From the NCBI GenBank assembly GCA_934486825.1, contig CAKSQF010000003.1, positions 25,771 to 89,770 of the forward strand: a stretch of 64,000 bases of DNA, given 5' to 3'. This document shows positions 1-64,000 of this stretch, piece by piece. Numbering within the stretch: position 1 is the first letter of the stretch; each line of letters starts with the position of its first letter. The notes under the pieces were generated by a model. The model had not been told where the DNA came from and did no database searches. It saw nothing but the letters and a program-made list of their open reading frames with translations. A program made the translations under genes and the position numbers. The DNA comes from an uncultured Eubacteriales bacterium. GTDB lineage: Bacteria > Bacillota > Clostridia > Oscillospirales > CAG-272.

Positions 1-46
1 TCTGACCGTGCTTTTTCAGCAGGTCAAGTGTTTCATTGTAATTCAT
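1..46 (-). CDS. 5' end of a small ORF of unknown function (MNYNETLDLLKKHGQ...); it runs off the window
   Basis: ATG at 46 on the minus strand, preceded by GGAGG (52-56) and a TGgTATAAT-like -10 further upstream. Only 15 codons are visible. Confidence 0.3.
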   Translation of the reverse strand, partial: MNYNETLDLLKKHGQ

Positions 47-169
47 ACAGAACCTCCGTAAAAAGGATTGATCTTATGTATATATTATACCAAATTGACG
101 TTTGTTTGTAAATAGTTTTTTTCGAAAAAAGCCGCGAAAAAAGCGCATTTTTGCAAAAAAGCAAAAAAA

Positions 170-565
170 TCAGCTTCGTGCTGCCGGGGCGGAGCGCGGA
201 TCGGCGGAGAAAATATCTCCTCTGCCGATAATGCGCCTGCGGATACGGTAAGCGGTGTCGCGGCTGACATCCATAGCCTCGGCGGTCGCTTCCATCGTAA
301 GACCCTGCCGGTAGCGCAGCTTCAGATACAGACGCTCCTGCGCCCTTCGTCCGGCTTCCTTCGGACAGGAGGCACAGGTGACGTAATCGTCAAGAAAAGC
401 CTCGGCTGAGAGAACAGACGATTTGAGTGAGCTTGCGGCTGATCGCAGGGAATCAAGACGATTACTTTCCTTGCCGTAATGCTCAAGTCTGCCGATTTCC
501 GCTTCTATTGAAGCAAGCAGCATCCGGTCGGAGCTGTATTTTTCAAAATAGTTGATCCAATTCAA
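170..565 (-). CDS. sigma-70 region-4-like transcriptional regulator of the phage/ICE type (DUF1492-like)
   Basis: The C-terminal segment ERLYLKLRYRQGLTMEATAEAMDVSRDTAYRIRRRII reads as a sigma-70 region 4 HTH. The start is TTG, 7 nt after AAGGAAG. The ORF is 131 aa. Confidence 0.5.
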   Translation of the reverse strand: MNWINYFEKYSSDRMLLASIEAEIGRLEHYGKESNRLDSLRSAASSLKSSVLSAEAFLDDYVTCASCPKEAGRRAQERLYLKLRYRQGLTMEATAEAMDVSRDTAYRIRRRIIGRGDIFSADPRSAPAARS

Positions 566-790
566 AAAAATCTTCCTTTCTCTGAGTATTTACAGGTATA
601 CCATACGGTCGGTTTGCGGGGCGACCGCGGGAGAGTATGAAAACCACCGTAATTCGGCAGGCTGAGCCGAAAACGACAGCGGTCGGAACAGTTGAGTTTG
701 CTTGTTTCTTAACACGCGCGGCGCGGTGTGAACCGCGCGGGGCAGTCGCGGTTCGCATCCGGTCGGTTTAAGCAAACGAACAAATGTTCT
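566..790 (-). promoter_or_regulatory. long GC-rich structured 5' leader of the sigma-like gene; unclassified candidate cis-regulatory RNA
   Basis: It lies between a near-consensus promoter (797-825) and the start codon at 565. On the plus strand it contains CGGTCGG three times (606-612, 680-686, 760-766). It also has several perfect hairpins, for example GAACCGCG/CGCGGTTC and UUCGGC/GCCGAA. ORFs called here have no RBS or coding character. Confidence 0.4.
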
Positions 791-796
791 TTTTTG

Positions 797-825
797 ATTA
801 TAGCACAAACGATCGTGAAAATCAA
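797..825 (-). promoter_or_regulatory. sigma-A-type promoter with an extended -10
   Basis: Minus strand reads TTGATT-17 nt-TATAAT, with TGc immediately upstream of the -10 (TGcTATAAT). Confidence 0.5.
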
Positions 826-1247
826 TAGAACTACCGAAAAAAATCAAAATATTTTTTCTTCCACGTTTTGTTCGGAAAGTGATGAAAATTTGTCGGCTGT
901 GTGTGCTTCGTCTGAATTTTTGTGCAAATTGCGAAGATGTAAAAAATCACATGTGAAAATTGTGCAAAATGCACAGCGCTTTTACGACAGCTGACATGCT
1001 GCATCGGTTCAAAAAAGTAAATAAAAATTACTGCAAAACGCATCTTGAATCACTGTTTATATTATTGTGCTAATAAAAAGGAAAATCGCTTATTTGAGTA
1101 AACTATATTTACATGTGCGATCAAACGACTGACAAGCCAAAAGACACTCACGGAAGGGTGTGAACACGTGGAAGATGCTGCCTTGATTTTTTTCAAAAAA
1201 AATGACATCACCGCTGTTTTTGCTCTCTCAATGTCTTTTGCGGCAAC

Positions 1248-1276
1248 TTGACAACCCGGCTCATGTGTGATAATAT
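1248..1276 (+). promoter_or_regulatory. sigma-A-type promoter of the 13-kb transport operon
   Basis: TTGACA (1248-1253), a 17-nt spacer, then TAATAT (1271-1276), preceded by TGa (extended -10). Confidence 0.55.
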
Positions 1277-1423
1277 ATACTCACGTTTCGGGGAGACGCC
1301 TGCTGCTGTGAGGCGACAACCGTTTCTTCGCAGACAGGCGGTTACCGCAAGAAGCTGCTTTGCGATCGTTTGATCGCTTTTCGGTGCAGAACCATTCCGG
1401 TGCTTCCTTCATTATATTATATC

Positions 1424-1460
1424 GTCGGGGGTCCGGATTGCCCCGACGGCAATTTTTATC
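1424..1460 (+). terminator. terminator-like hairpin inside the operon leader; possible attenuator
   Basis: CGTCGGGG / CCCCGACG 8-bp stem followed by GCAATTTTTA, about 70 nt upstream of the start codon. Two further hairpins flank it: GCGATC/GATCGC+TTTT at about 1361-1382, and a 9-bp stem at about 1467-1491. Confidence 0.35.
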
Positions 1461-1529
1461 ATTCCGGAGCTCTTGCGGTCGCAGATCGGTGCGATCGCGC
1501 GCACATTTATTTTAGGAGGAAAAGTCAAA

Positions 1530-4500
1530 ATGAAACTGACAAAGAAGACAAGACTGCTTGCCGGATTTCTTGCGGCTCTTCTGATTGTGGGACCGGGAAC
1601 GGTTGCCGCATCGGCTGACGAAAACCGCAGCAGGTCTAATGCTTCTTCGGGTGGCAGCTACGAAACGCCGTCGCTTACCGAGCTTCTCAACACAATCAAG
1701 TATTCGGAGTACAGGGCTAAATACGTTGACATTGCACCCGGTTCTGAGTCCGCCGTACTTGCGGGTGATTCTATCGTTTCGTTTACCGAAAAGATCACGA
1801 ATGCGCCGGGTACAAAGGAAGTTGTTCTCGAAAACGGGACAAAGCTGCTTTATCTGCCTTCCGACGGCGTCGTCGGCTGGACGCTTGATATGCCGTCCGC
1901 GGGCATGTACAACATTGTTATAACCTATTATCCCGTTGAGGATATCGATGCCTCGACCGGTAAGACCGATTCGAAGACGACATCGATCGAAAGAACTCTT
2001 TTTGTCAACGAAAAGGTTCCTTTCTACGAAGCGCGTTTTCTTACCATGACAAAATCATGGGAGGATATTGATTCGACCCTGCAGAAGGATGCCGACGGCA
2101 ATCAGATTTACAAAATCGTCGATGCTTCGGGCAAGGTTAAATACCCCTATGTGGATATAAACGGCAACTGCCTTGAACGCGATCTTTCGTCCGGAAAGCT
2201 TGCTTTTGCCAAGACCGGCGATGCCCTTGATGTTGACAAGCTTATATCCGAGGGATATCAGAAGTATCCCGCATATCAGAACGATATCAACGGCAACGAA
2301 ATAAAGTCGGAAAAGCAGCTTGTGCTTTCCTCGACGAAGACCTATTTCAACGAAACGCTCGGAATCAACACGCGCATCGGAGAAAGAAAAACATATACCG
2401 CATGCGATTCGACCGGTTACTTCACCGAGCCGCTTGAGTTCTACTTTGACAAGGGTGAAAACACAATACAGCTTCAGGCACAGCGCGAATCGATGGCTAT
2501 CGAATCGATCAGCATTGTTCCTGTAGAAAAGAAGATGTCCTACACGGATTATCTGAAGCTTCACGAGGATGCCCGGGACTATTCGGGAAGCGCCGTGAAG
2601 ATTCAGGCGGAATATCCGCTTGCAACTTCGGAAAACACGGTTTACCCGACGAATGACAGAACCTCCTACATAACCGAACCGCAGGACGCGTCGCAGCTGC
2701 TTCTCAATGCGATCGGCGGCGACGGCGGTGAAAAGTGGAAGAACATCGGTCAGTGGGTGCGCTGGAACATCGAGGTTCCCGAGACCGGCTGGTATCAGAT
2801 CACGCTTCGCTTCAAGCAGAGCGTGCTTGAAGGAACCTTCTCGTCGAGAACTCTCCGCGTAGCTACCGCGAGCATGCTTGCCGAAGGTAAGCTGCCCGAG
2901 ATTCCGTTTGAGGAAGCTTATTATCTGCAGTTCAACTACAGAGACGACTGGCAGACCGCGGCACTCAACGACGGTAGCACGACCTTCAAGATCTACCTTG
3001 AAAAGGGCGTCAATCAGATAGAGCTTGAGTCGTCGCTCGGCAACATGGCAGAGATACTCCGCCGTGTAAATGCGTCGATGACGACGGTCAATGCGATCTA
3101 TATCAAAATACTGATGATTACCGGTTCGGAACCGGACTCAAACCGTGACTACGGATTTTACCGCATAATGCCGGATGATGTTGACGAGCTTCTCCGTCAG
3201 GCGAGAGAGCTTGAATCGATCTCCGAGGCATTCAGCAAGGTGACCAAATCGACAGGTTCGCATGCAAAGACCCTTGACAAGGTCGCGATGCTCCTTGAGC
3301 GTATGGGCTCGGACGAGAGCAAGATCGCCGGCAACCTTGACAACCTGAAGGAAAACCTCGGTACGCTCGGAACATGGCTTCAGACCTCGACCGAGCAGCC
3401 CCTTGAGATCGACTACATAATAGCCGAAGCTCCCGGAACCGATGTTGGTAAAACCCACAAAGCAAACGACTCCTTCTTACAGGCGTTCTGGTTTGAGATG
3501 ATCCAGTTCGCACGTTCGTTTGTATCCGATTACAACACTCTCGGATCCATGGAGGTTGTAAGCGAAGGAAACACCGTTGAGGTCTGGACAACGCTCGGAC
3601 GCGACCAGGCTCAGATAATCCGAAATCTTATAAATACCGATTTCAATAAGACTCACCCCGGAATTTCGGTTGAGCTTAAGCTTGTCGCCGGGGGCTCGTT
3701 GCTTCCGTCGGTTCTCGCGGGCGTCGGACCCGATGTTTCAATGGGTCACGGCTCGGGTGATGTAATCAACTGGGCAATACGTTCGGCGGTCGTTCCGCTT
3801 AACGATATGGAAGGAATTGAAGAAGTCGTCGGAAAGTTTGACGAAAAAGAGGGTTATCTCGGCGGACACTTTACCGAGAGCGGTGATTTCGTTGACGGAT
3901 ATTTCACGCAGGCGGCAATTATTCCGCTTGAACTGTTCGGCGAATTCGATCCGGACGGTGACGGCAAGGATTTTGAAACAAACGTGACTCTTTACGGACT
4001 TCCCGAAACCCAGTCCTTCTCGATGATGTTCTATCGTGCCGATGTCTTCCAGAACCTCGGCATCAATCCTCCGAAAACATGGGACGAACTTGTTGCGGCT
4101 CTTCCGATTCTCCAGAACAACCACATGGAAATCGCGATGCCCAACTCGCTCGGAGGACTCAACCTGTTCAACTATCAGATGGGCGGAGACCTTTATGCCG
4201 ACAACGGAAAAAGAATAGGTCTTGATACAGACGTCGCTCTTACCGCGTTCGACTACATGTGCTCCTTCTTCTCAAAATATAAATGTCCTTATACCTACAA
4301 CTTCGCCACCAGATTCAGAACCGGCGAGATTCCGATGGGTATCATGGATTACACGACTTACACACAGCTTTCGGTATATGCAACCGAGATCAGAGGTCTG
4401 TGGGAGTTCGTTGCTCTTCCCGGTGTTGTTCAGTACGATGACGCAGGCAATGTTACCGGCGTTAACAACACATCGGTCTCCGGAGTGTCCGCACTCATCA

Positions 4501-4931
4501 TGCTTCATGATGACAAGCGCACGGAGGAGCAGACCGCTCACGCATGGGAATACATGAAATGGTATGTCGGAGCCGAAAACCAGTCGTCTTACGCAAATGA
4601 GCTGACAGCACTTCTCGGCACCGTTTCAAAGCACAATACTGCGAATGTTGAGGCGCTGTCCTCTCTGTCATGGACTACCAGCGAATACAAGAACCTTATG
4701 AGCCAGTTCAACAATCTTTCGGCTGTCCGCGAGTATCCCGGCGGATATATAATCGGACGTTATGTTTCGTTCGCCTTCCTCGCTGTTTACAATAACAACG
4801 CGGTACCGACCGAATCGATACTTGATTATATAGTCGAGATAAACAAGGAAATCAGCAGAAAACGTAAGGAATTCAACATGACCTATTATGAGATAACTCA
4901 GAACAGCAGTTTTGTTGAAGAAGCGGGTTAG
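1530..4931 (+). CDS. extracellular solute-binding protein (CUT1-like sugar ABC SBP) with a roughly 600-aa N-terminal extension
   Basis: AGGAGG (1514-1519) precedes ATG 1530. The signal peptide is MKLTKKTRLLAGFLAALLIVGPGTVAASA. The C-terminal 500-odd aa look like a family-1 SBP (VEVWTTLGRDQAQIIRNLINTDFNKTHPGISVELKLV..., GLPETQSFSMMFYRADVF). The gene sits directly upstream of permease genes. Confidence 0.8.
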   Translation: MKLTKKTRLLAGFLAALLIVGPGTVAASADENRSRSNASSGGSYETPSLTELLNTIKYSEYRAKYVDIAPGSESAVLAGDSIVSFTEKITNAPGTKEVVLENGTKLLYLPSDGVVGWTLDMPSAGMYNIVITYYPVEDIDASTGKTDSKTTSIERTLFVNEKVPFYEARFLTMTKSWEDIDSTLQKDADGNQIYKIVDASGKVKYPYVDINGNCLERDLSSGKLAFAKTGDALDVDKLISEGYQKYPAYQNDINGNEIKSEKQLVLSSTKTYFNETLGINTRIGERKTYTACDSTGYFTEPLEFYFDKGENTIQLQAQRESMAIESISIVPVEKKMSYTDYLKLHEDARDYSGSAVKIQAEYPLATSENTVYPTNDRTSYITEPQDASQLLLNAIGGDGGEKWKNIGQWVRWNIEVPETGWYQITLRFKQSVLEGTFSSRTLRVATASMLAEGKLPEIPFEEAYYLQFNYRDDWQTAALNDGSTTFKIYLEKGVNQIELESSLGNMAEILRRVNASMTTVNAIYIKILMITGSEPDSNRDYGFYRIMPDDVDELLRQARELESISEAFSKVTKSTGSHAKTLDKVAMLLERMGSDESKIAGNLDNLKENLGTLGTWLQTSTEQPLEIDYIIAEAPGTDVGKTHKANDSFLQAFWFEMIQFARSFVSDYNTLGSMEVVSEGNTVEVWTTLGRDQAQIIRNLINTDFNKTHPGISVELKLVAGGSLLPSVLAGVGPDVSMGHGSGDVINWAIRSAVVPLNDMEGIEEVVGKFDEKEGYLGGHFTESGDFVDGYFTQAAIIPLELFGEFDPDGDGKDFETNVTLYGLPETQSFSMMFYRADVFQNLGINPPKTWDELVAALPILQNNHMEIAMPNSLGGLNLFNYQMGGDLYADNGKRIGLDTDVALTAFDYMCSFFSKYKCPYTYNFATRFRTGEIPMGIMDYTTYTQLSVYATEIRGLWEFVALPGVVQYDDAGNVTGVNNTSVSGVSALIMLHDDKRTEEQTAHAWEYMKWYVGAENQSSYANELTALLGTVSKHNTANVEALSSLSWTTSEYKNLMSQFNNLSAVREYPGGYIIGRYVSFAFLAVYNNNAVPTESILDYIVEINKEISRKRKEFNMTYYEITQNSSFVEEAG

Positions 4932-4983
4932 TCCTGTAAAACAATGAAAAATACGAAATTTCAGAATAAGGAGAGGATTGCAG

Positions 4984-5952
4984 GTGTCAGCTAAAACGGC
5001 TAACAATACTCAGGACGTGCAGGTAAAAAAGCCCGTCGCGAGAAAAGATATGACCAAAATGCAGTGGACACTCAAGGAAATGAGACGCAACTGGTTTGCA
5101 TACATAATGCTTGCCCCGTACTATCTTATCTTCCTGACATTCACCATCATTCCCGTCGTTGTATCGCTTGTCCTGAGCTTTACATCATTCAATATGTTGG
5201 AGCCTCCGACATTTATATTCATGCAGAATTACATCAGACTCTTTCTTGACGATGATATCTTCATTCTTGCATGTCAGAACACGCTTATATTTGCGGCGAT
5301 CACGGGTCCCGTATCATATTTGCTTTCATTCCTCGTTGCATGGTTCATCAACGAGCTTTCGCCGAAGATCAGAGCGATCGTTACTCTGATCTTCTATGCG
5401 CCGAACATTGCCGGATCGGTATACATGATCTGGTCGGTGGCATTCTCGTCCGACTCGTACGGATATGTCAACGGTCTGCTTCTTTATCTCGATCTTATCG
5501 ACAAGCCGATAGCTTTCTTCCAGGATGCCGATTACGTCATGCCGCTTTGTATAGTGGTTGCACTCTGGACGTCGCTCGGCACGGCGTTCCTGTCATTCAT
5601 TGCGGGTCTTCAGGTTGTTGACCGTTCGCTTTACGAAGCGGCAGCGGTTGACGGTGTCAAGAACCGCTGGCAGGAGCTTTGGTATGTCACACTGCCGTAC
5701 ATGAAGCCTCAGCTCATGTTCGGTGCGATACTTGCAATAACCGGATCATTCGGTTTCGGCGGTATCGTTGACGCACTTGCCGGTAACCCGTCGGTCGATT
5801 ACTGTGCATGGACGATAACCCATCACCTGAACGACTACGGCGGCGCAAGGTATGAGATCGGTTATGCGTCTGCGATCGCAACGGTGCTCTTTATCATAAT
5901 GATAGGTGCAAACGCGGCGGTCAAGAAAATTCTATCGAAAGTGGGGCAGTAA
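4984..5952 (+). CDS. sugar ABC transporter permease (MalF-type, pair 1)
   Basis: Multi-TM protein with the EAA loop AGLQVVDRSLYEAAAVDGVKNRWQELWYVTLPYMKP. GTG 4984 lies 7 nt after GGAGAGG; the ORF track opens at TTG 4978. Confidence 0.85.
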   Translation: MSAKTANNTQDVQVKKPVARKDMTKMQWTLKEMRRNWFAYIMLAPYYLIFLTFTIIPVVVSLVLSFTSFNMLEPPTFIFMQNYIRLFLDDDIFILACQNTLIFAAITGPVSYLLSFLVAWFINELSPKIRAIVTLIFYAPNIAGSVYMIWSVAFSSDSYGYVNGLLLYLDLIDKPIAFFQDADYVMPLCIVVALWTSLGTAFLSFIAGLQVVDRSLYEAAAVDGVKNRWQELWYVTLPYMKPQLMFGAILAITGSFGFGGIVDALAGNPSVDYCAWTITHHLNDYGGARYEIGYASAIATVLFIIMIGANAAVKKILSKVGQ

Positions 5953-5954
5953 CG

Positions 5955-6836
5955 ATGGCAAGAGTATCGAAATTAAGAACAAGAAAACATACCGTCGTTC
6001 TGAACCGTTCAAAGGGTGGAGACGCCGGAATCGCTTTCTTCCTTATAATTATGGGCGCATTCATGTTCCTGCCCATGCTTTATACGATCATGCAGTCGCT
6101 CAAGCCGCTTGACGAGCTTTGGGTTTTCCCTCCGAAATTCTATGTTACGTCACCGACGCTCAAGAATTTCAAGGACCTGTTCAAGCTGATGAATCAGAAC
6201 TGGGTGCCTTTTTCCAGATACCTCTTCAACACGATTCTTATATCGGTCGGAGGAACCTTCGGTAACCTGTTCCTTTCATCAATGGCGGCATACGTCCTGT
6301 CAAAGATCAAGTTCCCGGGCAGGGACGGACTGTTCCAGCTTATCGTTCTTTCGCTGATGTTCCATCAGACGGTCGGTGCGATAGCGAACTTCATTATAAT
6401 GTCGAGACTTCATTGGGTCGATACGCTCTGGGCGATAATCATACCCGCATGGGGATCGACGCTCGGACTATATCTTATGAAACAGTTCATGGAGTCGTCG
6501 GTTTCGGACGCGGTTCTTGAATCCGCGCGCCTTGACGGTGCAAGCGAACTTCGTACCTTCTGGACGATAGCGATGCCGATGGTCAAACCGGCATGGCTGA
6601 CGCTTATAGTTTACTCCTTCAAAGATCTGTGGAACACTGGCTCCACGATCTATGTTTACTCCGAACAGCTCAAGACCTTCAGCTATGCGATAGGACAGAT
6701 CCTGTCGGGCGGTATCGTGCGTTCGGGTGCGGGAGCAGCCTCAACCGTCGTTATGATGATCGTGCCGATTGCGGTGTTTGTCATATCGCAGTCGAACATT
6801 ATCGAGACGATGGCATCGTCCGGTATGAAGGATTAA
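5955..6836 (+). CDS. carbohydrate ABC transporter permease (MalG-type, pair 1)
   Basis: EAA loop ESARLDGASELRTFWTIAMPMVKPAW, six predicted TM segments, and a 3-nt gap to the upstream permease. Confidence 0.85.
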   Translation: MARVSKLRTRKHTVVLNRSKGGDAGIAFFLIIMGAFMFLPMLYTIMQSLKPLDELWVFPPKFYVTSPTLKNFKDLFKLMNQNWVPFSRYLFNTILISVGGTFGNLFLSSMAAYVLSKIKFPGRDGLFQLIVLSLMFHQTVGAIANFIIMSRLHWVDTLWAIIIPAWGSTLGLYLMKQFMESSVSDAVLESARLDGASELRTFWTIAMPMVKPAWLTLIVYSFKDLWNTGSTIYVYSEQLKTFSYAIGQILSGGIVRSGAGAASTVVMMIVPIAVFVISQSNIIETMASSGMKD

Positions 6837-6844
6837 GGGGGTAT

Positions 6845-9022
6845 ATGATGAAGAGATTTACAAAAACATTTGCTGTTTTTTGCGCAATACTGATGATTGC
6901 TCTCGGCAGTGTATCTTCGTTTGCCGCTTCATACAGCACATATACCTATTCGATCGACGGCGAACAGCTGCCGTCACCGGATGCCTACACTCCCGAAAAG
7001 GTTGTCGATTCAAAGAAGATCGGTCTTGAAAAGGCGCTCAATGCGCCGACGGCGATCGAGGTCGATAATGACGGCAATGTTTATATTGCCGACCCCAACA
7101 ACAACAGAATCGTTGTTCTCAACAGGTATTATGCATACAAGTATGAAATAAGCACCTTTGTCAACAGCGACGGTGTTGCGGACTCGCTCAGCGGGGCAGA
7201 GGGACTTTTCATATGGGAAGGCTATACGATCGAGAATGAGGAATACACAAAAGAAAAGCTCATTTACGTAGCCGATACACTGAACCGCAGAATTGTGGTG
7301 TTTGATGCCGAAGGCAATTACGTGCGCACGATAAGAGAGCCTGCCGGAGAGGTTATCAACGCAAGCGAAATCTACAGACCGGTAGCTCTTGCGGTTGACT
7401 CTTCGGGAAGAATATATGTCGTTTCGTCAATGACATATCAGGGAATCATCTCACTTACGAACGAAGGTGAATTTGCCGGATACATAGGAGCTCAGAAGGT
7501 TACCTACAACGCACTCCAGCTCATCTGGAGAAAATTCCAGAGTGCCGAGCAGCTGGCAAAGCAGGATAAGAACATTTCGACCGAATACAACAACATCGCA
7601 ATAGACGATGAGGGCTTTGTTTACGTAACGAACGGTGCGATCGAGGAATCGACGCTTTCAAGTGCGATCCGCTCGGGCAACAAGAATTATGCTCCGGTAA
7701 AGAAGCTCAATACATCGGGAACCGACATAATGAGAAGAAACGGTTTCTTCATGCCCGCAGGTGAGATAACATTCAGATCCTATGCCCGCGCATCCGAAGG
7801 AAACACCGTTCCTTACGGTCCGTCGCACATCGTTGACGTGGCACTCGGACCGGCAAACACATGGTCGATAATCGATGATAAGAGATCAAAGATCTACACA
7901 TACGACGACAACGGCAATCTTCTGTTCGCATTCGGCGACATGGGTACCCAGATGGGTAACATGCAGAAGGTATGCTCAATCACCTATCAGGGTGAAAAAA
8001 TGATCGTGCTCGATAAGCAGACATCTTCCTTTACGATTTATTCGAGAACCGATTACGGCGATCTGCTTATAACAGCGATCGAAAACAACAACAAGCGTAT
8101 GTATTCGCGTGCGCTTGACGACTGGAACGAAATACTCAAGAGCAACAACAACTTCGATGCAGCGTACATAGGAATAGGAAAGGCATACTACCGTCTCGGA
8201 CAGTGGGAAACCGCAATGGACTATTTCGAGCGCGCATACGATACCAAAAATTACTCGGATGCATTCGGCAAATGGCGTAAGGAATGGGTAGAAAAGTACA
8301 TCTGGGTCATTCCGATTGTGGTAATTGTCTTCTGCGTTGCGGTTGCCGAATTCTTCAAGTTCGCAAACAGAGTAAACAGAAAAGCAACTGTTTCGGGCAA
8401 AAAGAAGACCTTCTGGGAAGAAGTGCTGTACGCATTCCACCTCATATTCCATCCGTTTGACGGATTCTGGGATCTGAAGCATGAAAAGCGAGGCTCTGTA
8501 CGCGCGGCATTCTTTATTCTTGCGCTTGCAGTCGCATCCTTTGCTTACCAGAGCATCGGACGTGCATACATTTTCAACCCGCGCGGCGGATATACAAGTA
8601 TAATCGGGCAGCTGTCCGGACTTCTTGTGCCGATAATCCTCGGTTCTACGGCAAACTGGTGTCTGACAACACTGTTTGACGGTGAAGGAAGCTTCAAGGA
8701 TATTTTTGTTGCGATCTGCTATTGTCTTACGCCGATAGTAATGTTTGTTCCGCTTGCAACACTTCTCACACATATTGTCACGAATTCGGAGGCTGGTTTT
8801 GTGAACCTTCTTCTCGGACTCTGCTATGTCTGGGTGGGAATGCTCTTGTTCTTCGGAACTATGGTTACACATGATTACTCTATGGGCAAGAACGTAATTA
8901 CCCTTTTGGGTACCGCGATATGTGCCTGCGTTATCATGTTCATCATGGTACTGTTCTCGAGTCTGCTCATGAAGATGGTATCCTTCGTTTCGCAGATTAT
9001 TACCGAAGTAACATACGGATAA
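6845..9022 (+). CDS. secreted NHL-repeat beta-propeller / TPR / Yip1-type multi-pass membrane fusion protein
   Basis: Signal peptide MMKRFTKTFAVFCAILMIALGSVSSFAASYS. NHL-like repeats include YIADPNNNRIVVLN, YVADTLNRRIVVFD, GRIYVVSS and GFVYVTNG. A TPR-like segment reads AAYIGIGKAYYRLGQWETAMDYFERAY. The C-terminal roughly 220 aa contain 5-6 TM helices typical of Yip1-domain proteins. Confidence 0.7.
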   Translation: MMKRFTKTFAVFCAILMIALGSVSSFAASYSTYTYSIDGEQLPSPDAYTPEKVVDSKKIGLEKALNAPTAIEVDNDGNVYIADPNNNRIVVLNRYYAYKYEISTFVNSDGVADSLSGAEGLFIWEGYTIENEEYTKEKLIYVADTLNRRIVVFDAEGNYVRTIREPAGEVINASEIYRPVALAVDSSGRIYVVSSMTYQGIISLTNEGEFAGYIGAQKVTYNALQLIWRKFQSAEQLAKQDKNISTEYNNIAIDDEGFVYVTNGAIEESTLSSAIRSGNKNYAPVKKLNTSGTDIMRRNGFFMPAGEITFRSYARASEGNTVPYGPSHIVDVALGPANTWSIIDDKRSKIYTYDDNGNLLFAFGDMGTQMGNMQKVCSITYQGEKMIVLDKQTSSFTIYSRTDYGDLLITAIENNNKRMYSRALDDWNEILKSNNNFDAAYIGIGKAYYRLGQWETAMDYFERAYDTKNYSDAFGKWRKEWVEKYIWVIPIVVIVFCVAVAEFFKFANRVNRKATVSGKKKTFWEEVLYAFHLIFHPFDGFWDLKHEKRGSVRAAFFILALAVASFAYQSIGRAYIFNPRGGYTSIIGQLSGLLVPIILGSTANWCLTTLFDGEGSFKDIFVAICYCLTPIVMFVPLATLLTHIVTNSEAGFVNLLLGLCYVWVGMLLFFGTMVTHDYSMGKNVITLLGTAICACVIMFIMVLFSSLLMKMVSFVSQIITEVTYG

Positions 9023-9043
9023 AAGGAAGGAGTACGGATATAA

Positions 9044-12000
9044 ATGAAAACAAGTAATTTCAGCTTCAATGCGAAAGTACTTTCACTGCTTCTTGTTATT
9101 CTGATGATCATGGGCACGCTGTCTTCGCTCTTTATCCTTCCTGTGTACGCACAGGAGGGTGACGGAACGGGGGGGACGACCGGCGGAGATAATACCGAGG
9201 TTGTCGATCCCGATGAGGAGGAAATCAAAAATCCCACCATCGAGGAAGCTATTGCCGCATATCTTACGAAAGAATACGAAACAAGGGAAGAAAAGCTTGC
9301 GGTTATGACCGAAAAGCTTACAAAAGGAGACTTCAAGTTCTTCTGCGACCCGTATACGGGGGAGATTGCCGTTCAGAATACGGTAACCGGTCAGATACTC
9401 TTCTCTAATCCCTATGACGTGGCAACAGTAAAAACAGAAACGGTCAAAGAGCGACTTCTTTCACAGGTTGTTGTGTCCTTCAAGGATCTTGCCAACAACG
9501 GACAGGTCCGTGAGCTCAACAGCTACAAGGATGCCGCCGCAAACGGTCAGGTGACCGTAAAGAATATCAAAAACGGTATCCGCGTGGAGTATACGCTCGG
9601 TAAGGAAGCTTCCAAGAAGCTTATGCCTTACTGGATCGAAGCATCAAGATTCGAAAAGATGATTCTTTCCAACATAACCGTTGAGTATGACCTCGGAAAG
9701 GCGATCTCGTATTATGACCGTAAGGACGTAAACGATTCGTCACTGCCCGCAGCGACGATCCGTGAGATCAACAATGCCTACGCCTGCACAAAATCAACAT
9801 ATCAGAAACTCAATGTCACACCGATGTACGACCGTACCGAGGTTGACGAAAACGGTGAAACGGTTTATGTTGCCGAATATACCGACCATACCGGTAAGCT
9901 TGTAAGCCACAGATACAAAATGTCCGACAAGCTGGTTATATACACGGTAGAGCCGAGTGTTACTCTTTCCGAGAAGATGTCCAACACAATGGAAGGCTAC
10001 ACAAAGATGTATGCCCCCGACTACAACTATGAGGAAAGAGACTACGATATTGAAATCACCGGATATGTCGGAGACGAAGCCGGAAATGCAACCTTCCGTC
10101 TTGCTCTTGAATATACGGTGGACGATACCGGATTCAGCGTCAGTCTTCCCGCAAACGGAATCCGTTATGACGCGGATAAATACCGCCTGAATTACATAAC
10201 GCTGCTGCCTTATCTCGGAGCATCCTCCGACGAGTATCCCGGATATACCTTTATGCCGGACGGCTCGGGTGCAATAATCAGAAATGAGGATATCACCGCA
10301 GACGGCAGATCGTATACGGTTTCCGGTAAGGTTTACGGACCCGATTACGCATATCACAAGCTTACCTATAACGGCAAGTCGGAAATAATCCGCATGCCCG
10401 TTTTCGGTAATATCGAAAGTCTTGCCGATCCGATCGAAGTCGGACGCAAGATTGTGCCCGCACTTGATATTTCCGGTAAGCCGGCATACAACCCGGTAAC
10501 CGGAGAGCCGATACCTCAGTACTGGCTGGTCGATGAAGAGGAAGTAACCACCGTTATCGACGAGTACGGCGATATCGTGAAATATGTGCTCAAGGATGAG
10601 CCTGACGTTGAAGTCGAGAGAGTAAAGACGCAGTCAAACGTAATCTATTACAGACTTGACGAAAACGGAAAACGTGTTTATCTTACAGAGCCGATCTACG
10701 AATACGAATATCATCCGCAGGGCTTCTTCGCAATAATCGAAGAGGGCGAGTCGCTTTGCGAGATCACATCGAACCACGGAGGTAATATAAGCCACAAGTA
10801 CAGTTCGATATATGCGTCGGTCTATCCGGAAAGCACAGACAGCTACAACCTTGCCGATTCGATATCTGTCGGACAGGATGCCGAATGGACTGTCGTTTCG
10901 GAGAGAAAATATACCGGTCTGTTCAAGATCCGCTATATAATGCTTTCTTCTGCCGAGGGCGCTCAGTATGAGGCAAGCTACATGGGAATGGCGAACGCAT
11001 ACAGAGATTATCTTGACAAGAACGGCGTTATCTCGCTTATCGATGATGCCGCAAAGGATATTCCGCTCTATATTGAGTCGTTCGGTATGATAAAGACCGA
11101 GGATGTCGTGATGACAATTCCGGTCATGGTTGATACACCCCTTACGACATTCGGCGATATACAGACAATGTATAAGACGCTTGCCGAGAAGGGAATCGGA
11201 AATATCAATTTCCGCCTGACCGGCTTCAATAAGGAGGGCACCGGTTACCAGTTTGCTCCGTCGGTTGTTAAATTTGAAAAGGTGCTCGGCGGAAACAAGG
11301 GTTACGGCGAACTTCTCAAGGATGCCGAGAACAACAACTACGGTGTTTTCCCCGAATTTGACTTTGCCAATGTTAACTCGTCGGCATGGTTTGACGGATT
11401 CAGCTTCAAGAATCAGACTGTACGTACGATAGATGACCGTTACTCATATAAACGTGAATATGATGCAACATATCAGAACTTCACGTATATGGGATCGGTT
11501 GCGGTGTCACCCTGTGCATTCAGCGATCTTTTTGCAAAATTTGCAAGAAAGATGGATAAGCTCGGTGTAAACGGAATATCGGTATCGACGCTCGGTTCCG
11601 ACCTGAATACCGATTTCGACGAGAAAGAGCCGTACAACCGCGAGGATGACAAGGCATTTACGGCAGAGCTTCTCGGAAATATGGCTGAAAAATACAAGAA
11701 CATAATGATCGACGGCGGAAATGCTTATACATGGAAATATGTAAAGCATATCCTGAATGTATCGCTTGACAGCTCGCGTTATCTGAGAGCAAGCCAGTCG
11801 ATACCGTTTATGGGTCTTGTTCTTCACGGATCGGTATACCTTGCAGGCAAGCCCACGAACATGCAGGGCAATGTAAGATACGAGATGCTGAAGATAATCG
11901 AAAACGGCGCATCGCCCTACTACACGCTCTCCTATCAGAACACGCAGGAGCTTAAGGAATACAGCAATCTGACAAAGTATTATTCGGTCGATTTCAACAT

Positions 12001-12532
12001 CTGGCTGAAGGATCTTGTCGAAACCTATAATGTTATCAATTCGGCTCTTTGCGATGTCCAGGAATCCCGTATAAAGAATCATACCTTTATAAGCGGTACG
12101 AGAGTGTTCGGCGAGAAGGACCGCGATCAGTACGAGGCAGAGCTTGCCGTGGTTCTTGCGAAATATCTTGAAATGTACAATGCAGACCTCATGAAGAAGA
12201 TAAAGGACAGCTACAGAAGCGGTCTTATCACACTTCCCGAAGGATATGACTTCAAGAAGAACGAAGAAGGTAAGATAATCCCGCCCGAGGGCTTTGATCT
12301 GGAGGCATTCGAAGAGGATTATATAACCTTTGAAAAATACAATAAAGAAACCGCAGCGACAAGTATTGACGATTACTCGATAGTATACGAAGAGTACGAC
12401 AACGGAATATCGTTTGTCCTCAATTTCAATGATTTCAACGTATCGGTTGAGATCGGCGGAAAGACCTATACCGTTTCGGCAACAGGTTTCGTAAAGATCG
12501 ATGCAAGCGGCAATGTCGTCGCAAGTAACTGA
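9044..12532 (+). CDS. large secreted or membrane-anchored protein, DUF5696-like; putative uncharacterised glycoside-hydrolase-like
   Basis: N-terminal hydrophobic anchor LSLLLVILMIMGTLSSLFILPVYA, then a Gly/acidic linker. The ORF is 1162 aa and operonic with sugar permeases. Segments such as GISVSTLGSDLNTDF and SIPFMGLVLHGSVYLAG resemble (beta/alpha)8 glycosidase strands. The DUF5696 assignment is from memory of similar annotated proteins and is not verified. Confidence 0.5.
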   Translation: MKTSNFSFNAKVLSLLLVILMIMGTLSSLFILPVYAQEGDGTGGTTGGDNTEVVDPDEEEIKNPTIEEAIAAYLTKEYETREEKLAVMTEKLTKGDFKFFCDPYTGEIAVQNTVTGQILFSNPYDVATVKTETVKERLLSQVVVSFKDLANNGQVRELNSYKDAAANGQVTVKNIKNGIRVEYTLGKEASKKLMPYWIEASRFEKMILSNITVEYDLGKAISYYDRKDVNDSSLPAATIREINNAYACTKSTYQKLNVTPMYDRTEVDENGETVYVAEYTDHTGKLVSHRYKMSDKLVIYTVEPSVTLSEKMSNTMEGYTKMYAPDYNYEERDYDIEITGYVGDEAGNATFRLALEYTVDDTGFSVSLPANGIRYDADKYRLNYITLLPYLGASSDEYPGYTFMPDGSGAIIRNEDITADGRSYTVSGKVYGPDYAYHKLTYNGKSEIIRMPVFGNIESLADPIEVGRKIVPALDISGKPAYNPVTGEPIPQYWLVDEEEVTTVIDEYGDIVKYVLKDEPDVEVERVKTQSNVIYYRLDENGKRVYLTEPIYEYEYHPQGFFAIIEEGESLCEITSNHGGNISHKYSSIYASVYPESTDSYNLADSISVGQDAEWTVVSERKYTGLFKIRYIMLSSAEGAQYEASYMGMANAYRDYLDKNGVISLIDDAAKDIPLYIESFGMIKTEDVVMTIPVMVDTPLTTFGDIQTMYKTLAEKGIGNINFRLTGFNKEGTGYQFAPSVVKFEKVLGGNKGYGELLKDAENNNYGVFPEFDFANVNSSAWFDGFSFKNQTVRTIDDRYSYKREYDATYQNFTYMGSVAVSPCAFSDLFAKFARKMDKLGVNGISVSTLGSDLNTDFDEKEPYNREDDKAFTAELLGNMAEKYKNIMIDGGNAYTWKYVKHILNVSLDSSRYLRASQSIPFMGLVLHGSVYLAGKPTNMQGNVRYEMLKIIENGASPYYTLSYQNTQELKEYSNLTKYYSVDFNIWLKDLVETYNVINSALCDVQESRIKNHTFISGTRVFGEKDRDQYEAELAVVLAKYLEMYNADLMKKIKDSYRSGLITLPEGYDFKKNEEGKIIPPEGFDLEAFEEDYITFEKYNKETAATSIDDYSIVYEEYDNGISFVLNFNDFNVSVEIGGKTYTVSATGFVKIDASGNVVASN

Positions 12533-12548
12533 AAAGGAGGGGAATAAA

Positions 12549-13529
12549 ATGAATAACGCACAGGCGGCAGTTAAGCAAAAAGCGCCTCAAAAGACGAAAA
12601 AGCGCAAGATCGTTTCGCTTGATAAGAAGAAGGCGCGCGCAGGTTGGTTTTTTGTTGCACCCTTCCTTATCGGATTTGTGCTGATCTACATTCCGATAAT
12701 CTTCAACTCAATACAGTCAAGCTTCTTCTCGGTAAAGCAGGGTCAGATATCCGAATTTGTGGGATTTGATAACTATGCATACGTGCTCTTTACCAATCCC
12801 GACTTCGTAACGACCCTGACATCGGGAATACGTCAGCTCGTCATTGATATTCCCGCGATAGTAATATTTTCACTGTTCATGGCAGTGCTTCTGAACCAGA
12901 AAATGTTCGGCAGAGCGATATTCCGTGCGATCTTCTTCGTGCCGGTTATTCTGTCAACGGGACTTATTGCGGATATCGATGCTTCCAATGTTATGAACCA
13001 GTATATGAGCGGCACCGACAGTACCGATACGTCGGCGAACATCACAAATGCTTCATCGGCATCCGACATTATTTCAATGGCAGATGTGGCGTTCCTGTTC
13101 GAGAGCATGAAGATCGGTACCGGACTTGTAAAGTATGTCGTACAGCTTGTAAATGACGTGTACAACATAATAAACCGTTCGGGAGTTCAGATGCTGATAT
13201 TCCTTGCGGGACTTCAGTCAATCTCTCCGGCAATATACGAATCATGTTCGATCGACGGCGCGACCGCATGGGAAACCTTCTGGAAGATAACATTCCCGAT
13301 GATAAGCCCGATGATACTTGTCAACACGATATATACCGTAATTGACTCGTTTACATCGTCGGACAGTTCGGTCATGAAATTTATCCTGAATTTCTATTCG
13401 ACCGGCGGCGCACAGTCGCGCGTACAGGCAACCGCGATGGGTTGGATATACTTCCTGATCGTTATCGCGATTATCGCGGCGGTTTCGGGAATACTGTCGG
13501 CGTATATCTTCTACCAGAGAAGAGATTAA
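12549..13529 (+). CDS. sugar ABC transporter permease (MalF-type, pair 2)
   Basis: AGGAGG precedes ATG 12549. EAA loop AGLQSISPAIYESCSIDGATAWETFWKITFPM. There is an inserted Ser/Thr-rich extracytoplasmic loop. Confidence 0.85.
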   Translation: MNNAQAAVKQKAPQKTKKRKIVSLDKKKARAGWFFVAPFLIGFVLIYIPIIFNSIQSSFFSVKQGQISEFVGFDNYAYVLFTNPDFVTTLTSGIRQLVIDIPAIVIFSLFMAVLLNQKMFGRAIFRAIFFVPVILSTGLIADIDASNVMNQYMSGTDSTDTSANITNASSASDIISMADVAFLFESMKIGTGLVKYVVQLVNDVYNIINRSGVQMLIFLAGLQSISPAIYESCSIDGATAWETFWKITFPMISPMILVNTIYTVIDSFTSSDSSVMKFILNFYSTGGAQSRVQATAMGWIYFLIVIAIIAAVSGILSAYIFYQRRD

Positions 13530-13540
13530 GGAGGTCGGCT

Positions 13541-14566
13541 ATGAATGCACAGCAAACACAGACAAAGATAAAGAAGGAATCAAAGAACAAGATCCGCGTT
13601 GATTTTGACAGAACCTCACGTTGGACCCGCTTCAAGATCAAATATCTTTCGGCGAGCTTCCTCGGACAGGTGATCTTCAAACTCTTCAGACTTGTACTGC
13701 TTCTCGGAATATCCTATGTCATACTTTTCCCGTTTTTCTCCAAAATAGCGTCCTCTTTCATGAGTCCGAGTGACTTCGTTGACGTAACGGTCAAGTTGAT
13801 ACCGAAGAATCCGACGCTCAACACCTACAAGCAGATAATCAGAGAAAACAACTACTTTGAAGCACTCTTCAATACAGCGGTACTTTCTCTGCTCTGTGCC
13901 GTAATACAGACATTTATCTGCTGCATCATCGGCTACGGCTTCGGCAAATACCGTTTCAAGGGCAGTAAGCTGCTTTTCGCATGCGTCCTGCTTACGATGA
14001 TAGTTCCGCACAAGATACTTCAGTTCTCGCTCTTCAATGAGTTCAGATATTTTGACATATACGGAATAATCAAAGCCATAACCGGCAAGACAATCAAGCT
14101 CACCGGTACTTATTGGCCGCTTGCGATCCTTTCGTTTACCGGTCTTGCGTTCAAGAACGGTCTGTACATCTATATGATGAGACAGTTCTTCAGAGGCGTG
14201 CCGGACGAACTTGAGGAATCCGCATATATCGACGGATCGGGTGTGTTCAGAACGTTTATACAGATCATTATCCCGCTTTCGATCCCGATGATGATTACAA
14301 TATTCCTCTTCTCGTTCAGCTGGCAGTGGACAGATAACTTCTATACCACGTTGCTTATTCCGGGTACGGCAAAATCGATCAAGCTGCTCCCCTCGATTAT
14401 AGAGGTACCGAAAACGCTTGATACCAATTACGCCGGAGGAAACCTTTATACCTCGGCGATCAGAAACACCTGCGGACTTCTTATTATAGCTCCGCTGATT
14501 CTGATATATATGTTCTGCCAGAGATATCTTATACAGGGTATCGAACGCTCGGGTATTACCGGCTAA
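13541..14566 (+). CDS. carbohydrate ABC transporter permease (MalG-type, pair 2)
   Basis: AGGAGG precedes ATG 13541. EAA loop EESAYIDGSGVFRTFIQIIIPLSIPMM. Multi-TM protein. Confidence 0.85.
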   Translation: MNAQQTQTKIKKESKNKIRVDFDRTSRWTRFKIKYLSASFLGQVIFKLFRLVLLLGISYVILFPFFSKIASSFMSPSDFVDVTVKLIPKNPTLNTYKQIIRENNYFEALFNTAVLSLLCAVIQTFICCIIGYGFGKYRFKGSKLLFACVLLTMIVPHKILQFSLFNEFRYFDIYGIIKAITGKTIKLTGTYWPLAILSFTGLAFKNGLYIYMMRQFFRGVPDELEESAYIDGSGVFRTFIQIIIPLSIPMMITIFLFSFSWQWTDNFYTTLLIPGTAKSIKLLPSIIEVPKTLDTNYAGGNLYTSAIRNTCGLLIIAPLILIYMFCQRYLIQGIERSGITG

Positions 14567-14632
14567 AAAACGAAAAATGCGTTTTCCGTTTCTGCCAAAT
14601 CGCATTTGCGGAAAAACGCCGACAAAAACAAA

Positions 14633-14664
14633 ACGTCCGCGGACATTTGTCCGCGGACGTTTTG
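14633..14664. terminator. bidirectional rho-independent terminator
   Basis: Perfect 12-bp stem ACGTCCGCGGAC / GTCCGCGGACGT with loop ATTT, flanked by an A-run and a T-run. Confidence 0.8.
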
Positions 14665-14696
14665 ACATATGTGCATGCGACAGTATATAAAATAAA

Positions 14697-14729
14697 GCTC
14701 CCGCACAACCTTTGCAGCCGTGCGGGAGT
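14697..14729 (-). terminator. hairpin terminator downstream of metA
   Basis: GCTCCCGCAC ... GTGCGGGAGT stem, flanked by an A/T-rich tract on the minus-strand 3' side. Confidence 0.5.
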
Positions 14730-14755
14730 CTGCCCCTTTAAACGGGTATCCTGTT

Positions 14756-15673
14756 TTACCTGATTTCTTTCAGATCATATGGGGTGGTCTGATATACGAA
14801 ATAGTTAAGCCAGTTTGAATAGAGAAGATTTGCGTGTGAACGCCAGCTTACAACAGGCTCTCTGCTGTCGTCGTCATCCGGAAAATAATTCTCCGGAATG
14901 TCTATCGGAAGTCCCGCAGACTTGTCGCGCCGATATTCTTTGGCAAGCGTATCCGCGTCGTATTCGCTGTGTCCGGTTATGAAGATCTGCCTTCCGCGAT
15001 CTGTCATAAGCGCATAAATGCCCGCTTTGTCAGATGATGCGAGAATCTTAAGCTCGGGAACCTTTTCAATGTCTTCGCGCCTGACCGTCGTGTGGCGGCT
15101 CTGAGGGACCATAAATATATCGTCAAATCCGCGCAGCAGCATGGAGGAACGACGTTCAACGCGGTGCGGAAATATTCCGAACAGCTTTTTTTCAAGCGGG
15201 TACTTGTTTATTCCGAAATGATAGTACAGTCCCGCCTGCGCGCCCCAGCATATGTGGAACACAGAGGTGACGTGCGTTTTGCTCCACTCCATGATTTCGC
15301 AAAGCTCATTCCAGTATTCGACCTCTTCAAACTGCATGTGCTCGACCGGCGCACCGGTTATTATCATTCCGTCGTAATTGTTCTTCCGGATGTCACCGAA
15401 GGTTTTGTAGAAAGCCAGCAGATGCTCGGAAGGTGTATTTTTCGATTCGTGGGTTTTTGTATGGATAAGCTCCATCTCCACCTGAAGCGGGGTGTTGCCG
15501 AGAAGCCTCGCAAGCTGGGTTTCTGTTGCGATCTTTGTAGGCATAAGGTTCAGAATCAGTATTCTGAGCGGGCGGATGTCCTGTCCCTCTGCCCGTGTTT
15601 TTGTGATCGTGAAGATGTTCTCCGCATGAAGAGTTTCTGCGGCGGGCAGTCCGTTTGGTATCTTTATCGGCAT
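14756..15673 (-). CDS. metA: homoserine O-acyltransferase (MetA family)
   Basis: N-terminus [53 protein letters not shown] and [15 protein letters not shown] are classic MetA motifs. Confidence 0.9.
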
Positions 15674-15691
15674 TTTTCCGCCTCCTTGAGT

Positions 15692-16984
15692 TTACTTTTG
15701 TGATTTGATAAGCGCCTGCTCAATGTCCGCAATTATGTCATTGACATTTTCAATGCCTATCGACATGCGGATAAGATCGGGCGATACGCCTGCATCAACA
15801 AGCTGTTCGTCGTTGAGCTGCCTGTGAGTTGTCGATGCCGGATGAAGAACCGACGTGCGCGCATCCGCAACATGGACGACAATCTGTGCAAGTCTGAGAC
15901 TGTCCATGAATTTTACCGCTGCATCTCTGCCGCCCTTTACGCCGAAGGATATTACGCCCGACTGACCGTTCGGAAGATACTTCTTTACAAGCTCGCGGTC
16001 GGGGGAGGATTCAAGCCCGGGATAGTTTACCCATGCAACTTTGTCGGAACCCTCAAGGTAACGTGCAACCGCAAGTGCGTTTTCACTGTGACGGATTATG
16101 CGGAGCGGGAGCGATTCAAGCCCGAGATTAAGAATGTAGGATGCGATCGGTGCTGGAGTCATGCCGAGATCGCGCATGAGCTGTGTGCGCGCCTTGGTGA
16201 TATACGCCTTTTTGCCGAACGATTCGGTGTACACGATTCCGTGATATGATTCGTCCGGGGTTGACAGTTCGGGGTAACGTCCGTTTGCGGTCCAGTCGAA
16301 GTTGCCCGAATCGACGATCACACCGCCGACGACCGACGCGTGTCCGTCCATGTATTTTGTCGTTGAGTGGATCACTATGTCGGCTCCGAACTCAAAGGGA
16401 CGGCAGAGAACCGGGGTCGCAAAAGTGTTGTCCACAATGAGCGGAATACCGTGCCGATGCGCAAGATTTGCGTATCTTTCGATGTCAAAAACCTTGAGAA
16501 CCGGGTTGGCAATTGTCTCTCCGAATATAAGGCGGGTCTTGTCGTCGATAAGAGCCTCTATCTGCTCGTCAGTCATATCGGGCGTTGCAAATCTGACCTC
16601 AATGCCCATTCTTTTCATCGTGAAGGCGAGAAGATTTGTGCTTCCGCCGTATATCGTTGTCGAAGCTATGATATTCTGCCCGCAGGAGGTGATGTTGAAC
16701 ACCGAGATAAATGTTGCCGCCTGCCCGGACGAGGTGCAGAGCGCACCGACGCCCCCTTCCATGTCGGAGATTCTTTCCTCAACGGCAGAAACGGTCGGAT
16801 TTGATATTCTTGAATACATATGACCGTCAACCTTGAGGTCAAACAGCTCTCCGAGATAATCGGATGAATCGTACTTGTATGTTGTAGACTGATAAATCGG
16901 TAGAATACGCGGCTGACCGTTTGACGGGGTATATCCCGATTGCACCGCCTTCGTTTCTATTTGGTAATCCTTCTGATCTTTCAT
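15692..16984 (-). CDS. metY: O-acetylhomoserine sulfhydrylase (PLP-dependent, MetY/Cys-Met metabolism family)
   Basis: Contains TTYKYDSSDYLGELFDLKVDGHMYSRISNPT, and HSTTKYMDGH with the PLP lysine. It lies 18 nt upstream of metA. ATG 16984 is preferred over GTG 16990. Confidence 0.85.
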   Translation of the reverse strand: MKDQKDYQIETKAVQSGYTPSNGQPRILPIYQSTTYKYDSSDYLGELFDLKVDGHMYSRISNPTVSAVEERISDMEGGVGALCTSSGQAATFISVFNITSCGQNIIASTTIYGGSTNLLAFTMKRMGIEVRFATPDMTDEQIEALIDDKTRLIFGETIANPVLKVFDIERYANLAHRHGIPLIVDNTFATPVLCRPFEFGADIVIHSTTKYMDGHASVVGGVIVDSGNFDWTANGRYPELSTPDESYHGIVYTESFGKKAYITKARTQLMRDLGMTPAPIASYILNLGLESLPLRIIRHSENALAVARYLEGSDKVAWVNYPGLESSPDRELVKKYLPNGQSGVISFGVKGGRDAAVKFMDSLRLAQIVVHVADARTSVLHPASTTHRQLNDEQLVDAGVSPDLIRMSIGIENVNDIIADIEQALIKSQK

Positions 16985-17034
16985 TGTCACACTGCCTTTC
17001 TTTTTTGACGGTATATCAGACCGTCATTCCGATA

Positions 17035-17064
17035 ATTATATAATAAAAAACAGATTATGTCAAG
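17035..17064 (-). promoter_or_regulatory. sigma-A-type promoter of metY-metA
   Basis: Minus strand reads TTGACA-18 nt-TATAAT. This leaves only about 45 nt of leader before the start codon. Confidence 0.5.
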
Positions 17065-17115
17065 TGGGGAAGCGGTCTGCCTTTGCGTCTGTCTGATCGT
17101 CGGCAGGCAACGGGA

Positions 17116-17991
17116 TTATTTCCGGTTTTTTTCGCCGCCTTTTGATCTTCTTTTTCCGGTGCGTATGACCGCAAACACTATTATGAGACAGACAGCCGCA
17201 AATATAAGCGCATAAGGCAGATTTACGATGACAAAGACGGCAACCGAGGTTGCGTCCGAGGCAATCGTTGAAAAGGTTTGTTTCAGACCGTCTTTTACTC
17301 TCTCGCCGAAGCTTTTGTCGTTTGTGTCGCTGTATACACCGACCTCGCAGACATCCAGCGTGATTGTTGAATAATCGATTTTGTTGTCAAGCTCGCGGAG
17401 CTGTGACTTGTAGCTGTCAAGCTTGTAGATAACGTCGGTAAGCTGATTGCGGATTTCAAGGATCGCCGACGTATCCGTTGCTTCCGACAAAAGTTTTTCG
17501 AGAGCCGTTTTTTCGCTTTCAAGCGCACTTATCCTGCTTTGAGTGTCAACATGGTTCAGCGTAACGTCGTTCGAGTTTTCGGATTGCGAGATGATTCTGC
17601 AATCCGAATCGAGCAGCTTCAGAAATTCGTCGGTCCTGTCGGCGGGAATACGGCAAACAAAGCTTGCGCTTCTGGAAAAATATTCGGTAGAATATCCGTT
17701 GCCGTTGGACTTCCCGCTCTCTATATATCCGTCCAGCCGCACTGTTTCGGAGCGGATGCGGTCGCTGAGCAGATTAAAATTCTCGGTCTCGGCGCTTATC
17801 GAGATTGTACGGGTCATTTTTCTGTCCGCGCCGACTGTGACAGAATCGGTGCGGTCGGTATTGCGGTCGCTGCTTTCAAAGCCTTTTTCAGGGTCGGAAC
17901 CGTCGGGAGAGTATTTGCCGCCTGCACTGCCGCATGCGGTCATTGTAAGGGAGAGGACAAAAATCAGAACGAACAGACAGATTTTTTTCAT
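17116..17991 (-). CDS. DUF4349-family lipoprotein
   Basis: Lipobox LSLTMTACGS. Central region: ...SASFVCRIPADRTDEFLKLLDS...NDVTLNHVDTQSRISALESEKTALEKLL. C-terminal TM helix plus a basic tail. Confidence 0.6.
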   Translation of the reverse strand: MKKICLFVLIFVLSLTMTACGSAGGKYSPDGSDPEKGFESSDRNTDRTDSVTVGADRKMTRTISISAETENFNLLSDRIRSETVRLDGYIESGKSNGNGYSTEYFSRSASFVCRIPADRTDEFLKLLDSDCRIISQSENSNDVTLNHVDTQSRISALESEKTALEKLLSEATDTSAILEIRNQLTDVIYKLDSYKSQLRELDNKIDYSTITLDVCEVGVYSDTNDKSFGERVKDGLKQTFSTIASDATSVAVFVIVNLPYALIFAAVCLIIVFAVIRTGKRRSKGGEKNRK

Positions 17992-18282
17992 GCTACTTTT
18001 CCTTTCGTCTTGCCGTCGGGCGGCACGGTTTTTATCTGATATTCATTATAAGCGACAAGTGTGAACAATTCAAGAACAACCGAAGTCTGTGCACATTTGC
18101 ATTATTATTGTATAATGTCGGCAATAAAAAGTAAAGAAAAAAACACGAATTGTGCATAAAATCAAAAAAATCGTAAACTTCGACAAAAAAACTGTTCGAA
18201 ATTTGTGCATTATAACATCAAATCGACTGTATTTTTTCTTCAAATTCTACATGTAATAAACGGTAAAAAAACATGCTGATTA

Positions 18283-18311
18283 TTGAAAAATTACATGGAT
18301 TGTGGTATAAT
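18283..18311 (+). promoter_or_regulatory. sigma-A-type promoter upstream of the glg operon
   Basis: TTGAAA (18283-18288), a 17-nt spacer, then TATAAT (18306-18311). Confidence 0.6.
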
Positions 18312-18320
18312 ACGCATGAG

Positions 18321-18431
18321 AAAGTCTTGCGTTGCAAGACTTTCGGGGAGCTTCGCTCCCGTGTGCGCAACCCGCGCACCACGCTCCTTGGAAAACGTCG
18401 CAAAAATGCCCTTGCAAGCAAGCATTTTTGC
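18321..18431 (+). promoter_or_regulatory. four consecutive perfect hairpins in the glg leader; candidate small RNA or attenuator
   Basis: Hairpins are at 18321-18343 (10 bp), 18346-18360 (6 bp), 18363-18379 (6 bp) and 18400-18431 (10 bp). The last is followed by TTGTATTT. Confidence 0.4.
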
Positions 18432-18564
18432 TTGTATTTCACGGATGATACAGTAATATAAAAGATTTGCATATAAAATCCGATGATGCCGTGCGTCGAT
18501 CGCGTGAGGCAACGAAAAAAGAAAAATATCAAAAACAACAATTCGGATCAGGAGGAACGGTAAT

Positions 18565-20502
18565 ATGTTGAAAACCGATAATCTCGCGCTTTATCTGTTC
18601 CATCAGGGAACAAATTATCATGCACATGACTATATGGGCGTTCACAGGGCGGATCACGGCTACTGCTTCAGAACATGGGCGCCGTCGGCGGAACGCGTTC
18701 TTCTGGTCGGCGATTTCAACGGCTGGCAGGGACAACCCATGACCAGGATATCCGACATGGGCGTCTGGGAGATAACGGTTGATGCCGATGACCTTGAGGG
18801 GCAGAAATACAAATATGTTGTATGCTCCGCATCAGGCGAGCATTACAAGGCGGATCCGTACGCCGCATACGGCGAAACGCTCAAGGCAACCGCGTCGATC
18901 GTTTATACAAACGAAAAATACAAATGGACAGACGCGCGCTGGCTTACAAAGCGGCGCATGATTGCTGCGGGTGACGAGTTCTATGCCGCTCCCATGAATA
19001 TTTACGAAATGCATCTCGGTTCGTGGCGCACGCGCGACGGCAAGACGACAAAGGACGGCGAAAACTATCTGAACTATCGTGAGATTGCCGATCAGCTTGT
19101 GCCTTATGTCAAAAAAATGGGATATACGCATGTCGAGCTGATGCCGATAGGAGAGTACCCGTTTGACGGTTCGTGGGGATATCAGGTCTGCTCCTACTTT
19201 GCGCCGACCGCGCGTTTCGGGACGCCGGAGGATTTCAGATATTTCGTGAACACTCTTCATACAAACGGAATCGGCGTGATTCTCGATTGGGTTCCCGCAC
19301 ATTTTCCCAAAGACGAACACGGTCTTTGCAATTTTGACGGCGGTCCGCTTTACGAATATCAGGGTTGGGACCGTATGGAGCATACCGAGTGGGGAACACG
19401 ATGCTTTGATGTCGGCAGAAACGAGGTGGAGTGTTTCCTTATATCATCGGCGATGAGCTGGCTTGAACGGTATCATATCGACGGTCTGCGCGTCGATGCA
19501 GTGGCATCAATGCTCTATCTTGATTATGCGAGAAAGCCCGGCGAATGGGTGCCGAACATTTACGGTGAAAACAAGAACCTTGAAGCAATTGCCTTTTTCA
19601 AAAAGCTGAACACGGCGCTTTTTGCGGCGCATCCGGATATATTGATGATAGCCGAGGAATCGACGTCGTGGGCATCGATAACAAAGCCGGTTTCGGAAGG
19701 CGGGCTGGGCTTCAATTTCAAATGGAACATGGGCTGGGCGAACGATATGTACGATTATGTGCAGACCGACCCCTATTTCAGAAGATATCATCACAAGGAT
19801 CTGAACTTCTCGCTTTCGTATGCATTCAGCGAAAATTATATACTTCCGGTGTCGCACGACGAGGTCGTGCACGGCAAAAAGTCGCTCATAGACAAGATGT
19901 GGGGGACATATCATCAGAAATTCGCCGGAATGAGAATATTCGAAGTCTGGCAGATGACCCATCCCGGAAAAAAGCTCACCTTCATGGGATGCGAGTACGG
20001 GCAGTTCCGCGAATGGGATTACGAAAACCAGCTTGAATGGTTCATGCTGGATTTCGAAAAACACAGACAGCTTCACGACTTTACGGCAACGCTCAACAAC
20101 CTTTATCTCAAAAGGCGTGAGCTGTGGGAGCGGGATTTCTCATGGTCCGGCTTCGACTGGATCTACGCCGACCGCGACGCGGACAATCTTATAGCCTTCA
20201 GACGCATGGACAGAGCGGGGCATGAGCTGGTTGTTATTATAAATTTCTCGGCTGTCGGTTATAAAGGCTACGGCTTCCCGGTGAAGGGCAAGGCATACCG
20301 CGTCCTGCTTTCGACCGACGACGAGGAATTCGGCGGCAGCGGAATGAAATACCCCGGAATCATCGCCCGGAACGATATGGATATGATTACCCTCGACCTT
20401 GCACCTCTGTCGGCGGTAATTCTCGAACCGATAAACGAGCGTACCGTGCAGAAAAAGAAAAGGACAAAAAAACAGACGGCGCAGACAGACGGCAAACAGT
20501 GA
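18565..20502 (+). CDS. glgB: 1,4-alpha-glucan branching enzyme
   Basis: GH13 branching-enzyme motifs: IGVILDWVPAHF, GLRVDAVASMLY, IAEESTSW and HDEVVHGK. The ORF is 645 aa. Confidence 0.92.
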   Translation: MLKTDNLALYLFHQGTNYHAHDYMGVHRADHGYCFRTWAPSAERVLLVGDFNGWQGQPMTRISDMGVWEITVDADDLEGQKYKYVVCSASGEHYKADPYAAYGETLKATASIVYTNEKYKWTDARWLTKRRMIAAGDEFYAAPMNIYEMHLGSWRTRDGKTTKDGENYLNYREIADQLVPYVKKMGYTHVELMPIGEYPFDGSWGYQVCSYFAPTARFGTPEDFRYFVNTLHTNGIGVILDWVPAHFPKDEHGLCNFDGGPLYEYQGWDRMEHTEWGTRCFDVGRNEVECFLISSAMSWLERYHIDGLRVDAVASMLYLDYARKPGEWVPNIYGENKNLEAIAFFKKLNTALFAAHPDILMIAEESTSWASITKPVSEGGLGFNFKWNMGWANDMYDYVQTDPYFRRYHHKDLNFSLSYAFSENYILPVSHDEVVHGKKSLIDKMWGTYHQKFAGMRIFEVWQMTHPGKKLTFMGCEYGQFREWDYENQLEWFMLDFEKHRQLHDFTATLNNLYLKRRELWERDFSWSGFDWIYADRDADNLIAFRRMDRAGHELVVIINFSAVGYKGYGFPVKGKAYRVLLSTDDEEFGGSGMKYPGIIARNDMDMITLDLAPLSAVILEPINERTVQKKKRTKKQTAQTDGKQ

Positions 20503-20568
20503 AAACGAAGCTCATATAAAAGGCAGATATTTATATGCAGATATTTATATAAAGGAGACTATGGTAGT

Positions 20569-21777
20569 ATGTTTCAGAAAAAAGAATGTGTTGCAATGCT
20601 TCTTGCCGGCGGTCAGGGAAGCAGGCTGTATACTCTGACCGAGAAAACCGCGAAGCCTGCCGTATCCTTCGGCGGGAAATACCGGATAATCGATTTTACC
20701 CTCTCAAACTGTATAAATTCGGGAATTGACACTGTCGGTGTGCTCACTCAATACCAGCCGCTTGTGCTCAACGAATATATAGGCAACGGCGCTCCGTGGG
20801 ATCTTGACCGCAATATGGGGGGAGTCATGGTGCTTCCGCCGTATCAGAAGATGAGCGGTACCGACTGGTACAAGGGAACGGCAAACGCCATATGCCAGAA
20901 CCTTGCATATATAGACAGATACGATCCCGATTACGTGCTTGTTTTGTCGGGTGACCATATTTACAAGATGGATTACTCGGCGATGCTTGATTTCCACAAG
21001 GAAAAGGAAGCCGATTGCACGATCGCGGTTCTTTCGGTGCCGATAGAGGAAGCCTCCAGATTCGGTATAATGAATACCGATGATGACAACAGGGTTTTTG
21101 AGTTTGAGGAAAAGCCGGCACATCCGAAATCAACCAAGGCATCTATGGGTATATACATTTTCAGCTACAAAAAGCTGAAGCATTATCTTATTGAAGACGA
21201 TCACACCGAGGGCTCGTCGAACGATTTCGGCAAAAACATAATCCCGACCATGCTGAGAAACGGAGAGAGAATGTACGCATATCCGTTCAAGGGCTATTGG
21301 AAGGATGTCGGAACCATAAACTCGCTTTGGGAAGCGAACATGGATCTGCTTGGGAACCCGCCGAAGTTCAATCTTCATGATAATGACTGGAGAATTTTCT
21401 CAAGGTCCGAGTCGGACCCGGGGCAGTATGTCGGCGACGGGTCGGAGATATCGGATGCCTTCATAACCGAGGGTTGCGAGATATACGGTACGGTTGAACA
21501 TTCGGTGCTTGGCGACGGGGTTTATGTTGCACCGGGCGCGGTGGTGCGCGACAGCGTAATTATGGAGAACACAACGATCGGCGAAAATGCGGTTGTTGAA
21601 TATTCGATTGTCGCCGCAAACACCGATGTCGGTCGCGGTTCGCACATAGGAGACCGCCATGAGAATGGCGCAAAGATTACGGTCGTCGGTTCGGAGCTCA
21701 GACTGCCCGAAGGCACACGGATTGCAGGCGGCGAAATGGTAAACGAAAAGAAGCTCAGAGAGCTCATAAACGGTTAA
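20569..21777 (+). CDS. glgC: glucose-1-phosphate adenylyltransferase, catalytic subunit
   Basis: [43 protein letters not shown], plus a C-terminal left-handed beta-helix. Confidence 0.92.
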
Positions 21778-21790
21778 GGGAGGGAGAAAG

Positions 21791-22927
21791 ATGGCATACG
21801 CATCCGGAATTATTTTTTCAAATCTGCACGATCAGAATGTGAGCGAGCTTACAAGACGCCGTACAATGGCATCGATACCGTTCGGAGGCAGATACCGACT
21901 CGTCGATTTTCCCCTTTCCAACATGGTAAATGCCGGAATAAGGAATGTTTCGATAATTACTCATTACAATTATCAGTCGCTCATGGATCATGTTGGTTCG
22001 GGCAAGGACTGGGATCTTGCAAGGAGGACCGGCGGTCTGAAAATACTCCCGCCGTATATTGCGGCGTATTCGAGCTATGCGGCAAGTGAACTGTACGAAA
22101 ACAGGCTGACAGCGCTCATGTCTATCAGCAATGCGATCTCCCACATGCCGGGCGACTATATTGTGATGTCCGACTGCGACAGCATATGCAACATCGATCT
22201 TGACGATATGCTGGAGCAGCATATAAAATCGGGGGCAAAGATAACCTTTGCAGTCAAAAAGGTTGCTCTTACTGCCGAGAAATGCAGTAACTACAATATT
22301 ATTTTTTCGGACAATGACGGAAATATCACCGATATAATCACTCACCCGAAGAACATCGAGGGAGAGATGGATATAAACATCAATATTGCGATCGCAAGCA
22401 GAAATTATCTTGAAGCGGCTCTGCTTGATGCTGCCGCACACGGATACACCAGTCTCACGCGTGATGTCGTTTTGCGCAATATCGGACGCGAATGTTTCAG
22501 GGTTTATCGTTTTGACGGCTTTTTTGCAAATATAACCTCGATGAACGATTATTTCGACTGTAACATGTCGCTTCTGAAAAAGGAAAACCGCGAAAATCTC
22601 TTCAAAATAAAGAACAGACCGATCCTGACAAAGGTAAGAAACAGCGCACCGACAAAATATTCGGACGACTGCACCGTCAGAAATTCGATGATCGCCGATG
22701 GCTGCGTAATAAACGGTACCGTTGAAAACTCCATACTTTTCCGCGGAGTAAAGGTCGGCAAGGGAACGGTCGTCAGAAATTCGATTCTGTTTCAGGATAC
22801 AACGACGGGCGAAAATGTCACGCTTAACTGCGTGATTGCCGACAAGAATGTGGTCGTCAGAGACGGAGTGATGCTGTCGGGACACAGTACAATGCCTCTG
22901 TATATTGACAAGGGCAAGCTGATCTGA
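21791..22927 (+). CDS. glgD: glucose-1-phosphate adenylyltransferase, GlgD subunit
   Basis: A paralogue of GlgC that lacks the GGxGxR motif (TMASIPFGGRYRLVDFPLSNMVNAGI). It sits in the conserved glgC-glgD position. Confidence 0.85.
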   Translation: MAYASGIIFSNLHDQNVSELTRRRTMASIPFGGRYRLVDFPLSNMVNAGIRNVSIITHYNYQSLMDHVGSGKDWDLARRTGGLKILPPYIAAYSSYAASELYENRLTALMSISNAISHMPGDYIVMSDCDSICNIDLDDMLEQHIKSGAKITFAVKKVALTAEKCSNYNIIFSDNDGNITDIITHPKNIEGEMDININIAIASRNYLEAALLDAAAHGYTSLTRDVVLRNIGRECFRVYRFDGFFANITSMNDYFDCNMSLLKKENRENLFKIKNRPILTKVRNSAPTKYSDDCTVRNSMIADGCVINGTVENSILFRGVKVGKGTVVRNSILFQDTTTGENVTLNCVIADKNVVVRDGVMLSGHSTMPLYIDKGKLI

Positions 22928-22953
22928 ACAATTATTTGAAAGAAGGTAATTAT

Positions 22954-24378
22954 ATGAAAATACTGTATGTCGGCGGAGAAGCGGTTCCTTTCGTATCAAC
23001 CGGCGGACTCGGTGACGTGCTCGGCTCGCTTCCGGCTGCTATCGCAAAGGAGAACAGTGAGAACGACGTAAGGGCTGTTATACCGCTCCATTCGAAAATT
23101 CCGTCGGTATGGAAGGATAAAATGACAGTTGCCGCATCCTTTGACGTGCATCTTGCATGGCGCGTTCAGCATGCCGATATCATGAAGCTTGAAAAAGACG
23201 GCGTTGTATATTATTTTGTCGCAAACGACTATTATTTCAACAGGAACAATGTTTACGGCGAATATGACGACGGTGAAAGGTATGCGTTTTTCTGCAAGGC
23301 GGCTGTTGAGATGCTTCCGAGAATCGGATTTACTCCGGACGTGTTGCATGCAAACGACTGGCAGGCGGCGCTGTCGATAATATATCTGCGCAAGCAGCAG
23401 AACTATCCGAACACGAGAACGGTATATACGATACACAACATCGAATATCAGGGAAAGTTCCCGACGGCGATTCTCGGAGATGTTTTCTCGCTCTGGAATA
23501 CCGATCTGCCCGAGCTTGAGTATGACGGATGCATAAATCTGACAAAAGGTGCCATTGTCTGCTGCGACAAGCTGACGACGGTCAGCCAGCGTTACAGCGA
23601 GGAGATACGTACTCCCTATTACGCGTACGGTCTTGCCGATATCATTTCGTTGTACGCCGGAAAGACCTGCGGCATAGTGAACGGTATCGATACCGATTAT
23701 TATAATCCCATGACAGACCCGGTGATCTGCGGCGGACATTACAGTGCAAAATACCATACGTTTTCGGGCAAGGCAGGCAACAAGGCGGCTCTGCAGAAGG
23801 AGCTTGGTCTGCCCATTGATCCGGACAAGCCGCTTATCGCGATGGTTACAAGGCTTGTTCCCCCGAAAGGACTTGACCTTGTACGTGCCATGCTCGGCGA
23901 GATAATGCAGGGAGAGTCACAGTTTGTAGTGCTCGGAACCGGCGAGCATGATTATGAGGAGTTTTTCAGAGGTCTTGAAAATTATTATCCCGATAAGGTA
24001 AGGGCTCTGCTCAGATTCGACAAGGAGCTTTCGAGAAAGATATATGCCGGAGCCGATGTTTTTCTCATGCCGAGCCAGTCGGAGCCGTGCGGACTTTCGC
24101 AGATGATAGCCTGCCGCTACGGTGCCGTACCGGTCGTAAGAGAGACCGGCGGACTGTACGATACCATCAAAGCATTTGATGAAACCACGGGAGAGGGCAA
24201 CGGCGTGACTTTCTATGCCTTTTCTCCTTATGAAATGAAGGATGCTGTCGGACGTGCGCTCAGATTCTATTATGAAAAGCCGCTTTGGAAAAAGCTTGTG
24301 AGAAACGCAATGAACAGCGATTTTTCATGGAGCGCGTCGGCGAAAAAGTACATGGAAATGTACAATTCGATGTTCTGA
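22954..24378 (+). CDS. glgA: glycogen synthase (ADP-glucose type, GT5)
   Basis: MKILYVGGEAVPFVSTGGLGDVLGSLP; also HANDWQAAL and MPSQSEPCGLSQM. Confidence 0.92.
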   Translation: MKILYVGGEAVPFVSTGGLGDVLGSLPAAIAKENSENDVRAVIPLHSKIPSVWKDKMTVAASFDVHLAWRVQHADIMKLEKDGVVYYFVANDYYFNRNNVYGEYDDGERYAFFCKAAVEMLPRIGFTPDVLHANDWQAALSIIYLRKQQNYPNTRTVYTIHNIEYQGKFPTAILGDVFSLWNTDLPELEYDGCINLTKGAIVCCDKLTTVSQRYSEEIRTPYYAYGLADIISLYAGKTCGIVNGIDTDYYNPMTDPVICGGHYSAKYHTFSGKAGNKAALQKELGLPIDPDKPLIAMVTRLVPPKGLDLVRAMLGEIMQGESQFVVLGTGEHDYEEFFRGLENYYPDKVRALLRFDKELSRKIYAGADVFLMPSQSEPCGLSQMIACRYGAVPVVRETGGLYDTIKAFDETTGEGNGVTFYAFSPYEMKDAVGRALRFYYEKPLWKKLVRNAMNSDFSWSASAKKYMEMYNSMF

Positions 24379-24432
24379 CGGCATTGCCGCAGGACGGTCG
24401 GGACAAACGAAAAATAAGTATTCCCGCAATAC

Positions 24433-24468
24433 AAGCAATGCCGCTTATGCGGCATTGCTTTGCTTGTT
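24433..24468 (+). terminator. rho-independent terminator or processing hairpin between glgA and glgP
   Basis: 12-bp stem AAGCAATGCCGC / GCGGCATTGCTT with loop TTAT, followed by TGCTTGTT. Confidence 0.65.
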
Positions 24469-24570
24469 GATACTGCTTAAGTACAAAAGGAAGATTGCTT
24501 TGGCGACATTCTGCATATAATAATAAAGAGCGGATGCATCGCGCAAAGACAAGTCGGAAAGGAATTGAAA

Positions 24571-27081
24571 ATGGAAAAAAAGCCGGAAATAAAGGATGAG
24601 AAGATACCCGAAAAGGTAAAAACGGTCAAAATGACAAAGAAGGCGGTCAAACAATCGAAGGAGCTTTCTCTCCGCCGCGAGATAACCGATAAGCTGTCGA
24701 GATATTTCGGAACAACCCCCGAGGAGGCAAACCCCGATCAGATATACAAGGCGGTCATTCTGTCGGTGAAGGACATTCTGTCGCATAAGCGTACCGAATT
24801 CAAGCAGAATGTCAAAAATCAGGAGGGCAAAAAGGTATATTACCTGTGCATGGAATTTCTGATCGGCAAGTCGCTGAAAAACAATCTCATGAATCTCGGG
24901 ATCGAGAAGGAGTACGCACGGATACTTGAATCGTGGGGATACAACATAAACGATCTGTATGAGCACGAGGATAATCCCGGACTCGGTAACGGAGGTCTCG
25001 GCAGACTTGCCGCCTGCTTTATGGATGCTCTTACCACACTTGATTATTCGGCAACCGGATTTTCAATACTTTACGAATACGGTCTTTTCAAGCAGAAGAT
25101 AGTTGACGGTCATCAGATCGAGCTGCCCGATATATGGATGCCCACCGGAGAGTGCTGGCTCGTCCCGAGGACCGATAAGACCTGTACCGTCCGTTTCGGC
25201 GGCAACGTCACCGAAAAATGGGATAACGGCAAATGCGAGATAATCCATACCGATTATACCGAGGTTCAGGCTGTCCCTTATGATATGATGATATCGGGCG
25301 CCGATTCGGAGGCGGTCAATTCACTGCGCCTCTGGAAAGCCGTAAAGACAAATCAGTTCAATATGGGACTGTTCTCGCAGGGCGACTATTTCCGAGCTAT
25401 GGAGGAGTCGAACAAGGCGGAAATCATTTCAAAGGTTCTCTATCCCGCAGACGATCACGAGGGAGGCAGAACTCTGCGTCTGAAACAGCAGTATTTCCTT
25501 GTCTGCGCGTCGCTTCAGTCGATCATTGCCGATCATCTGCGCAGCTACGGTACGCTTGAAAATTTTGCCGACAAGGTTGCGATCCATATAAACGATACCC
25601 ATCCGGCGCTGGTTGTTCCCGAGCTTATCCGTATCCTCATGGATACCTACTCCTATTCGTGGGAGGCGGCATGGGATACCGTTATCAAAACCGTGTCGTA
25701 TACCAATCATACGGTGCTTCCCGAGGCGCTTGAAACATGGGATGAGGGACTTTTCAAATATGTCATGCCCCGTATACATCAGATAGTATGCGAGATCAAC
25801 CGCCGCTTCTGCGCCGATCTCTGGAATCGCTATCCGGGTGACTGGGACAGGATCACCCATATGTCGATAATTGCGAACAACCGCGTAAAAATGGCAAATC
25901 TGTCGGTCGTCGGTTCGCATACGGTGAACGGCGTGTCAAAACTTCATTCGGATATACTCAAAAAGACCGTTTTTGCCGATTTCTATGACTTTACTCCGGG
26001 TAAATTCACGAATGTCACGAACGGTATTGCTCACCGTCGCTGGCTTTGTTATTCAAATCCCGGACTTTGCAGACTGCTTGACGAGACAATAGGTACGGGT
26101 TACAGAAAGAATCCCGAAAATCTTGCTCACTTCAAAAGATTTGCCGATGACGCTTCGGTTCTTGACAGACTGTACGATATAAAACGTGAAAACAAGGTGC
26201 GTTTTTCCGACTGGTATGCGAAAAAAACAGGCATACTGATAGACCCGGATTCGGTGTTTGACGTGCAGGTCAAGCGTATGCACGAGTACAAGAGACAGAT
26301 GCTCAACGCCCTCCGTATAATATCCTTCTATGAAAAGCTGAAAGAGAATCCGGATGCCGATGTTCAGCCCCAGACATTCATTTTTGCGGCAAAGGCGGCT
26401 CCTTCCTATTTCATCGCAAAGCAGACGATAAGGCTTATAAACGAGATCGCCGCCGAGATTGAGAAGGACAAAAAGATCAGCGATAAGATGAGGGTGGTCT
26501 TTGCCGAGGATTACAATGTTTCGCTCGCCGAAATACTGATTCCGTCTGCCGATATATCCGAGCAGATATCGCTTGCCGGCAAGGAAGCGAGCGGAACCGG
26601 AAATATGAAGCTGATGATAAACGGCGCACTGACGCTCGGCACGCTTGACGGAGCGAATGTCGAAATCGCGGAGGCTGTCGGTCCCGAAAATGTCTATATA
26701 TTCGGTCTTACAACCCCCGAGGTTGATGATCTGTGGAGACGCGGTTACCATTCTTCCGATTATTACAACAATGACAGTCAGCTCAAGCAGGCGGTAGACA
26801 GTCTCAAGAGAGGCTTCAACGGTGTCGATTTCACCGATTTCTATAATTATCTTCTTATGGGTCCCGGTGTACCCGACCCGTATATGTGCCTTGCCGATTT
26901 CGAAAGCTATCTGACAAAGCACAGGGAGCTGCTCGGCGATTATGCCGACAGAAGACGCTGGGAAAAGAAGTCGCTTATGAATATTGCTTCTGCGGGTATA
27001 TTCTCCGCCGACCGTGCAATTCGGGAATATGCCGAGAATATCTGGCATATAAAGCCGATAAAAGCGGAAAACAACAGATGA
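24571..27081 (+). CDS. glgP: glycogen/maltodextrin phosphorylase (GT35)
   Basis: EPGLGNGGLGRLAACF-type motif (NPGLGNGGLGRLAACFMDA), and EASGTGNMKLMINGALTLGTLDGANVE with the PLP lysine. Confidence 0.92.
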   Translation: MEKKPEIKDEKIPEKVKTVKMTKKAVKQSKELSLRREITDKLSRYFGTTPEEANPDQIYKAVILSVKDILSHKRTEFKQNVKNQEGKKVYYLCMEFLIGKSLKNNLMNLGIEKEYARILESWGYNINDLYEHEDNPGLGNGGLGRLAACFMDALTTLDYSATGFSILYEYGLFKQKIVDGHQIELPDIWMPTGECWLVPRTDKTCTVRFGGNVTEKWDNGKCEIIHTDYTEVQAVPYDMMISGADSEAVNSLRLWKAVKTNQFNMGLFSQGDYFRAMEESNKAEIISKVLYPADDHEGGRTLRLKQQYFLVCASLQSIIADHLRSYGTLENFADKVAIHINDTHPALVVPELIRILMDTYSYSWEAAWDTVIKTVSYTNHTVLPEALETWDEGLFKYVMPRIHQIVCEINRRFCADLWNRYPGDWDRITHMSIIANNRVKMANLSVVGSHTVNGVSKLHSDILKKTVFADFYDFTPGKFTNVTNGIAHRRWLCYSNPGLCRLLDETIGTGYRKNPENLAHFKRFADDASVLDRLYDIKRENKVRFSDWYAKKTGILIDPDSVFDVQVKRMHEYKRQMLNALRIISFYEKLKENPDADVQPQTFIFAAKAAPSYFIAKQTIRLINEIAAEIEKDKKISDKMRVVFAEDYNVSLAEILIPSADISEQISLAGKEASGTGNMKLMINGALTLGTLDGANVEIAEAVGPENVYIFGLTTPEVDDLWRRGYHSSDYYNNDSQLKQAVDSLKRGFNGVDFTDFYNYLLMGPGVPDPYMCLADFESYLTKHRELLGDYADRRRWEKKSLMNIASAGIFSADRAIREYAENIWHIKPIKAENNR

Positions 27082-27105
27082 TCGGAAGCTCAGGACGAGG
27101 TTTAT

Positions 27106-29025
27106 ATGTTTATTCCCGATAAGCTTCTTCGTTCGGTGAAGCTTACAAAAAAATCCGAAAAGACCGATAACGCCGGTCTTTTCGGAGTTTTTGATACCGA
27201 CGACAAACTGACGTTTGAATTGACAGTCCCGCGGGCAATCGGACTTTTCCGTCCGGCGCTTGTGTTTTACAGGGACAGCGATGCCGCCGAAATATCCTTT
27301 GAATTTGAACTTTCCGACTTTGATATGATCTGCGACAGTTTTTCATGCGCCGTCCCAATGGCTGATCTTTGCCCCGACGGTGAGCGTGACGCACTCCTCT
27401 GGTATACGGTTGTCGCGGACAGCGGGTACGGGCGTTTGCGGATATCCTGCTCCCGTTCGTCATACAGACCGGCTGTGAACAGAATCGACAGCGGCTATGA
27501 CGGCTTTCAGCTTACGGTCAGACCGCCCGCCTCAGATCACCCCGACGATAAATTCGCGGGCGGGATAATATACCATGTTTTCGTTGACAGATTCGCAAAG
27601 GGCAGCAGATCGGTGCCCGTCCGCGAGGACGCGATAATCGATCCCGACTGGGAGAACGGCATCCCCGAATATGCGGAGGTGCGCGGCGGATTTGTGAGGA
27701 ACAACCGCTTTTTCGGCGGAACGCTGTGGGGTGTGATCGAACACCTTGACTATATAGCAGAACTCGGCGTGAATATGATCTATCTGTCGCCGGTGTTCGA
27801 AGCCTACTCCAATCACAAATACGATACCGGCGATTACATGAAGGTTGACGCTATGTTCGGCGGCGACGAAGCGCTCGCTCTGCTTGTCGGAAAAGCGGGC
27901 GAAAAGGGAATATCGGTGATACTTGACGGCGTTTTCAACCATACCGGTGCCGACAGCAGGTATTTCAATAAATTCGGCAGATACGACAGCGTCGGCGCAT
28001 ATCAGAGCAAGGAGTCTCCTTATTACAAATGGTACGAATTTGAGAAATATCCCGACAGTTACCGCTGTTGGTGGGGAATAAATATTCTCCCCGCCGTGAC
28101 AACGACCGACAGCTCGTATACCGATTTCATCTGCGGCAAGGACGGGGTTCTCGCAAAGTATATGAAAATGGGGATTGCGGGCTGGAGACTTGACGTCGCC
28201 GATGAACTCAGCGAAGAGTTTCTGGAGGCGCTTTGCAACAGGGTGAAGACCGAAAACAGCACATCGATTGTGTTCGGCGAGGTCTGGGAGGACGCATCGG
28301 ATAAGATTGCTTACGGCAGACGCAGAAAATATTTCCGCGGCGGACAGCTTGACTCGGTGATGAATTATCCGCTCCGCGACGGAGTTATCAGATTCGTCAA
28401 ATACGGAGATAAAGCGGCACTTTTTGAGGCGACTGCTCTGCTTTATTCGCATTATCCGAAGGAAACGAGCGATCTGCTTATGAACCACCTCGGCACGCAT
28501 GATACAGAGCGGATACTGACAGTTCTCGGCGGCGAGCCGGACGGTGACAGACCCGCATCCGAGCTTGCTCTTGCGAGGCTCACCGATGAACAGCGGAGCA
28601 GAGCTGTCGAAATGCTGAAACTATGCTGGCTGATCGTGGCGGCGCTTCCGGGGCTCCCCTGTATATATTACGGCGACGAGGCGGGAATGGAGGGTTATCG
28701 CGATCCGTTCAACCGTATGCCGTTCGTGCCCGAAAGAGCCGATAAGGAGCTGACCGGGTTTTATCGCAGTGTCGGCAAAATGAGGCGGTCGGAGCCGCTC
28801 TTTGCAGACGGATATTTCGAGGTCGATGAAAATACACCCGACGGGGTGTTTGCGTTCAGAAGATTTTCGGGCAGTGATATCGGATATGAGATATATGTTG
28901 TTGCAAACGCTTCGGACAGGTTCTATATAACCGACGTCGGCGGAGAAGATCTGCTCACAGGTGAAAGGCATAGATATTTTGATGTTTTGCCGAAAAAAGC
29001 GGTAATTATACGAAAAAAATTGTGA
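27106..29025 (+). CDS. cytoplasmic GH13 alpha-amylase-family enzyme (neopullulanase/cyclomaltodextrinase-like)
   Basis: GH13 conserved regions are present: VILDGVFNHTG, GWRLDVADE, VFGEVWED and NHLGTHDTER. There is no signal peptide and a roughly 150-aa N-terminal domain. Confidence 0.8.
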   Translation: MFIPDKLLRSVKLTKKSEKTDNAGLFGVFDTDDKLTFELTVPRAIGLFRPALVFYRDSDAAEISFEFELSDFDMICDSFSCAVPMADLCPDGERDALLWYTVVADSGYGRLRISCSRSSYRPAVNRIDSGYDGFQLTVRPPASDHPDDKFAGGIIYHVFVDRFAKGSRSVPVREDAIIDPDWENGIPEYAEVRGGFVRNNRFFGGTLWGVIEHLDYIAELGVNMIYLSPVFEAYSNHKYDTGDYMKVDAMFGGDEALALLVGKAGEKGISVILDGVFNHTGADSRYFNKFGRYDSVGAYQSKESPYYKWYEFEKYPDSYRCWWGINILPAVTTTDSSYTDFICGKDGVLAKYMKMGIAGWRLDVADELSEEFLEALCNRVKTENSTSIVFGEVWEDASDKIAYGRRRKYFRGGQLDSVMNYPLRDGVIRFVKYGDKAALFEATALLYSHYPKETSDLLMNHLGTHDTERILTVLGGEPDGDRPASELALARLTDEQRSRAVEMLKLCWLIVAALPGLPCIYYGDEAGMEGYRDPFNRMPFVPERADKELTGFYRSVGKMRRSEPLFADGYFEVDENTPDGVFAFRRFSGSDIGYEIYVVANASDRFYITDVGGEDLLTGERHRYFDVLPKKAVIIRKKL

Positions 29026-29094
29026 TTATTAACATTGAGTTAATAATACCGTAGTATAATTATCGGAGTAAATGAGAGAACGGAGTATATTATT

Positions 29095-30015
29095 ATGAAA
29101 TTCAGAAGAGTTATATCTGTTATTCTTGCACTGCTTGCGGTAACGACATTGTTTGCGGCATGCTCTCCGACAAGCAAGCCGGGGACAACCAATGCAAACG
29201 GTACGAAAGACGATCCCACGGACGGAGGCTCATCGGTAAAAATGAAGTTTCTGAAGGCTGGCAGATCGTCGTGTATCGTAATACGCACGCCCGCAGGAAA
29301 TGTTATGATCGATACTGCCGCCGATGACAAGACCGACAAGGTGCTCACCTATCTTGCCGAAAAGAGCATAACAACAATCGACTATCTTATAATCACAAAC
29401 TATTCAAAGAAACATATAGGCGGCGCCCCCGCGATACTTGCGAGCAAGGCTGTCACAGTCAAAAACGTCTACGCTCCCGCATATTCGAAGGGAAGCGCAA
29501 CCTACAATGCGTATGCCGCCGCAATGACCGACGCGGGACTTACGGCGACCCTTGTTTCGGAGAATACCGAGATAAAGCTCGGCGACGTGACCTTTACCCT
29601 GTATGCTCCTCACAAGGACTATTCCACAGGCTCGGATGAGAACGACGAGTGCAATTCGGTAGCGGTCGGTATGACATACGGTGAAAAATCCTTCCTTATG
29701 ACATCGCGTATAAAGGGTGAACGAGTAACCGAACTGCTTGCCGATCTCAACGGCAAAAAGTTCGATCTTATCACCGTTCCGAATTACGGTATCTATGACA
29801 ATGAATATGACGGTCTGTTCACTTCTCTCGGCGCAGCCGATGCAATCGCATTCTGCTCGAACAATGCGGATAAGACACAGATGGACGTTGCGACGATAAA
29901 CGCACTTACATCGGCAAAGACCCGCGTGTATGCAACCCGTGACGGAAGCATTGAAGTGAAGATCAAAACCGACAGTATTGAGATAAACGGAACACCGATA
30001 AACAATGTCGGCTGA
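29095..30015 (+). CDS. ComEC-type MBL-fold lipoprotein with substituted metal ligands
   Basis: Lipobox TLFAACS. It is collinear with the ComEC C-terminal MBL domain, but HxHxDH reads NYSKKH, LTGD reads MTSR, and PHHGS reads PNYGI. Confidence 0.6.
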   Translation: MKFRRVISVILALLAVTTLFAACSPTSKPGTTNANGTKDDPTDGGSSVKMKFLKAGRSSCIVIRTPAGNVMIDTAADDKTDKVLTYLAEKSITTIDYLIITNYSKKHIGGAPAILASKAVTVKNVYAPAYSKGSATYNAYAAAMTDAGLTATLVSENTEIKLGDVTFTLYAPHKDYSTGSDENDECNSVAVGMTYGEKSFLMTSRIKGERVTELLADLNGKKFDLITVPNYGIYDNEYDGLFTSLGAADAIAFCSNNADKTQMDVATINALTSAKTRVYATRDGSIEVKIKTDSIEINGTPINNVG

Positions 30016-30030
30016 TAAGCCGATAATAAA

Positions 30031-30070
30031 AAGAACCGACAGAGAGAAAATTCTCTGTCGGTTCTTTTGT
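30031..30070. terminator. bidirectional rho-independent terminator
   Basis: 14-bp stem AAGAACCGACAGAG / CTCTGTCGGTTCTT, flanked by an A-run and a T-run between convergent genes. Confidence 0.8.
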
Positions 30071-30081
30071 GTCACTTGATA

Positions 30082-30975
30082 TTATTTCTTCATCCCGAAT
30101 AATTCGGCAACTGAGAAATCGTCGTCGTCCTCTTCTTCGGTCGGTTCCGGTCTGCTCTCAACCGGCTTCATAACCACGGTGTGAGCCGTTTCATCTGTTG
30201 CCGACGCTTCACCGGATTTGTCCGATTCCGATGTGTCGGGAGAAACAATGTTGATAATCCCGTCAGGTATTACGCTTGCGTCGGCGGGAGCGGTTACCGC
30301 AATCTTCACGTCCGAATCATCCTCCGACGGCTTGTCGGTAACCTCGGGCTGATAGTTCCTGCAAAATTCGCTGTTTTTCAGAATAAGCTCGTAAAGTGCC
30401 TTTTCCTCTTTTGAGTTGAGCGTGCCGAATTCGGAGAACTCCTTAAGCTCGGCAATCAGCCTTGCTCCGGTGAAAACGCAGTCGGAGCTTCTGAAATCAT
30501 AGGATGCACGGTCGTCTGTCAGAAATACATAGTGCCGCACGGCGGGGCAGTAAAGGCTTTTTCGCATGACAAGCGTTGAAATCGCCGAAACATATGTCTG
30601 ACCCGCTTCGACAAGGTTGGGGATCGACCTCGTTCCGAGCGCGTCGGTGACCGTCCACGGTCCGCTGTCGGGCGCAACAAATTCGCCCGACCCGCCGCAT
30701 ATGCTGATAACGGCAATTCCGCCCGAACATACGATGACCGAGCAGACTTTCGGCGAAACTCCCGAATCGTCCCTTATTATGTACGGATTCTTTATGACCT
30801 TGTTGCCGAATACCGCCGAAAGCAGGGAGTTTGCGAATCGCTCGTCCCTGACGTTCGATTTGTATATATCCGAAAATACCGAGCGCTTTCTTGCTGCGCA
30901 GATTATATAAATTACGAGAATGAATACTGCAAAGACCGCTGCACAAAGGCAGGCGAACAGAATTTTGTCGGGCAT
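30082..30975 (-). CDS. membrane-anchored hypothetical protein, possibly a degenerate NERD-like domain, with an acidic C-terminal tail
   Basis: ATG 30975 with GAGGTG upstream. N-terminal TM helix ILFACLCAAVFAVFILVIYIICA. The segment VCSVIVCSGGIAVISICGGSGEF resembles the NERD core strand pattern but lacks D/E/K. Confidence 0.35.
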   Translation of the reverse strand: MPDKILFACLCAAVFAVFILVIYIICAARKRSVFSDIYKSNVRDERFANSLLSAVFGNKVIKNPYIIRDDSGVSPKVCSVIVCSGGIAVISICGGSGEFVAPDSGPWTVTDALGTRSIPNLVEAGQTYVSAISTLVMRKSLYCPAVRHYVFLTDDRASYDFRSSDCVFTGARLIAELKEFSEFGTLNSKEEKALYELILKNSEFCRNYQPEVTDKPSEDDSDVKIAVTAPADASVIPDGIINIVSPDTSESDKSGEASATDETAHTVVMKPVESRPEPTEEEDDDDFSVAELFGMKK

Positions 30976-31183
30976 ATGACACCTCGATTTCCACCGATCC
31001 TGCGGTGCATAATTATATCTCAATTATATCTCAATAACATTTTTTTGTCAACCGTAATGGTATTTCAAACTTATTAATTTTCTGATAATTTTGCACTGTT
31101 CAGAAAAAGGTTACATATATTTTTATTCTTCGCCTTGCAAACGGGACTTTGCTGTGATAAAATACCGGAAAAGGGGTGATCGT

Positions 31184-32188
31184 ATGGATAACGAAGGTAA
31201 AAAGGGGCAGACAGGCGGTAAAGAAAAAGGGCGCAGGTCGAAAAAGGGCGCGCTGATCTTTATCGCGGTGATGTTTGCGCTCCTGCTGATACTTCCGGTT
31301 CTGAATCTGCTGTCGCAGAAGCTGCCGTCAATGCCCGATAAGAATGACGGCGGAGAAGCCGCTGTCACGGCAAGGACATATCCGAAGGAATGGTTCGCCA
31401 CTCCCGACTATAATCAGAATGTTCTGAGCGATCCCGAATATGAAGCGGCAGACCGCGCTCTACACTATAAGATCGGCAATGAAACGGTGATGATCGACGG
31501 TGACGCCTCCGATTACGGAACACTCTGCGCTTTCTGGGACGATTATTTCAGAGCGGCGATCGCGGGGAGCGAGTCGATGCTGTCGGGTATGCATACCGAT
31601 GCCTATGTCGAAAAATTCGGAGGGTTCGATGCGATCGCGCCGCAGAAAATATATAATATAACCGTCGAGCTTCTTGACAGACGCGCGATCGAAGACAAAA
31701 AATACGCAGGCGGATATGTGAGCTATTTTAATGTTTCATATTGTATAAAGGACAATAACGGGACCTTCCGCAACGATTTTTTTGAGGACGATGTGTCGGT
31801 GCCGCTCATTTATGAGGTGGTCGAAAATGACGGAAGAACGCTTATAAACAATTATTCGAGACAGTCGATGACGACGCCGAACGATGACGATCGGTCGCCG
31901 TCGTGGATCATGCCGGTGGTCTGGGCGATCGTTTTGCTGGTGTCGGTCACGATCCTGCTGATTGTAAAAAGCGGCTTTTGCGGATGTCTTGCGCTTTCCG
32001 CATTGGCGGCACTGATTCTTTCGTTTATCCTTCCGCATAATATCGTCGCACAGATCGTGACATTTTCGGCAGTCGCCGCGCTGTCGGTCGCCCTTTGGGC
32101 AGTCATGAAAAAGAGGAAAAAGAGAAATCAGTCTGCGGAAAAGGTTGCACAGGACAGTCCTGCCGATATCACGGACGGTCGGGCATAA
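31184..32188 (+). CDS. hypothetical membrane protein (N-terminal TM helix, roughly 230-aa ectodomain, 3 C-terminal TM helices)
   Basis: RBS AGGGGTG precedes ATG 31184. The hydrophobic segments are clear. I recognise no family. Confidence 0.5.
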   Translation: MDNEGKKGQTGGKEKGRRSKKGALIFIAVMFALLLILPVLNLLSQKLPSMPDKNDGGEAAVTARTYPKEWFATPDYNQNVLSDPEYEAADRALHYKIGNETVMIDGDASDYGTLCAFWDDYFRAAIAGSESMLSGMHTDAYVEKFGGFDAIAPQKIYNITVELLDRRAIEDKKYAGGYVSYFNVSYCIKDNNGTFRNDFFEDDVSVPLIYEVVENDGRTLINNYSRQSMTTPNDDDRSPSWIMPVVWAIVLLVSVTILLIVKSGFCGCLALSALAALILSFILPHNIVAQIVTFSAVAALSVALWAVMKKRKKRNQSAEKVAQDSPADITDGRA

Positions 32189-32242
32189 TAATGAAAAAGA
32201 GCGTTTTTGCCGGATGTATGCGGCGGAAACTGTCGGTTTACG

Positions 32243-32278
32243 AAAAATTGCCCCGCGCGAAAGCGCGGGGCAATTTTT
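32243..32278. terminator. bidirectional rho-independent terminator
   Basis: 16-bp stem AAAAATTGCCCCGCGC / GCGCGGGGCAATTTTT with a GAAA loop. Confidence 0.85.
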
Positions 32279-32298
32279 CGTTGAAGGCTGTGTGAAAA

Positions 32299-35200
32299 TT
32301 ATACGTGTCCGAGCAGTTCTATCTGCGAAAGGGCTGTTTCGCCCGAAAATTCGATCACAACACGATCGGCGGCAAGCTTTGCCTCAAACGGACGGGTCTC
32401 GCGTCCCCAATCAAACGAAACGCCGTTCAGAGTTACCGTATTTTCGGTTTCCGAACCGTTTTTGTAGGCTTTCAGGCTGATCCGACCGACATCCTTTGCA
32501 TGCTCTGACGAGGTCAGCGTTATCATTTCTATGCTGACCCCGGATGCAAAAACAACGGTGATCCGATCGCCGTCATGTATAAGCGTTTCGGTGAGCGAGC
32601 AGTTGTCAAACAGCCTGTCGGCAAACTGAATGTCCGAGGAGATTTTTGCGTTTTCGGTCAGATCGACTGCCGGTTGTCTGTCCTTTCCGTATTCCGACAG
32701 TGAAAACGGCATTATCTTTCCGAAGTCCGACGGGGTGCTTCCCATTACAAACCGCAATTCTCCGCCCGAGGCAAGCTCATCATGTGTGACAAACAGTCTG
32801 TCAGACTTCTTTCCGTTTATCGTTACCGATCTTACATATATGTTCTCCGGGCTGTTGTTTTCGGCGACTATGTGCAGTTTTTTGCCGCCGATGTTAAGAT
32901 CAACCTCGTCAAAAAGCGGTGAGCCGATCGCGTACTGACCTGTTGCAAGACAGAGCGGATAAAATCCGAGTGCAGACAGTATAAACCATGCCGACATTTC
33001 GCCGTTGTCCTCGTCTCCGGGGTAACCCTGTCCGAAATCTCCGCCGATGTACAGTCTTGACAGCACCTCTCTTGCGTATTTCTGCGCTTTCCACGGCTGA
33101 TCGGTGAAATTGTACATGTATATAAGGTGGTGAGACGGCTGGTTCGAGTGTCCGTAGCGCCCCATTTTAACTTCTCTTGCCTCTCTCTGCTCGTGTATGC
33201 CGTCCCATTCACCGCAGGCACCGTATCCGCGGTAATATGCCTTTGTTTCGAAGATGCTGTCGAGCTTTTTCGCAAGCTCCGCGCGACCGCCGTAAAGTGC
33301 GGCAAGTCCCGCTCCGTCAAACGGAACGGACGCCGACATGTTGTAGGCATCGGTCTCGGTAAAATCCTTTCCCCAGAAGCAGGGGTCGAATTTGCCGCAG
33401 TAATTATTGTCTGATGTCAGCGACCCGTCCGCTTCTCTGCCGCGGAACCATTTGTCGCCGATATTATCGCCGCCGTCAACGAAGAGCAGGCGGTAGTTTT
33501 TTGCTCTGTTTTCAAAATATCTGCGCTCTGCGGCAAGAGCCGACTTTCTTTCGGGATCGGTTTCGTGTTCAAGCAGCAGACCCGCAAGCACGGAAATTCC
33601 GAAATCGTTGATATAACCCTCCATCGACCACGAAAATCCCTCGCGCGAGCCGGGAGTCCAGCCGAGGAATATCGATTTTTCGAGAAGCTCACGACCGCCG
33701 TCGGTCGGGGTCGGCGAGTAGACGCAGGCGTTTTTGTATGCGGCGGCGTATGCCTTTTCAATATCGAAACCGAAGTCTTTGACCGCGGCATCGGCGAAAA
33801 TGATGTCCGACGAAGTGCCTACCATGCAGTTTACTCCTCCGGGAGCCGACCAGCGCGGTATCAGCCCGTTGTCGTCGTAATGCTTCAGAAAGCCGTTCAG
33901 AAGGCGGGGCATATCCTGCGGACAAAGCAGGGAATATGCCGGCCAGCAGGTGCGGTAGGTGTCCCAGAACCCGTTGTTTATCATCATTTCGCCCTCTTCG
34001 ACCCGATCGGTGTAGGGTGAGCGGTACACATATACCGGAGCTTTGTCGGTTCCGATATTTTCGGCTGTCGAATTCGGATATTTGAAGAGGCAGTAAAGTC
34101 CGGAATAGATATTTTCAAGATCGCGCTCTGCGGCACCCTTTATGTTGTCTATGCAGGAAAGCTTGCCGTCCCAGCGGTCGGCAGCGTCGGCACAGATACT
34201 TTCAAAGGTTCTGCCGCGCAGTTCGAGATCGTGATTTTTCTTTGCCTGCCCGTATGATATGTATGATGTGGCAAAGGTCATGTATATCTTATCCGCGGAA
34301 AATGATGCGATCGCATTTTTTCCGCAGACCGCGGTCGATATCGGCTTTTCGGAGAAGGTTCCGTAGATATACACGGTCTTTGAGCAGTTGTTTTTATGGT
34401 CGGAGAAGGCGGTGAAGCTGCCGTCATCGTCAAAGGCGATGCCGCCGGACCCGTTCTGACAGTCGAAGATCACCGAATGATGCACGGCACTTTTGCCGAA
34501 CGATAACATGGCAATAAGTCCGTGATCTGTCGGGGATATCTCTATCATACTGTCTGCGGCGTCCCCGCCCTTTTCGTCAAATGCGACCGAGTAATAGTGA
34601 GCAAAAGCAAGCTCGTTTTCGTGAGCGAAAATGTTCGTCATGTCGGCTGTGGCAAAGCCCTTGCCGTCACCCGCAAGTCGGGAGGTGTTTATCATGAACT
34701 GCCATGTTCCTCTGTCGCCGATCCAGATCGACGGCTCGTGCGAGATGCCGATGCTGTCAAACCTGCGGCTGAGATAGTCGTAGTGTTTGTCGGACGCATG
34801 ATTTGTGATCGGACCGTACATGTTGAAGCCGTGCGGAAGCAGAACGGCGGGCGCGGTCAGACCGCGGGAGAATGATGAAGAGTCATTCGTTCCGCGGAGA
34901 ATGTTTATGTAGTGGCAGAGCCTCGTCCGCTCGGTCGGCTTGCGGTCGTATATCGATATGTCGTCGAAGAAGCTCTCAAAATCCGAGCTTTTGGGCGGAC
35001 CGTCGTATGAAATAACTGTCCTTGTTACCGTCTTGCCCGCAAGAGCGCCGAGCGGGACGGATATTTTGTTCCACTGGCAGACGTACAGTCTTTTTGACTT
35101 TCCCATTGAGGATGGGTCGGCATGAACGCCGTTTCCGTCGCATATACCCTTGTCCGACAGCCTGCTTCCGTCTGACAGATAAAGATCTACCGAGAAAAAT

Positions 35201-35559
35201 GACTGCGAGTAATTATAGTCGTAATTTTCTTCGGCGCGGGAGGGAAATATGTAATATTCAAGGGTGCTGTTTTCCGAGACCGTTATGTTCTGACCGTCGG
35301 CGATGACGACTTCAAAACGCATCGGTTCCTTTTCGGGATGTCCGGATATTTTCAGCACTCCATCACCCGATATGCCTGTGTGTTCGTAGCCCACAAGGCT
35401 TTTGTCGGGACCGTCGCAGACCGACAGTCGGAGGTCGCAGGGGGACGGTGCGTCGTATGTGTACGACCGTCCGGAGTCAAATGAGTCAAAAAAAAGAGTT
35501 GTTTTTTCGAAAAACTTCGGCAGAAGCTTTTCGGTGCTGTCCGATATTATGCGTTTCAT
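32299..35559 (-). CDS. GH92-family alpha-mannosidase-like protein with an extra N-terminal module and a C-terminal discoidin-like domain
   Basis: GH92 hallmarks are GDEDNGEMSAWFILSALGFYP, NGFWDTYRTCWPAYSLL and LLPHGFNMYGP. ATG 35559 follows GAAAGGA. There is no signal peptide. The ORF is 1086 aa, against a typical length of about 750. Confidence 0.8.
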   Translation of the reverse strand: MKRIISDSTEKLLPKFFEKTTLFFDSFDSGRSYTYDAPSPCDLRLSVCDGPDKSLVGYEHTGISGDGVLKISGHPEKEPMRFEVVIADGQNITVSENSTLEYYIFPSRAEENYDYNYSQSFFSVDLYLSDGSRLSDKGICDGNGVHADPSSMGKSKRLYVCQWNKISVPLGALAGKTVTRTVISYDGPPKSSDFESFFDDISIYDRKPTERTRLCHYINILRGTNDSSSFSRGLTAPAVLLPHGFNMYGPITNHASDKHYDYLSRRFDSIGISHEPSIWIGDRGTWQFMINTSRLAGDGKGFATADMTNIFAHENELAFAHYYSVAFDEKGGDAADSMIEISPTDHGLIAMLSFGKSAVHHSVIFDCQNGSGGIAFDDDGSFTAFSDHKNNCSKTVYIYGTFSEKPISTAVCGKNAIASFSADKIYMTFATSYISYGQAKKNHDLELRGRTFESICADAADRWDGKLSCIDNIKGAAERDLENIYSGLYCLFKYPNSTAENIGTDKAPVYVYRSPYTDRVEEGEMMINNGFWDTYRTCWPAYSLLCPQDMPRLLNGFLKHYDDNGLIPRWSAPGGVNCMVGTSSDIIFADAAVKDFGFDIEKAYAAAYKNACVYSPTPTDGGRELLEKSIFLGWTPGSREGFSWSMEGYINDFGISVLAGLLLEHETDPERKSALAAERRYFENRAKNYRLLFVDGGDNIGDKWFRGREADGSLTSDNNYCGKFDPCFWGKDFTETDAYNMSASVPFDGAGLAALYGGRAELAKKLDSIFETKAYYRGYGACGEWDGIHEQREAREVKMGRYGHSNQPSHHLIYMYNFTDQPWKAQKYAREVLSRLYIGGDFGQGYPGDEDNGEMSAWFILSALGFYPLCLATGQYAIGSPLFDEVDLNIGGKKLHIVAENNSPENIYVRSVTINGKKSDRLFVTHDELASGGELRFVMGSTPSDFGKIMPFSLSEYGKDRQPAVDLTENAKISSDIQFADRLFDNCSLTETLIHDGDRITVVFASGVSIEMITLTSSEHAKDVGRISLKAYKNGSETENTVTLNGVSFDWGRETRPFEAKLAADRVVIEFSGETALSQIELLGHV

Positions 35560-35713
35560 CGGCACGATTCCTTTCGTATACTGTTGTCCGTGGCAAACGG
35601 TACCTATATGTATTATAACATCCTGCCGTGCCGATGTCAACAGAGCATGCCGCGATAGTCAAAAAAGCCAAAAAATTTTTTCTGATATTTATCAAAATTG
35701 TGGCATAAGCCTA

Positions 35714-35742
35714 TTGACATTGAGAAATGTTTATTGTATAAT
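35714..35742 (+). promoter_or_regulatory. sigma-A-type promoter of the pyr operon
   Basis: TTGACA (35714-35719), a 17-nt spacer, then TATAAT (35737-35742). Confidence 0.65.
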
Positions 35743-35799
35743 AACCGAGGCTTGGGGCAACTGCCCCGATGATAAACAGATAAAGAGGAGGTTGCCGTA

Positions 35800-37038
35800 A
35801 TGAAGAAGAAGCAGTCGGGTCTGATATCTGTTTATATAAACGGTGTTTTCATAAGGAAAGATATTTCGTCTGTTGTTTCCGTTTTCGGTGACAGCAGTAT
35901 TTTTTTGAATCCGGAGCGTTTCGCTCCCGGGTCTGATATCGCGGTTTTACCGGCTTTCTGTGATGTACATGTACATTTCAGAGAGCCGGGTTTTTCATAC
36001 AAGGAGGATATCGCGAGCGGATGCGCCGCCGCCGCGAGAGGCGGGTACACCGATGTGTGCACGATGCCGAATCTTGATCCTGTACCCGATTCGGTCGAGG
36101 CGATAAAGAAACAGCTTGATATAATCGGGAAAAGCGCGAAAATCGGCGTTCATCCGTATGCCTCTATAACAAAAAAAGAGGCTGGAAGCGAAATAGTCGA
36201 TATGGAAGAGCTTGCACCCTATTGCATTGCCTTTTCGGATGACGGCAGGGGTGTGCAGAGCGAGGACATGATGCGGCAGGCGATGATAAGAGCAAAATCG
36301 GTCGGGAAGATGATAGTCGCCCACTGCGAGGATGATCGGCTCAGAGGCGACGGCTACATCCACGACGGCGACTATTGCAGAGCGCACGGACACAGAGGAA
36401 TCGTCGGTGAAAGCGAATGGCGTCAGATCGAACGGGACATAAGGCTTGCGGCAGAGACAGAATGCAGCTATCACGTCTGCCATATATCGACCGCCGAGAG
36501 CGTAAGGCTTATAAGAGAGGCAAAAGCTTGCGGGATCGATATCAGTTGTGAAACGGCACCGCACTATCTGGTTCTGAACGACAGCATGCTCGAAGAGGAC
36601 GGCAGATTCAAGATGAACCCGCCGATAAGAAGCGAAGCCGACAGGGCAGCCCTGATCGAAGGCATAGCCGACGGCACGATCGACATGATCGCAACCGATC
36701 ACGCGCCGCATGCCGCATCCGAAAAATCGGGCGGGCTTGAAAAAAGCCTTATGGGTGTGGTCGGACTTGAAACCGCTTTTCCGGTACTTTATACCGAGCT
36801 TGTGAAGAAAAACATAATTACACTTGAAAAGCTGATCGGGCTGATGTCGGTTGCGCCGCGCAGGCGGTTCGGTCTGCCGGAGCGCGGAGATTTGTGCGTG
36901 TTCGATCTCGGGGCGGAGTACACCGTCGATCCCGCCGAATTTGCGGGCAGGGGCAGAAGCACGCCGTTTGAAGGAAGAAGAGTGTTCGGAAAGAATCTGT
37001 TGACTGTATGCGGAGGTAAGATTGTATGGCAGGCATGA
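35800..37038 (+). CDS. pyrC: dihydroorotase
   Basis: DVHVHFREPG metal-binding motif, DMIATDHAPH, and pyr operon context. Confidence 0.9.
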   Translation: MKKKQSGLISVYINGVFIRKDISSVVSVFGDSSIFLNPERFAPGSDIAVLPAFCDVHVHFREPGFSYKEDIASGCAAAARGGYTDVCTMPNLDPVPDSVEAIKKQLDIIGKSAKIGVHPYASITKKEAGSEIVDMEELAPYCIAFSDDGRGVQSEDMMRQAMIRAKSVGKMIVAHCEDDRLRGDGYIHDGDYCRAHGHRGIVGESEWRQIERDIRLAAETECSYHVCHISTAESVRLIREAKACGIDISCETAPHYLVLNDSMLEEDGRFKMNPPIRSEADRAALIEGIADGTIDMIATDHAPHAASEKSGGLEKSLMGVVGLETAFPVLYTELVKKNIITLEKLIGLMSVAPRRRFGLPERGDLCVFDLGAEYTVDPAEFAGRGRSTPFEGRRVFGKNLLTVCGGKIVWQA

Positions 37039-38120
37039 AAAAGAGAAAGATAGTTTTTGAAAACGGGGAAGAATATTACGGTGAATCGTTCGGAAGCGAT
37101 GCCGAGGCGGTCTGCGAGATAGTGTTCAACACTTCGATGGTGGGCTATCAGGAGATAATCTCCGACCCGTCCTACACCGATCAGGCGATAGTGATGACAT
37201 ATCCGCTGATAGGCAACTACGGAACCGCCGACGAGGATTACGAGACCAAGCTTCCGACCGCGGGCGGACTGATTGTGAGAGAGTACAACGATCTGCCGTC
37301 GAATTTCAGATACACGAAAACGCTGTCCGAGGTAATGGAGGAATACAGGATCCCCGGAATAAGCGGAGTGGATACGCGGAAGCTTACGAGAAGTATAAGA
37401 GATGCGGGAAGCAGAAGAGTGGCGATCACCGATGCCGATACCCCGACAGAGCGCGCCGTGGAGCTGATAAGAAACACTCCTGTTCCGCACGACGCGGTCG
37501 CGAGGGTCAGCTGTAAAAAAAGATGGTATTCGAGAACCGCAAACGCCGCCTACAATGTGGTTGCGGTAGACTGCGGAATAAAGCTCAACATAATCCGCTC
37601 GCTCAATGCAAGGGGATGCAACGTTACGGTGGTTCCGTACAACACACAGCTTTCCGAGATCGAAAAAATGCGCCCGGACGGAATTTTTCTTTCGAACGGA
37701 CCCGGCGACCCGCAGGACGTCGGCGAGGTGATCGGGCTCGTCAGGCAGGTCAGGGGAAAATATCCGCTGTTCGGTATCTGTCTCGGTCACCAGCTTATAA
37801 GCCTTGCCTGCGGAGCAGAGACCTACAAGCTCAAATTCGGACACAGGGGAGGCAATCACCCGGTAAAGAATCTTTGCACCGGAAAGGTTGAGATAACATC
37901 GCAGAATCACAGCTTTGCGGTAAGAGAAGAGAGCCTTGCGGGAACCGGACTTGAAATTACGCATGTCAATCTGCTTGACGGGACGGTTGAAGGGGTCCGC
38001 GACAGAGAATCCGGGATGTTCAGCGTCCAGTATCATCCGGAAAGCGCACCCGGTCCGCAGGACAGCGCGTATCTGTTTGACAGCTTTATTGCAATGATGG
38101 AGGGAAAAGCGAATGCCTAA
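37026..38120 (+). CDS. carA: carbamoyl-phosphate synthase small (glutaminase) subunit
   Basis: FNTSMVGYQEIISDPSY, GICLGHQL catalytic Cys, and QYHPES. Confidence 0.92.
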   Translation: MAGMKKRKIVFENGEEYYGESFGSDAEAVCEIVFNTSMVGYQEIISDPSYTDQAIVMTYPLIGNYGTADEDYETKLPTAGGLIVREYNDLPSNFRYTKTLSEVMEEYRIPGISGVDTRKLTRSIRDAGSRRVAITDADTPTERAVELIRNTPVPHDAVARVSCKKRWYSRTANAAYNVVAVDCGIKLNIIRSLNARGCNVTVVPYNTQLSEIEKMRPDGIFLSNGPGDPQDVGEVIGLVRQVRGKYPLFGICLGHQLISLACGAETYKLKFGHRGGNHPVKNLCTGKVEITSQNHSFAVREESLAGTGLEITHVNLLDGTVEGVRDRESGMFSVQYHPESAPGPQDSAYLFDSFIAMMEGKANA

Positions 38121-41100
38121 GAGAACTGATCTGAAGAAAATACTTGTCATCGGCTCGGGTCCGATAGTGATCGGGCAGGCGGCGGAGTTTGACTATGCGG
38201 GAACGCAGGCGTGTCTCGCGCTCAAGGAGGAGGGTTACGAGGTAATACTCTGTAATTCGAACCCCGCGACAATAATGACCGATACGTCGATCGCAGACAA
38301 GGTCTATATGGAGCCGCTGAATCTTGAATATCTTGCAAGAATAATCAGATATGAGCGTCCGGACGCAATAGTTCCCGGAATCGGAGGTCAGACCGGACTC
38401 AATCTCGCAATGCAGCTTGAAAAAAAGGGAATTTTGCGCGAATGTAACACGGTTTTGCTCGGCACAAGCAGTGAAAGCATAGAGCGCGCGGAGGATCGCG
38501 AGCTTTTCAAGGAGCTTTGCGAACAGCTCGGCGAGCCGGTACTGCGTTCGCGGATTGCCGAAAGCATAAGCGACGGACTTCTCGCGGCGGAGGAGATCGG
38601 ATATCCCGTCGTACTGCGCCCCGCCTTCACGCTCGGCGGGACGGGCGGCGGATTTGCCGATGACCCGGACGAATGTGCCGAGCTTCTGCGCGGTGCGCTT
38701 GAACTTTCGCCGGTACATCAGGTGCTTGTCGAAAAGAGCATAAAAGGCTATAAGGAAATAGAATACGAGGTTATCAGAGACGCAAACGACACGGCGATAA
38801 CCGTCTGCAACATGGAAAACATCGATCCCGTGGGCATCCATACCGGTGACTCTGTTGTCGTATGCCCGTCGCAGACGCTCACAAACAAGGAGTATCACAT
38901 GCTCCGCGACAGCGCGTTGCGCATCATCAGGGCGCTGAAAATAGAGGGAGGATGCAATGTGCAGTTTGCGCTTGATCCGCTGTCGTTCAGATATTATCTG
39001 ATCGAGGTGAATCCGAGAGTTTCGCGCTCGTCGGCGCTTGCAAGCAAGGCAAGCGGTTACCCGATAGCGAGAGTCAGTGCAAAGATCGCCGTCGGCATGC
39101 ATCTTGACGAAATAATGATAGCGAACACTCCCGCCTCGTTCGAGCCGACGCTTGATTATGTGGTCACGAAAATGCCGCGCTTCCCGTTTGATAAATTTTC
39201 GTCGGCAAACAACAAACTGTCAACCCAGATGAAGGCGACCGGAGAGGTTATGAGCGTCGGCAGGACGATCGAAGAGAGTCTGCTCAAGGCGGTGAGATCG
39301 CTTGAGATCGGTGTCGATCATCTCTATATGAAAAAATTCGACGAAGCGGGGGATGAAGAACTGCTTTCGTACATCAAGGACGGAACCGATGACCGTCTGT
39401 GGGCAATTGCCGAGCTGATGCGCAGAGAGACCGATATGGGTATGATCTGCGAGGCAACGAAGATAGATATGCTCTTCCTTGAAAAGCTCTCCAATATAGT
39501 CAGGGAGGAAAAGAGGCTGTCGGATAATGTCGGTGATGAAAAGCTTCTTCGCGAGGCGAAGCGTATGGGATTTTCCGACCGCGCGGTCGCGAGACTCTGG
39601 AGAACGACCGAGGACGAGGTATATGCAATGCGCGAAAAGCTCGGGCTTTTCCCGGTCTACAAGATGATCGATACCTGCGCATCCGAATTTGACAGCTATA
39701 TCCCATACTTCTATTCGACCTATGAAGACGAAAACGAATCGGTGGTTTCCGACAGAAAGAAAATAGTAGTTCTCGGATCGGGACCGATACGCATAGGGCA
39801 GGGCGTGGAATTCGACTATTCGACCGTCCACGCGGTTACGACCATAAAGAAATCGGGATATGAGGCAATAATCATAAACAACAACCCGGAAACGGTGTCA
39901 ACCGACTATACCTGCTCGGATAAGCTCTATTTTGAACCGCTCTGCGTCGAAGATGTCATGAATATAATTCATCTTGAAAATCCGATCGGGATTGTCGCCT
40001 CACTCGGAGGTCAGACCGCAATAAATCTGTCCGACAGACTCGCACGGCGCGGGGTAAGGATAATAGGGACCGACTGTGAGGCGATCGACAAAGCCGAAAA
40101 CCGTGAGCTTTTCGAAAAGCTTCTTCTTGAACTCGGTATTCCGCAGCCTCCCGGAAGAGCGGTTACAAAAATCTCCGACGGACTTTGCGCGGCAAAAGAG
40201 GTCGGATATCCGGTGCTCGTGCGCCCGTCTTTCGTACTCGGAGGCAGGGCTATGCAGATAGTTGCCGACGGAGATCAGCTTTGCAGATATCTGCGCACGG
40301 CAGTTGAGATCGATGAGGATAAGCCGGTGCTTGTCGATAAGTATATCGTCGGCAAGGAACTTGAGGTCGATGCAATATGCGACGGCAGGGATGTCTTTGT
40401 GCCCGGGATAATGGAGCTTGTCGAACGCACGGGTATTCACAGCGGCGATTCTATAAGCGTATACCCGACCTTCAGCGTCAGCGACAGAGTCAGGGAAACG
40501 ATTCTTGATTATACAAGACGGCTCGGACTCGGCATCGGTATCGTCGGTCTGTACAACATACAGTTTATCGTGGACAAATCAGAAAATGTCTATATAATCG
40601 AGGTAAATCCGCGCTCGTCGAGAACGGTTCCGTTTCTCTCAAAGGCGACCGGCTTCCCGCTTGCCGATATTGCGACAAAGGTGATGCTCGGGGAGTCGCT
40701 TGCGGCTCAGAAGCTTGACCGACCGCAGCCGACGCGCAAAAACCGCTGGTACGTGAAGGCTCCCGCCTTCTCCTTCTCAAAGCTCCGCGGACTTGACGCA
40801 TACCTGTCGCCCGAGATGAAGTCCACGGGCGAGGCGATAGGCTATGACAGCAGTCTGACGAGAGCGCTTTACAAGGCGCTAAAGGCAAGCGGAATGAGCG
40901 TCACGAATTACGGAACCGTGCTTGTGACCGTTGCGGACGGCGACAAGGAGGAGGCGCTTCCGCTGATACGCAGATTCTATAATCTCGGCTTCAACATTCA
41001 GGCGACCGAGGGAACCGCGCTCTTTTTGAAGAAGAACGGGATAAGGACTCACATGCTCGGCAAGATATCCGAAGGAAGCAGTGAGATTCCCGAGGCAATC

Positions 41101-41292
41101 AGACAGGGCTATGTGACCTATGTTATAAACACGAGAGACGTAAGCTCGTCGGATGTGCTTTCGGACGGACATGAGATCAGACGCTGTGCCGTAGAAAACA
41201 ATGTTACGATGTTCACATCTCTTGATACGGTAAGGGTAATGCTCGATGTGCTTGAAGAGATGACCCTCGGCATATCGACAATCGACGCATGA
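38113..41292 (+). CDS. carB: carbamoyl-phosphate synthase large subunit
   Basis: KKILVIGSGPIVIGQAAEFDYAGTQA, a duplicated ATP-grasp halves arrangement, and a C-terminal MGS-like domain. The ORF is 1059 aa. Confidence 0.95.
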   Translation: MPKRTDLKKILVIGSGPIVIGQAAEFDYAGTQACLALKEEGYEVILCNSNPATIMTDTSIADKVYMEPLNLEYLARIIRYERPDAIVPGIGGQTGLNLAMQLEKKGILRECNTVLLGTSSESIERAEDRELFKELCEQLGEPVLRSRIAESISDGLLAAEEIGYPVVLRPAFTLGGTGGGFADDPDECAELLRGALELSPVHQVLVEKSIKGYKEIEYEVIRDANDTAITVCNMENIDPVGIHTGDSVVVCPSQTLTNKEYHMLRDSALRIIRALKIEGGCNVQFALDPLSFRYYLIEVNPRVSRSSALASKASGYPIARVSAKIAVGMHLDEIMIANTPASFEPTLDYVVTKMPRFPFDKFSSANNKLSTQMKATGEVMSVGRTIEESLLKAVRSLEIGVDHLYMKKFDEAGDEELLSYIKDGTDDRLWAIAELMRRETDMGMICEATKIDMLFLEKLSNIVREEKRLSDNVGDEKLLREAKRMGFSDRAVARLWRTTEDEVYAMREKLGLFPVYKMIDTCASEFDSYIPYFYSTYEDENESVVSDRKKIVVLGSGPIRIGQGVEFDYSTVHAVTTIKKSGYEAIIINNNPETVSTDYTCSDKLYFEPLCVEDVMNIIHLENPIGIVASLGGQTAINLSDRLARRGVRIIGTDCEAIDKAENRELFEKLLLELGIPQPPGRAVTKISDGLCAAKEVGYPVLVRPSFVLGGRAMQIVADGDQLCRYLRTAVEIDEDKPVLVDKYIVGKELEVDAICDGRDVFVPGIMELVERTGIHSGDSISVYPTFSVSDRVRETILDYTRRLGLGIGIVGLYNIQFIVDKSENVYIIEVNPRSSRTVPFLSKATGFPLADIATKVMLGESLAAQKLDRPQPTRKNRWYVKAPAFSFSKLRGLDAYLSPEMKSTGEAIGYDSSLTRALYKALKASGMSVTNYGTVLVTVADGDKEEALPLIRRFYNLGFNIQATEGTALFLKKNGIRTHMLGKISEGSSEIPEAIRQGYVTYVINTRDVSSSDVLSDGHEIRRCAVENNVTMFTSLDTVRVMLDVLEEMTLGISTIDA

Positions 41293-41306
41293 AAAGGAGT
41301 GACCGG

Positions 41307-42038
41307 ATGAAACAGGATATGTATCTGATTATACACAATAAGGAAATTGCGCCGTCGGTGTTCGAAATGACTGTCGAAGGCGACGGAACGCCGATAAAAA
41401 GACCCGGGCAGTTTGTAAATATAAAGCTCGACGGCTTTTTTCTGCGCAGACCGATTTCGGTGTGCGACTATGATGAAAAAAAGATAAAGCTGATATACAA
41501 AATCGTCGGCGGTGGAACCGAAAAGCTTGCCGGGATGAAAGAAGGAGAGAGACTTGACATGCTTGTCGGGCTCGGAAACGGGTTTGACATCCGGACTTCC
41601 GGGGATACCCCTCTTCTGATAGGCGGCGGTGTGGGAGTCCCTCCGCTCTACGGACTTTGCAAAAAACTTGTCGCAGAGGGCAAGAGACCGTCGGTGATAC
41701 TCGGCTTCAACAAGGCTGACGAAATCTTTTACGAAAAAGAATTTTCGGCACTTTCGGACAGGGTAATTATTACAACGGTTGACGGGAGCAGGGGCATAAA
41801 GGGGTTTGTGACCGCCGCGATGAACGATATCCCATACAGTTATATTTACACCTGCGGACCGAAGGCAATGCTTTCGGCGGTAAGTGCGGCGGCAAAGACA
41901 AGCGGACAGTTCAGTCTTGAAGAGAGAATGGGCTGCGGTTTCGGTGCGTGTATGGGATGCACCTGCAAAACAAAGAGCGGAGCGAAGCGGGTCTGCCGCG
42001 AGGGTCCGGTATTTGTCAGGGAGGAGATCGAATGGTGA
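41307..42038 (+). CDS. pyrK: dihydroorotate dehydrogenase electron-transfer subunit
   Basis: FAD/NAD-binding fold with GGGVGVPPLY, and a C-terminal 2Fe-2S Cys cluster CGFGACMGCTC. ATG 41307 follows AAAGGAG. Confidence 0.88.
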   Translation: MKQDMYLIIHNKEIAPSVFEMTVEGDGTPIKRPGQFVNIKLDGFFLRRPISVCDYDEKKIKLIYKIVGGGTEKLAGMKEGERLDMLVGLGNGFDIRTSGDTPLLIGGGVGVPPLYGLCKKLVAEGKRPSVILGFNKADEIFYEKEFSALSDRVIITTVDGSRGIKGFVTAAMNDIPYSYIYTCGPKAMLSAVSAAAKTSGQFSLEERMGCGFGACMGCTCKTKSGAKRVCREGPVFVREEIEW

Positions 42039-42946
42039 ATACAAAAATCAGACTGTGCGGCAGAGAGCTTGACAATCCGGTGATACCGGCAAGCGGTACA
42101 TTCGGGTACGGCTACGAATTTGCGGAGCTTTACGACATAAACTGCCTCGGGAGCCTTTCGTTCAAGGGTACGACGAGAGAAGCGCGCTTCGGAAACCCCA
42201 CGCCCCGTATTGCCGAATGCAGCTCGGGTATGCTGAACTCGGTCGGATTGCAGAATCCCGGAGTCGAAGCGGTGATCGCAGAGGAGCTTCCCAAGCTGAG
42301 AAGTTGTTTTCACAAGCCGGTAATGGCGAACGTGAGCGGATTTTCGACAGAGGATTATGTTTACACGGTCGAAAGACTGGACGGCGAAGATAATATAGGG
42401 TGGTTTGAGATAAATATTTCCTGCCCGAATGTTCACGGCGGCGGTCTGGCGTTCGGGACCGATCCGAAAAATGCCGCGTCGGTCACGGCGGCTGTCAGGA
42501 AAGTTACCGCAAAGCCGGTCATAATAAAGCTGTCGCCGAATGTGACCGATATAACCGCGATCGCAAAGGCGTGCGAGGATGCGGGAGCCGACGGCATATC
42601 GCTCATAAATACGCTTGTCGGGATGAGAATCGACCCGAAAACGAGAAAACCGATCCTTGCGGTCGGTTCGGGCGGTCTGTCCGGACCCGCAGTCAAGCCG
42701 GTTGCGGTAAACATGGTGTACAAGGTCTATGAGTCGGTAAAAATTCCGATAGTCGGAATGGGCGGCATTGCGACTGCGGAGGATGTGATCGAATTCATGC
42801 TCGCCGGAGCGACCGCGGTCGAGGTCGGCGCAGCAAATCTCGTCGATCCGTTTGCATGCAAAAAAATAATCGACCGCCTGCCCGAAGTAATGAGAAAATA
42901 TAATATACAGAGTCTTGAAGAAATAACGGGAGGAGCACACAGATGA
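42032..42946 (+). CDS. pyrD: dihydroorotate dehydrogenase 1B, catalytic subunit
   Basis: NPVIPASGTFGYG, NISCPNVHGGG, and GMGGIATAEDVIEF. The start overlaps the pyrK stop (ATGGTGA). Confidence 0.92.
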   Translation: MVNTKIRLCGRELDNPVIPASGTFGYGYEFAELYDINCLGSLSFKGTTREARFGNPTPRIAECSSGMLNSVGLQNPGVEAVIAEELPKLRSCFHKPVMANVSGFSTEDYVYTVERLDGEDNIGWFEINISCPNVHGGGLAFGTDPKNAASVTAAVRKVTAKPVIIKLSPNVTDITAIAKACEDAGADGISLINTLVGMRIDPKTRKPILAVGSGGLSGPAVKPVAVNMVYKVYESVKIPIVGMGGIATAEDVIEFMLAGATAVEVGAANLVDPFACKKIIDRLPEVMRKYNIQSLEEITGGAHR

Positions 42947-43665
42947 AGGATGTAATTATTGCCTGCGATTTTCCGGGCAGAACCGAATGTCTTGACTTTC
43001 TTGACATGTTCAGAGAAGAAAAGCCGTTTGTCAAAATCGGAATGGAGCTGTTCTATTCGGCGGGACCTGACATAGTGCGGGAGATAAAGGGCAGGGGTCA
43101 CAGAATATTTCTCGACCTCAAGCTGCACGATATCCCGAATACCGTGAAAAGATCGATGGCGGTCCTTTCGGGACTTGATGTTGACATGTGCAACCTCCAC
43201 GCCGCGGGTACGATCCCGATGATGCGTGCGGCGCTTGAAGGACTTACACGTCCCGACGGCACAAGACCGCTGCTTATCGCGGTCACACAGCTCACATCGA
43301 CAAGCGAGGAAGCAATGCACAGCGATCTGCTTATAGATGGGGATATGCAGAGCGTCGTTATGCACTACGCAAAAAATGCGGCGATCGCGGGACTTGACGG
43401 AGTGGTCTGCTCGCCGCTCGAAGCGGAAAGCGTGCACCGGGTCTGCGGAAGCGGGTTTCTTACGGTTACCCCGGGAATCCGGTTTGCAGACGGCGAAAAG
43501 GGCGACCAGTCGAGGGTCACGACACCCGAAAAGGCAAGAGAACTCGGAAGCGATTATATAGTGGTCGGCAGACCGATAACGGCGGCAGCCGATCCTGTTA
43601 TGGCATACAGACGCTGTGTGCGCGAATTTGTCGGAACAAAAACAGATATAAACGAAAGGATATGA
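42943..43665 (+). CDS. pyrF: orotidine-5'-phosphate decarboxylase
   Basis: IIACDFP..., FLDLKLHDIPNTV, and IVVGRPIT. Confidence 0.92.
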   Translation: MKDVIIACDFPGRTECLDFLDMFREEKPFVKIGMELFYSAGPDIVREIKGRGHRIFLDLKLHDIPNTVKRSMAVLSGLDVDMCNLHAAGTIPMMRAALEGLTRPDGTRPLLIAVTQLTSTSEEAMHSDLLIDGDMQSVVMHYAKNAAIAGLDGVVCSPLEAESVHRVCGSGFLTVTPGIRFADGEKGDQSRVTTPEKARELGSDYIVVGRPITAAADPVMAYRRCVREFVGTKTDINERI

Positions 43666-43670
43666 GCAAA

Positions 43671-44330
43671 ATGACAGACACAAAGAAGCTGATTGCAAAA
43701 GATCTTCTGAAGATAGGAGCGGTATTTTTCCGTCCCGAAGAGCCGTTTACATGGGCAAGCGGAATAAAGAGTCCGGTGTATTGCGATAACAGACTGACAC
43801 TGACCGCGCCCGATGTGAGAAATGACGTTGAAAATGCGCTTGCCGAAACGGTAAAAACATTTTATCCGGATGCCGAGGTTCTGATGGGTACGTCAACCGC
43901 GGGAATTGCTCACGCCGCAATTACCGCACATCTGCTCGGTATGCCGATGGGATATGTAAGATCGGGCAATAAGGATCACGGGCGTCAGAACCGTATCGAA
44001 GGGCGGCTTGAACCCGGGCAGAAGACAGTGATAATCGAAGATCTTATCTCTACCGGCGGAAGCGTCATAGAGGTGGCTGAAGCGCTCAGAGAGGCGGGAG
44101 CCGAGGTTCTCGGAATTGCCTCGATCTTCACATACGGCATGAAGAAGGGAATCGACCGCCTCGGAGAGGCGGGACTTAAAAACGTGAGCCTGACAGATTT
44201 TGATTCGGTCGCCGGGGTTGCCGCCGAGACGGGATATATAAAGAAGGAAGATATTGCGCGGCTGATCGCGTTCCGCGATAATCCGTCGGATGAAAGCTGG
44301 ATAAACCGTGCGGGGAGCGGGAACAGATGA
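43671..44330 (+). CDS. pyrE: orotate phosphoribosyltransferase
   Basis: [22 protein letters not shown] and the PRPP motif [12 protein letters not shown]. An alternative ATG at 43662 overlaps the pyrF stop. Confidence 0.9.
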
Positions 44331-45403
44331 AGAGAAGCCTTATAGATATATCAGAGCTGACTGTCGAAGAGATCGGCGGACTTATATCGACTGCCGAAGA
44401 TATAATTGCGCATCCGTCGGCTTACAGCGAAAGGTGCAAGGGGAAAAAGCTTGCAACACTCTTTTTTGAGCCGTCAACGAGAACAAGACTCAGCTTTGAG
44501 GCGGCAATGTATGAGCTCGGCGGGAATGTGATAGGATTTTCGGAAGCAAAAAGCTCTTCGGCATCAAAAGGGGAGAGCGTGGCGGACACGGCGAAGGTGA
44601 TCTCCTGCTATGCCGATATAATCGCAATGCGCCACCCAAAGGAGGGCGCGCCGCTTGTTGCGGCAGTCAATGCATCGATACCTGTTATAAACGCGGGGGA
44701 CGGCGGTCACTGCCATCCGACCCAGACGCTCGCCGATCTTTTTACAATATACAGAGAAAAAGGCGGATTCGACGGGCTTACCGTCGGGCTGTGCGGCGAT
44801 CTTAAATTCGGACGCACCGTTCATTCGCTTATAAATGCGCTCATACGCTATAAAAATGTCAGATTCGTGCTTATTTCTCCACCCGAGCTGAGGCTCCCGC
44901 AGTATATGAAGGAAATTCTCGACGGAAAAGGTGTTGAGTACACCGAAACGATCGGGCTTGACGAAGTCATGGCATCCCTTGATATCCTTTACATGACGAG
45001 GGTGCAGCAGGAAAGATTCACGAGCGAGGAGGAATACCTCCGTCTCAGGGATTCGTATATACTGACTCCCGAAAAAATGAAGCTCGGCGGACCGGGATTG
45101 CGTGTCCTTCATCCGCTCCCGCGGGTCAATGAGATCAGCGTTGAGGTTGACGGCGATCCGAGAGCCTGCTATTTCAAACAGGTTGAAAACGGCAAGTACA
45201 TGCGCATGGCGCTTATTCTCATGCTGCTTGCATCGGAGGAGACACCCGAAAATCCGCTTCTTTCGCCCGATCTTGTGAGGATCGGCAGATGCACAAATCC
45301 GCGCTGTATATCTTCGGTTGAGCAGGAGCTGCCGCCGCTGTTCAGATATACCGGGGACAATCGGCAAAACCGTCGGTGTATTTATTGCCAGTCAAAGGGT
45401 TAG
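44327..45403 (+). CDS. pyrB: aspartate carbamoyltransferase catalytic chain, fused at the C-terminus to a PyrI-type zinc domain
   Basis: Catalytic motifs are [21 protein letters not shown] and HPLPRV. The last roughly 45 aa, [35 protein letters not shown], match the CxxxxC...CxxC Zn domain of the ATCase regulatory chain. Confidence 0.85.
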
Positions 45404-45453
45404 TTAATTTTTTGTTAAATCTATTGACTTTTCGCGCATAATATATTATATAT

Positions 45454-45489
45454 ATTGCATACGAACATATTGCATACGAACATACGAAC
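45454..45489 (+). repeat. tandem direct repeat (15 bp x2 plus a partial copy) between promoter and RBS
   Basis: ATTGCATACGAACAT occurs at 45454-45468 and 45469-45483, then ACGAAC. The submotif CATACGAAC appears 3 times. A TTGACT -35 lies at 45424-45429. Confidence 0.7.
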
Positions 45490-45516
45490 TTTAATAAACA
45501 GATTGGAGCAATTATT

Positions 45517-46092
45517 ATGATAGATAACGCTTTGGGAAGAAAACGGCTCGGACTCGGAGTCAGGTTGACGGTAAAAACAGTGATAGCTCTTGCGGTTGTG
45601 GGACTTGCGGTCGCTCTGCCTCAGCTTGCACATCTCGCGATCGGACCCGGCGCGGGAATAAGATTTTTGCCGATGTATCTGCCGGTAATTATCGGCGGGT
45701 GTATGCTCGGTTGGCGCTTCGGCGCGGCTGTCGGCATGGCTTCACCGCTTGTAAGCTATCTTCTGACGTCGGCTGTCGGAACCGCAATGCCTGCGGCATC
45801 GAGACTTCCTTTCATGATGCTTGAGCTTTGCGTATTTGTGGCAGTCTGCGGCATGTTCTCAAAAAAGATCGCAAAAAACAGCATGATGTCATTGCCCGCG
45901 GTGCTCTGCGCACAGTTGTGCGGCAGATCGGCATTCCTTCTTTCGGTCGTGCTGTTCGGAAAAAGCGGATCGCTGACCGCGGAGATTGTTCTCGGACAGA
46001 TAAAGAGCGGCATACCCGGACTTGTCTGTCAGGCAGTGATTGTTCCGCTTGTTGTTGTCGGAATGAAGAAGCTTCTTGACAAAGTAGGATGA
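45517..46092 (+). CDS. ECF-transporter S-component-like membrane protein, substrate unknown
   Basis: About 6 TM helices. The motif FLPMYLPVIIGGCMLGWRFGAAVGMASPLVSYLL is typical of ECF substrate-capture subunits. No EcfA/EcfT genes are nearby. Confidence 0.55.
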   Translation: MIDNALGRKRLGLGVRLTVKTVIALAVVGLAVALPQLAHLAIGPGAGIRFLPMYLPVIIGGCMLGWRFGAAVGMASPLVSYLLTSAVGTAMPAASRLPFMMLELCVFVAVCGMFSKKIAKNSMMSLPAVLCAQLCGRSAFLLSVVLFGKSGSLTAEIVLGQIKSGIPGLVCQAVIVPLVVVGMKKLLDKVG

Positions 46093-46113
46093 CCGAAAAG
46101 AGAGGATGTTATA

Positions 46114-46539
46114 ATGAACGATATAGAGATAGCAAGGAAGAATCTTGTCGGACACACGCTCTCTCTCTGTAAGGACGGCTATGTTGTAACGAGCGGCGAG
46201 CGCGGAGTTTATCCTATGATAAACATGCTGCGCATGGGTCACGACGTGTCGGGATATTCTGCGGCGGATAAGGTCGTGGGCAAAGCGGCGGCAATCCTCT
46301 TTGTGCAGGGCGGCATTGCCGAGGTCTACGCCGACGTTATATCCGAAAGCGGACTTGAGCTTCTGCGCTCACACGGTATACCCGTCGGTTACGGAAAGCT
46401 TGTCGATAAAATAATGAACCGTGACGGCACAGATATCTGTCCTATGGAAAAGCTGGTTGAGAATGAAAACGATATACATACCGGTGCGATAAAGATTACC
46501 GACAAAGCTATAGAAATGCGAATGAAAAACAGGTCATGA
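46114..46539 (+). CDS. DUF1893 (TM1506-like) protein
   Basis: GHTLSLCKDG..., DKVVGKAAAILFVQGGIAEVYADVISESGLELLRSHGI and CPMEK are as I recall for the DUF1893 family. Confidence 0.55.
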   Translation: MNDIEIARKNLVGHTLSLCKDGYVVTSGERGVYPMINMLRMGHDVSGYSAADKVVGKAAAILFVQGGIAEVYADVISESGLELLRSHGIPVGYGKLVDKIMNRDGTDICPMEKLVENENDIHTGAIKITDKAIEMRMKNRS

Positions 46540-46562
46540 CCGATCGGTCATAACCTGTTTTT
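46525..46562. terminator. bidirectional rho-independent terminator
   Basis: AACAGGT..ATGACC GATC GGTCAT..ACCTGTT compound stem, flanked by AAAAA and TTTTT between convergent genes. Confidence 0.75.
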
Positions 46563-46573
46563 ATAATATTTTG

Positions 46574-46858
46574 TCAGCAGACAAAATCTATTGCCTTGCG
46601 GTCAATGCGTATCTCCTTGCAGAGAGCGGATGCCTTTATGTGTTCGGGATGATTTTTGTAGCGCTCAAGTGCTTCGAACGACTCAAACTTTGATATAAGT
46701 ATAGCGTCATAGTCGTTTTCGGGGTTGACGTTTACCCCTGTTTCCATCTCGATTATCTCGGGAATGATCGGTCTGAGGCTCTCAAGCGCGTCAAGAAATT
46801 TGCGCATTGCCGCCTCTTCGTTTTCTTTGAATTTCCATATCACAACGTGTTTTATCAT
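46574..46858 (-). CDS. Dabb (stress-responsive alpha/beta-barrel) family protein
   Basis: MIKHVVIWKFKE..., FESFEALERYKNHPEH. The ORF is 94 aa. Confidence 0.8.
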   Translation of the reverse strand: MIKHVVIWKFKENEEAAMRKFLDALESLRPIIPEIIEMETGVNVNPENDYDAILISKFESFEALERYKNHPEHIKASALCKEIRIDRKAIDFVC

Positions 46859-46942
46859 GTTATTTCCCTTTCGTGTGTACTGACTGACATGATTATATCA
46901 CATAAAGTCGCTTTTTTCAAGGAGCTTTCTGTATTTCTGCCT

Positions 46943-47377
46943 TTACGGGGCGAAAGCTTCTCCGAAATATTCCCCGCCTTTGGCATTGAGAAAATCGCGA
47001 AGTTCATTGCCTTTAAGATAGTACAGATTGTAGCACTTTTTACCCGATTTGTTCCGAAGAACCACTTCAAAATCAAATTTTTTTGTTCCGAAGGATCCTA
47101 CGCATAACTTTTTCCCGTTTTTTAAATATACAACAGCACCGAACTGGATAGTTGTACCGACATCGTAAACCCTCCAAGCGGCGTATTTTGCCTTTCGGTA
47201 AAGCTTTATGAATTCTTTCGTTTCGGCTTCGTTGAGGGTATATTCACCCAATGGCGCATTCCAGATCACGATTTTATCGACCTTACTCCGGGACAGTGCG
47301 ACATACCCGCTTACAATATACAAAACAGTGCCCAGAACTATCACTGCGATCGCGATAATAATAAGTTTTTTCTTCAT
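46943..47377 (-). CDS. hypothetical membrane-anchored protein
   Basis: GGAGGA precedes ATG 47377. N-terminal TM helix KKKLIIIAIAVIVLGTVLYIV. I recognise no family. Confidence 0.5.
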   Translation of the reverse strand: MKKKLIIIAIAVIVLGTVLYIVSGYVALSRSKVDKIVIWNAPLGEYTLNEAETKEFIKLYRKAKYAAWRVYDVGTTIQFGAVVYLKNGKKLCVGSFGTKKFDFEVVLRNKSGKKCYNLYYLKGNELRDFLNAKGGEYFGEAFAP

Positions 47378-47668
47378 TGCCGTCCTCCGTTTTTGTGTTT
47401 TTTTCGGTAAGGCAAACGGGTGTTTCCGTTTTGAACCGTTCGTATGAAGTATACCATAATATTGATGAAAAATCAATATATCAAAATACAAAAAATACAA
47501 AATTTTCAAAATTTGTTTGTCGGTGTGACATTTAAAAAACAGCGTCGGTCATACTGGGATGGCAGCATATTGTTCTTGACAGGTGTGACGAAAAAAGATA
47601 TACTGTTTTTATGGATTACAAATGAAACCAATATTGGTGCAAACCTAAGCGAAGGATGGATTGTAAAA

Positions 47669-48286
47669 ATGAACGATAAATGGCTTGAATTTGCGATGCG
47701 CATCCAGAGCATTGCGCAGGCGGGACTTCAGTACGGCAAAGACAGATATGATATTGAACGGTATGAACAGCTGCGCACTATCGCCGCGGAAATGGTTTCG
47801 GAAAGAACCGATCTGCCGCTTGAGCGTGTAAGCGAGCTGTTCTGCAACGAAACAGGTTATCAGACTCCGAAGATCGATACGAGAGCGGCGGTTTTTTCGG
47901 ACGGAAAGATACTTCTTGTTCACGAAAACAACGGTACATGGTCACTGCCCGGAGGGTGGTGCGATGTTGACATGTCTGTTGCGTCAAATGTCGAAAAAGA
48001 GGTCAGGGAAGAGTCGGGACTTACCGTCGTGTCCGAAAGGCTAATTGCGGTTCAGGACTGGCGCAGACACAACGTGACAAATTATATCTGGGGAGTTATC
48101 AAGTTTTTTGTCCTGTGCAGATACGAGAGCGGAAATTTCGAAGAAAATATCGAAACGACCGAAATCGGATTTTTCGGCAGGGACGAGCTTCCCGAAGAGC
48201 TCGCAACCGAGAAAAACACAAAGCAGCAGATACTTATGTGCTTTGATTTTCTCAAAAATCCCGATGCTCCGACGCTTTTCGACTGA
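47669..48286 (+). CDS. NUDIX hydrolase with a Nudix_N-type N-terminal helical domain
   Basis: N-terminus MNDKWLEFAMRIQSIAQAGLQYGKDRYDIERYEQL. The Nudix box is GGWCDVDMSVASNVEKEVREESGL. Confidence 0.8.
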   Translation: MNDKWLEFAMRIQSIAQAGLQYGKDRYDIERYEQLRTIAAEMVSERTDLPLERVSELFCNETGYQTPKIDTRAAVFSDGKILLVHENNGTWSLPGGWCDVDMSVASNVEKEVREESGLTVVSERLIAVQDWRRHNVTNYIWGVIKFFVLCRYESGNFEENIETTEIGFFGRDELPEELATEKNTKQQILMCFDFLKNPDAPTLFD

Positions 48287-48307
48287 TTGCGGAAATGCAT
48301 AAAAACA

Positions 48308-48368
48308 GCACAGGCAGCCGAGCGGTGTAATTTGTGTGATTGTGAATCACGACCGCCCGTGCCTGTGC
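48308..48368 (-). terminator. long imperfect hairpin terminator downstream of the TetR gene
   Basis: GCACAGGCA ... TGCCTGTGC outer stem with a nested GTGATT/AATCAC hairpin. There is a U-run on the minus-strand 3' side. Confidence 0.45.
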
Positions 48369-48391
48369 CGCACGCAAGATTTTCGCATGAA

Positions 48392-48979
48392 TTATTGTGG
48401 TTTTTTCTGCGGCTGTGTCCGCCGCTCCACAAAGAGCCGTATCCACAGCTTGGTGTATGAGTCCAGATCGTCGAGCGTTACATCCGACAGTCCGCGGCAG
48501 TATTTGACATATTCGCAGAGAAGTCCGTTTACGAAAACCGCAATGTCAAGCGCAAGATATTCCTTGTTTTTTATTCTCTCGTCGCGGTTGCACAGCTCAA
48601 GAAACTTGTTCGTCGCAATCGTCGTCAGCTTCTTTGCCGCAAAAAGAAAATCGTTTGAGCGGCAGAGCAGCTTGTAATTTTCATCGTTTTCCCGGATGTA
48701 TCGGAAGAATATCTCGGCAAATTTCTCGGCGTTTACCGCCTCAACAAGCTTTGTATTGTCAAAAAATCTGTCGATGAGCTCGTTTTCGTAGTCTTCCGCA
48801 ATGCCGTATGTGTCGTCATAATGTGAATAAAAGGTTCCGCGGCTTATGTCGGCGCGGGCGCACAACTCGCTGACCGATATTTTGGAAATTTCCTTATATT
48901 CGGACAGCATCTCGGCAAATACGCTCTTGATAAGACGTTTGGTTTTTGCGGATGAACGGTTCAGGTTCTTCACTTTCAT
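48392..48979 (-). CDS. TetR/AcrR-family transcriptional regulator
   Basis: N-terminal HTH: RLIKSVFAEMLSEYKEISKISVSELCARADISRGTFYSHY. It is divergent from the ABC operon. Confidence 0.85.
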   Translation of the reverse strand: MKVKNLNRSSAKTKRLIKSVFAEMLSEYKEISKISVSELCARADISRGTFYSHYDDTYGIAEDYENELIDRFFDNTKLVEAVNAEKFAEIFFRYIRENDENYKLLCRSNDFLFAAKKLTTIATNKFLELCNRDERIKNKEYLALDIAVFVNGLLCEYVKYCRGLSDVTLDDLDSYTKLWIRLFVERRTQPQKKPQ

Positions 48980-49175
48980 AGTTATTCCGACCTCTTTTTT
49001 ATATTGCAGTGGCTTTCTCACAGGGGAAAGTCGCTTTTTTTACAGTTTTATATACAGTGTCAATATTTTAACACTGATTGCAAAATTGCTCTTCCTTTTG
49101 CCTGCAAAATAATTATAATACAACATTGTTGAAATGTCAACAGTGTTCAATAAAAAAGAGAACAGGAGGAACTGT

Positions 49176-50108
49176 ATGCACACGATAGAAGTGGAGCACC
49201 TGACAAAGGACTATGGCTCCGGGCGCGGCGTGTTTGATGTCAGCATCGAGGTGGATAAGGGAGATGTTTTCGGCTTTCTCGGACCGAACGGTGCGGGCAA
49301 ATCGACTACCATCCGTCATCTTATGGGATTTTCAAAGCCGGACAGCGGGAGCACAAGGATCGAGGGTGTTGAAACATTTTCTGACTATTCCAAGGTGCTC
49401 AGTCACGTCGGATATATTCCGGGCGAGATCGCACTGCCTGCCGGACTTACCGGATGGGAGTTCATCAGGATGATGCAGAATCTTCAGAAGATTCACAATG
49501 AGGAATGTCTTGCTTCCATGCTGAAGCTTTTCGAGCTTGAGGACGAGGTGCTCCGCGGGGACACCAAGCGTATGAGTCTCGGAGTAAAGCGGAAGCTGGC
49601 GGTAGTCACGGCGTTTATGTCCGATCCCGACGTACTTATACTTGACGAGCCGACAAGCGGACTGGATCCTGTAATGCAGGAGAATTTTATAGAGTTTATT
49701 CATAAGGAGAAGTCACGCGGGAAGACGATTCTGCTGTCCAGCCACATTTTCTCGGAAATAGACTCAACCTGCGACAGGATCGCCATTATCAAGGACGGAC
49801 ATATCGTATCCCAGTTTGTGGCTGACGATCTGAGGCACGCGTCACGCAAGTATTACACCGTATCCTTTGCCGACAGATCGGCGAAGTCGGAATTTGTCGG
49901 CAAAGCCGCCGCCCTTTCGTCGTTCAACCTGATACGGGAAGAGAACAACGAGGCATATCTGTCGATCGACGACAGCGATCTCAATGAACTTATCGCATTG
50001 CTTGCGGCAACACACGCGACCGCCTTCAGCAACCGTCGGGAAACACTGGAGGATTATTTCCTCAGATTTTATAAGGAAGATAAGGATTTCGGAGGTGCTT
50101 TGAAGTGA
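49176..50108 (+). CDS. ABC transporter ATP-binding protein (NBD 1)
   Basis: Walker A GPNGAGKST, signature-like MSLGVKRK, Walker B LILDEPTSGLD. AGGAGG precedes ATG 49176. Confidence 0.88.
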   Translation: MHTIEVEHLTKDYGSGRGVFDVSIEVDKGDVFGFLGPNGAGKSTTIRHLMGFSKPDSGSTRIEGVETFSDYSKVLSHVGYIPGEIALPAGLTGWEFIRMMQNLQKIHNEECLASMLKLFELEDEVLRGDTKRMSLGVKRKLAVVTAFMSDPDVLILDEPTSGLDPVMQENFIEFIHKEKSRGKTILLSSHIFSEIDSTCDRIAIIKDGHIVSQFVADDLRHASRKYYTVSFADRSAKSEFVGKAAALSSFNLIREENNEAYLSIDDSDLNELIALLAATHATAFSNRRETLEDYFLRFYKEDKDFGGALK

Positions 50109-51019
50109 GCGTAATCGAATGCAGACAGCTTACCAAGGATTTCGGCGACGGGCGCGGTATTTTCGGACTTGATCTGAATATCGAAGAGGGCGAGATGGTA
50201 GGATTTGTCGGTACAAACGGAAGCGGAAAGACAACCACTATCCGCAATATGCTGGGCTTTCTCAAGCCGACCTCGGGCGAGGTCAGCGTGAACGGACTTT
50301 CATCATGGGAGCACGCAAGCGAGATTGCACGCAGCGTCGGCTATGTTCCGGGCGAAATCGCTTTTCCCGATCTGAAGACAGGTATTGATTTTCTCAAATG
50401 TCAGGCAGACTTTCTGGGACTTAAGGATATGAGCTACGCAAACGAGCTGATCGAACGTCTCCAGCTTGACCCGAGAGCCAATCTGAAGCGTATGAGTAAG
50501 GGTATGAAACAGAAGACCGCGCTGGTTGCGGCACTGATGAACGATGCGCCGATCATCCTTCTGGATGAGCCGACGACCGGACTTGACCCGCTTATGCGTA
50601 TTACCTTCCTTGATATAATCAGGGAAGAGCATAAAAAAGGCAAGACGGTGTTCATGAGCAGCCACAGCTTTGAGGAGCTTGAAACTACCTGCGATCGCGT
50701 GGCTCTGATAAATGACGGACATATTATTGACGTCTGCAATATGAACGATATCGTCAACCGACCGGTCAAAGAATTCAAGATCGAATTTCATACCGAATCG
50801 GATTATCTGAGATTTCTCGGTGAGCGGTATGAGGTCATCCGCCGCCAGCCGCAGTACAATCAGGCGACCATACGCATTTCATCAAACGAAACGGCAGATC
50901 TTCTCGGCTCACTCAAAAGCTATGATGTGAAGTTTATATCCGAGCTGCCATATACATTGGAAATGCACTTCAAAAAAATACTTTTTGCTAAAAAGGAGAA
51001 TGAAAGCCATGTTCAGTAA
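50105..51019 (+). CDS. ABC transporter ATP-binding protein (NBD 2)
   Basis: Walker A GTNGSGKTT, signature-like MSKGMKQK, Walker B ILLDEPTTGLD. The GTG start overlaps the upstream stop. Confidence 0.85.
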   Translation: MSVIECRQLTKDFGDGRGIFGLDLNIEEGEMVGFVGTNGSGKTTTIRNMLGFLKPTSGEVSVNGLSSWEHASEIARSVGYVPGEIAFPDLKTGIDFLKCQADFLGLKDMSYANELIERLQLDPRANLKRMSKGMKQKTALVAALMNDAPIILLDEPTTGLDPLMRITFLDIIREEHKKGKTVFMSSHSFEELETTCDRVALINDGHIIDVCNMNDIVNRPVKEFKIEFHTESDYLRFLGERYEVIRRQPQYNQATIRISSNETADLLGSLKSYDVKFISELPYTLEMHFKKILFAKKENESHVQ

Positions 51020-52826
51020 AGCACTTTTCAAGCAGTCGTGCAAGGCAAACGGAACGATGTGGAGCATAATTACCTTTGCGGTCTGCTTCATGCTTGCCTG
51101 CGTAATGCTGATCTCGGGTAACGGAAGTATCGGCGAGGTCAAGAACTCAATACAGGACACCATTATCGTTAAGGAAATAGACGCGAGCCTTGAGCTGCGC
51201 GCGGTAAACTACTACGTAAACGCAACAGACGGTCTGTCCGAATTTGACAGACTGTTTGCAAAGAACGCAACCGATACGCTCTCCTATCTGACATGGCTGT
51301 CAGCCATGCCCGATCAGACGCAGATCACCGATCCCGAGCAGTATGCGGCTGCAATGAAGCAGTGGCAGAGCGCCAAGCCCGAAATGAAGACCGAGGCGGG
51401 TAAGAGCCTTGAAAAAGCGGTCGGTGAGTGGCAGGCAAAGAAGCCGGATATGTCAGCCTTTGGGTCGGCGGAGGAGTATGCCGCCGCAATGAAGCAGTGG
51501 GCGGACGCAAGTCCCGCCACGGCTGAAAACGGAGTGAAGCTTGCATATTCGATCGCGGCAGAAGACCTTCAGGAATATGTGTATGCAAAAGCGGTCGCAA
51601 TCAATCCCGCCTATACGCGCGAATCTGATGAGGCAAAGGAAATGCTCGGCGTTGTGATGTATACGCTCAACCCGAACGGAATGTTCAATGATTCCTTCTA
51701 CCTTGTGCATGAAAAGAAGGCTCCCGATGAGTATGATTATATGTCGGTTATCGGACACATACAGGCGGGCGATGTTGACGCCTACCTTGACGGCAGTGAA
51801 AGAAGCAAATACCGCTCCGCACGTGCCGAGGACTGCTCGGCGATGTTCCTTGCGGGCAATATGACCGAGGCATCCAATGTCGAAAAGATCGTAAGCAATC
51901 TGTCTTCCTTCGGCGTGACCATGGAGAAGTACAACAGCTTCGGTTATACTTATGATTCGATCAAGCATCTTGCAAACACCACGGCGATCACCTACGGCAA
52001 CCGCTTCTCCTATGAGATGGAACTGCTTGAAGAGCGTCGGGCAAACGGCGAATTTGCCGATGATGCCGCTTATAAGAAGGCTGTTGAGGATAAGACCGCA
52101 GAGCTTACAGCCGATGTGACCGGCAGTCTGCTGTCCGCGCTTCCGCAGGAGGTTTCGGACGCGCTTGAGGAGGTCGGAAAAGCCGATCTGTATACACTTA
52201 TCGTCGGTTCGATCTTCTACAAACTCGCAGGTCTGCTTCTGCCGATCATCTATATGATAATGGTTTCCAACAACCTGATTGCGGGACAGGTGGACAGCGG
52301 CTCGATGGCATATGTGCTCTCCACCTCCACAAAGCGCAGTACGGTAGTATTTACACAGGCGCTCTATCTTATCGGATCGTTGTTTGCAATGTTCTGCCTG
52401 ACAACGGCAACCGGTTGTGTCTGCCTGTCGATCGTTTCCGAGGATATCAAGCTGACCTACGGCAAGCTGATTCTGCTCAATGTCGGCGCATTCCTGGTAC
52501 TGTTTGCGCTTTCGGGACTCTGCTTCTTCACGTCATGCTGGTTCGACCGCAGTAAGCGTTCGATGGCGATAGGCGGCGGTCTCAGTATTTTCGCACTGGT
52601 TGCCGCTATGCTCGGACTGTTCGGAAGCCCGGTCATTCCTTCGGTCGTGCGCCTTGACAGCCTGAATTACTTCAACTATGCGACGATTATCTCCTTCTTC
52701 GATGTGATCTCCATAATGGACGGAACCGAAACCTTCCTGTGGAAGTTTGCAATCCTTGCGGTAATGGGACTTGTCGGATATATCGTCGGTTCGGTACGGT
52801 TTACAAAGAAGGATCTGCCGCTCTAA
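51009..52826 (+). CDS. ABC-2-type permease with a roughly 350-aa extracytoplasmic domain
   Basis: One N-terminal TM helix, a long soluble loop with the internal repeat (E)(Q/E)YAAAMKQW x2, then 5 C-terminal TM helices. Confidence 0.7.
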   Translation: MFSKALFKQSCKANGTMWSIITFAVCFMLACVMLISGNGSIGEVKNSIQDTIIVKEIDASLELRAVNYYVNATDGLSEFDRLFAKNATDTLSYLTWLSAMPDQTQITDPEQYAAAMKQWQSAKPEMKTEAGKSLEKAVGEWQAKKPDMSAFGSAEEYAAAMKQWADASPATAENGVKLAYSIAAEDLQEYVYAKAVAINPAYTRESDEAKEMLGVVMYTLNPNGMFNDSFYLVHEKKAPDEYDYMSVIGHIQAGDVDAYLDGSERSKYRSARAEDCSAMFLAGNMTEASNVEKIVSNLSSFGVTMEKYNSFGYTYDSIKHLANTTAITYGNRFSYEMELLEERRANGEFADDAAYKKAVEDKTAELTADVTGSLLSALPQEVSDALEEVGKADLYTLIVGSIFYKLAGLLLPIIYMIMVSNNLIAGQVDSGSMAYVLSTSTKRSTVVFTQALYLIGSLFAMFCLTTATGCVCLSIVSEDIKLTYGKLILLNVGAFLVLFALSGLCFFTSCWFDRSKRSMAIGGGLSIFALVAAMLGLFGSPVIPSVVRLDSLNYFNYATIISFFDVISIMDGTETFLWKFAILAVMGLVGYIVGSVRFTKKDLPL

Positions 52827-52854
52827 TGCGCGGATAAAATAAAGGAGAAAAACA

Positions 52855-53313
52855 ATGTTTGATTTTTCAAAGCTGTGTAAAGAATACGAGGAGCTTTCGA
52901 CTCCCGAGCGGAGCATGTTGCTTACGGGAAAGGCTGTGAGCGTGCTTGCGGGACTCGATCGGCTGAACATACCGGGCGTGGATCCCGTGCATACTCTGGC
53001 GGGCTTTATACTCGGTGCGGTGACGGCGGACGGACGCATAAACGAGCAGGAGTATCTGCTCATTTATCCGGCACTTCTGCATGTATTCGGAAACGATTTT
53101 GATTACGAAAGCGTCAGAAAGTCCTTCCGTGCCGACCGCGACGGCAGAAATGCAGTCAGACAGTATACACGGGATATGCTCGGGTTGCTGTCGCTTGCGG
53201 ATGAGGAGCTTCGGGACGATGTAATTATGCTTTGCCTTTGCGTCGTAAGCATAGACAAAAAAATATCGCTCCGTGAGCGGCACTACATCCGTCAGCTTGT
53301 AAAGCAGGGATGA
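52855..53313 (+). CDS. TerB-like (tellurite-resistance TerB/DjlA-N fold) protein
   Basis: Two ADGRI-type motifs: AVTADGRINEQEYLLIYPAL and VVSIDKKISLRERHYIRQL. The ORF is 152 aa. Confidence 0.5.
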   Translation: MFDFSKLCKEYEELSTPERSMLLTGKAVSVLAGLDRLNIPGVDPVHTLAGFILGAVTADGRINEQEYLLIYPALLHVFGNDFDYESVRKSFRADRDGRNAVRQYTRDMLGLLSLADEELRDDVIMLCLCVVSIDKKISLRERHYIRQLVKQG

Positions 53314-53316
53314 TAC

Positions 53317-53355
53317 AAAAAACTGTCTGCGCATTTTCTGCGCAGACAGTTTTTT
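53317..53355. terminator. bidirectional rho-independent terminator
   Basis: 12-bp stem ACTGTCTGCGCA / TGCGCAGACAGT with loop TTTTC, flanked by A6 and T6. Confidence 0.85.
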
Positions 53356-54190
53356 ATGTTTGTGCTTTTTTGCGCACGGCAATCGCTTTTCCGCCGGCAA
53401 GTCCCGCGATAATCAGAACTCCGAGCAGAAACAATCCGATGTGCCGTTCGTGATCTTCCGATATGTCGTCGGCGCCATCATGACCTTCGTCGGCTTCCTC
53501 CGTTTCTTCAAACGCCCGCAGCTCGCCGATCTGTCTGTGCATTGCCGCGGAAATCAGAATTGCGATTATTTTTTTGCAGAAACGGTAGCCTGCACCCCAG
53601 ACGGTCTGCAGATAGCGCGGGTTCTGCGGATCGTCCTCGATTTTTTCACGCAAACGGTTGATGTGGACGGCAACCGTAATGTTGTCGCCCATCGATTCCA
53701 ACCCCCGGATGTGCCTTGACCCTTGCGACGAGAACACTCGGCGAAAAAGGCTTTTCGATATAGTCGTCGGCACCGAAGCCGAAACCGCGGATTTCGTCGG
53801 TATCTTCACGCCGCGCAGTTACCATAATTATCGGAACGTCAGATATTGCACGCAGTTCGCGTCAGACAGCGAATCCGTCCTTGCCGGGGAGCATCAGATC
53901 AAGCAGAAATAAAGTCGTATCTGCCAGTCTTGGCTTCGTCAAGTCCGCTTTCGCCGTCTGTACACAGGCTGACGCTGAAGCCGCCGAGCTCCAGATAGTC
54001 CCGTTCGATTTCGGCTGCTGATCGGTCGGCTGCGGCTCTCAGTCGGTTGCCCATTTCGTTGAACGCTTCACAGACCGGACGGAATTCATCATTGCGGTCG
54101 TATCGGATCCTGCTGTCAAGCTCGCCTCTGCCGATCTTCGAGGCTCCGTTTTTACCGAAGGTATAACATATGATACCGTATGACAGTTAA
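53354..54190 (-). pseudogene. decayed, rearranged two-component-system remnant: HAMP fragment, receiver domain, truncated OmpR-type wHTH, unrelated TM tail
   Basis: On the minus strand I read four pieces. First is a HAMP-like segment, ASKIGRGELDSRIRYDRNDEFRPVCEAFNEMGNRL. It runs directly into the receiver YLELGGFSVSLCTDGESGLDEAKTGRYDFI, where there is a frameshift at about 53905. The receiver continues LLDLMLPGKDGFAV, then an in-frame TGA at 53862-53864, then [51 protein letters not shown]. About 60 aa are then missing. The last piece is [37 protein letters not shown]. Confidence 0.8.
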
Positions 54191-54197
54191 ACAAAAG

Positions 54198-55850
54198 TTA
54201 AATCCTGCCGTTATCCGATCCGATTTCGACGGTCCGCCCTCCGAGATTTTCGTAAATGCGGTGGGAGATCGAAAGAACCGTGCGTCCTTTACATGCGCGG
54301 CGGAGCGCCTCCAGTACCCGGGCTTCCGTTTCCGCATCAAGGTTTGCGGTTATCTCGTCAAGGAGAAGTATCGACGGGTTTGCCGCCGCGGCACGTGCAA
54401 TTGACAAAAGCTGCCATTCACCCTGCGAGAACATTCCGTCTGTGCATAAGGTGGCATAGCCGTCCGGGAGAGAGCGGATTGCGTCGTCGATTCCGGCAAG
54501 CTTTGCCGCTTTTTCCGCCATTTCCGCAGTTATCCGCGGATCTCCGAGCGTGATCTGCTCGGAGACGGTTCCGGGTACACGCGAAAAATGCTGTTCCACA
54601 CAGCCGATGCACGAGCGGCGCTCGCTGTCGGTGATCTCCGAAACATCAATTCCGCCGATGGTAATCCTGCCCGATTCCGGCTTATAAAGGCCGAGCAGCA
54701 GGCGGAATACCGTGCTTTTGCCTGCGCCCGTTCTGCCGACGAGCGTTACCTGCTCGCCTTCCTTTACCGTCATCGAAAAGTCGCAGAGTACCGGCTTTTC
54801 GCCGTACCCGAAGGTTACGTGCGACAGCAGAATGTCACCGCGTGCGGCGTTTTCACGCTCGGGCGGGAGAGTGCGCTCCGATCGGGCAAGAAAAGCGTCG
54901 ATCCGTCTGACACCCGCCATTGCCGACTGAATGGTCTGTATTTCCATGCCGAGACTTTCGATCGGCGTAAAAATGCGGGATATGTAGTTTATGACGGCGA
55001 CCGATGTTCCGACCGACATTCCGAAAAGAGTAAGCACGACACTGTTGCCGGAGGCGGAGAGCAGCATTACAATGCCGACCGTTACGGCATTCAGAATCAG
55101 TACGACCGGAGAATATATCGCGTCATAAAAATTGGTTTTTTCGACGGCTGCATAGCCTTCGCCTATACAGCGGTCGTAGCGGCGCTCCATGTAGTCCTCG
55201 GCTCCGAGCGCATGGATTGTGCGAATGTTGTGCAGTGTTTCCGGCACCTGCCCGGATACCGCGGCGACCGCACGGCGGTTGTCGAGCTGTGCGGCAAGCA
55301 TTTTCTTTTGCACATGCCGCGTAAAGACCGCAAAAAGCGGAAGTATGAGCAGCAGAATGAGCGCAAGTCCGGTGTTTTTTACCGCAATGACCGCCATAAT
55401 CGAAATGATGCGGCAGGCATCCGCAACCATGCTGATGATCCCCGAGGTGAAGAGAGCTTCCACCGTGTCCACATCGCCCGAAAAACGTGCGACGATCTCA
55501 CCGGGATTCTGCCCGACCAGTACCCCGGCGGGGAGACGGGTCAGCTTTTGTGACATTTCCGAACGCAGGGCGTGAGTCATTTTCTGCCCGAAGATAACAA
55601 GCAGTGTTTCCTGCGCCGAAGATATGATTCCTTCCGCCGCGAGGCTTCCGAAATAGAGAAGCACGGCGGAAAAGGTCGGTAAATCCCCGCCTGTCAGACG
55701 GTCGATAATATCGGCAAGCAGAAGCGGAGGGATAAGAGATGCGGCAACCGATGCCGCCACACACAGGAGGGTACCCCCGGTAAGAAACGGGTGCGACACT
55801 GCCGCAGTAATCAGTGCTGCGGATACGCCCTTTTTATTTCTGTTTTTCAT
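54198..55850 (-). CDS. ABC exporter, fused permease/ATPase, with a degenerate signature motif
   Basis: N-terminal 6-TM domain, Walker A GRTGAGKST, signature FSQGEWQ (degenerate), Walker B LLLDEITANLD. Confidence 0.88.
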   Translation of the reverse strand: MKNRNKKGVSAALITAAVSHPFLTGGTLLCVAASVAASLIPPLLLADIIDRLTGGDLPTFSAVLLYFGSLAAEGIISSAQETLLVIFGQKMTHALRSEMSQKLTRLPAGVLVGQNPGEIVARFSGDVDTVEALFTSGIISMVADACRIISIMAVIAVKNTGLALILLLILPLFAVFTRHVQKKMLAAQLDNRRAVAAVSGQVPETLHNIRTIHALGAEDYMERRYDRCIGEGYAAVEKTNFYDAIYSPVVLILNAVTVGIVMLLSASGNSVVLTLFGMSVGTSVAVINYISRIFTPIESLGMEIQTIQSAMAGVRRIDAFLARSERTLPPERENAARGDILLSHVTFGYGEKPVLCDFSMTVKEGEQVTLVGRTGAGKSTVFRLLLGLYKPESGRITIGGIDVSEITDSERRSCIGCVEQHFSRVPGTVSEQITLGDPRITAEMAEKAAKLAGIDDAIRSLPDGYATLCTDGMFSQGEWQLLSIARAAAANPSILLLDEITANLDAETEARVLEALRRACKGRTVLSISHRIYENLGGRTVEIGSDNGRI

Positions 55851-57579
55851 TATGACCTCCTGTCTGACTTTCATAAAGATGACGGTAAGACGGAACGCTT
55901 TTCATAAGCTCTTCGTGTGTGCCGACCGATGTTTTTCCGTCCTCCATGTAAATTATCCTGCGCATCTGCGGAAAATGGTAGAGCCGGTGCGAGATCAGGA
56001 AAACGACCTTGTCCTTTGCATATCCGCAAAGACTTGCAAATATGCTGTCCTCGGTTTTACGGTCGAGAGCCGAGAACGGATCGTCAAGAATCAGGATCGG
56101 ACGCGGATGCGCAAGCGTTCTTGCAAGCGCAAGCCGCTGTGCCTGCCCGCCCGACAGCCGCATGCCGCTGCTGCCGATCACGGTGTCAATTCCGTTTTCC
56201 ATAGCCGATACCTCGTCATCAAGCGCGGTGGCGGCAAGATAGGGCATTACGTCCCGCTCACTGCCGCAAAGGACATTGTTTTGCAGGGTGTCGGCGCAAA
56301 GTTCGGGATCGTGTCCGAGATATCCGACGGTCGCGGCAATCTCTCTCGCCGTGAGATCCGAAAGCTCCTTTTTGCCGAATTTTATCGAACCGCCGTAGGG
56401 CGCCTCGCATAAAAACGCACGTCCGAGAGTGGATTTGCCGCAGGCGACCGGACCCGTAACTCCGATGATGTCACCCGGACGGGCGGTCAGCGAAAGACCC
56501 GAAAATATCGGTTCCCCACCGTAGGTAAACGAAAGATTGTCGATGACAACGTCGTCGGACGGTGGTATTTCGAGCATCTTTGTCGGCTCGGGCGACTTCA
56601 TCAGCGGTCTGATCCTTTTCCATGAGACCTCGGCTTTTTGTACCGAGTTGAACAGCTTCGCAACCTTTGAGGATTTGACCGTCAGCTTGGTAAAGCATGA
56701 AATGAAGGTCGTGAACGCCGCTATGTCCCATGCGCTCCGGCCCGTGCCGATTACGTTTTTTGCACCGAACCACAGGATGAACAGTGTTCCCGCACCCGAC
56801 AGTGCAAGATAGAGCGGAGGAAGCGCCGATTGGCGGACACTGTTTTGCACAGCGGCGCTTTCGTAGTCGTCAAGCGCTTCTTCATAGCGTTTTGCTCTTG
56901 TTTCTTCACAGCCGTATATGCGGTAGGTCACGGCGTTTTCCGCACGGTCCAGCGTTGCTCCGCTGAGCGCACCCGCCGCCTTTTTGTATGCCGCACCCGC
57001 ACGCTGTACCGGCTTTTTCATGCGCGCCGCGCAGAGGTATGATATCGGCGTGAATATCAGACTGAGCAGTGCCAGCCGCCAGTCGTAAACGAAAAGCATA
57101 ACGGTATAGCCGAGCAGTGCGATTCCGGTGTCAAAAACCTCGGTTGTGAATTTTCTCATTCCTTCAACGCAGTCGTCAACATCGGATATCGCTTTTGTCA
57201 TAAGCTCTCCCGCGCCCTCCTTCTCAAGCATGGTACGGCTTGAATGTATCAGATTTGCGTAAAGGATGCCCTTCATGCGGCGGTTTATGTTGTTCGCAAA
57301 CCGACGGACGTAAAAACGTTTGACAAACCGCGCCGCCTGTACGGCGACTACGACGATAATATACAGCGTAACCAGTGCCGCCATTGACGCGGCGGTCTTC
57401 CGTTTGCCGAGAATGTCCGCAAGGCAGTTTGCAAGCTGACCCTCGAACCATGGAGACGCGAGAAGTCCGATGTTGTATATCAGACCGGAAACCGTGACAA
57501 ATGCAAGCGATAGCCATTCGGCGGCAAAATAGGACATTACTTTGTCCGGAGCGAAGGCTTTTTTGCTTTTTTCAGTCAT
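55834..57579 (-). CDS. ABC exporter, fused permease/ATPase, heterodimer partner
   Basis: 6-TM domain, Walker A GPVACGKST, signature LSGGQAQR, Walker B LILDDPFSALD. It overlaps the downstream partner by 17 nt. Confidence 0.88.
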   Translation of the reverse strand: MTEKSKKAFAPDKVMSYFAAEWLSLAFVTVSGLIYNIGLLASPWFEGQLANCLADILGKRKTAASMAALVTLYIIVVVAVQAARFVKRFYVRRFANNINRRMKGILYANLIHSSRTMLEKEGAGELMTKAISDVDDCVEGMRKFTTEVFDTGIALLGYTVMLFVYDWRLALLSLIFTPISYLCAARMKKPVQRAGAAYKKAAGALSGATLDRAENAVTYRIYGCEETRAKRYEEALDDYESAAVQNSVRQSALPPLYLALSGAGTLFILWFGAKNVIGTGRSAWDIAAFTTFISCFTKLTVKSSKVAKLFNSVQKAEVSWKRIRPLMKSPEPTKMLEIPPSDDVVIDNLSFTYGGEPIFSGLSLTARPGDIIGVTGPVACGKSTLGRAFLCEAPYGGSIKFGKKELSDLTAREIAATVGYLGHDPELCADTLQNNVLCGSERDVMPYLAATALDDEVSAMENGIDTVIGSSGMRLSGGQAQRLALARTLAHPRPILILDDPFSALDRKTEDSIFASLCGYAKDKVVFLISHRLYHFPQMRRIIYMEDGKTSVGTHEELMKSVPSYRHLYESQTGGHNEKQK

Positions 57580-58042
57580 CTTCCGCTTCCTTCGTTTTCA
57601 TGATAAGGTGAGGGAATCCGGTACGGCTTTCGGTCTTTGAAGCCGCATACAGTCTGTCAAGAAGTCGGGCAAATATTGCCGCTTCTTCCCGCGTAAGCGT
57701 ACCTGTCAGATATTCGTAAAAAGAGGCTTCGATTTCGGCTTTGGATGATTTCAGCTTTGTCGCCCGTTCTGTGGGGAAGATAAGCTGACTGCGCCTGTCG
57801 TCGGGGGCATCCTTCCGTACAAGAAAGCCCTTTGCCTCAAGATTCTTGGTTCTCCTCGCAATTGCCGCCTTGTCCGCATGCAGAATTTCGGCAAGCTTTG
57901 CCTGCGTGCAGCCCGGATTGTGGCGCAGAGCGTGGATCAGGTCGATCTCCGCCGTGCCGACTCCGTCCTCGCGCAGAGAGCAGAGTACCAGCTTTTCCGC
58001 TTCCCGCGCGATCTTTGTGATTTTCCGTTCGGTAATATCCAT
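57572..58042 (-). CDS. MarR-family transcriptional regulator
   Basis: wHTH: GCTQAKLAEILHADKAAIARRTKNLEAKGFLVRKDAPDDRRSQLIFPT. ATG 58042 follows GGAGG. The stop overlaps the ABC start. Confidence 0.88.
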   Translation of the reverse strand: MDITERKITKIAREAEKLVLCSLREDGVGTAEIDLIHALRHNPGCTQAKLAEILHADKAAIARRTKNLEAKGFLVRKDAPDDRRSQLIFPTERATKLKSSKAEIEASFYEYLTGTLTREEAAIFARLLDRLYAASKTESRTGFPHLIMKTKEAEDD

Positions 58043-58060
58043 AATTCCTCCGAAAAAAAT

Positions 58061-58094
58061 AATGATGTATATACATCGTTGTATATACATCATT
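58061..58094. promoter_or_regulatory. perfect 15-bp inverted repeat; candidate MarR operator overlapping the -10
   Basis: AATGATGTATATACA-TCGT-TGTATATACATCATT. The minus-strand TATAAT at 58092-58097 overlaps one arm. The repeat lies 19 nt upstream of the marR start. Confidence 0.55.
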
Positions 58095-58146
58095 ATAGCA
58101 CGCCCGGAAAAAAAGTCAATAGCAAAGTCGGATTTTTCCGGACACA

Positions 58147-58971
58147 TTATTGAAGGAGCGGTCGGCTCCTGAAATGTGATTGCAGTGTGTACCCGCCTCT
58201 GTATCCGATCTCTTTTGCAATGAGAAAGAGCGCGATCAGACAGTGACCCGGGCATGAATGAAAAACGACTCTTTTCCGATTGTTGACGGTAAGCTCTTCC
58301 CTGTATATTACACGCAGAAGCGTCAGATCTGCGAGTACACCGTCGATCCGGCTTTCGTCGATGGCGCAGTCTTTTGCAAGAATTGCACCTTCAAAAATGT
58401 AATTTTCGGGCTTGCGGTAAAGTCCGATAATCGCACTCATTGTGTCCGGGTGGGACAGCGCCGTGAAAATGTCACGGAGATACTGCCTGTTGTCAAGAAA
58501 ATATCCGAATCCGCCCTCCGGCTCCTCGAATACGGCAAAAAAGGGCTCACGACCGTTTGAGACCATTGTAAACCCGCCGTCCTGCAAAATGTATGAGGAA
58601 CGGTACAGGTTTTCGATCTCGTGCGGGTCGTATCCTTTGTCGGTCTCCGTGCGGCAGTCGAACAGACCGCGCTCTGCCTGCCAGCACAGATCGCGCACCG
58701 CACGGAATCTGCCGCAAGGCTCGGTCCCGCGGATAAGCGTTATGATTCTGCGCGAAATATCCGACATTGATACCGATTCGTTGCAAAACAGCTCGTCAAG
58801 CGACAGACCGAGCTCGTTTGCGAGCGGGACAAGAAGCGCTCCGTCCGGATAGGTTTCGCTTGTCTCCCATTTCGATACCGCCTGTACCGAAACGCCGAGC
58901 TTTGCGGCAAGCTGTCCCTGTGTCAGATTTTTTTCAAGGCGGTATTTTTTGATATTTTCGGATAAACCCAT
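58147..58971 (-). CDS. XRE-family HTH regulator with a roughly 200-aa C-terminal domain (paralogue B)
   Basis: NLTQGQLAAKLGVSVQAVSKWETSETYPDGALLVPLANELGLSLDELF. The C-terminal segment IFTALSHPDTMSAIIGLY is ArsR/wHTH-like. Confidence 0.8.
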   Translation of the reverse strand: MGLSENIKKYRLEKNLTQGQLAAKLGVSVQAVSKWETSETYPDGALLVPLANELGLSLDELFCNESVSMSDISRRIITLIRGTEPCGRFRAVRDLCWQAERGLFDCRTETDKGYDPHEIENLYRSSYILQDGGFTMVSNGREPFFAVFEEPEGGFGYFLDNRQYLRDIFTALSHPDTMSAIIGLYRKPENYIFEGAILAKDCAIDESRIDGVLADLTLLRVIYREELTVNNRKRVVFHSCPGHCLIALFLIAKEIGYRGGYTLQSHFRSRPLLQ

Positions 58972-58972
58972 T

Positions 58973-59836
58973 TTATTTTCCTCCGATCATTCTGCATCCG
59001 CAATTGCAGTTGTAAGAATAGAGCCGACTGCCGCACATTCTTTCGAAGGCAAGCGAGATTACCGAGAGTATGATGCCGTCTCCCGAACATTCGTATATGC
59101 GGGTGTCTCCCTCGGAAAGATGTGCGGTAAAGCTTCTGCAATCTCCGATGTCGCAGAACTCATTCAGAATCCCGGTGACGCGCTCTTCGGACAGACCGGT
59201 GCCGCCTGATACGTAATCGGCGGTAAAACTGTCCGAACATCCGACCGAATGAATGAAATAAATGACCGTAAGCGAGTCGGGATCCGACAGGAAGCGGAAG
59301 AAACGGGCGATCCGTTTTTGCTTTTCCGGTTCACCGAGCCATGAAAAGCCGTGCCTGTTCGGAAGCAATGTGACCGAAAGATTTATGTCCTCCGAGCTTG
59401 CGGTGAATTTGAAAAGATCGTTTGCCGATATGACCGAACGGTAGTGATGTGCCGTTTCCGACGGAAAACAGTCCTCACAGTCGTCAGATGTGTCGGGTGT
59501 GCGGGCAAATTTGCCGTAGATTGCCGGGATGATCGCACGCTCGGCTTCAAATGCTTTAAGAATTGATTTTCTGCGGTCAAGCCCGTCGAACAGCGAGGCG
59601 ACGCTTTCGCTTGTGTCGTCGCTTTTTCCGTCCGAAAGACCGAGCAGGGTATCGGTCGTGACGCCGAAATATCCGGACAGCTTGACAAGCGTCGGCAGAT
59701 CGGGCGTTGATGCTCCCGTTTCCCATTTGGAGACTGTTTTGCCCGAAAGCGACAGATATTTCGCAACCTCATCCTGCGTTGCGCCTTTTGCCCGACGCAG
59801 GGCGATCAGCTTTTCCGCAAAGCCCTGTTCATTCAT
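58973..59836 (-). CDS. XRE-family HTH regulator with a roughly 200-aa C-terminal domain (paralogue A)
   Basis: KGATQDEVAKYLSLSGKTVSKWETGASTPDLPTLVKLSGYFGVTTDTLLG. The C-terminal segment is FFRFLSDPDSLTVIYFIH, and the tail is Cys-rich (YSYNCNCGCR). Confidence 0.8.
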   Translation of the reverse strand: MNEQGFAEKLIALRRAKGATQDEVAKYLSLSGKTVSKWETGASTPDLPTLVKLSGYFGVTTDTLLGLSDGKSDDTSESVASLFDGLDRRKSILKAFEAERAIIPAIYGKFARTPDTSDDCEDCFPSETAHHYRSVISANDLFKFTASSEDINLSVTLLPNRHGFSWLGEPEKQKRIARFFRFLSDPDSLTVIYFIHSVGCSDSFTADYVSGGTGLSEERVTGILNEFCDIGDCRSFTAHLSEGDTRIYECSGDGIILSVISLAFERMCGSRLYSYNCNCGCRMIGGK

Positions 59837-60007
59837 AATATTTACCTCTCAAAACTCAAAAAATCAAGCTCCGGAGCCTGTGACTTTATTATACATTAAA
59901 CCGAGGGCAGAGTCAATGTAGCATAATTTGACAAATTCCCGCTTTCGGAGAGCGGCGAAGCGTTTTTTCAAACAAAGGCGGAAAAGACGACGTCCGTGCG
60001 CAGATAT

Positions 60008-60059
60008 GCCCACAGTGCACGCCCACAGTGCATGCCCACAGTGCACGCCCATAGTGCGG
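60008..60059 (+). repeat. 13-bp tandem repeat x4 in a divergent intergenic region
   Basis: GCCCACAGTGCAC / GCCCACAGTGCAT / GCCCACAGTGCAC / GCCCATAGTGCGG, head to tail. Confidence 0.9.
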
Positions 60060-60122
60060 GCAAACAGTCGAAAAAAATAAAAAAGCAGAATGTGTCGTCG
60101 TATTTCTGTATATCTTGCGCTA

Positions 60123-60151
60123 TTGACAAAAACCGATTTTCATAGTATTAT
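60123..60151 (+). promoter_or_regulatory. sigma-A-type promoter of the glycan-biosynthesis genes
   Basis: TTGACA (60123-60128), a 17-nt spacer, then TATTAT (60146-60151). Confidence 0.5.
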
Positions 60152-60303
60152 ATCTCTTGTAAACTTTTGTCACTCTGACGTCGGACAACCGGATTTCTGC
60201 ATTTTGAGTAAAACAAAGAGCCTTTGCGCCGGACGGCGGGCTTTCGCGGATATGCGGAGATTTCCGACGTTTTTGAATTTGCGGTAATGAATGAGGTTTT
60301 ATT

Positions 60304-61506
60304 TTGAAAATTTCGTTTTCGCCTCCGGATATATCCGGGCTTGAAATAGATGAGGTTGCCGAAACGCTCCGCTCCGGCTGGATAACCACCGGACCGAGAA
60401 CAAAGCGGTTTGAAAAGGAAATAGCCGAAATGATCGGCACCGAAAGGTGCGTCTGCCTGAATTCGCAGACCGCCTGTGCCGAGATGGCGTTGCGTCTGCT
60501 CGGAATAGGCGAGGGCGACGAGGTCATTGTGCCGGCTTATACATATACGGCGTCCGCGTCTGTGATCGATCATGTCGGGGCGAAGATCGTTATGATCGAT
60601 TCGCAGAAAAACAGTCTTGAAATGGATTACGATGCCGCGGAGGATGCCGTTACCGAAAGGACAAAGGCGATAATCCCCGTCGATCTCGGCGGAGTACCAT
60701 GCGATTATGACCGCATTTTTGATATCGTCGGGCGAAAAAGGAATCTGTTCAGACCGTCAAACGATATACAGAAAGCAATCGGAAGGATTGCGGTCTGCGC
60801 CGATACGGCGCATGCCTTCGGTGCAAACCGGCATGGCAGAGCGGTCGGAAGCATTGCCGACTTCTCAAGCTTCAGCTTTCATGCAGTCAAGAATCTTACC
60901 ACGGCAGAGGGCGGAGCGCTGACATGGCGCAGTATTCCCGGTATCGATAACAGCGATATTTACCGCAGACTCCAGCTTTTAAGTCTTCACGGACAGTCAA
61001 AGGACGCTCTTGCGAAAACAACACCGGGAGCATGGGAATATGATATAATCGGCACATGGTACAAGTGCAATATGACCGATGTGGCTGCCGCGATCGGACT
61101 CAGACAGCTCGAACGCTATCCAGCAATGCTCGCGCGAAGAAAAGAGATCATCGGCAGATATGACGACGCCTTCAGACCGCTCGGCATAGAGACGCTCGAT
61201 CATTACGGCGCAGATCACGAATCGTCGGGACATCTTTACGTTACGCGCGTTCCGGGTATCACACCCGATATGCGGAACGGGATAATTGTTGAAATGGCAG
61301 AGCGGGATATCGCCTGCAACGTACACTATAAACCCCTGCCGATGCATACGGCGTATAAGAAGCTCGGATTTGATATCGGGGATTATCCGAATGCCTATGC
61401 ACATTTTGCAAACGAAATCACTCTGCCGCTTCACACCTGTCTGACAGACGAAATGGTGGATTATGTTATCGGAAATTACACCGACATTGTCAAGAGGTAT
61501 CTCTGA
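60304..61506 (+). CDS. DegT/DnrJ/EryC1/StrS-family sugar aminotransferase
   Basis: ISFSPPDISGLEIDEVAETLRSGWITTGP, and SFHAVKNLTTAEGGAL with the PLP lysine. The TTG start lies 7 nt after GAGG. Confidence 0.85.
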   Translation: MKISFSPPDISGLEIDEVAETLRSGWITTGPRTKRFEKEIAEMIGTERCVCLNSQTACAEMALRLLGIGEGDEVIVPAYTYTASASVIDHVGAKIVMIDSQKNSLEMDYDAAEDAVTERTKAIIPVDLGGVPCDYDRIFDIVGRKRNLFRPSNDIQKAIGRIAVCADTAHAFGANRHGRAVGSIADFSSFSFHAVKNLTTAEGGALTWRSIPGIDNSDIYRRLQLLSLHGQSKDALAKTTPGAWEYDIIGTWYKCNMTDVAAAIGLRQLERYPAMLARRKEIIGRYDDAFRPLGIETLDHYGADHESSGHLYVTRVPGITPDMRNGIIVEMAERDIACNVHYKPLPMHTAYKKLGFDIGDYPNAYAHFANEITLPLHTCLTDEMVDYVIGNYTDIVKRYL

Positions 61507-62258
61507 TGTTGCTTGAAAAGTGGGAAAAACTCCCGCCCGAAATGCAGACCGACGAGGTTCGGGGGTATTATGACATTCTCGCAAAGAAAAAGATCGGTCT
61601 TTTTTTCAAAAGAGTGTCAGATGTTTTGTTGTCACTGCTTTTGCTGATTCTTCTCTCTCCGCTGTTTCTGATTCTTGCGGTCGCCATAAAACTTGACAGC
61701 AGCGGTCCGGTCTTTTACCGACAGGTGAGAGTAACACAGTATAACCGGAAATTCCGTATATTCAAATTCCGTTCAATGGTCAGAGACGCCGACAGGGGTT
61801 CGCTTGTTACGGTGCGTGAGGACGCACGTGTCACTCGCGTCGGCAGATTTATACGCCGTTTTCGCCTTGACGAGCTGCCTCAGCTTATCAATGTACTGAC
61901 AGGTGATATGACTTTCGTCGGTACGCGACCCGAGGTGCCGAAGTATACCGAACGGTATACGCCGGAAATGATGGCGACTCTGCTCCTTCCCGCGGGAATA
62001 ACGGGTCTTGCGAGTGTTCTGTACAGGGACGAGGCGAGGCTGCTTGATGCCGCAGATGATACCGATAAGGTGTACATGGAGAAGATTTTGCCCGCAAAGA
62101 TGTACTATAATCTTAAAAGCATTGAAAATTTCAGCCCTTGGGGAGATATCCGGGTCATGCTTATGACGGTGCCCGCAGTCTGCGGAATTGACTGCGGAAG
62201 CAAATGTGCCGATCTGCGGCGTGAGTATGAAACTATCGAAAGACGAGGTCACGAATGA
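61506..62258 (+). CDS. small (PglC/WbaP C-terminal type) polyprenyl-phosphate sugar-phosphate transferase
   Basis: A single N-terminal re-entrant helix. Also GPVFYRQVRVTQYNRKFRIFKFRSM, LDELPQLINVLTGDMTFVGTRPE and PAGITGLA. Confidence 0.85.
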   Translation: MLLEKWEKLPPEMQTDEVRGYYDILAKKKIGLFFKRVSDVLLSLLLLILLSPLFLILAVAIKLDSSGPVFYRQVRVTQYNRKFRIFKFRSMVRDADRGSLVTVREDARVTRVGRFIRRFRLDELPQLINVLTGDMTFVGTRPEVPKYTERYTPEMMATLLLPAGITGLASVLYRDEARLLDAADDTDKVYMEKILPAKMYYNLKSIENFSPWGDIRVMLMTVPAVCGIDCGSKCADLRREYETIERRGHE

Positions 62259-63058
62259 CAGATAATCTTGTTTCGATTATTATGCCGTCCTACAATACGG
62301 CAAATTTCATATCGGAATCAATAGAGTCGGTTATAGCTCAGACCTATACCGACTGGGAGCTCATTATTGTGGATGACTGCTCAACCGACAGAACCGATGA
62401 GGTTGTGGCATCCTTTCGGGACAGTCGTATCCGCTACTTCAAAAACGAAAAAAACAGCGGAGCCGCGCTTACCCGCAACAGAGCACTCAGAGAGGCGAGG
62501 GGAGAATGGATTGCCTTTCTCGATTCCGACGATCTGTGGGAACCCGAAAAACTGGAAAGGCAGATCGCCTTTATGAACGGGCATAATTATACTTTGTCCT
62601 TTACCGGGTATGAAAAGATCGACGAAGAAGGTCAGCCGCTCAACATATATGTATCGGGACCGGACGTGGTTAACAAAAGGAAAATGTATAACTACGATTA
62701 CATAGGTCAGCTTACCATGATGTACAGCGCAAAGTATTTCGGGCTTATTCAGATCAGGGACATCAGAAAAAACAACGACTATGCCATAAGGCTCCGGCTC
62801 TATAAGAAGCCGGGTACGGAGGCACATCTGCTGAAGGAAAATCTGGCGAAGTACAGGATCCGCAAAAAGTCGATTTCGCACGATAAACTCAGCAAAAAGC
62901 TGAAAAGTCACTATGATCTGTTTCGTTATTGCGACGAAAAGTCCCCGATAGCCGCACTGTATTTTGCCTGCGGAAATATGTTCTGGGGACTTCTGAAAAA
63001 GAAGAAATACGAGAAAAAAATAAAATCGGGCGATCGGGCAGACGAAAGCCCGGTGTGA
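62255..63058 (+). CDS. family-2 glycosyltransferase
   Basis: VSIIMPSYNTANFISESIESVIAQTYTDWELIIVDDCSTD, and a DSDD motif (FLDSDDLW). Confidence 0.88.
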   Translation: MTDNLVSIIMPSYNTANFISESIESVIAQTYTDWELIIVDDCSTDRTDEVVASFRDSRIRYFKNEKNSGAALTRNRALREARGEWIAFLDSDDLWEPEKLERQIAFMNGHNYTLSFTGYEKIDEEGQPLNIYVSGPDVVNKRKMYNYDYIGQLTMMYSAKYFGLIQIRDIRKNNDYAIRLRLYKKPGTEAHLLKENLAKYRIRKKSISHDKLSKKLKSHYDLFRYCDEKSPIAALYFACGNMFWGLLKKKKYEKKIKSGDRADESPV

Positions 63059-63123
63059 AAACGCAACATGTGGCGGAGCGTTTTTTATGTTTGCGCCGCA
63101 GCCGCACGGCATGAGGATTGTGT

Positions 63124-64000
63124 ATGAAGGTATTAATCGTCGGGTCAAGCAAGTTGCCCGTTCCCGCCGTTAAAGGGGGAGCGGTGCCGAATCTGATCGA
63201 GGAATTGATTCAGCAGAACGAAATCGAAAAAAAGACAGATTTATACTGTATTTCATTGTTCGACGAAAAGGCTGTCGAAGCGTCGGAAAAGTATCATTTC
63301 ACTGAGTTTATCTGGGCAAAAACACCCGCATGGGCAAAGCTTTTTGACAGGTTCAATTATCTGATTTTAAAGAAAGTATTTCATGTGGAGCGACTGCTGT
63401 CCCTGGCGTATGTATGGCAGATATATACCTTGGGTAAATTCACCGGGAGAGTGTTGAAAAAGAATGATTTCGATCGCGTAATCTTTGAAAACTCCGTCCC
63501 CGTTCTTCTGGCAATGAAGAGCCGCAAAAACGCGAAAAAATATGAAGGTAAATACTATCTGCACATGCACGCCGTTCCGAGACAGTATTACGGGAACATA
63601 AAGCAGGTACGGAATGTAAAAAAACTCATTACTGTCAGTGATTACGTATCAAAGGCTATAACCGACGACCCGAAGCTGAAAATGGATATAAGCAGGACCG
63701 TTGTGATGCGCAACTGTATAGACCATGAAAAATTCTGTCCGCAGGACCCGCTCACGGTAAAAAATATAAGACAGACCCTGAATATTCCCGAAAACAAGAA
63801 AGCAGTGATGTTTGTCGGGCGGATATGTGCGGATAAGGGTATAACCGAGCTTGTTGACGCTTTCGAAAAGATAAACAGGGATGACACGGTACTTGTGATT
63901 GTCGGCGCCAATTTTTATAAATCGGGTATTGTAAGTCCGTTCGAAGAACAGCTTAAAGAGAGAATGGAGAATATACGGGATAAGGTCATTTTCACCGGAT
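63124..64000 (+). CDS. GT4-type (GT-B) glycosyltransferase; the 3' end is outside the window
   Basis: ATG 63124. MKVLIVGSSKLPVPAVKGGAVPNLIEEL..., KKAVMFVGRICADKGITELVDAF. The frame is open to the window end and is not in the ORF track because it is unterminated. Confidence 0.75.
   Translation, partial: MKVLIVGSSKLPVPAVKGGAVPNLIEELIQQNEIEKKTDLYCISLFDEKAVEASEKYHFTEFIWAKTPAWAKLFDRFNYLILKKVFHVERLLSLAYVWQIYTLGKFTGRVLKKNDFDRVIFENSVPVLLAMKSRKNAKKYEGKYYLHMHAVPRQYYGNIKQVRNVKKLITVSDYVSKAITDDPKLKMDISRTVVMRNCIDHEKFCPQDPLTVKNIRQTLNIPENKKAVMFVGRICADKGITELVDAFEKINRDDTVLVIVGANFYKSGIVSPFEEQLKERMENIRDKVIFTG

Follow-up and report, generated by a model that had tools for sequence, protein, structure and literature searches.

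A conserved seven-gene operon of gut Clostridia with a giant solute-binding protein, two permease pairs and a predicted glycosidase-like surface protein

CUT1 sugar importers of the MalEFG/MsmEFG type are the closest described relatives of the transport genes analyzed here, and in Firmicutes their ATPase is of the MsmK/MsmX type, shared among sugar importers and encoded away from the locus. The operon resembles them in its SBP_bac_1-type oligosaccharide-binding domain, its MalF- and MalG-like permeases with EAA loops, and an ATPase outside the locus; unlike them, it holds two permease pairs with two large surface proteins inserted between the pairs, and its solute-binding protein (SBP, 1133 aa) is extended N-terminally by about 600 residues (two beta-sandwiches and a four-helix bundle) and lacks a lipobox. 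Gram-positive polysaccharide utilization loci, reportedly defined by Sheridan et al. 2016 as enzyme plus ABC importer plus regulator, also encode a surface-anchored glycosidase-like protein with an ABC sugar importer, but in the lineage of the window (the whole 64-kb stretch of DNA that was analyzed) there was no regulator or intracellular glycosidase, the putative enzyme belonged to no CAZy family, the flanks were mostly housekeeping genes, and the cassette was conserved across families rather than strain-variable. The nearest folds for this putative enzyme are GH129 and GH101; NagBb of Bifidobacterium bifidum is a GH129 alpha-N-acetylgalactosaminidase, ZgGH129 is a 3,6-anhydro-D-galactosidase, and GH101 consists of endo-alpha-N-acetylgalactosaminidases. 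[quoted passage not shown]

The features of the operon, with genes numbered g1 to g7, were as follows.

1248..1276, + strand: promoter, sigma-70-type, TG-extended -10 (TTGACA-17-TAATAT), score 10/12 with TG.
1284..1529, + strand: 5' leader, ~246 nt; hairpin plus T-run, 1362-1377; possible anti-SD block, around 1400-1415.
1530..4931, + strand: g1, giant SBP, 1133 aa; Pfam SBP_bac_1/SBP_bac_8 over residues 696-1028 only.
4978..5952 (start more likely GTG 4984), + strand: g2, MalF/UgpA-like permease of pair 1; BPD_transp_1, UgpA/MalF-type NCBIfam, EAA loop EAAAVDG.
5955..6836, + strand: g3, MalG/UgpE-like permease of pair 1; BPD_transp_1, UgpE/MalG NCBIfam, EAA loop ESARLDG.
6845..9022, + strand: g4, 725-aa NHL/TPR/Yip1 membrane protein; Pfam Yip1, NHL and TPR.
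9044..12532, + strand: g5, DUF5696 protein, 1162 aa; Pfam DUF5696, E 1e-131.
12549..13529, + strand: g6, MalF/UgpA-like permease of pair 2; BPD_transp_1, UgpA/MalF NCBIfam, EAA loop ESCSIDG.
13541..14566, + strand: g7, MalG/UgpE-like permease of pair 2; BPD_transp_1, UgpE/GlcU/MalG NCBIfam, EAA loop ESAYIDG.
14629..14664, no strand assigned: G+C-rich hairpin, probable bidirectional terminator at the operon end; 16 bp, z -5.9.

A sequence-only reading of this DNA had described seven co-directional ORFs with short gaps, a promoter at 1248-1276, a perfect 12-bp-stem terminator, four EAA-loop permeases in two MalF-/MalG-like pairs, and no ATPase at the locus; all of these were borne out. The ORFs covered 1530-14566 (+), every one with a Shine-Dalgarno site, and gaps along g1-g7 were 46, 2, 8, 21, 16 and 11 nt; with g2 starting at GTG 4984, as called for its 322-aa counterpart in L091, the first gap is 52 nt. 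No strong terminator or promoter was found inside the operon between genes. Promoter-like sites as a class were no more frequent in the region than expected (21 vs 21.8). Seven other loci (L002, L005, L006, L007, L008, L010 and L096) had a TTGAC[AT]-17-TAT[CT]AT promoter with TG ahead of the SBP gene, at a distance of 75-358 nt, and in L002 the -35 and TG-extended -10 were kept although the spacer had otherwise diverged. Leaders of 170-320 nt were present in 7 loci, and leader folding was stronger than in shuffled sequences (z -2.6); the L002 leader had a hairpin plus T-run at the equivalent aligned place with a different stem sequence. The leader matched no Rfam family, and the enrichment of terminator-like hairpins over leaders was not significant (3/7, p about 0.07). 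The closing hairpin had a perfect 12-bp G+C core extendable to 16 bp, with an A-tract upstream and a T-tract downstream; as its + strand T-run is short (TTTTG) and that of the - strand is stronger, it looks bidirectional. The flanking genes in the window were unrelated to the operon and mostly housekeeping, and no MalK/MsmK-type ATPase motif was detected anywhere in the 64 kb. A locus with no linked cytoplasmic catabolic enzyme, regulator or ATPase in the window lineage, set among mostly housekeeping flanks, is unusual for nutrient foraging.

The neighborhood check for Yip1, DUF5696 and a double permease pair returned the same seven-gene order, complete, in 10 other loci (L002, L005-L010, L094, L096 and L097), and the truncated contigs L001, L003, L004 and L095 (n = 4) were collinear with the cassette without exception. 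The loci belonged to Lachnospiraceae, Oscillospiraceae and Eubacteriales MAGs, and all homologues found were from metagenomes or MAGs. DUF5696 identity among loci sharing the order was as low as 24%. Flanking genes, mostly housekeeping (alaS, metA, POR, dnaB, glycogen and pyrimidine genes), differed between distantly related loci and were shared by close relatives only, namely an HTH gene in the window and L002 and alaS in L005/L006. As the same gene order was observed in every related locus examined, the arrangement is more than chance. A variant form, in L093 and L098, carried an ordinary second SBP, a lipoprotein, after pair 2, and a shorter DUF5696 protein (782-812 aa). In L098 a YesM/YesN-type histidine kinase and an AraC-type response regulator abutted the SBP gene, so that the earlier claim of no regulator stands for the window lineage and fails for this variant; two-component systems of this type are typical of inducible sugar-uptake loci. 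No paper describing the system was found in the literature searched.

The g1 product was ordered as an N-terminal signal/anchor, beta-sandwich 1 (about 70-335), a CBM35/6-like beta-sandwich 2 (about 355-502), a four-helix bundle (504-621) and a CUT1-type SBP (626-1115). The signal/anchor, without a lipobox Cys, was the sole N-terminal hydrophobic segment. The AF2 model (pLDDT 85, pTM 0.80) had oligosaccharide SBPs as best Foldseek matches, and the N-terminal profile matched PDB entries of CBM35/CBM6 modules (E 2.8e-6), with CBM_35/Golvesin_C matched by 8-9/12 members. Fusion of this N-terminal region to an SBP was invariable among 108 homologues.

Between the permease pairs, identity was about 24-26% (only about 24% for g6 vs g2), and both pairs were conserved to about an equal degree (58-68% identity to L007, with 36% for g1 and g5). 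The second SBP in L093 and L098 indicates that the doubled translocator, earlier taken as one system with a single SBP, is probably two importers; the single SBP was confirmed for the window locus. One SBP for two permease pairs in that locus sits uneasily with the mechanism preferred below.

Profile searches of all seven proteins confirmed their domains and placed g5 as a true DUF5696 member, not merely DUF5696-like (E 1e-131). Its order was an N-terminal TM anchor (8-29; the one hydrophobic segment), a disordered linker (30-63), a conserved extra domain (64-360), a GH129-like beta-sandwich (about 364-640), a (beta/alpha)8 barrel (about 670-1020), a long helix and a C-terminal beta-sandwich (1107-1161). 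With a confident AF2 model (pLDDT 85.9), Foldseek ranked GH129 best (E 8e-26, target TM 0.70), next GH101 (E 1e-11), and then GH31/GH36/GH66. The likeness to GH129 by hhalign was weak (79% probability, E 1.6e-5), with high confidence over 129 columns only, in the beta1-alpha2 region; a search of the PDB with the g5 profile ranked NagBb first, non-significantly (E 0.67). Shared with GH129/GH101 are the N-terminal beta-sandwich followed by the barrel and, with GH129, an acid aligned with the nucleophile (conserved D853 with NagBb D435) and an aromatic aligned with the stacking Trp (invariant Y806 with W398). In contrast to these families, g5 had about 10% sequence identity, no Pfam GH129/GH101 match even at E<=10, no match to any CAZy-linked Pfam family, a membrane anchor, the conserved 300-residue N-terminal domain (for which no relative was found) and an ABC importer operon setting, inside which a DUF5696 protein was always found; its relatives carried variable charged C-terminal extensions of up to about 1400 residues. 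Invariant acidic or polar residues past the barrel strands were D773, D797, D853, D857, E867, D868, H928 and N893. No counterpart of the GH129 acid/base could be assigned; the residue near it, D890, was S or N in 6/65 members, one a 72%-identical orthologue, and since D890 is not conserved, catalytic competence remains putative. The sequence-only reading had seen no recognizable enzyme, which holds for sequence profiles and not at the level of the fold, where g5 is predicted to be a glycosidase-like (beta/alpha)8 protein. Assignment to a characterized GH family in a known utilization locus was not obtained, and neither DUF5696 nor PF18952 was mentioned in the literature searched.

The g4 product, best conserved of the cassette proteins apart from the permeases, comprised a signal peptide, an extracellular NHL beta-propeller (about 40-410), TPR (415-470), a TM helix (486-504), a K/R-rich loop (536-551) with an invariant HPFDGFWDLKHEKRGS, and a five-TM Yip1 domain (554-702; 62 bits, cut-off 28.6). 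By hydropathy, g4 has six TM helices and, behind its signal peptide, a domain on the outside; the invariant polar motifs mapped to predicted cytoplasmic loops. Against the PDB, the profile matched PknD sensor, Pizza and TRIM NHL propellers and TPR proteins; among natural proteins the propeller was closest to the PknD extracellular sensor domain. In L093 and L098 the equivalent was two genes, broken exactly behind the first TM helix. Like g4, YknW of Bacillus YknWXYZ is a Yip1-domain membrane protein encoded with an ABC transporter, and it is a proposed organizer (PMC4887032). YknWXYZ, however, is an exporter of the MacB type that includes a membrane fusion protein; g4 is encoded with type-I importers, and its Yip1 domain is preceded by 480 extracellular residues of NHL propeller plus TPR.

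Chance adjacency of a pair of sugar importers and a pair of surface proteins, all unrelated, might be argued from the low identity between the pairs and the two SBPs of variant loci, but it is hardly credible and close to refuted by synteny, given an identical order in all loci examined at g5 identities down to 24%, flanks differing between distant loci, gaps of 2-46 nt and no strong internal terminator or promoter. A housekeeping role in turning over a surface glycopolymer made by the cell itself, in which the GH129-like enzyme would trim a wall polysaccharide, an S-layer glycan or a capsule or release units from it, the importers would recycle the fragments and g4 would sense or scaffold at the wall, is rather unlikely. 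It is consistent with ten complete loci in several Clostridia families with non-conserved, mostly housekeeping flanks, with the missing regulator and linked catabolic enzymes of the window lineage, with a strong promoter of constitutive type, and with the very large DUF5696 family (5507 representatives at 50% clustering). Against this, the variant cassette of L098 is under a YesM/YesN-type two-component system, a CBM35/6-like module on the SBP is suited to capturing a free polymer, a leader this long and structured is suggestive of regulation, and the locus has no link to wall-synthesis genes.

That g5 is a binding protein of glycosidase descent with no remaining catalysis, with g5 or the g4 propeller as the receptor replacing the missing SBP of pair 2, appears improbable: the C-terminal ends of its barrel strands keep many invariant acidic/polar residues, as active enzymes do, and DUF5696 coexists with a second SBP in L093 and L098, so it is not a simple SBP substitute. 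We know of no ABC importer that uses a TIM-barrel receptor. Such a role would fit the non-conserved position near the GH129 acid/base, the absence of a second SBP from the seven-gene form and its presence in the variant, the shorter DUF5696 of the variants, and the placement of g5 directly 5' of pair 2 (gap 16 nt). We give little weight, and slightly less, to g4 as a transmembrane sensor/regulator whose propeller detects glycan and whose cytoplasmic Yip1 face gates the ATPase/translocators or signals to an unlinked regulator. The PknD-like propeller, the invariant motifs on predicted cytoplasmic loops, the high conservation and the lack of a dedicated regulator in the window lineage point that way; g4 lacks any output domain such as a kinase or HTH, its propeller and Yip1 halves are separable as genes, which a modular scaffold fits equally well, and the only studied bacterial Yip1 protein, YknW, works in complex assembly (PMC4887032).

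With moderate confidence, and from predicted folds and gene content, the cassette is best explained as a self-contained and vertically conserved surface module by which gut Clostridia would capture an extracellular glycan, cleave it outside and import the products via two CUT1-like translocators. One strong promoter would transcribe all seven genes behind a long structured leader. The g1 protein would be kept at the membrane by an N-terminal anchor that is uncleaved or non-lipidated and may hold the polymer by its CBM35/6-like module and second beta-sandwich on a four-helix stalk, and its C-terminal SBP domain would hand oligosaccharide to pair 1 (g2/g3). Extracellular, membrane-anchored g5, as a (beta/alpha)8 glycosidase or transglycosylase distantly resembling GH129/GH101, would process the glycan; fold and conservation suggest catalysis, with D853 or D857 the likely nucleophile. 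With its NHL propeller and TPR exposed outside and the predicted cytoplasmic face of its Yip1 domain highly conserved, g4 is by analogy with YknW/YknXYZ most likely an assembly/coupling subunit linking enzyme and SBP to the translocators, or alternatively a receptor for pair 2. Pair 2 (g6/g7) would be a second importer, with its own lipoprotein SBP in variant loci and, in the window lineage, an SBP encoded elsewhere or g1 or g4 filling that role. Following established Firmicutes practice, a shared MsmK/MsmX-type ATPase from beyond the 64-kb window would drive both translocators. The dedicated machine for glycan capture, processing and uptake that was proposed earlier thus survives in outline, through the CBM35/6-like module, the GH129/GH101-like fold and conservation as a unit, with its premises on enzyme, SBP and regulator corrected.

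Seven genes were found on the + strand between positions 1248 and 14664 of the window, with no rival long ORF of a known family. Each gene was taken to begin with the first start codon that follows a Shine-Dalgarno site.

Genes of the operon (window coordinates, strand, product; SBP, solute-binding protein; DUF, domain of unknown function)
g1, 1530-4931, + strand: giant SBP, 1133 aa
g2, 4978-5952, + strand: MalF-like permease of pair 1, 324 aa
g3, 5955-6836, + strand: MalG-like permease of pair 1, 293 aa
g4, 6845-9022, + strand: NHL/TPR/Yip1 membrane protein, 725 aa
g5, 9044-12532, + strand: DUF5696 protein, 1162 aa
g6, 12549-13529, + strand: MalF-like permease of pair 2, 326 aa
g7, 13541-14566, + strand: MalG-like permease of pair 2, 341 aa

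Successive genes were separated by 46, 2, 8, 21, 16 and 11 nt, and a scan of the operon returned no strong terminator or promoter inside the gene run. The start of g2 (4978-4986) was ambiguous. TTG at 4978 lies only 4 nt past the AAGGAG site; GTG at 4984, the more likely start, is better spaced and is also used in the gene call of L091, an identical locus, where the product has 322 aa. Profile searches with all seven proteins (Pfam, NCBIfam) returned an SBP, four BPD_transp_1 permeases, an NHL/TPR/Yip1 protein and a DUF5696 protein, and this domain content bore out the parts list of the sequence-only reading, which had named a giant SBP, two complete permease pairs and two large exported proteins.

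All four permeases (g2, g3, g6 and g7) carried BPD_transp_1 above the PF00528 cut-off. The best NCBIfam models were UgpA/MalF-type for g2 and g6 and UgpE/MalG-type for g3 and g7, and an EAA loop was present in each (EAAAVDG in g2, ESARLDG in g3, ESCSIDG in g6, ESAYIDG in g7). The MalF-like plus MalG-like composition of a CUT1-type ABC importer (TCDB 3.A.1.1) was found twice, in g2/g3 and g6/g7, and the SBP_bac_1-class binding protein of such importers is represented by g1. No Walker A or signature motif of a MalK/MsmK-type ATPase was detected in the operon or in the whole 64-kb window, and no CUT1-type ATPase was seen within 10 kb of the cassette in the other loci viewed. A shared, unlinked sugar-importer ATPase is common in Firmicutes. 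The only Walker A sites in the window (49281, 50210, 54737 and 56454) were exporter/ABC-2-type; its only ABC ATPase motifs belong to two unrelated export systems:

49134-52826, + strand: two ABC-2-type ATPases and an ABC2_membrane protein
54198-57579, - strand: a pair of fused ABC exporter genes

Conservation of the cassette as a unit was assessed by tblastn and by context look-ups. The sequence-only reading had pointed to Yip1-family and DUF5696 genes beside ABC sugar permeases in other Firmicutes; a neighbourhood search across genomes showed that Yip1, DUF5696 and the double permease pair co-occur, in the same order. By tblastn, all seven genes were recovered in that order in six loci (L002, L005, L006, L007, L008 and L009) from Lachnospiraceae, Eubacteriales, Candidatus Avispirillum and Oscillospiraceae metagenome-assembled genomes (MAGs), across which g5 identity dropped to 24%. 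Context look-ups added L010, L094, L096 and L097, and L001, L003, L004 and L095 were collinear, though cut by contig ends. No exception to the cassette gene order was seen among the loci examined. Chance adjacency of two transporters was rejected on this synteny. The sources of the g5 family, where named, and the cluster look-ups were MAGs or metagenomes throughout.

A variant layout was found in two loci:

L093, 14720-22865: variant cassette
L098, 6616-22837: variant cassette

Here the order was giant SBP, MalF-like and MalG-like subunits of pair 1, a propeller/TPR/TM gene, a Yip1 gene, DUF5696, MalF-like and MalG-like subunits of pair 2, and a second SBP. The propeller/TPR/TM protein (484-517 aa) and the Yip1 protein (211-212 aa, starting at the conserved HP.DGF motif) are thus separate genes, which indicates that g4 is a fusion of two modules. 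The DUF5696 proteins were shorter (782-812 aa). The second SBP, following pair 2, is an ordinary lipoprotein SBP (504 aa with a lipobox in L098). L098 also encodes a histidine kinase (PF06580) and a Response_reg/AraC regulator of the YesM/YesN type, the regulator gene abutting the giant SBP gene; in Firmicutes, inducible sugar ABC loci typically have a two-component system so placed. No homologue of the second SBP or of the two-component system was found in either the window or the seven-gene loci. The L093/L098 layout with its second SBP, and the two-component system of L098, suggest that the two permease pairs are two importers, not one four-subunit translocator, and indicate that the system belongs among regulated carbohydrate uptake systems. 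DUF624 and SipL genes were observed upstream of the cassette in both variant loci.

Pfam matches in g1 (SBP_bac_1/SBP_bac_8) were confined to residues 696-1028, with PF01547 at 82.5 bits over residues 696-1018 (cut-off 26). The N-terminus carries a hydrophobic segment without a lipobox cysteine. In the structure model (pLDDT 85, pTM 0.80), beta-sandwiches at approximately 70-335 and 355-502 are followed by a four-helix bundle (504-621) and the SBP fold (626-1115), whose closest solved relatives were oligosaccharide SBPs by Foldseek (target TM 0.69-0.78) and also at sequence level. The N-terminal profile matched CBM35 and CBM6 carbohydrate-binding modules in the PDB (E = 2.8e-6 to 0.07). Within the g1 family, CBM_35 was matched by 8/12 members (best E = 3.8e-6) and Golvesin_C by 9/12; g1 itself fell below the Pfam cut-off for a CBM35/CBM6 module (20 bits vs 28). 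Every homologue of the N-terminal region (108/108) was fused to an SBP, and lengths were 934-1185 aa except for three truncated entries.

For g4, Pfam returned NHL repeats (PF01436, 35.4 bits vs 20), TPR and, at residues 532-700, Yip1 (PF04893, 62.1 bits vs a gathering threshold of 28.6). A profile built from 39 homologues matched NHL propellers (the PknD sensor domain, E = 3e-16; TRIM71; Pizza designs) and TPR proteins, and gave no match for the membrane part. By hydropathy, g4 is predicted to begin with a signal peptide and to lie outside as far as residue 485; a single TM helix and a K/R-rich loop then lead to five hydrophobic helices at residues 554-702. Three invariant motifs fall in predicted cytoplasmic loops:

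Residues 536-551, window 8450-8500, + strand: HPFDGFWDLKHEKRGS
Residues 604-619, window 8654-8701, + strand: NWCLTTLFxGEGSFKD
Residues 675-683, window 8867-8893, + strand: THDYSxGKN

Conservation of these motifs, His, Asp and Glu included, would also suit a catalytic or ion-binding site, as opposed to a simple docking surface. Identity to L007 was higher for g4 (46%) than for g1 and g5 (36% each), and in every locus examined a Yip1 gene was linked to ABC transporter genes. Among bacterial Yip1 proteins only YknW has been studied; it modulates how the ABC transporter YknXYZ is assembled (PMC4887032).

The g5 product is a clear DUF5696 (PF18952) member (E = 1e-131, 440 bits vs a cut-off of 25.6), and PF18952 was carried by all close homologues scored (741/741). 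Clustered at 50%, the family gave 5507 representatives at a threshold of E ≤ 1e-3 and 3063 at E ≤ 1e-30. An AlphaFold2 model based on 65 homologues (pLDDT 85.9, pTM 0.75) placed a TM helix at residues 8-29, then a disordered linker, a conserved domain at 64-360, a beta-sandwich, a (beta/alpha)8 barrel at approximately 670-1020, a long helix and a C-terminal beta-sandwich. Structural search of this model against the PDB with Foldseek ranked GH129 first (ZgGH129, 5opq, E = 8e-26, target TM 0.70; NagBb, 5wzr, E = 7e-19, target TM 0.71), followed by GH101 (E of about 1e-11 to 1e-10, target TM 0.22-0.31) and then GH31, GH36 and GH66. The N-terminal beta-sandwich and (beta/alpha)8 catalytic barrel that characterize the GH129 fold are both present in the model. 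A profile of the extra N-terminal domain (62-362) had no match in the PDB.

Sequence comparison did not place g5 in a known enzyme family. Pfam searches of eight g5-family members at E ≤ 10 returned nothing except DUF5696, and neither GH129 nor GH101 was among the matches; g5 in NCBIfam and in phmmer against the PDB also hit no known enzyme family. The best PDB match of the family profile was NagBb, at a non-significant E of 0.67. Membership of GH129 by sequence was rejected on the Pfam, phmmer and profile results, and membership of GH101 on its weaker fold match and the lack of a Pfam match. We read g5 as a distant structural relative of GH129/GH101 that belongs to neither family.

Candidate catalytic positions were examined by aligning g5 with a NagBb sequence recovered from gut metagenome contigs. 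With hhalign, g5 629-765 aligned to NagBb 220-359 (79% probability, E = 1.6e-5, 129 columns), and the high-confidence region ended before the catalytic strands. We take D435 and E478 to be the nucleophile and acid/base of NagBb. W398 has also been named for this enzyme (PMC8106489), and all three residues fit the recovered sequence at an offset of one. A low-stringency extended alignment, of low confidence throughout, placed D435 on g5 D853 (Asp/Glu in 65/65 members) and W398 on the invariant Y806; E478 fell beside G892/N893. The extended alignment is suggestive for the nucleophile position only. The acid nearest to the E478 position, D890, was rejected as a conserved acid/base, being Ser or Asn in 6/65 members, including one with 72% identity to g5. 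Other acids that follow barrel strands are strongly conserved: D857 is invariant, and D773, D797, E867 and D868 are invariant or close to it. From the predicted fold and this conservation, g5 is probably catalytic.

Many DUF5696 relatives of g5 (P0399-P0475) were 1800-2545 aa long, with 800-1400 extra C-terminal residues. No Pfam domain was found in the long C-terminal extensions of relatives of 2100-2500 aa. In the alignment the extra region is rich in E, K and A; one long DUF5696 protein was named 'membrane protein involved in colicin uptake' by its source. The extension may be a long charged spacer through the wall.

A promoter-like site at 1248-1276 matched 10/12 positions and had a TG extension. 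Promoter-like sites in the region were not enriched over shuffles (21 found vs 21.8 expected), so the site by itself proves nothing. The same promoter type, TTGAC[AT]-17-TAT[CT]AT with TG, precedes the orthologous SBP gene in seven other loci, at a distance of 211-358 nt in L002, L005, L006, L008, L010 and L096 and of 75 nt in L007, and the promoter was the best-conserved block within the otherwise diverged L002 spacer. Because of this recurrence upstream of SBP genes and the conservation in L002, 1248-1276 was accepted as the putative operon promoter.

The 5' leader of g1 (1284-1529, approximately 246 nt) folded better than shuffles (z = -2.6), and leaders of 170-320 nt recurred in other loci. 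At 1362-1377 it carries a hairpin with a T-run (GCGATCgtttGATCGC TTTT). Its counterpart in the L002 leader (2150-2413), also a hairpin with a T-run, occupies the same place in the alignment and is built on another stem sequence (GCGGtttttgCCGC TTTT). Conserved blocks flank both hairpins (AAGAAGCTGCTT and GCAGAACCATTnCGnTGCTT). The predicted fold pairs the CUUCCUUC block with the Shine-Dalgarno site of g1. The leader may be an attenuator or a translational switch. An attenuator as a general feature of these leaders was not established, since terminator-like hairpins occurred in 3/7 leaders against 0.94 expected, a non-significant enrichment (P approximately 0.07). No Rfam family reached its gathering threshold anywhere in the window, and positions 850-1600 had no hit even at E ≤ 1; a known riboswitch or RNA element was rejected accordingly.

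Two hairpins lie between g7 and the convergent homoserine O-acyltransferase gene. The first (14629-14664) is a 16-bp stem around a G+C core of 12 perfect pairs (z = -5.9 vs shuffles), and the second (14698-14728) serves the convergent gene. The T-run of the former is short on the + strand and longer and better on the - strand; it is therefore best read as a bidirectional terminator, which may end both transcripts.

All-against-all comparison of flanking ORFs yielded only trivial matches between close relatives, and no conserved neighbour supplying an ATPase, regulator or catabolic enzyme was found. Within 10 kb, the only sugar-related neighbours (GH95, GH43-like and GH127-like genes, a ROK gene) were scattered over one or two loci each. 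In the window, the flanks hold a small divergent HTH protein, methionine-pathway genes, DUF4349, a glycogen cluster, GH92 and pyrimidine genes, of which three were noted separately:

170-565, - strand: 131-aa HTH_23 / sigma-70 region-4-like protein, divergent, upstream of the operon
18565-29025, + strand: glycogen cluster with GlgB (CBM48 and alpha-amylase), a GlgC-like nucleotidyl transferase, an ORF at 21791-22927, GlgA (Glyco_transf_5), glycogen phosphorylase and a GH13 alpha-amylase
32299-35640, - strand: 1113-aa GH92 (alpha-mannosidase family) protein with approximately 240 extra N-terminal residues

The HTH gene keeps its position in L091/L092 and in L002, where its product is 72% identical, but is not conserved there in more distant loci. 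The glycogen cluster was not linked to the cassette in other loci, and the GH92 gene stands alone among unrelated genes.

The analysis establishes which genes make up the cassette, their order and their conservation, together with their domains, the folds predicted for them and a predicted location of the large domains outside the cell. The following route is proposed for it. A glycan would be captured at the surface by the SBP with its CBM-like module and cleaved or rearranged by the membrane-anchored GH129-like protein, and the products would enter through two CUT1-type translocators powered by an unlinked MsmK-type ATPase. The g4 protein would tie the outside components to the translocators, for which YknW offers a precedent (PMC4887032). 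Enzymes with the folds nearest to g5 have as substrates 3,6-anhydro-D-galactose and the alpha-GalNAc of mucin-type O-glycans, and those with more distant folds act on alpha-glucosides and alpha-galactosides; from these, an alpha-linked sugar may be offered as a first guess at the substrate, no more.

The main rival is that the cassette recycles the cell's own surface glycan, as the housekeeping flanks and the lack of a regulator at this operon would fit, whereas the two-component system of L098 and the CBM-like module speak against it. Two further rivals concern single components: a catalytically dead DUF5696 protein could serve as the receptor for permease pair 2, in place of the probably catalytic g5 proposed here, and g4 could be a sensor instead of a tie between outside components and translocators. 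An integrated form of the capture, cleavage and uptake route, which we consider unlikely, would make the cassette one surface machine in which the Yip1-anchored propeller docks the GH129-like glycosidase and the giant SBP with its CBM-like module onto two ABC translocators, with DUF5696 founding a new glycoside hydrolase family.

Compared with known systems, the cassette would work in the manner of CUT1 sugar importer loci that include a glycosidase acting outside the cell, a familiar type. It differs in its doubled translocator, its SBP with CBM-like module and stalk, its propeller-Yip1 protein and an enzyme candidate from an uncharacterised family outside GH129 and GH101 by sequence. Against a Gram-positive polysaccharide utilization locus (enzyme, transporter and regulator), the cassette has the transporter and a candidate enzyme but does not match as a whole; in or next to the window operon no regulator was found except the small divergent HTH gene, which is conserved only in close relatives. 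In the literature searched, no paper was found on DUF5696, PF18952 or this gene arrangement, and nothing on this system among work on Yip1 with ABC sugar transporters or on GH101/GH129 relatives. To our knowledge, neither an SBP fused to putative carbohydrate-binding modules on a helical stalk, nor two translocators within one operon, nor the fusion of a Yip1-type membrane protein with a propeller outside the cell has been described for ABC sugar importers.

DUF5696 is a large uncharacterised family, and its fold link to GH129/GH101 offers a concrete hypothesis open to bench testing. DUF5696 may prove to be a new CAZy family, carried by gut Clostridia that are abundant and for the most part uncultured. 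Were the integrated machine real, cleavage products would go straight from enzyme to transporter, the cassette would be a Gram-positive functional analogue of Sus-type machines without a described counterpart, and DUF5696, with more than 5000 diverged representatives, would be a new glycoside hydrolase family of new specificity. If confirmed, the system would widen the scant knowledge of bacterial Yip1 proteins as ABC-transporter partners and show a coupling of extracellular glycan cleavage to uptake in Gram-positive gut bacteria.

Follow-up and report, generated by a model that had tools for sequence, protein, structure and literature searches.

The NHL-TPR-Yip1 gene and its operon

The window analysed here is a stretch of 64,000 nucleotides from an uncultured Eubacteriales bacterium of the Clostridia. 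Positions 1530-14566 are occupied by a seven-gene cassette (Table 1), in which the gene at 6845-9022 is surrounded by the parts of a sugar-ABC operon: an SBP_bac_1 protein, four BPD_transp_1 permeases and a DUF5696 protein, all recognised by Pfam. The placement of this gene inside a sugar-transport operon by the first-pass annotation, which was made from the sequence alone, is thus borne out.

Table 1. Coordinates of the cassette, its flanking signals and the segments of the fusion protein
Feature	Position	Strand	Basis
Promoter-like site, TTGACA, 17 nt, TAATAT, extended TG	1248..1276	+	consensus match only
Giant solute-binding protein, 1133 aa	1530..4931	+	Pfam; type-I signal peptide without lipobox
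Permease 1 (BPD_transp_1), EAA motif EAAAVDG at aa 220	4978..5952	+	Pfam; EAA motif
Permease 2 (BPD_transp_1), EAA motif ESARLDG at aa 189	5955..6836	+	Pfam; EAA motif
NHL-TPR-Yip1 fusion protein	6845..9022	+	ORF reading; Pfam; homologues; AlphaFold model; Foldseek
Putative signal peptide, aa 1-27, SFA/AS type-I cleavage-like site	6845..6925	+	cleavage site read from sequence
Six-bladed NHL beta-propeller, aa 48-401, extracytoplasmic	6986..8047	+	Pfam NHL and SBBP; PDB sequence matches; model; Foldseek
TPR-like helical stack adjoining the membrane, aa 403-485	8051..8299	+	Pfam just under gathering cut-offs; PDB sequence matches; model
Linker TM helix (TM0), aa 488-516	8306..8392	+	hydropathy; model
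Cytoplasmic juxtamembrane segment, aa 517-551, with HPFDGFWDLKHEKRGS	8393..8497	+	conservation; K+R count
Five-TM Yip1 core, aa 552-725	8498..9019	+	Pfam; model; motifs
DUF5696 protein, 1162 aa, type-I signal peptide	9044..12532	+	Pfam (1.4e-131)
Permease 3 (BPD_transp_1), EAA motif ESCSIDG	12549..13529	+	Pfam; homologue length
Permease 4 (BPD_transp_1), EAA motif ESAYIDG	13541..14566	+	Pfam; homologue length
16-bp GC-rich hairpin between the convergent cassette and metA unit	14629..14664	.	minus-strand terminator score (T-run)

The cassette follows a leader of about 250 nt behind the promoter-like site. A conserved riboregulator in this leader was considered and rejected, as the leader is kept in the nearest relative only; an Rfam search of the whole window gave zero RNA-element matches. 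Downstream, the hairpin is a perfect palindrome and therefore usable on either strand, so that it would terminate the cassette transcript as well. In the giant solute-binding protein (SBP), a C-terminal SBP_bac_1 domain is preceded by an N-terminal extension of some 650 aa, which has weak CBM35-like matches and found no useful match in the PDB by sequence. For permeases 3 and 4 the longest ORFs begin at 12501 and 13442, and the ATG codons listed in Table 1 were chosen because they fit the homologue lengths. The cassette has two complete pairs of transmembrane domains (TMDs), each with EAA motifs, and one SBP only. An ABC_tran gene is absent from the cassette in the window and in every locus examined, and the ATPase genes at 49134-51019 of the window adjoin an ABC-2 membrane-protein gene; we assume that the cassette ATPase is supplied in trans, by analogy with MsmK/MsmX.

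What does the gene at 6845-9022 encode? It is a single unbroken open frame of 725 aa plus stop, with a ribosome-binding site, AAGGGGG, 8 nt past the stop of the upstream permease gene. Its N-terminal putative signal peptide leads into an NHL propeller of six blades and a short stack of TPR-like helices; a single TM helix and a strongly conserved linker in the cytoplasm then connect these to a five-TM Yip1 domain. The Yip1 profile (PF04893) matches aa 532-700 over positions 2-170 of its 173, at 62.1 bits against a cut-off of 28.6 (E 8e-17), and all 21 fused and stand-alone relatives match it too; a sequence search of the PDB with the Yip1 module gave no match. The propeller scores 35.4 bits against a cut-off of 20 for NHL (E 9e-9), and 32.4 against 20.5 for the SBBP propeller repeat. 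Its PDB sequence matches are Pizza6 and PknD (E 8e-18 to 1e-12), and Foldseek puts the ectodomain among the NHL propellers of TRIM71, Brat and the PknD-derived Pizza designs (TRIM71 NHL domain, E 4e-16, target TM-score 0.75). With Pfam Yip1 and NHL both above their cut-offs, the initial proposal of a secreted NHL propeller and TPR-like part fused to a Yip1-type membrane domain is confirmed.

Some details of that proposal change. At least four NHL blades had been counted; the propeller stands, and the AlphaFold model (pLDDT 77) shows six blades, not four. The presumed pair of TPR motifs is modelled as a stack of five helices, and the region matches consensus-TPR designs in the PDB at E 0.002-0.01. 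The Pfam scores, 25.8 bits against 27.8 for TPR_1 and 24.1 against 27 for TPR_2, lie slightly under the cut-offs, and TPR-like is therefore the proper wording. Beyond the linker helix the model has five more TM helices, at aa 552-577, 584-611, 617-642, 647-676 and 680-724. The K+R count is 8.8 after the first TM helix versus 3.1 before it, and by the positive-inside count aa 508-551, and with them the linker behind that helix, would lie in the cytoplasm. Hydropathy, K+R counts and the model agree with the topology suggested at the outset, propeller and TPR facing outward and a polytopic Yip1 module in the membrane. Might two genes be hidden here by a stop or frameshift? The best 120 database homologues are all full length, at 699-743 aa, and hence the ORF is not a frameshift artefact; the continuous frame, together with hundreds of full-length orthologues, rules out a two-gene artefact in the window.

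The DUF5696 neighbour is predicted to fold like the GH129/GH101 glycosidases. These are the nearest structures that Foldseek finds for its model (pLDDT 82.5; 5opq, E 2e-24, target TM-score 0.70; 5wzn, E 8e-18), and the likeness to the multi-domain fold of ZgGH129 (5OPQ), NagBb (5WZN) and SpGH101 (3ECQ) spans the N-terminal domain, the barrel and the C-terminal beta domain. By sequence, in contrast, the similarity is not significant, the best match of the DUF5696 profile among PDB sequences being a GH129 enzyme at E 0.32. DUF5696 has invariant acidic residues, for example D797, D857 and E953, for which no mapping to catalytic positions was obtained from a gappy alignment of 142 sequences and 4249 columns. 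A literature search found no paper mentioning DUF5696 or PF18952. To regard the operon as a plain transporter is incomplete, as it also holds a 1162-aa extracellular protein with a predicted GH129/GH101-like fold and a 1133-aa SBP without a lipid anchor.

Conservation of the cassette in other genomes

How constant is this set of genes? We assembled 165 related loci by two independent routes, 85 through DUF5696 (80 in species-representative genomes) and 80 metagenome loci through the Yip1 motifs alone. In all of them, wherever the contig is long enough, the order is giant SBP, two permeases, NHL-TPR-Yip1, DUF5696 and two permeases. Clustering of the flanks of the 85 loci found through DUF5696 gave no regulator, no ATPase and no other conserved neighbour; an eighth conserved cassette gene was discarded as a candidate, since these flanks gave scattered housekeeping genes only. 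Divergent fusions needed some care: their alignment was too divergent for pattern design, and a metagenome search with the single protein P0322 came back empty, whereas a motif-based alignment succeeded. At least several hundred species-level genomes carry the cassette. The best 80 of them are nearly all uncultured gut and rumen Clostridia, and cultured carriers are found in Neobacillus, Amphibacillus, Alkalihalobacillus and Caldibacillus. The seven genes make up a sugar-uptake cassette of gut Firmicutes that has not been described before, and the NHL-TPR-Yip1 gene is a fixed member of it. Literature searches found no description of the cassette. For NHL repeat together with Yip1 they found only unrelated human proteomics papers, and among the matches listed for YIP1 family protein with SBP and GH terms not one paper contained that phrase.

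In Neobacillus vireti, Amphibacillus marinus and one MAG labelled Atribacteria, two adjacent genes replace the fusion within the same cassette. The first encodes an NHL-TPR protein of about 490 aa with a C-terminal TM anchor, the second a Yip1 protein of 207-208 aa, and at the one junction read, that of Neobacillus, the Yip1 start overlaps the NHL-TPR stop. TM0 of the fusion is the helix by which the separate NHL-TPR protein is anchored at its C terminus. Among the later, motif-found loci 71 are fused and 7 split. The occurrence of both forms is Rosetta-stone evidence that the NHL-TPR and Yip1 halves work together. The two-gene form is genuine, but it belongs to lineages other than that of the window, Bacilli among them.

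Conservation within the protein and the nature of the ectodomain

Which parts of the protein are under the strongest constraint? The cytoplasmic juxtamembrane segment is the best-conserved block of the whole protein, and the most conserved blocks (aa 530-551, 604-619 and 675-683) are all cytoplasmic, the last two holding the subfamily motifs NWCLTTLxDGEGSFKD (aa 604-619) and THDYS (aa 675-679). A TPR-like block at aa 430-440 also ranks among the best conserved. Median identity to the sequences of the window is 49-53% for the NHL, TPR and Yip1 parts. These stand between the SBP N-extension (36%) and DUF5696 (40%), which diverge faster, and the permeases (58-71%), which diverge more slowly. In an alignment of divergent members the ectodomain has not one invariant His, Cys or Glu, and the residues that are invariant are structural Asp, Arg, Gly and Tyr of the NHL blades. 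From the lack of invariant His, Cys and Glu, and from its slower divergence than that of the SBP N-extension and DUF5696, the ectodomain looks structural. Ectodomain insert variants of 880-1000 aa occur.

These data bear on two roles that might be given to the propeller. One is catalysis, by a lyase, lactonase or other enzyme resembling Vgb lyase, SMP30/SGL or PAL and acting beside DUF5696. There are weak Pfam matches to SGL and MRJP, Foldseek matches to virginiamycin B lyase, and one homologue that JGI named sugar lactone lactonase; the SGL and MRJP scores, however, are all under the family cut-offs. With not one invariant His, Cys or Glu in the ectodomain from which to build a metal or catalytic site, its invariant residues being structural, we judge an enzymatic propeller very improbable.

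The other role is that of a substrate-binding receptor, whose propeller would itself bind the target glycan, or else a ligand of the cell surface or the host, and enrich it close to the membrane for use by DUF5696 and the SBP. NHL propellers are scaffolds for ligand binding, and among bacterial structures the nearest relative is the sensor propeller on the outside of M. tuberculosis PknD (1RWI), which also gives the best bacterial match in a sequence search of the PDB (E 1.4e-12). PknD and the window protein share an extracellular six-bladed NHL propeller, one TM helix and an intracellular or membrane module. Their outputs differ, that of PknD being a Ser/Thr kinase and that of the window protein a Yip1 membrane domain without a signalling domain. 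The insert variants of 880-1000 aa could mirror different ligands, but divergence is lower in the propeller than in the SBP N-extension and DUF5696, the presumed substrate-contact parts, which is unexpected for a specificity determinant. Furthermore, CBM35-like modules are already present on the giant SBP, in the window and also at locus L087, and no carbohydrate-binding family is among the Pfam matches of the propeller. The outward-facing receptor of the first-pass annotation is not favoured, there being no signalling output domain in the protein and no regulator gene in the 85 flank-clustered loci; a receptor that binds substrate seems to us rather unlikely.

Possible roles at the membrane

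How are the SBP and the DUF5696 protein held at the cell surface? Neither has a lipid or a C-terminal anchor in the window. A classical lipobox is missing in 102 of 106 giant SBPs and 155 of 161 DUF5696 proteins, which have AxA-type sites instead, whereas the ordinary SBPs that adjoin split cassettes carry textbook lipoboxes. A few orthologous SBP or DUF5696 proteins are lipoprotein-like (for example at L102 and L111), and the NHL-Yip1 gene is still kept in those cassettes. Uncleaved signal peptides might by themselves anchor the SBP and the DUF5696 protein.

We propose, with a probability of about one half, that a self-contained ABC import machine for glycan harvesting has the NHL-TPR-Yip1 protein as its dedicated membrane subunit, and that this subunit, no enzyme itself, holds the SBP and the DUF5696 enzyme at the membrane. 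The five-TM Yip1 module, with its conserved motifs at the cytoplasmic face, would dock to one or both permease heterodimers or to the trans-supplied ATPase, much as YknW does in YknWXYZ. By way of the single TM helix the TPR-like stack and the propeller with its six blades would reach the outer face, where they would form a docking platform that holds the giant SBP and the GH129/GH101-like DUF5696 protein at the membrane above the translocators. Oligosaccharides cut from the bound polymer could then pass straight to the importer. The physical contacts, the tethering role and the direction of information or assembly are all our inference. The strongest conservation is on the cytoplasmic face of the Yip1 module, which a pure extracellular tether does not explain. 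It hints at an extra role for this module, perhaps in contact with the ATPase, in gating or as an intramembrane binding site.

Bacterial Yip1 homologues had been described as having no assigned function, which is an overstatement. YknW, a Yip1-family protein of B. subtilis and B. amyloliquefaciens, modulates assembly of the YknXYZ ABC transporter and is the fourth component of YknWXYZ (PMC4887032, PMC4338810), and Yip1 genes recur beside ABC exporter genes in bacteriocin clusters (PMC10707071). Like the window protein, with which we compare it through their shared Pfam family only, YknW is a polytopic Yip1-family membrane protein encoded within an ABC-transporter operon. Its part is an accessory one, since it influences how the complex assembles and does not itself translocate substrate (PMC4887032, PMC4338810). 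The partners differ, a MacB-type exporter with a membrane-fusion protein for YknW and type-I importer permeases (BPD_transp_1) in the window, and YknW is without an ectodomain whereas the window protein has NHL and TPR parts. The suggestion that the membrane module serves the adjacent translocators is strengthened by this precedent, by the invariant gene order in the 165 loci and by the split and fused forms; that it gates, assembles or regulates them we can but infer.

Should the protein then be seen as an assembly or regulatory factor? It would then work mainly from within the membrane and on its cytoplasmic face, with the Yip1 module as its functional core. This core might control how the two permease heterodimers assemble, in what stoichiometry, or how they couple to the ATPase, for example by choosing which of them engages the shared ATPase. 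The propeller would report occupancy by the SBP, the enzyme or the substrate, and the protein would act by allosteric gating and not by tethering. The cytoplasmic position of the best-conserved blocks is consistent with such a role, as are the two EAA-bearing TMD pairs served by a single SBP and no ATPase gene, and the effect of YknW on how its ABC partner oligomerises or assembles (PMC4338810). The protein has no known nucleotide- or ATPase-binding motif, however, and the anchor-less giant SBP and DUF5696 protein are left unexplained. We regard such a factor as clearly less likely than a membrane subunit that holds SBP and enzyme, though the two readings overlap and both could be right.

The membrane-subunit reading has a larger version, put forward tentatively: the cassette may encode a new multi-subunit utilisome of the monoderm cytoplasmic membrane, in which a Yip1 hub assembles two ABC translocators and the NHL/TPR ectodomain captures an unanchored giant SBP and a member of a new GH129-like glycosidase family. 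The SusCD utilisome of Bacteroidota, where glycan binding, hydrolysis and transport are joined in a one-locus membrane complex, is a functional analogy only, the complex being supposed in our case; there is no homology, and an outer-membrane, TonB-dependent system stands against an ABC system of the monoderm cytoplasmic membrane. Comparable systems are the CUT1 carbohydrate importers of Gram-positive bacteria of the MalEFG/MsmEFG type, with their ATPase in trans, and the Gram-positive polysaccharide-utilisation loci, which share with the cassette an SBP_bac_1 protein, MalF/MalG-type EAA permease pairs, the lack of an ATPase gene and a protein with a predicted glycosidase-like fold. The cassette departs from the textbook Gram-positive layout on three points: it has two permease pairs, its single SBP of 950-1130 aa is not a lipoprotein, and NHL-TPR-Yip1 is added as an obligatory membrane subunit. 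It also differs from these systems in the SBP N-extension of some 650 aa and in the absence of a regulator gene. It may mark an unrecognised glycan-harvesting route in animal guts.

If the utilisome reading is true, the task conserved in the Yip1 fold would be to serve as an adaptor in the membrane around which multi-protein complexes nucleate, and in bacteria its clients would be ABC transporters. The Yip1 proteins of bacteria form a large and nearly unstudied group, and here is a distinct subfamily with fixed, interpretable partners in every locus examined; these partners, the fused and split forms and the cultured carriers make bacterial Yip1 function experimentally tractable. To our knowledge bacteria have neither Rab GTPases nor COPII machinery, and the Rab and vesicle function of eukaryotic Yip1 is not expected here. 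The window protein resembles the eukaryotic Yip1/YIPF proteins in having the full-length Pfam domain (PF04893), five TM helices and a conserved cytosolic segment before the first of these. It is unlike them in that the Yip1 domain of its subfamily is joined to a secreted propeller, by fusion or through translational coupling, and the subfamily motifs HPFDGFWD, NWCLTT-DGEG and THxYS set it apart.

Architecture of the fusion protein

The domains that the first-pass annotation had read into the NHL-TPR-Yip1 protein are recognizable by profile search. The Yip1 match (Pfam PF04893) scores 62.1 bits against a cut-off of 28.6, covering aa 532-700 and profile positions 2-170 of 173, and the propeller is matched by NHL (35.4 bits, cut-off 20) and by a second propeller repeat, SBBP (32.4 bits, cut-off 20.5). 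With both families above cut-off, it qualifies as a genuine member of the Yip1-domain and NHL-propeller families, and this observation is solid. A PDB sequence search returned first the PknD sensor propeller and its derivatives, the Pizza designs, and after them the NHL domains of TRIM71, TRIM2 and Brat. An AlphaFold model from 48 homologues (pLDDT 77) contains a propeller that is backed by Foldseek (E 4e-16, target TM-score 0.75). These searches and the model bear out the proposed signal peptide, NHL propeller, TM helix and five-TM Yip1 region, the blade count being revised from four to six. The TPR assignment is borderline. TPR_1 (25.8 bits) and TPR_2 (24.1 bits) fall slightly below their own cut-offs and consensus TPR designs are weak PDB matches; the model shows the helical stack, and the earlier wording, TPR-like, fits it.

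That the ORF is one gene also held. The frame is open throughout, its start codon lying 8 nt past the upstream permease stop behind an AAGGGGG ribosome-binding site, and the top 120 homologues (from >4400 whole-protein matches) are all of 699-743 aa with the identical domain set. Most of these come from uncultured Clostridia and are named 'YIP1 family protein' at NCBI. Over the 48 homologues, K+R counts are 8.8 past the first TM helix versus 3.1 ahead of it, which places the propeller and TPR outside and segment 508-551 in the cytoplasm. Three longer homologues, P0248 (998 aa), P0253 (912 aa) and P0267 (883 aa), carry inserts of 150-270 aa ahead of the first blade or within the first propeller blades; one appears repeat-rich, two are acidic and helical, and the Yip1 part is unaltered.

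Features of the cassette, its surroundings and the fusion protein (window nucleotides unless a locus or aa is named)
Feature	Position	Strand	Remark
Promoter-like site	1248-1276		upstream of cassette
Leader	1277-1529		~250 nt, promoter-like site to giant-SBP start codon
Terminator-like hairpins	1362-1377, 1435-1455		in leader
Giant solute-binding protein (SBP)	1530-4931	+	cassette gene 1, 1133 aa
Two BPD_transp_1 permeases	4978-6836	+	genes 2-3
NHL-TPR-Yip1 fusion	6845-9022	+	gene 4, 725 aa
DUF5696 protein		+	gene 5, 1162 aa, between fusion gene and second permease pair
Two BPD_transp_1 permeases	12549-14566	+	genes 6-7
GC-rich hairpin, 16 bp, strong	14629-14664		between convergent cassette and metA / PLP-sulfhydrylase unit
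Second hairpin, 13 bp, strong	14698-14728		same gap
metA / PLP-sulfhydrylase unit	14756-16990	-	convergent to cassette
Glycogen operon	18565-29025	+	complete
ORF, 313 aa	30082-31023	-	
GH92 protein, 1113 aa	32299-35640	-	
Nearest ABC_tran genes	49134-51019		adjoin ABC-2 membrane-protein gene
Extra lipoprotein SBP	L086 15472-16962		split cassette, Neobacillus
Extra lipoprotein SBP	L087 15297-16718		split cassette, Amphibacillus
Extra lipoprotein SBP	L088 16667-18049		split cassette, Atribacteria-labelled MAG
Signal helix	N-terminal		AlphaFold model
Closed six-bladed propeller	aa 48-401		model; N-terminal strand 48-54 closes last blade
Five stacked helices	aa 403-485		model
Long TM helix	aa 488-516		model
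Two short amphipathic helices, then five TM helices	after aa 488-516		model

The cassette and its relatives

The sugar-transport setting proposed earlier is confirmed, the fusion gene being the fourth of seven closely packed same-strand genes, among SBP_bac_1 and BPD_transp_1 genes. Intergenic gaps for the longest ORFs are -32 to 46 nt, and the two overlaps would disappear if the third and fourth permeases began at the later ATGs. The SBP_bac_1 domain is only the last ~440 aa of the giant SBP; a ~650-aa extension with weak CBM35-like matches precedes it. All four permeases retain the EAA-type coupling motif, which indicates that two complete translocators are encoded, so that one operon holds two complete permease heterodimers and a single SBP. 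The window's cassette contains no ATPase gene, and the nearest ABC_tran genes in the window probably belong to an exporter. The leader matches no Rfam family, and its conservation is limited to the nearest relative (locus L039); it could be an attenuator specific to this lineage, or nothing.

For the DUF5696 protein, sequence searches of the PDB gave nothing significant. Its model (pLDDT 82.5, pTM 0.72) superposes best in Foldseek on GH129 (ZgGH129, 5opq, E 2e-24, target TM-score 0.70; NagBb, 5wzn, E 8e-18), followed by GH101 endo-alpha-GalNAc-ases and then GH31 and GH36; the likeness to GH129 and GH101 is in predicted fold only.

How general is this gene order? A DUF5696 scan with one genome per species gave at least 559 confirmed stretches. 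In the best 80 of these plus five loci found earlier, the order is SBP-N, SBP-C, permease, permease, NHL, TPR, Yip1, DUF5696, permease, permease wherever the contig suffices. Clustering the flanking ORFs of these 85 loci added no conserved gene to the cassette; neither a regulator nor an ATPase turned up, and the flanks consist of assorted housekeeping genes. Another 80 metagenome loci, reached by Yip1 motifs alone, again showed this cassette only, and from such neighborhoods we conclude that this Yip1 subfamily is cassette-specific. The comparative evidence is unusually clean. The sole departure among 165 loci is L166 (metagenome contig Ga0208693_1000009), which reads perm2, NHL-TPR-Yip1, DUF5696, perm3, perm4, SBP, perm1, perm2, and looks like two tandem cassettes or a rotated order.

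Stand-alone Yip1 proteins and split cassettes

The Yip1 module alone, searched against 1.84 billion representative proteins, gave 1647 matches at E <=0.001 and 198 at E <=1e-30. Among the best 150 are 101 full-length fusions (631-998 aa) and ~18 complete stand-alone proteins (193-226 aa), which have in common with the fusion the motifs HPFDGFWDLKHEKRGS, NWCLTTLxDGEGSFKDI and THxYS. The stand-alone family exceeds 1000 members and occurs in cultured Bacillaceae (Neobacillus vireti, N. bataviensis, Caldibacillus lycopersici, Alkalihalobacillus trypoxylicola, Amphibacillus marinus), carriers that make the mechanism testable. Its context is the same cassette, with two genes in place of the fusion, one for an NHL-TPR protein of ~490 aa with a C-terminal TM anchor and short basic tail, the other for a Yip1 protein of 207-208 aa. 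In N. vireti, the sole junction read, the Yip1 ATG overlaps the NHL gene stop, with an AAGGAGG site ahead. By this comparison of sequences, the window's fusion is the Rosetta-stone form of two genes that lie side by side in other lineages, and that overlap at the one junction read. A set of 83 loci, made up of the 80 Yip1-motif loci and the three split ones known before, contains 71 fused and 7 split forms, with 5 loci too short to tell.

Downstream of the fourth permease, the split cassettes of Neobacillus, Amphibacillus and the Atribacteria-labelled MAG encode an additional SBP of the ordinary lipoprotein kind (460-496 aa) that the window's cassette lacks; in split-form lineages the second permease pair may be served by an SBP of its own. 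P0449 (N. bataviensis, 208 aa) is a stand-alone Yip1 protein without an NHL repeat, yet both NCBI and UniRef call it 'NHL repeat containing protein', a name probably transferred from fused relatives.

Anchoring and possible modes of action

The system's two large extracytoplasmic proteins, the giant SBP and the DUF5696 protein, begin with type-I signal peptides with AxA-like ends, and both lack a lipobox, a C-terminal TM helix and a sorting signal. In surveyed loci, 102/106 SBPs and 155/161 DUF5696 proteins are without a classical lipobox; as a control, ordinary SBPs just downstream of split cassettes have textbook ones (LAAC, LVAC, AVSC). A monoderm cell would lose an unanchored binding protein. 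Of the cassette's extracytoplasmic modules, the propeller/TPR platform alone is firmly anchored.

Median identity to the window over 110 complete loci is 58-71% for the permeases, 53% for TPR, 52% for Yip1, 49% for NHL, 46% for the SBP domain, 40% for DUF5696 and 36% for the SBP N-extension. Since its parts (49-53%) exceed the last two, the fusion protein behaves like core machinery and not like a specificity determinant. A catalytic role for the ectodomain is argued against by the absence of any invariant His, Cys or Glu in divergent members.

What might such a protein do? The Yip1 module would dock to the translocators and the ectodomain would tether and position the giant SBP and the GH129-like enzyme, so that binding, cleavage and import would be coupled; we infer all of these contacts. 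The best-conserved blocks (aa 530-551, 604-619, 675-683) lie on the predicted cytoplasmic face, which points beyond tethering and suggests contact with permease cytoplasmic loops or a trans-supplied ATPase. The main rival, that the protein is an assembly or gating factor, has its basis here, and is compatible with tethering.

Precedent comes from YknW, a member of the Yip1 family that associates with the ABC transporter YknXYZ, whose assembly it modulates (PMC4887032, PMC4338810), and in bacteriocin clusters Yip1 genes recur beside ABC exporter genes (PMC10707071). By analogy, the fusion protein may work like YknW-type ABC accessory proteins, a likeness at the level of the shared Yip1 family. 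In joining glycan binding, hydrolysis and transport the cassette may be loosely compared to a utilisome. By its SBP and permeases it belongs with CUT1-type importers, but four traits set it apart from that type: two permease pairs, a giant SBP that lacks a lipid anchor, an obligatory extra subunit and the absence of a regulator. We classify it as an ABC importer of glycans in which a new, obligatory subunit is based on Yip1. In the literature searched, no paper mentions DUF5696 or PF18952, and none brings NHL repeats and Yip1 together in a bacterial system; the family's database names are 'YIP1 family protein' and 'DUF5696 domain-containing protein'.

Elsewhere in the window, the 313-aa ORF has no Pfam match at E <=0.01, and the GH92 (alpha-mannosidase family) protein has a ~240-aa N-terminal region before its GH92 N domain. 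The glycogen operon is ordinary, with a GlgB-like branching enzyme, GlgC and GlgD nucleotidyltransferases, GlgA synthase, glycogen phosphorylase and a GH13 amylase.

Follow-up and report, generated by a model that had tools for sequence, protein, structure and literature searches.

The closest described fold is that of ZgGH129 (DagB), the alpha-1,3-(3,6-anhydro)-D-galactosidase of Zobellia galactanivorans (PDB 5OPQ, 8RZG-8RZK). It is a periplasmic enzyme, exported like the protein described here, and its activity is abolished by mutation of the nucleophile Asp486 and of Glu517/Glu531 (PMC5698469). Its acid/base residue is unlike that reported for NagBb, and a further catalytically required residue, Asp202, is supplied by the N-terminal domain of a second monomer (PMC5698469). 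The carrageenan locus of DagB encodes cytoplasmic-membrane transporters, but not a cassette of the type that accompanies DUF5696 genes (PMC5698469). NagBb is the GH129 alpha-N-acetylgalactosaminidase of Bifidobacterium bifidum (PDB 5WZN/5WZP/5WZR; Pfam PF11308). Its sugar recognition is aided by Ca2+, and the catalytic domains of GH101 and GH129 are similar (reviewed in PMC8106489). The GH101 endo-alpha-N-acetylgalactosaminidases (SpGH101, 3ECQ/5A59; EngBF, 2ZXQ) have the barrel type of GH129 and are large multi-domain proteins found at the surface of Gram-positive bacteria. GH101 enzymes use an Asp/Glu catalytic pair.

The gene, its family and its export signal

The window analysed was a 64,000-nucleotide stretch of DNA from an uncultured Eubacteriales bacterium; all features lie on its plus strand unless stated otherwise. 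The gene at 9044..12532 was open throughout (1162 codons plus stop), and a ribosome-binding site, AAGGAAGGAG (9024..9033), was read directly 10 nt 5′ of its ATG. Its translation, a 1162-aa exported or anchored protein, matched Pfam DUF5696 (PF18952) over residues 345-456 and 550-1017 (E = 1.4e-131; 440.4 bits against a gathering cut-off of 25.6), so that the family label given in an earlier, sequence-only reading proved correct. There were more than 2100 homologues, and 4158 clusters at 50% identity matched the DUF5696 profile (E ≤ 1e-30). All hallmark motifs of the family were present (GYxF(V/I)PDGSG, YGxD, YSD(F/Y), R866, GN, SS, PF...HG, N939, and E953). These motifs were near-invariant among 75 and among 140 diverse members, with YSD(F/Y) taking the form N-(S/T)-D-F in the clade of close relatives. 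It is confirmed that 9044-12532 is not a chance ORF and is a real member of a large, unstudied family. The literature search found no paper on DUF5696 or PF18952, and Pfam scans of the whole protein and of its pieces did not list the GH129 model PF11308 even with the limit relaxed to E ≤ 10. As had been proposed, the protein belongs to no characterised family.

The N-terminus consisted, exactly as first read, of an anchor or signal followed by a Gly/acidic linker. Residues 1-36 (9044..9151) represented an export signal or type II membrane anchor, with a hydrophobic segment of 23 residues (12-34) that ended in VYA/QE, a possible cleavage site. No lipobox Cys was present in residues 1-36. The linker EGDGTGGTTGGDNTEVVDPDEEE followed the hydrophobic segment, and residues 37-63 (9152..9232) formed the flexible stretch. 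In the AlphaFold2 model (pLDDT 85.3, pTM 0.74), residues 8-29 were helical and residues 30-63 were disordered, with pLDDT < 50 for residues 24-63. Such a segment was found in 113/120 close relatives and 111/119 canonical DUF5696 proteins, but in only 23/118 GH129 homologues; most GH129 homologues that retain the full dyad thus had none, and an export signal is likewise absent from the majority of clostridial GH129 homologues.

Domain architecture and homology to GH129

The model had the three-domain fold of GH129 (beta-sandwich, (beta/alpha)8 barrel, beta-sandwich). The best Foldseek matches extended over the whole chains of the target structures and were to ZgGH129 (5opq/8rzk, E = 2e-25), followed by NagBb (5wzn, E = 2e-19). 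Target-normalised TM scores to GH129 structures were 0.69-0.72 (0.69 for ZgGH129, across all three domains, and 0.72 for NagBb). GH101 structures formed a second tier (E about 1e-11 to 1e-12, TM only 0.23-0.30), and GH31/GH36 matched at about 1e-8. Neither of the two outcomes named beforehand as refuting the first interpretation occurred: the protein matched neither an adhesin nor an S-layer fold, and it did not fall into a characterised GH family.

The N-terminal extension (residues 64-345; 9233..10078) precedes the Pfam match, which begins only at residue 345. In hhalign comparisons, residues 91-185 aligned to the start of the GH129 N-domain, and residues 186-345 formed an alpha/beta insert (DSSP) without a counterpart in the GH129 profile. 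The beta-sandwich N-domain defined by DSSP (residues 346-640; 10079..10963) spans DUF5696 profile positions 21 to about 200 and contains the PDGSG hairpin turn (residues 405-409; 10256..10270), the family's best-conserved motif. An insert within this domain (residues 457-549; 10412-10690) splits the Pfam match in two, and the same split recurs throughout the genus of the host. The linker helix and barrel (residues 641-1020; 10964..12103) are homologous to the GH129 catalytic domain (Foldseek, hhalign, DSSP). Residues 1021-1105 (12104..12358), a long helix (1024-1058) plus linker, are inserted ahead of the last domain and had no counterpart in the GH129 profile (hhalign), whereas the C-terminal beta-sandwich strands (residues 1106-1162; 12359..12529; DSSP) are common to GH129 proteins.

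Barrel strands were assigned by DSSP to residues 675-680, 721-726, 767-771, 845-846, 887-890, 902-904, 932-934, and 959-961. The likeness to (beta/alpha)8 glycosidases, first suspected from four short motifs, was borne out by this predicted barrel (AlphaFold2, Foldseek). All four motifs were present and fell on beta1 (IESFGMIKTEDV, residues 677-688), beta2 (FRLTGFNKEG, residues 723-732), beta4 (GISVSTLGSDL, residues 844-854), and the beta7 region (PFMGLVLHGSVYLAG, residues 921-935).

An hhalign comparison of 75 DUF5696 with 65 GH129 sequences (98.8%, E = 7.9e-17, 564 columns) extended to residue 1156. DUF5696 profile positions 542-612 matched the C-terminal part of GH129 homologues (E 1e-6 to 1e-12), and many GH129 homologues also matched the C-terminal part of the model. 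Among solved structures, the DUF5696 profile matched ZgGH129 (E = 2e-9) and NagBb (E = 9e-8). On ZgGH129 the match covered the first N-domain strands and the C-terminal sandwich, as well as the end of the N-domain through beta1, the following beta-hairpin, and beta2 to the LGG motif; the profile of the second half of the barrel alone matched no GH129 structure. Motifs common to NagBb/GH129 and DUF5696 were (T/N)R at the start of alpha4, G-x-(E/D)-G-(G)-N at beta5, DS(G/S)R, and VP(L/F)xxLV(Y/L)H. Sequence identity with ZgGH129 was about 9-10%, and the link to GH129 was visible only by profile-profile comparison, not in the Pfam scan. Thus, the earlier statement that no motif of a known GH family can be recognised held for Pfam, NCBIfam, and single-sequence PDB searches, but failed at the profile or fold level. 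Judged from these profiles, the homology to GH129 is real, and the ectodomain is a descendant of a GH129/GH101-type glycosidase.

The seven-gene import cassette

The DUF5696 gene lies within a cassette whose first gene (1530..4931) encodes a giant tethered solute-binding protein (SBP), with an SBP fold from about residue 715 behind a long N-terminal extension; its homologues occupy the same position in related loci. Genes 2-3 (4978..6836; 4978-5952 and 5955-6836) are the first permease pair, recognised by BPD_transp_1 matches and synteny. In nearly all loci, gene 4 (6845..9022), which encodes an NHL propeller-TPR-Yip1 membrane protein, is directly 5′ of DUF5696, and genes 6-7 (12549..14566; 12549-13529 and 13541-14566), the second permease pair, are directly 3′. 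The starts of the second pair were re-set to ATGs, the first of which is preceded by the ribosome-binding site AAAGGAGGGG. A small divergent HTH_23/Sigma70_r4 gene on the minus strand (170..565) may be a cassette regulator in this clade, and a similar small gene was found upstream in loci L003, L109, and L110. The DUF5696 gene was the only enzyme-like gene of the operon, in agreement with the first description.

The order SBP, permease, permease, NHL(/Yip1), DUF5696, permease, permease was found in nearly all of about 95 loci (the window, L003, L010, L012-L014, L109-L111, and nearly all of the 84 loci L025-L108). In locus L011, whose contig stops just 5′ of the DUF5696 gene, only the DUF5696-permease-permease part was seen. 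The hosts (Paenibacillus, Cohnella, Bacillus, Neobacillus, Mahella, Lachnospiraceae, Butyrivibrio, Oscillospiraceae, and Treponema) span Clostridia, Bacilli, and Treponema, i.e., several bacterial phyla. The cassette has SBP_bac_1 and BPD_transp_1 components without an ATPase of its own, and an orphan ORF with a TOBE_2 domain, typical of MalK/MsmK-type ABC ATPases, is present elsewhere in the genome.

In other genomes the cassette adjoined CAZymes of many kinds (GH38, GH30, GH27/36, GH5+CBM46, GH20, GHL10, GH106, GH53, GH3, GH26, GH18, GH2, and a GH78-like protein), but no glycoside hydrolase adjoined it here or in the five loci examined of the long-form clade. A generic transporter-linked role fits such diverse neighbours better than one glycosidase chemistry does. 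The fixed gene order beside partners of unknown function, together with the lost canonical catalytic residues, would also suit a protein without any glycan-related function. Such a protein would act as a structural spacer for, or help to assemble, the giant binding protein or the NHL/Yip1 protein, and its glycosidase fold would be a relic. We consider this very improbable, because the polar residues Arg866, Asn893, Tyr895, Ser911, Phe922, His928, and Asn939 are strongly conserved at the C-terminal ends of strands beta4-beta7, the place where such barrels bind their ligands. In addition, residues that differ between subfamilies are conserved within each, a pattern typical of specificity sites.

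Catalytic columns and the role of the protein

The catalytic residues of NagBb were placed on the DUF5696 protein through homologue L020. In the best alignment, Ser848 (11585..11587) occupied the column that holds the nucleophile in GH129 (NagBb Asp435, ZgGH129 Asp486), where the alignment was gapless with confidence digits of 8-9 (hhalign). Spacing around beta4 and beta5 was the same as in NagBb, and in DUF5696 and GH129 alike 22 residues separated G844 from R866 and 24 separated R866 from D890. This column held S, G, or A in 120/121 close relatives (S81, G21, A18, D1) versus Asp in 65/65 GH129 homologues. Asp890 (11711..11713) stood in the column of the acid/base Glu (NagBb Glu478, GTE motif), with an alignment confidence of only 3-5; close relatives were acidic at this column in 109/121 cases (D105, E4, S8, N4), compared with about half of the wider family (29/75 and 75/140). 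Both columns were acidic in only 9/75 or 18/140 family members. In these alignments, neither canonical catalytic position is kept by the family as a whole. Of the first interpretation, the glycosidase-type barrel and the lack of a characterised family stand, but the idea of a new glycoside hydrolase that cleaves the imported polymer is weakened by Ser848, by the rarity of a fully acidic pair, and by the diverse CAZyme neighbours of a fixed cassette.

Given a nucleophile column without an acidic residue and a fixed place in the cassette, the protein is probably an importer subunit and not an ordinary new enzyme. Our preferred reading, held tentatively although it may well be right, is that of a glycosidase-derived, glycan-handling importer subunit that does not hydrolyse. 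The gene would supply one subunit of the sugar ABC import cassette, a conserved set of seven genes with two translocons; its product is exported and is retained at the membrane by the N-terminal hydrophobic helix and the flexible acidic linker. The former active-site pocket may bind or position a glycan without cleaving it. The invariant motifs (PDGSG, YGxD, YSD-F...R, GN, SS, PF...HG, N939) may contact partners, which would be the permease pair encoded just downstream and the NHL/Yip1 protein encoded just upstream, both equally conserved. By analogy, a pocket that holds glycan combined with such contacts would make the protein a glycosidase-fold "heavy chain" of the transporter.

Several carboxylates were conserved outside the canonical columns. 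Asp406 of PDGSG was kept in 120/121, 73/75, and 136/140 sequences and is specific to DUF5696; at the equivalent loop, the consensus of the GH129 profile is P-L-x-E-G and ZgGH129 has P-M-N-G-G. In the acidic loop D853-L-N-T-D857-F-D859 (11600..11620), between beta4 and alpha4, Asp857 was near-invariant (121/121, 62/75, 136/140), and Asp853 was kept in the close-relative clade only (116/121). Glu678 (121/121), Asp797 (120/121), and Asp909 (D/E in 120/121) lie with Asp853, Asp857, and Asp890 at the predicted catalytic face in this clade; their density looks like an active site and counts against the non-hydrolysing reading. Family-wide, Asp406, Asp434 (133/140), Asp857, and Glu953 were kept in 95-99% of the 140 representatives, so that a relocated catalytic pair is possible.

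The main rival, somewhat less likely than the preferred reading, is a glycoside hydrolase that is active outside the cell, represents a new family related to GH129, and has relocated catalytic carboxylates. For example, Asp857/Asp853 or Asp406, in the N-domain hairpin, would act as nucleophile/base and Asp890 as acid/base, and the enzyme would trim surface-bound glycan to the size imported by the two translocons. The fold and homology to GH129/GH101, the mostly acidic acid/base column of the clade, the near-invariant Asp857, Asp406, and Asp434, and the absence of any other GH beside the cassette in the clade all agree with such an enzyme. The catalytic machinery of the superfamily is also plastic, as the differing acid/base residue and the borrowed Asp202 of ZgGH129 indicate (PMC5698469). 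Moreover, in ZgGH129, the best structural match, the conserved Arg follows the nucleophile by only 7 residues and the acid/base Glu follows it by 31, a spacing that would set Asp859 or Asp857 near the nucleophile position and qualifies the assignment of Ser848. These points are set against the S/G/A column at high alignment confidence and the loss of Asp853, Asp890, and Asp909 outside the clade, and Asp857-Arg866 and Lys950-Glu953 could be mere structural salt bridges. In addition, the loci that share this cassette type are directed at alpha- and beta-linked glycans of unrelated chemistry, a range hardly to be expected of a single GH family with fixed stereochemistry.

The DxNxDxD pattern of loop 853-859 suggests a possible metal site, and NagBb, as noted, uses Ca2+ in sugar recognition. 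With the nucleophile lost and the acid/base-like Asp890 retained, the GH129 scaffold might instead support another chemistry on the transported glycan (transglycosylase, phosphorylase, lyase, or esterase), possibly metal-dependent through this loop. We regard this as unlikely: the pattern is confined to the close-relative clade, we know of no precedent for any of these chemistries in GH129 or GH101, and to our knowledge extracellular phosphorylases are not expected.

Compared with DagB, the DUF5696 protein is about 500 residues longer and is encoded in an ABC cassette. Compared with NagBb, the loop after the nucleophile position is acidic and not Cys/His-rich. For the preferred importer-subunit reading, the SLC3 heavy chains 4F2hc/CD98hc and rBAT of eukaryotic heteromeric amino-acid transporters offer a working analogy only, since both the glycosidase family and the transporter class are unrelated. 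These heavy chains carry a GH13-fold ectodomain on a single N-terminal membrane anchor, and 4F2hc has lost its catalytic residues and is an obligatory subunit of a membrane transporter. The DUF5696 protein likewise combines an anchor with a nucleophile-less ectodomain and, to judge from invariant gene adjacency, may associate with a transporter. The SBP_bac_1/BPD_transp_1 parts of the cassette resemble those of the CUT1-family (TC 3.A.1.1) ABC oligosaccharide importers of Gram-positive polysaccharide utilisation loci. An ordinary CUT1 system comprises a single SBP and a single permease pair, without DUF5696, an NHL/Yip1 protein, or a binding protein of about 1000 aa, whereas the cassette described here has two permease pairs.

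Domain layout and fold of P0001

The DUF5696 gene (9044-12532, + strand) was uninterrupted over 1162 codons, and a strong ribosome-binding site (AAGGAAGGAG) lay 10 nt 5′ of its ATG. In its product, P0001, the hydrophobic N-terminus and the Gly/acidic linker described in the sequence-only reading were both found; residues 12-34 are hydrophobic and end in VYA/QE, without a lipobox cysteine. The family label given in that reading was correct (Pfam PF18952, E = 1.4e-131). An export signal or anchor was present in 113/120 close relatives (the DUF5696 set nearest to P0001) and in 111/119 canonical DUF5696 proteins, but in only 23/118 dyad-bearing homologues of GH129 (PF11308).

Domain borders were taken from Pfam matches, model secondary structure, and hhalign. 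The export signal or anchor (residues 1-36) is followed by a disordered linker (37-63), an N-terminal extension (64-345), a beta-sandwich (346-640) with an insert at 457-549, a linker helix and barrel (641-1020), a long helical insert (1021-1105), and the remaining strands of the C-terminal sandwich (1106-1162). Residues 91-185 aligned with the start of the GH129 N-domain, and residues 186-345 had no counterpart in the GH129 profile. The insert at 457-549 splits the Pfam match of P0001, a split that recurs across the genus of the window; canonical DUF5696 members are 720-950 aa long and match the whole Pfam model.

The AlphaFold2 model of P0001, built on a 41-sequence alignment, had a mean pLDDT of 85.3 and a pTM of 0.74, with low confidence only in the signal or anchor and the linker. 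All four motifs previously quoted as strand-like were present (residues 677-688, 723-732, 844-854, and 921-935), and in the model they map to the beta1, beta2, beta4, and beta7 region of the (beta/alpha)8 barrel. When the model was compared with the PDB by Foldseek, the matches were the Zobellia galactanivorans enzyme ZgGH129/DagB (5opq, 8rzk; E = 2e-25, target-normalised TM 0.69), the Bifidobacterium bifidum GH129 alpha-N-acetylgalactosaminidase NagBb (5wzn; E = 2e-19, TM 0.72), GH101 enzymes (E about 1e-11 to 1e-12, TM 0.23-0.30), and GH31 and GH36 (E about 1e-8). The match spanned whole GH129 chains, from the N-terminal beta-sandwich through the barrel to the C-terminal beta-sandwich. An adhesin or S-layer fold, the outcome named earlier as counting against an enzyme-like protein, was looked for among the Foldseek hits; none was found, and this candidate was rejected.

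The relationship extended to sequence. Comparison of 75 diverse DUF5696 proteins with 65 GH129 homologues by hhalign gave a probability of 98.8% (E = 7.9e-17, 564 columns), and a smaller comparison gave 81.5%. A 20-sequence DUF5696 profile (A3) directly matched the solved ZgGH129 (E = 2e-9) and NagBb (E = 9e-8), and positions 542-612 of the DUF5696 model (the last 70) were matched above the cut-off by many GH129 homologues from Clostridia, Verrucomicrobia, and Opitutales (loci L015-L023; proteins P0244-P0363). On the hhalign, profile, and PF18952-model matches, the relationship is one of homology and not of shape alone; there is overlap between the two Pfam families, which appear to be related. 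One GH129 homologue carries the name "DUF5696 domain-containing". By family model P0001 is not a GH129 member: a Pfam scan of the protein in three pieces (E ≤ 10) returned no GH family, and no NCBIfam model matched it. Searches of PDB sequences with P0001 alone and with the close-clade profile gave only noise; among these searches, GH129 was detected solely with A3, the profile of greater diversity.

Catalytic columns and conserved carboxylates

The nucleophile (Asp435) and acid/base (Glu478) of NagBb were placed by counting along the alignments; in the clostridial GH129 homologue at L020, the equivalent residues are Asp393 and Glu435. Glu517 of ZgGH129 lies within the same GTE motif as the NagBb acid/base, and its Asp486 is the stated counterpart of NagBb Asp435 (PMC5698469). 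The beta4 region was gapless in both hhalign runs (confidence digits 8-9), and spacing was the same in the two families (22 residues from Gly844 to Arg866 and 24 from Arg866 to Asp890). The residue of P0001 in the nucleophile column is Ser848, and that in the acid/base column is Asp890, where alignment confidence is only 3-5. A gapped hand alignment that made Asp853 the nucleophile equivalent was dropped because the hhalign alignment is gapless and of high confidence, with identical spacing in both families.

All 65 GH129 homologues had Asp in the nucleophile column and Glu in the acid/base column. Among 121 close DUF5696 relatives, the nucleophile column held Ser in 81, Gly in 21, Ala in 18, and Asp in 1, and the acid/base column held Asp in 105, Glu in 4, Ser in 8, and Asn in 4. 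With an acid at either 848 or 849 scored as the nucleophile column, both canonical columns were acidic in 9/75 diverse DUF5696 proteins and neither in 28/75; the corresponding counts for 140 representatives at 50% identity were 18/140 and 31/140. When the profile was restricted to the second half of the barrel (A4), no GH129 structure or other relevant match was found among PDB sequences. With P0360 of the P0244-P0363 set as the query, the alignment to ZgGH129 started only at Arg493, past the beta4 region. Judged from the column counts and from the failure of the A4 profile to detect GH129 structures, the canonical dyad is not a DUF5696 feature, and the nucleophile is absent from P0001.

P0001 could still be an enzyme with relocated catalytic residues, a reading that we consider possible but rather less than probable. 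Seven carboxylates conserved in the clade (Glu678, Asp773, Asp797, Asp853, Asp857, Asp890, and Asp909) lie at the predicted catalytic face, and Asp406 (part of the N-domain PDGSG hairpin), Asp434, Asp857, and Glu953 were kept in 95-99% of the 140 representatives. The nucleophile of ZgGH129 stands only 7 residues before the conserved Arg and 31 before the acid/base-column Glu (PMC5698469 and alignment), a spacing that would point to Asp859/Asp857 of P0001 at the nucleophile position. The machinery of the GH129 superfamily is known to be plastic, since ZgGH129 requires Asp202 from the N-domain of a second monomer and its acid/base differs from that reported for NagBb (PMC5698469). Some of the conserved carboxylates may nevertheless be structural: Lys950 and Glu953 stand in an i/i+3 arrangement on one helix, and a pairing of Asp857 with Arg866 is conceivable. 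If P0001 is an enzyme, it would be the founder of a new GH family whose catalytic residues have moved.

The cassette and its neighbours

In the window the cassette comprises a giant SBP (1530-4931), a first pair of permeases (4978-6836), an NHL-TPR-Yip1 membrane protein (6845-9022), the DUF5696 gene, and two further permeases (12549-13529 and 13541-14566). Taken as its longest ORF, the NHL/Yip1 gene would begin at 6593 and overlap the permease gene before it; the true start is likely the methionine of MMKRFTK at 6845. Both permeases of the second pair begin with long, very basic cytoplasmic tails (e.g., MNNAQAAVKQKAPQKTKKRKIVSLDKKKARAG), and the counterpart permease at locus L014 has a charged N-terminal extension of ~150 aa. 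No ATPase was found within the cassette; one ORF with a TOBE_2 domain, typical of MalK/MsmK-type ATPases, was located on another contig of the genome. A divergent HTH_23/Sigma70_r4 gene (131 aa; 170-565, − strand) lies about 900 nt upstream of the cassette. A similar small gene is found at the equivalent position in L003, L109, and L110 (4/5 clade loci, including the window), and its product may be a dedicated regulator of the cassette in this clade.

The gene order recurred in other Clostridia, Paenibacillus albus, Neobacillus bataviensis, and Treponema sp. J25, and in nearly all of 84 loci (L025-L108) from Paenibacillus, Cohnella, Bacillus, Mahella, Lachnospiraceae, Butyrivibrio, Anaerotaenia, and Oscillospiraceae; the small number of loci that depart from it seem to be explained by contig ends or by spurious opposite-strand ORF calls. 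The seven- or eight-gene cassette was kept whole across phyla, adjoining GH27 and GH26 in Treponema sp. J25 (L026), GH18 and CBM9 in P. albus (L025), and GH2 in N. bataviensis (L027). Neighbours varied by locus and included GH38, GH30, GH27/GH36, GH5 with CBM46, GH20, GHL10, GH106, GH53, GH3, GH26, GH18, GH2, and a GH78-like protein. In other taxa, an additional SBP of ordinary size often lay just outside the cassette; the clade of the window lacked it, and there the cassette stood alone, with no adjacent CAZyme at the five loci examined.

Downstream of metA/metY, the window also holds a complete glycogen operon (glgB, glgC, glgD-like, glgA, glgP, and an alpha-amylase-family gene; 18565-29025, + strand), with a DUF4349 gene (17116-17991, − strand) between the met genes and the operon. 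A GH92 (alpha-mannosidase family) protein of 1113 aa is encoded about 20 kb from the cassette (32299-35640, − strand) and is extended at its N-terminus by about 240 aa. A link of the cassette to the glg operon or the GH92 gene was rejected, as synteny was observed only in L109, the closest relative examined, and was absent in L003, L110, and L111.

DUF5696 comprised at least 4158 clusters at 50% identity (E ≤ 1e-30) and was found in 48/61 genomes sampled from the genus, family, and order of the window and in 32/401 sampled genomes of the phylum (about 8%). Six paralogues of 720-850 aa were found in one genome of the same order (G038, ~1.8 Mb), on contigs C33, C3, C43, C7, C32, and C21; the copy analysed in full (L010) stood in a complete cassette, and another (L011) was followed by a permease pair, with the contig end just upstream. 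These multiple copies are reminiscent of the way in which polysaccharide utilisation loci multiply.

Possible role of the DUF5696 protein

In gut, rumen, and soil bacteria, the cassette, with DUF5696 at its centre, adjoins enzymes whose substrates are mannan, galactan, chitin, glucans of the cellulose type, alpha-mannosides, and rhamnosides. Alpha-retaining catalysis is the known mechanism of GH129, GH101, GH31, and GH36, and a single family of this kind would hardly be expected to cover loci for beta-mannan, beta-galactan, chitin, and glucans of the cellulose type. We infer that P0001 would be a generic, transporter-linked, glycan-handling subunit and not a hydrolase of a single chemistry. 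That it is a non-hydrolytic transporter subunit is the reading that we tentatively prefer, at a little under an even chance.

Family-wide conservation falls mostly on hydrogen-bonding or aromatic side chains at the C-terminal ends of strands beta4 to beta7 (Arg866, Asn893, Tyr895, Ser911, Phe922, His928, and Asn939), and N-domain motifs are also kept; the canonical catalytic positions are fixed within DUF5696 subfamilies and variable between them. Such variation is the pattern of specificity sites combined with a conserved partner interface. Another chemistry on the same scaffold seems improbable, and a purely structural role slightly more so.

Overall, P0001 pairs a GH129/GH101-superfamily scaffold with what would be a new role, embedded in a transporter and probably non-canonical. 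A wider proposal, which we regard as possible but doubtful, is that DUF5696 proteins descend naturally from GH129-type glycosidases, have lost the nucleophile, and became obligatory extracellular subunits of a hitherto undescribed multi-subunit glycan import machine. Such a machine, in monoderm bacteria and spirochaetes, would consist of a giant tethered binding protein, an NHL-propeller/Yip1 membrane protein, DUF5696, and two ABC translocons. A literature search returned no paper naming DUF5696 or PF18952 and nothing useful on the combination of Yip1, SBP, GH, and ABC components. If P0001 is a non-catalytic, glycosidase-derived transporter subunit, it would represent a new principle among bacterial ABC importers, and DUF5696 should then not be counted as a hydrolase in genome annotation.

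SLC3 heavy chains are single-anchor proteins with glycosidase-fold ectodomains that act as transporter subunits, and they offer an analogy for the anchor, the glycosidase fold, and the putative transporter-subunit role of P0001. The proposed machine would functionally parallel both Sus-type capture and import in Bacteroidota and these eukaryotic "heavy chains".
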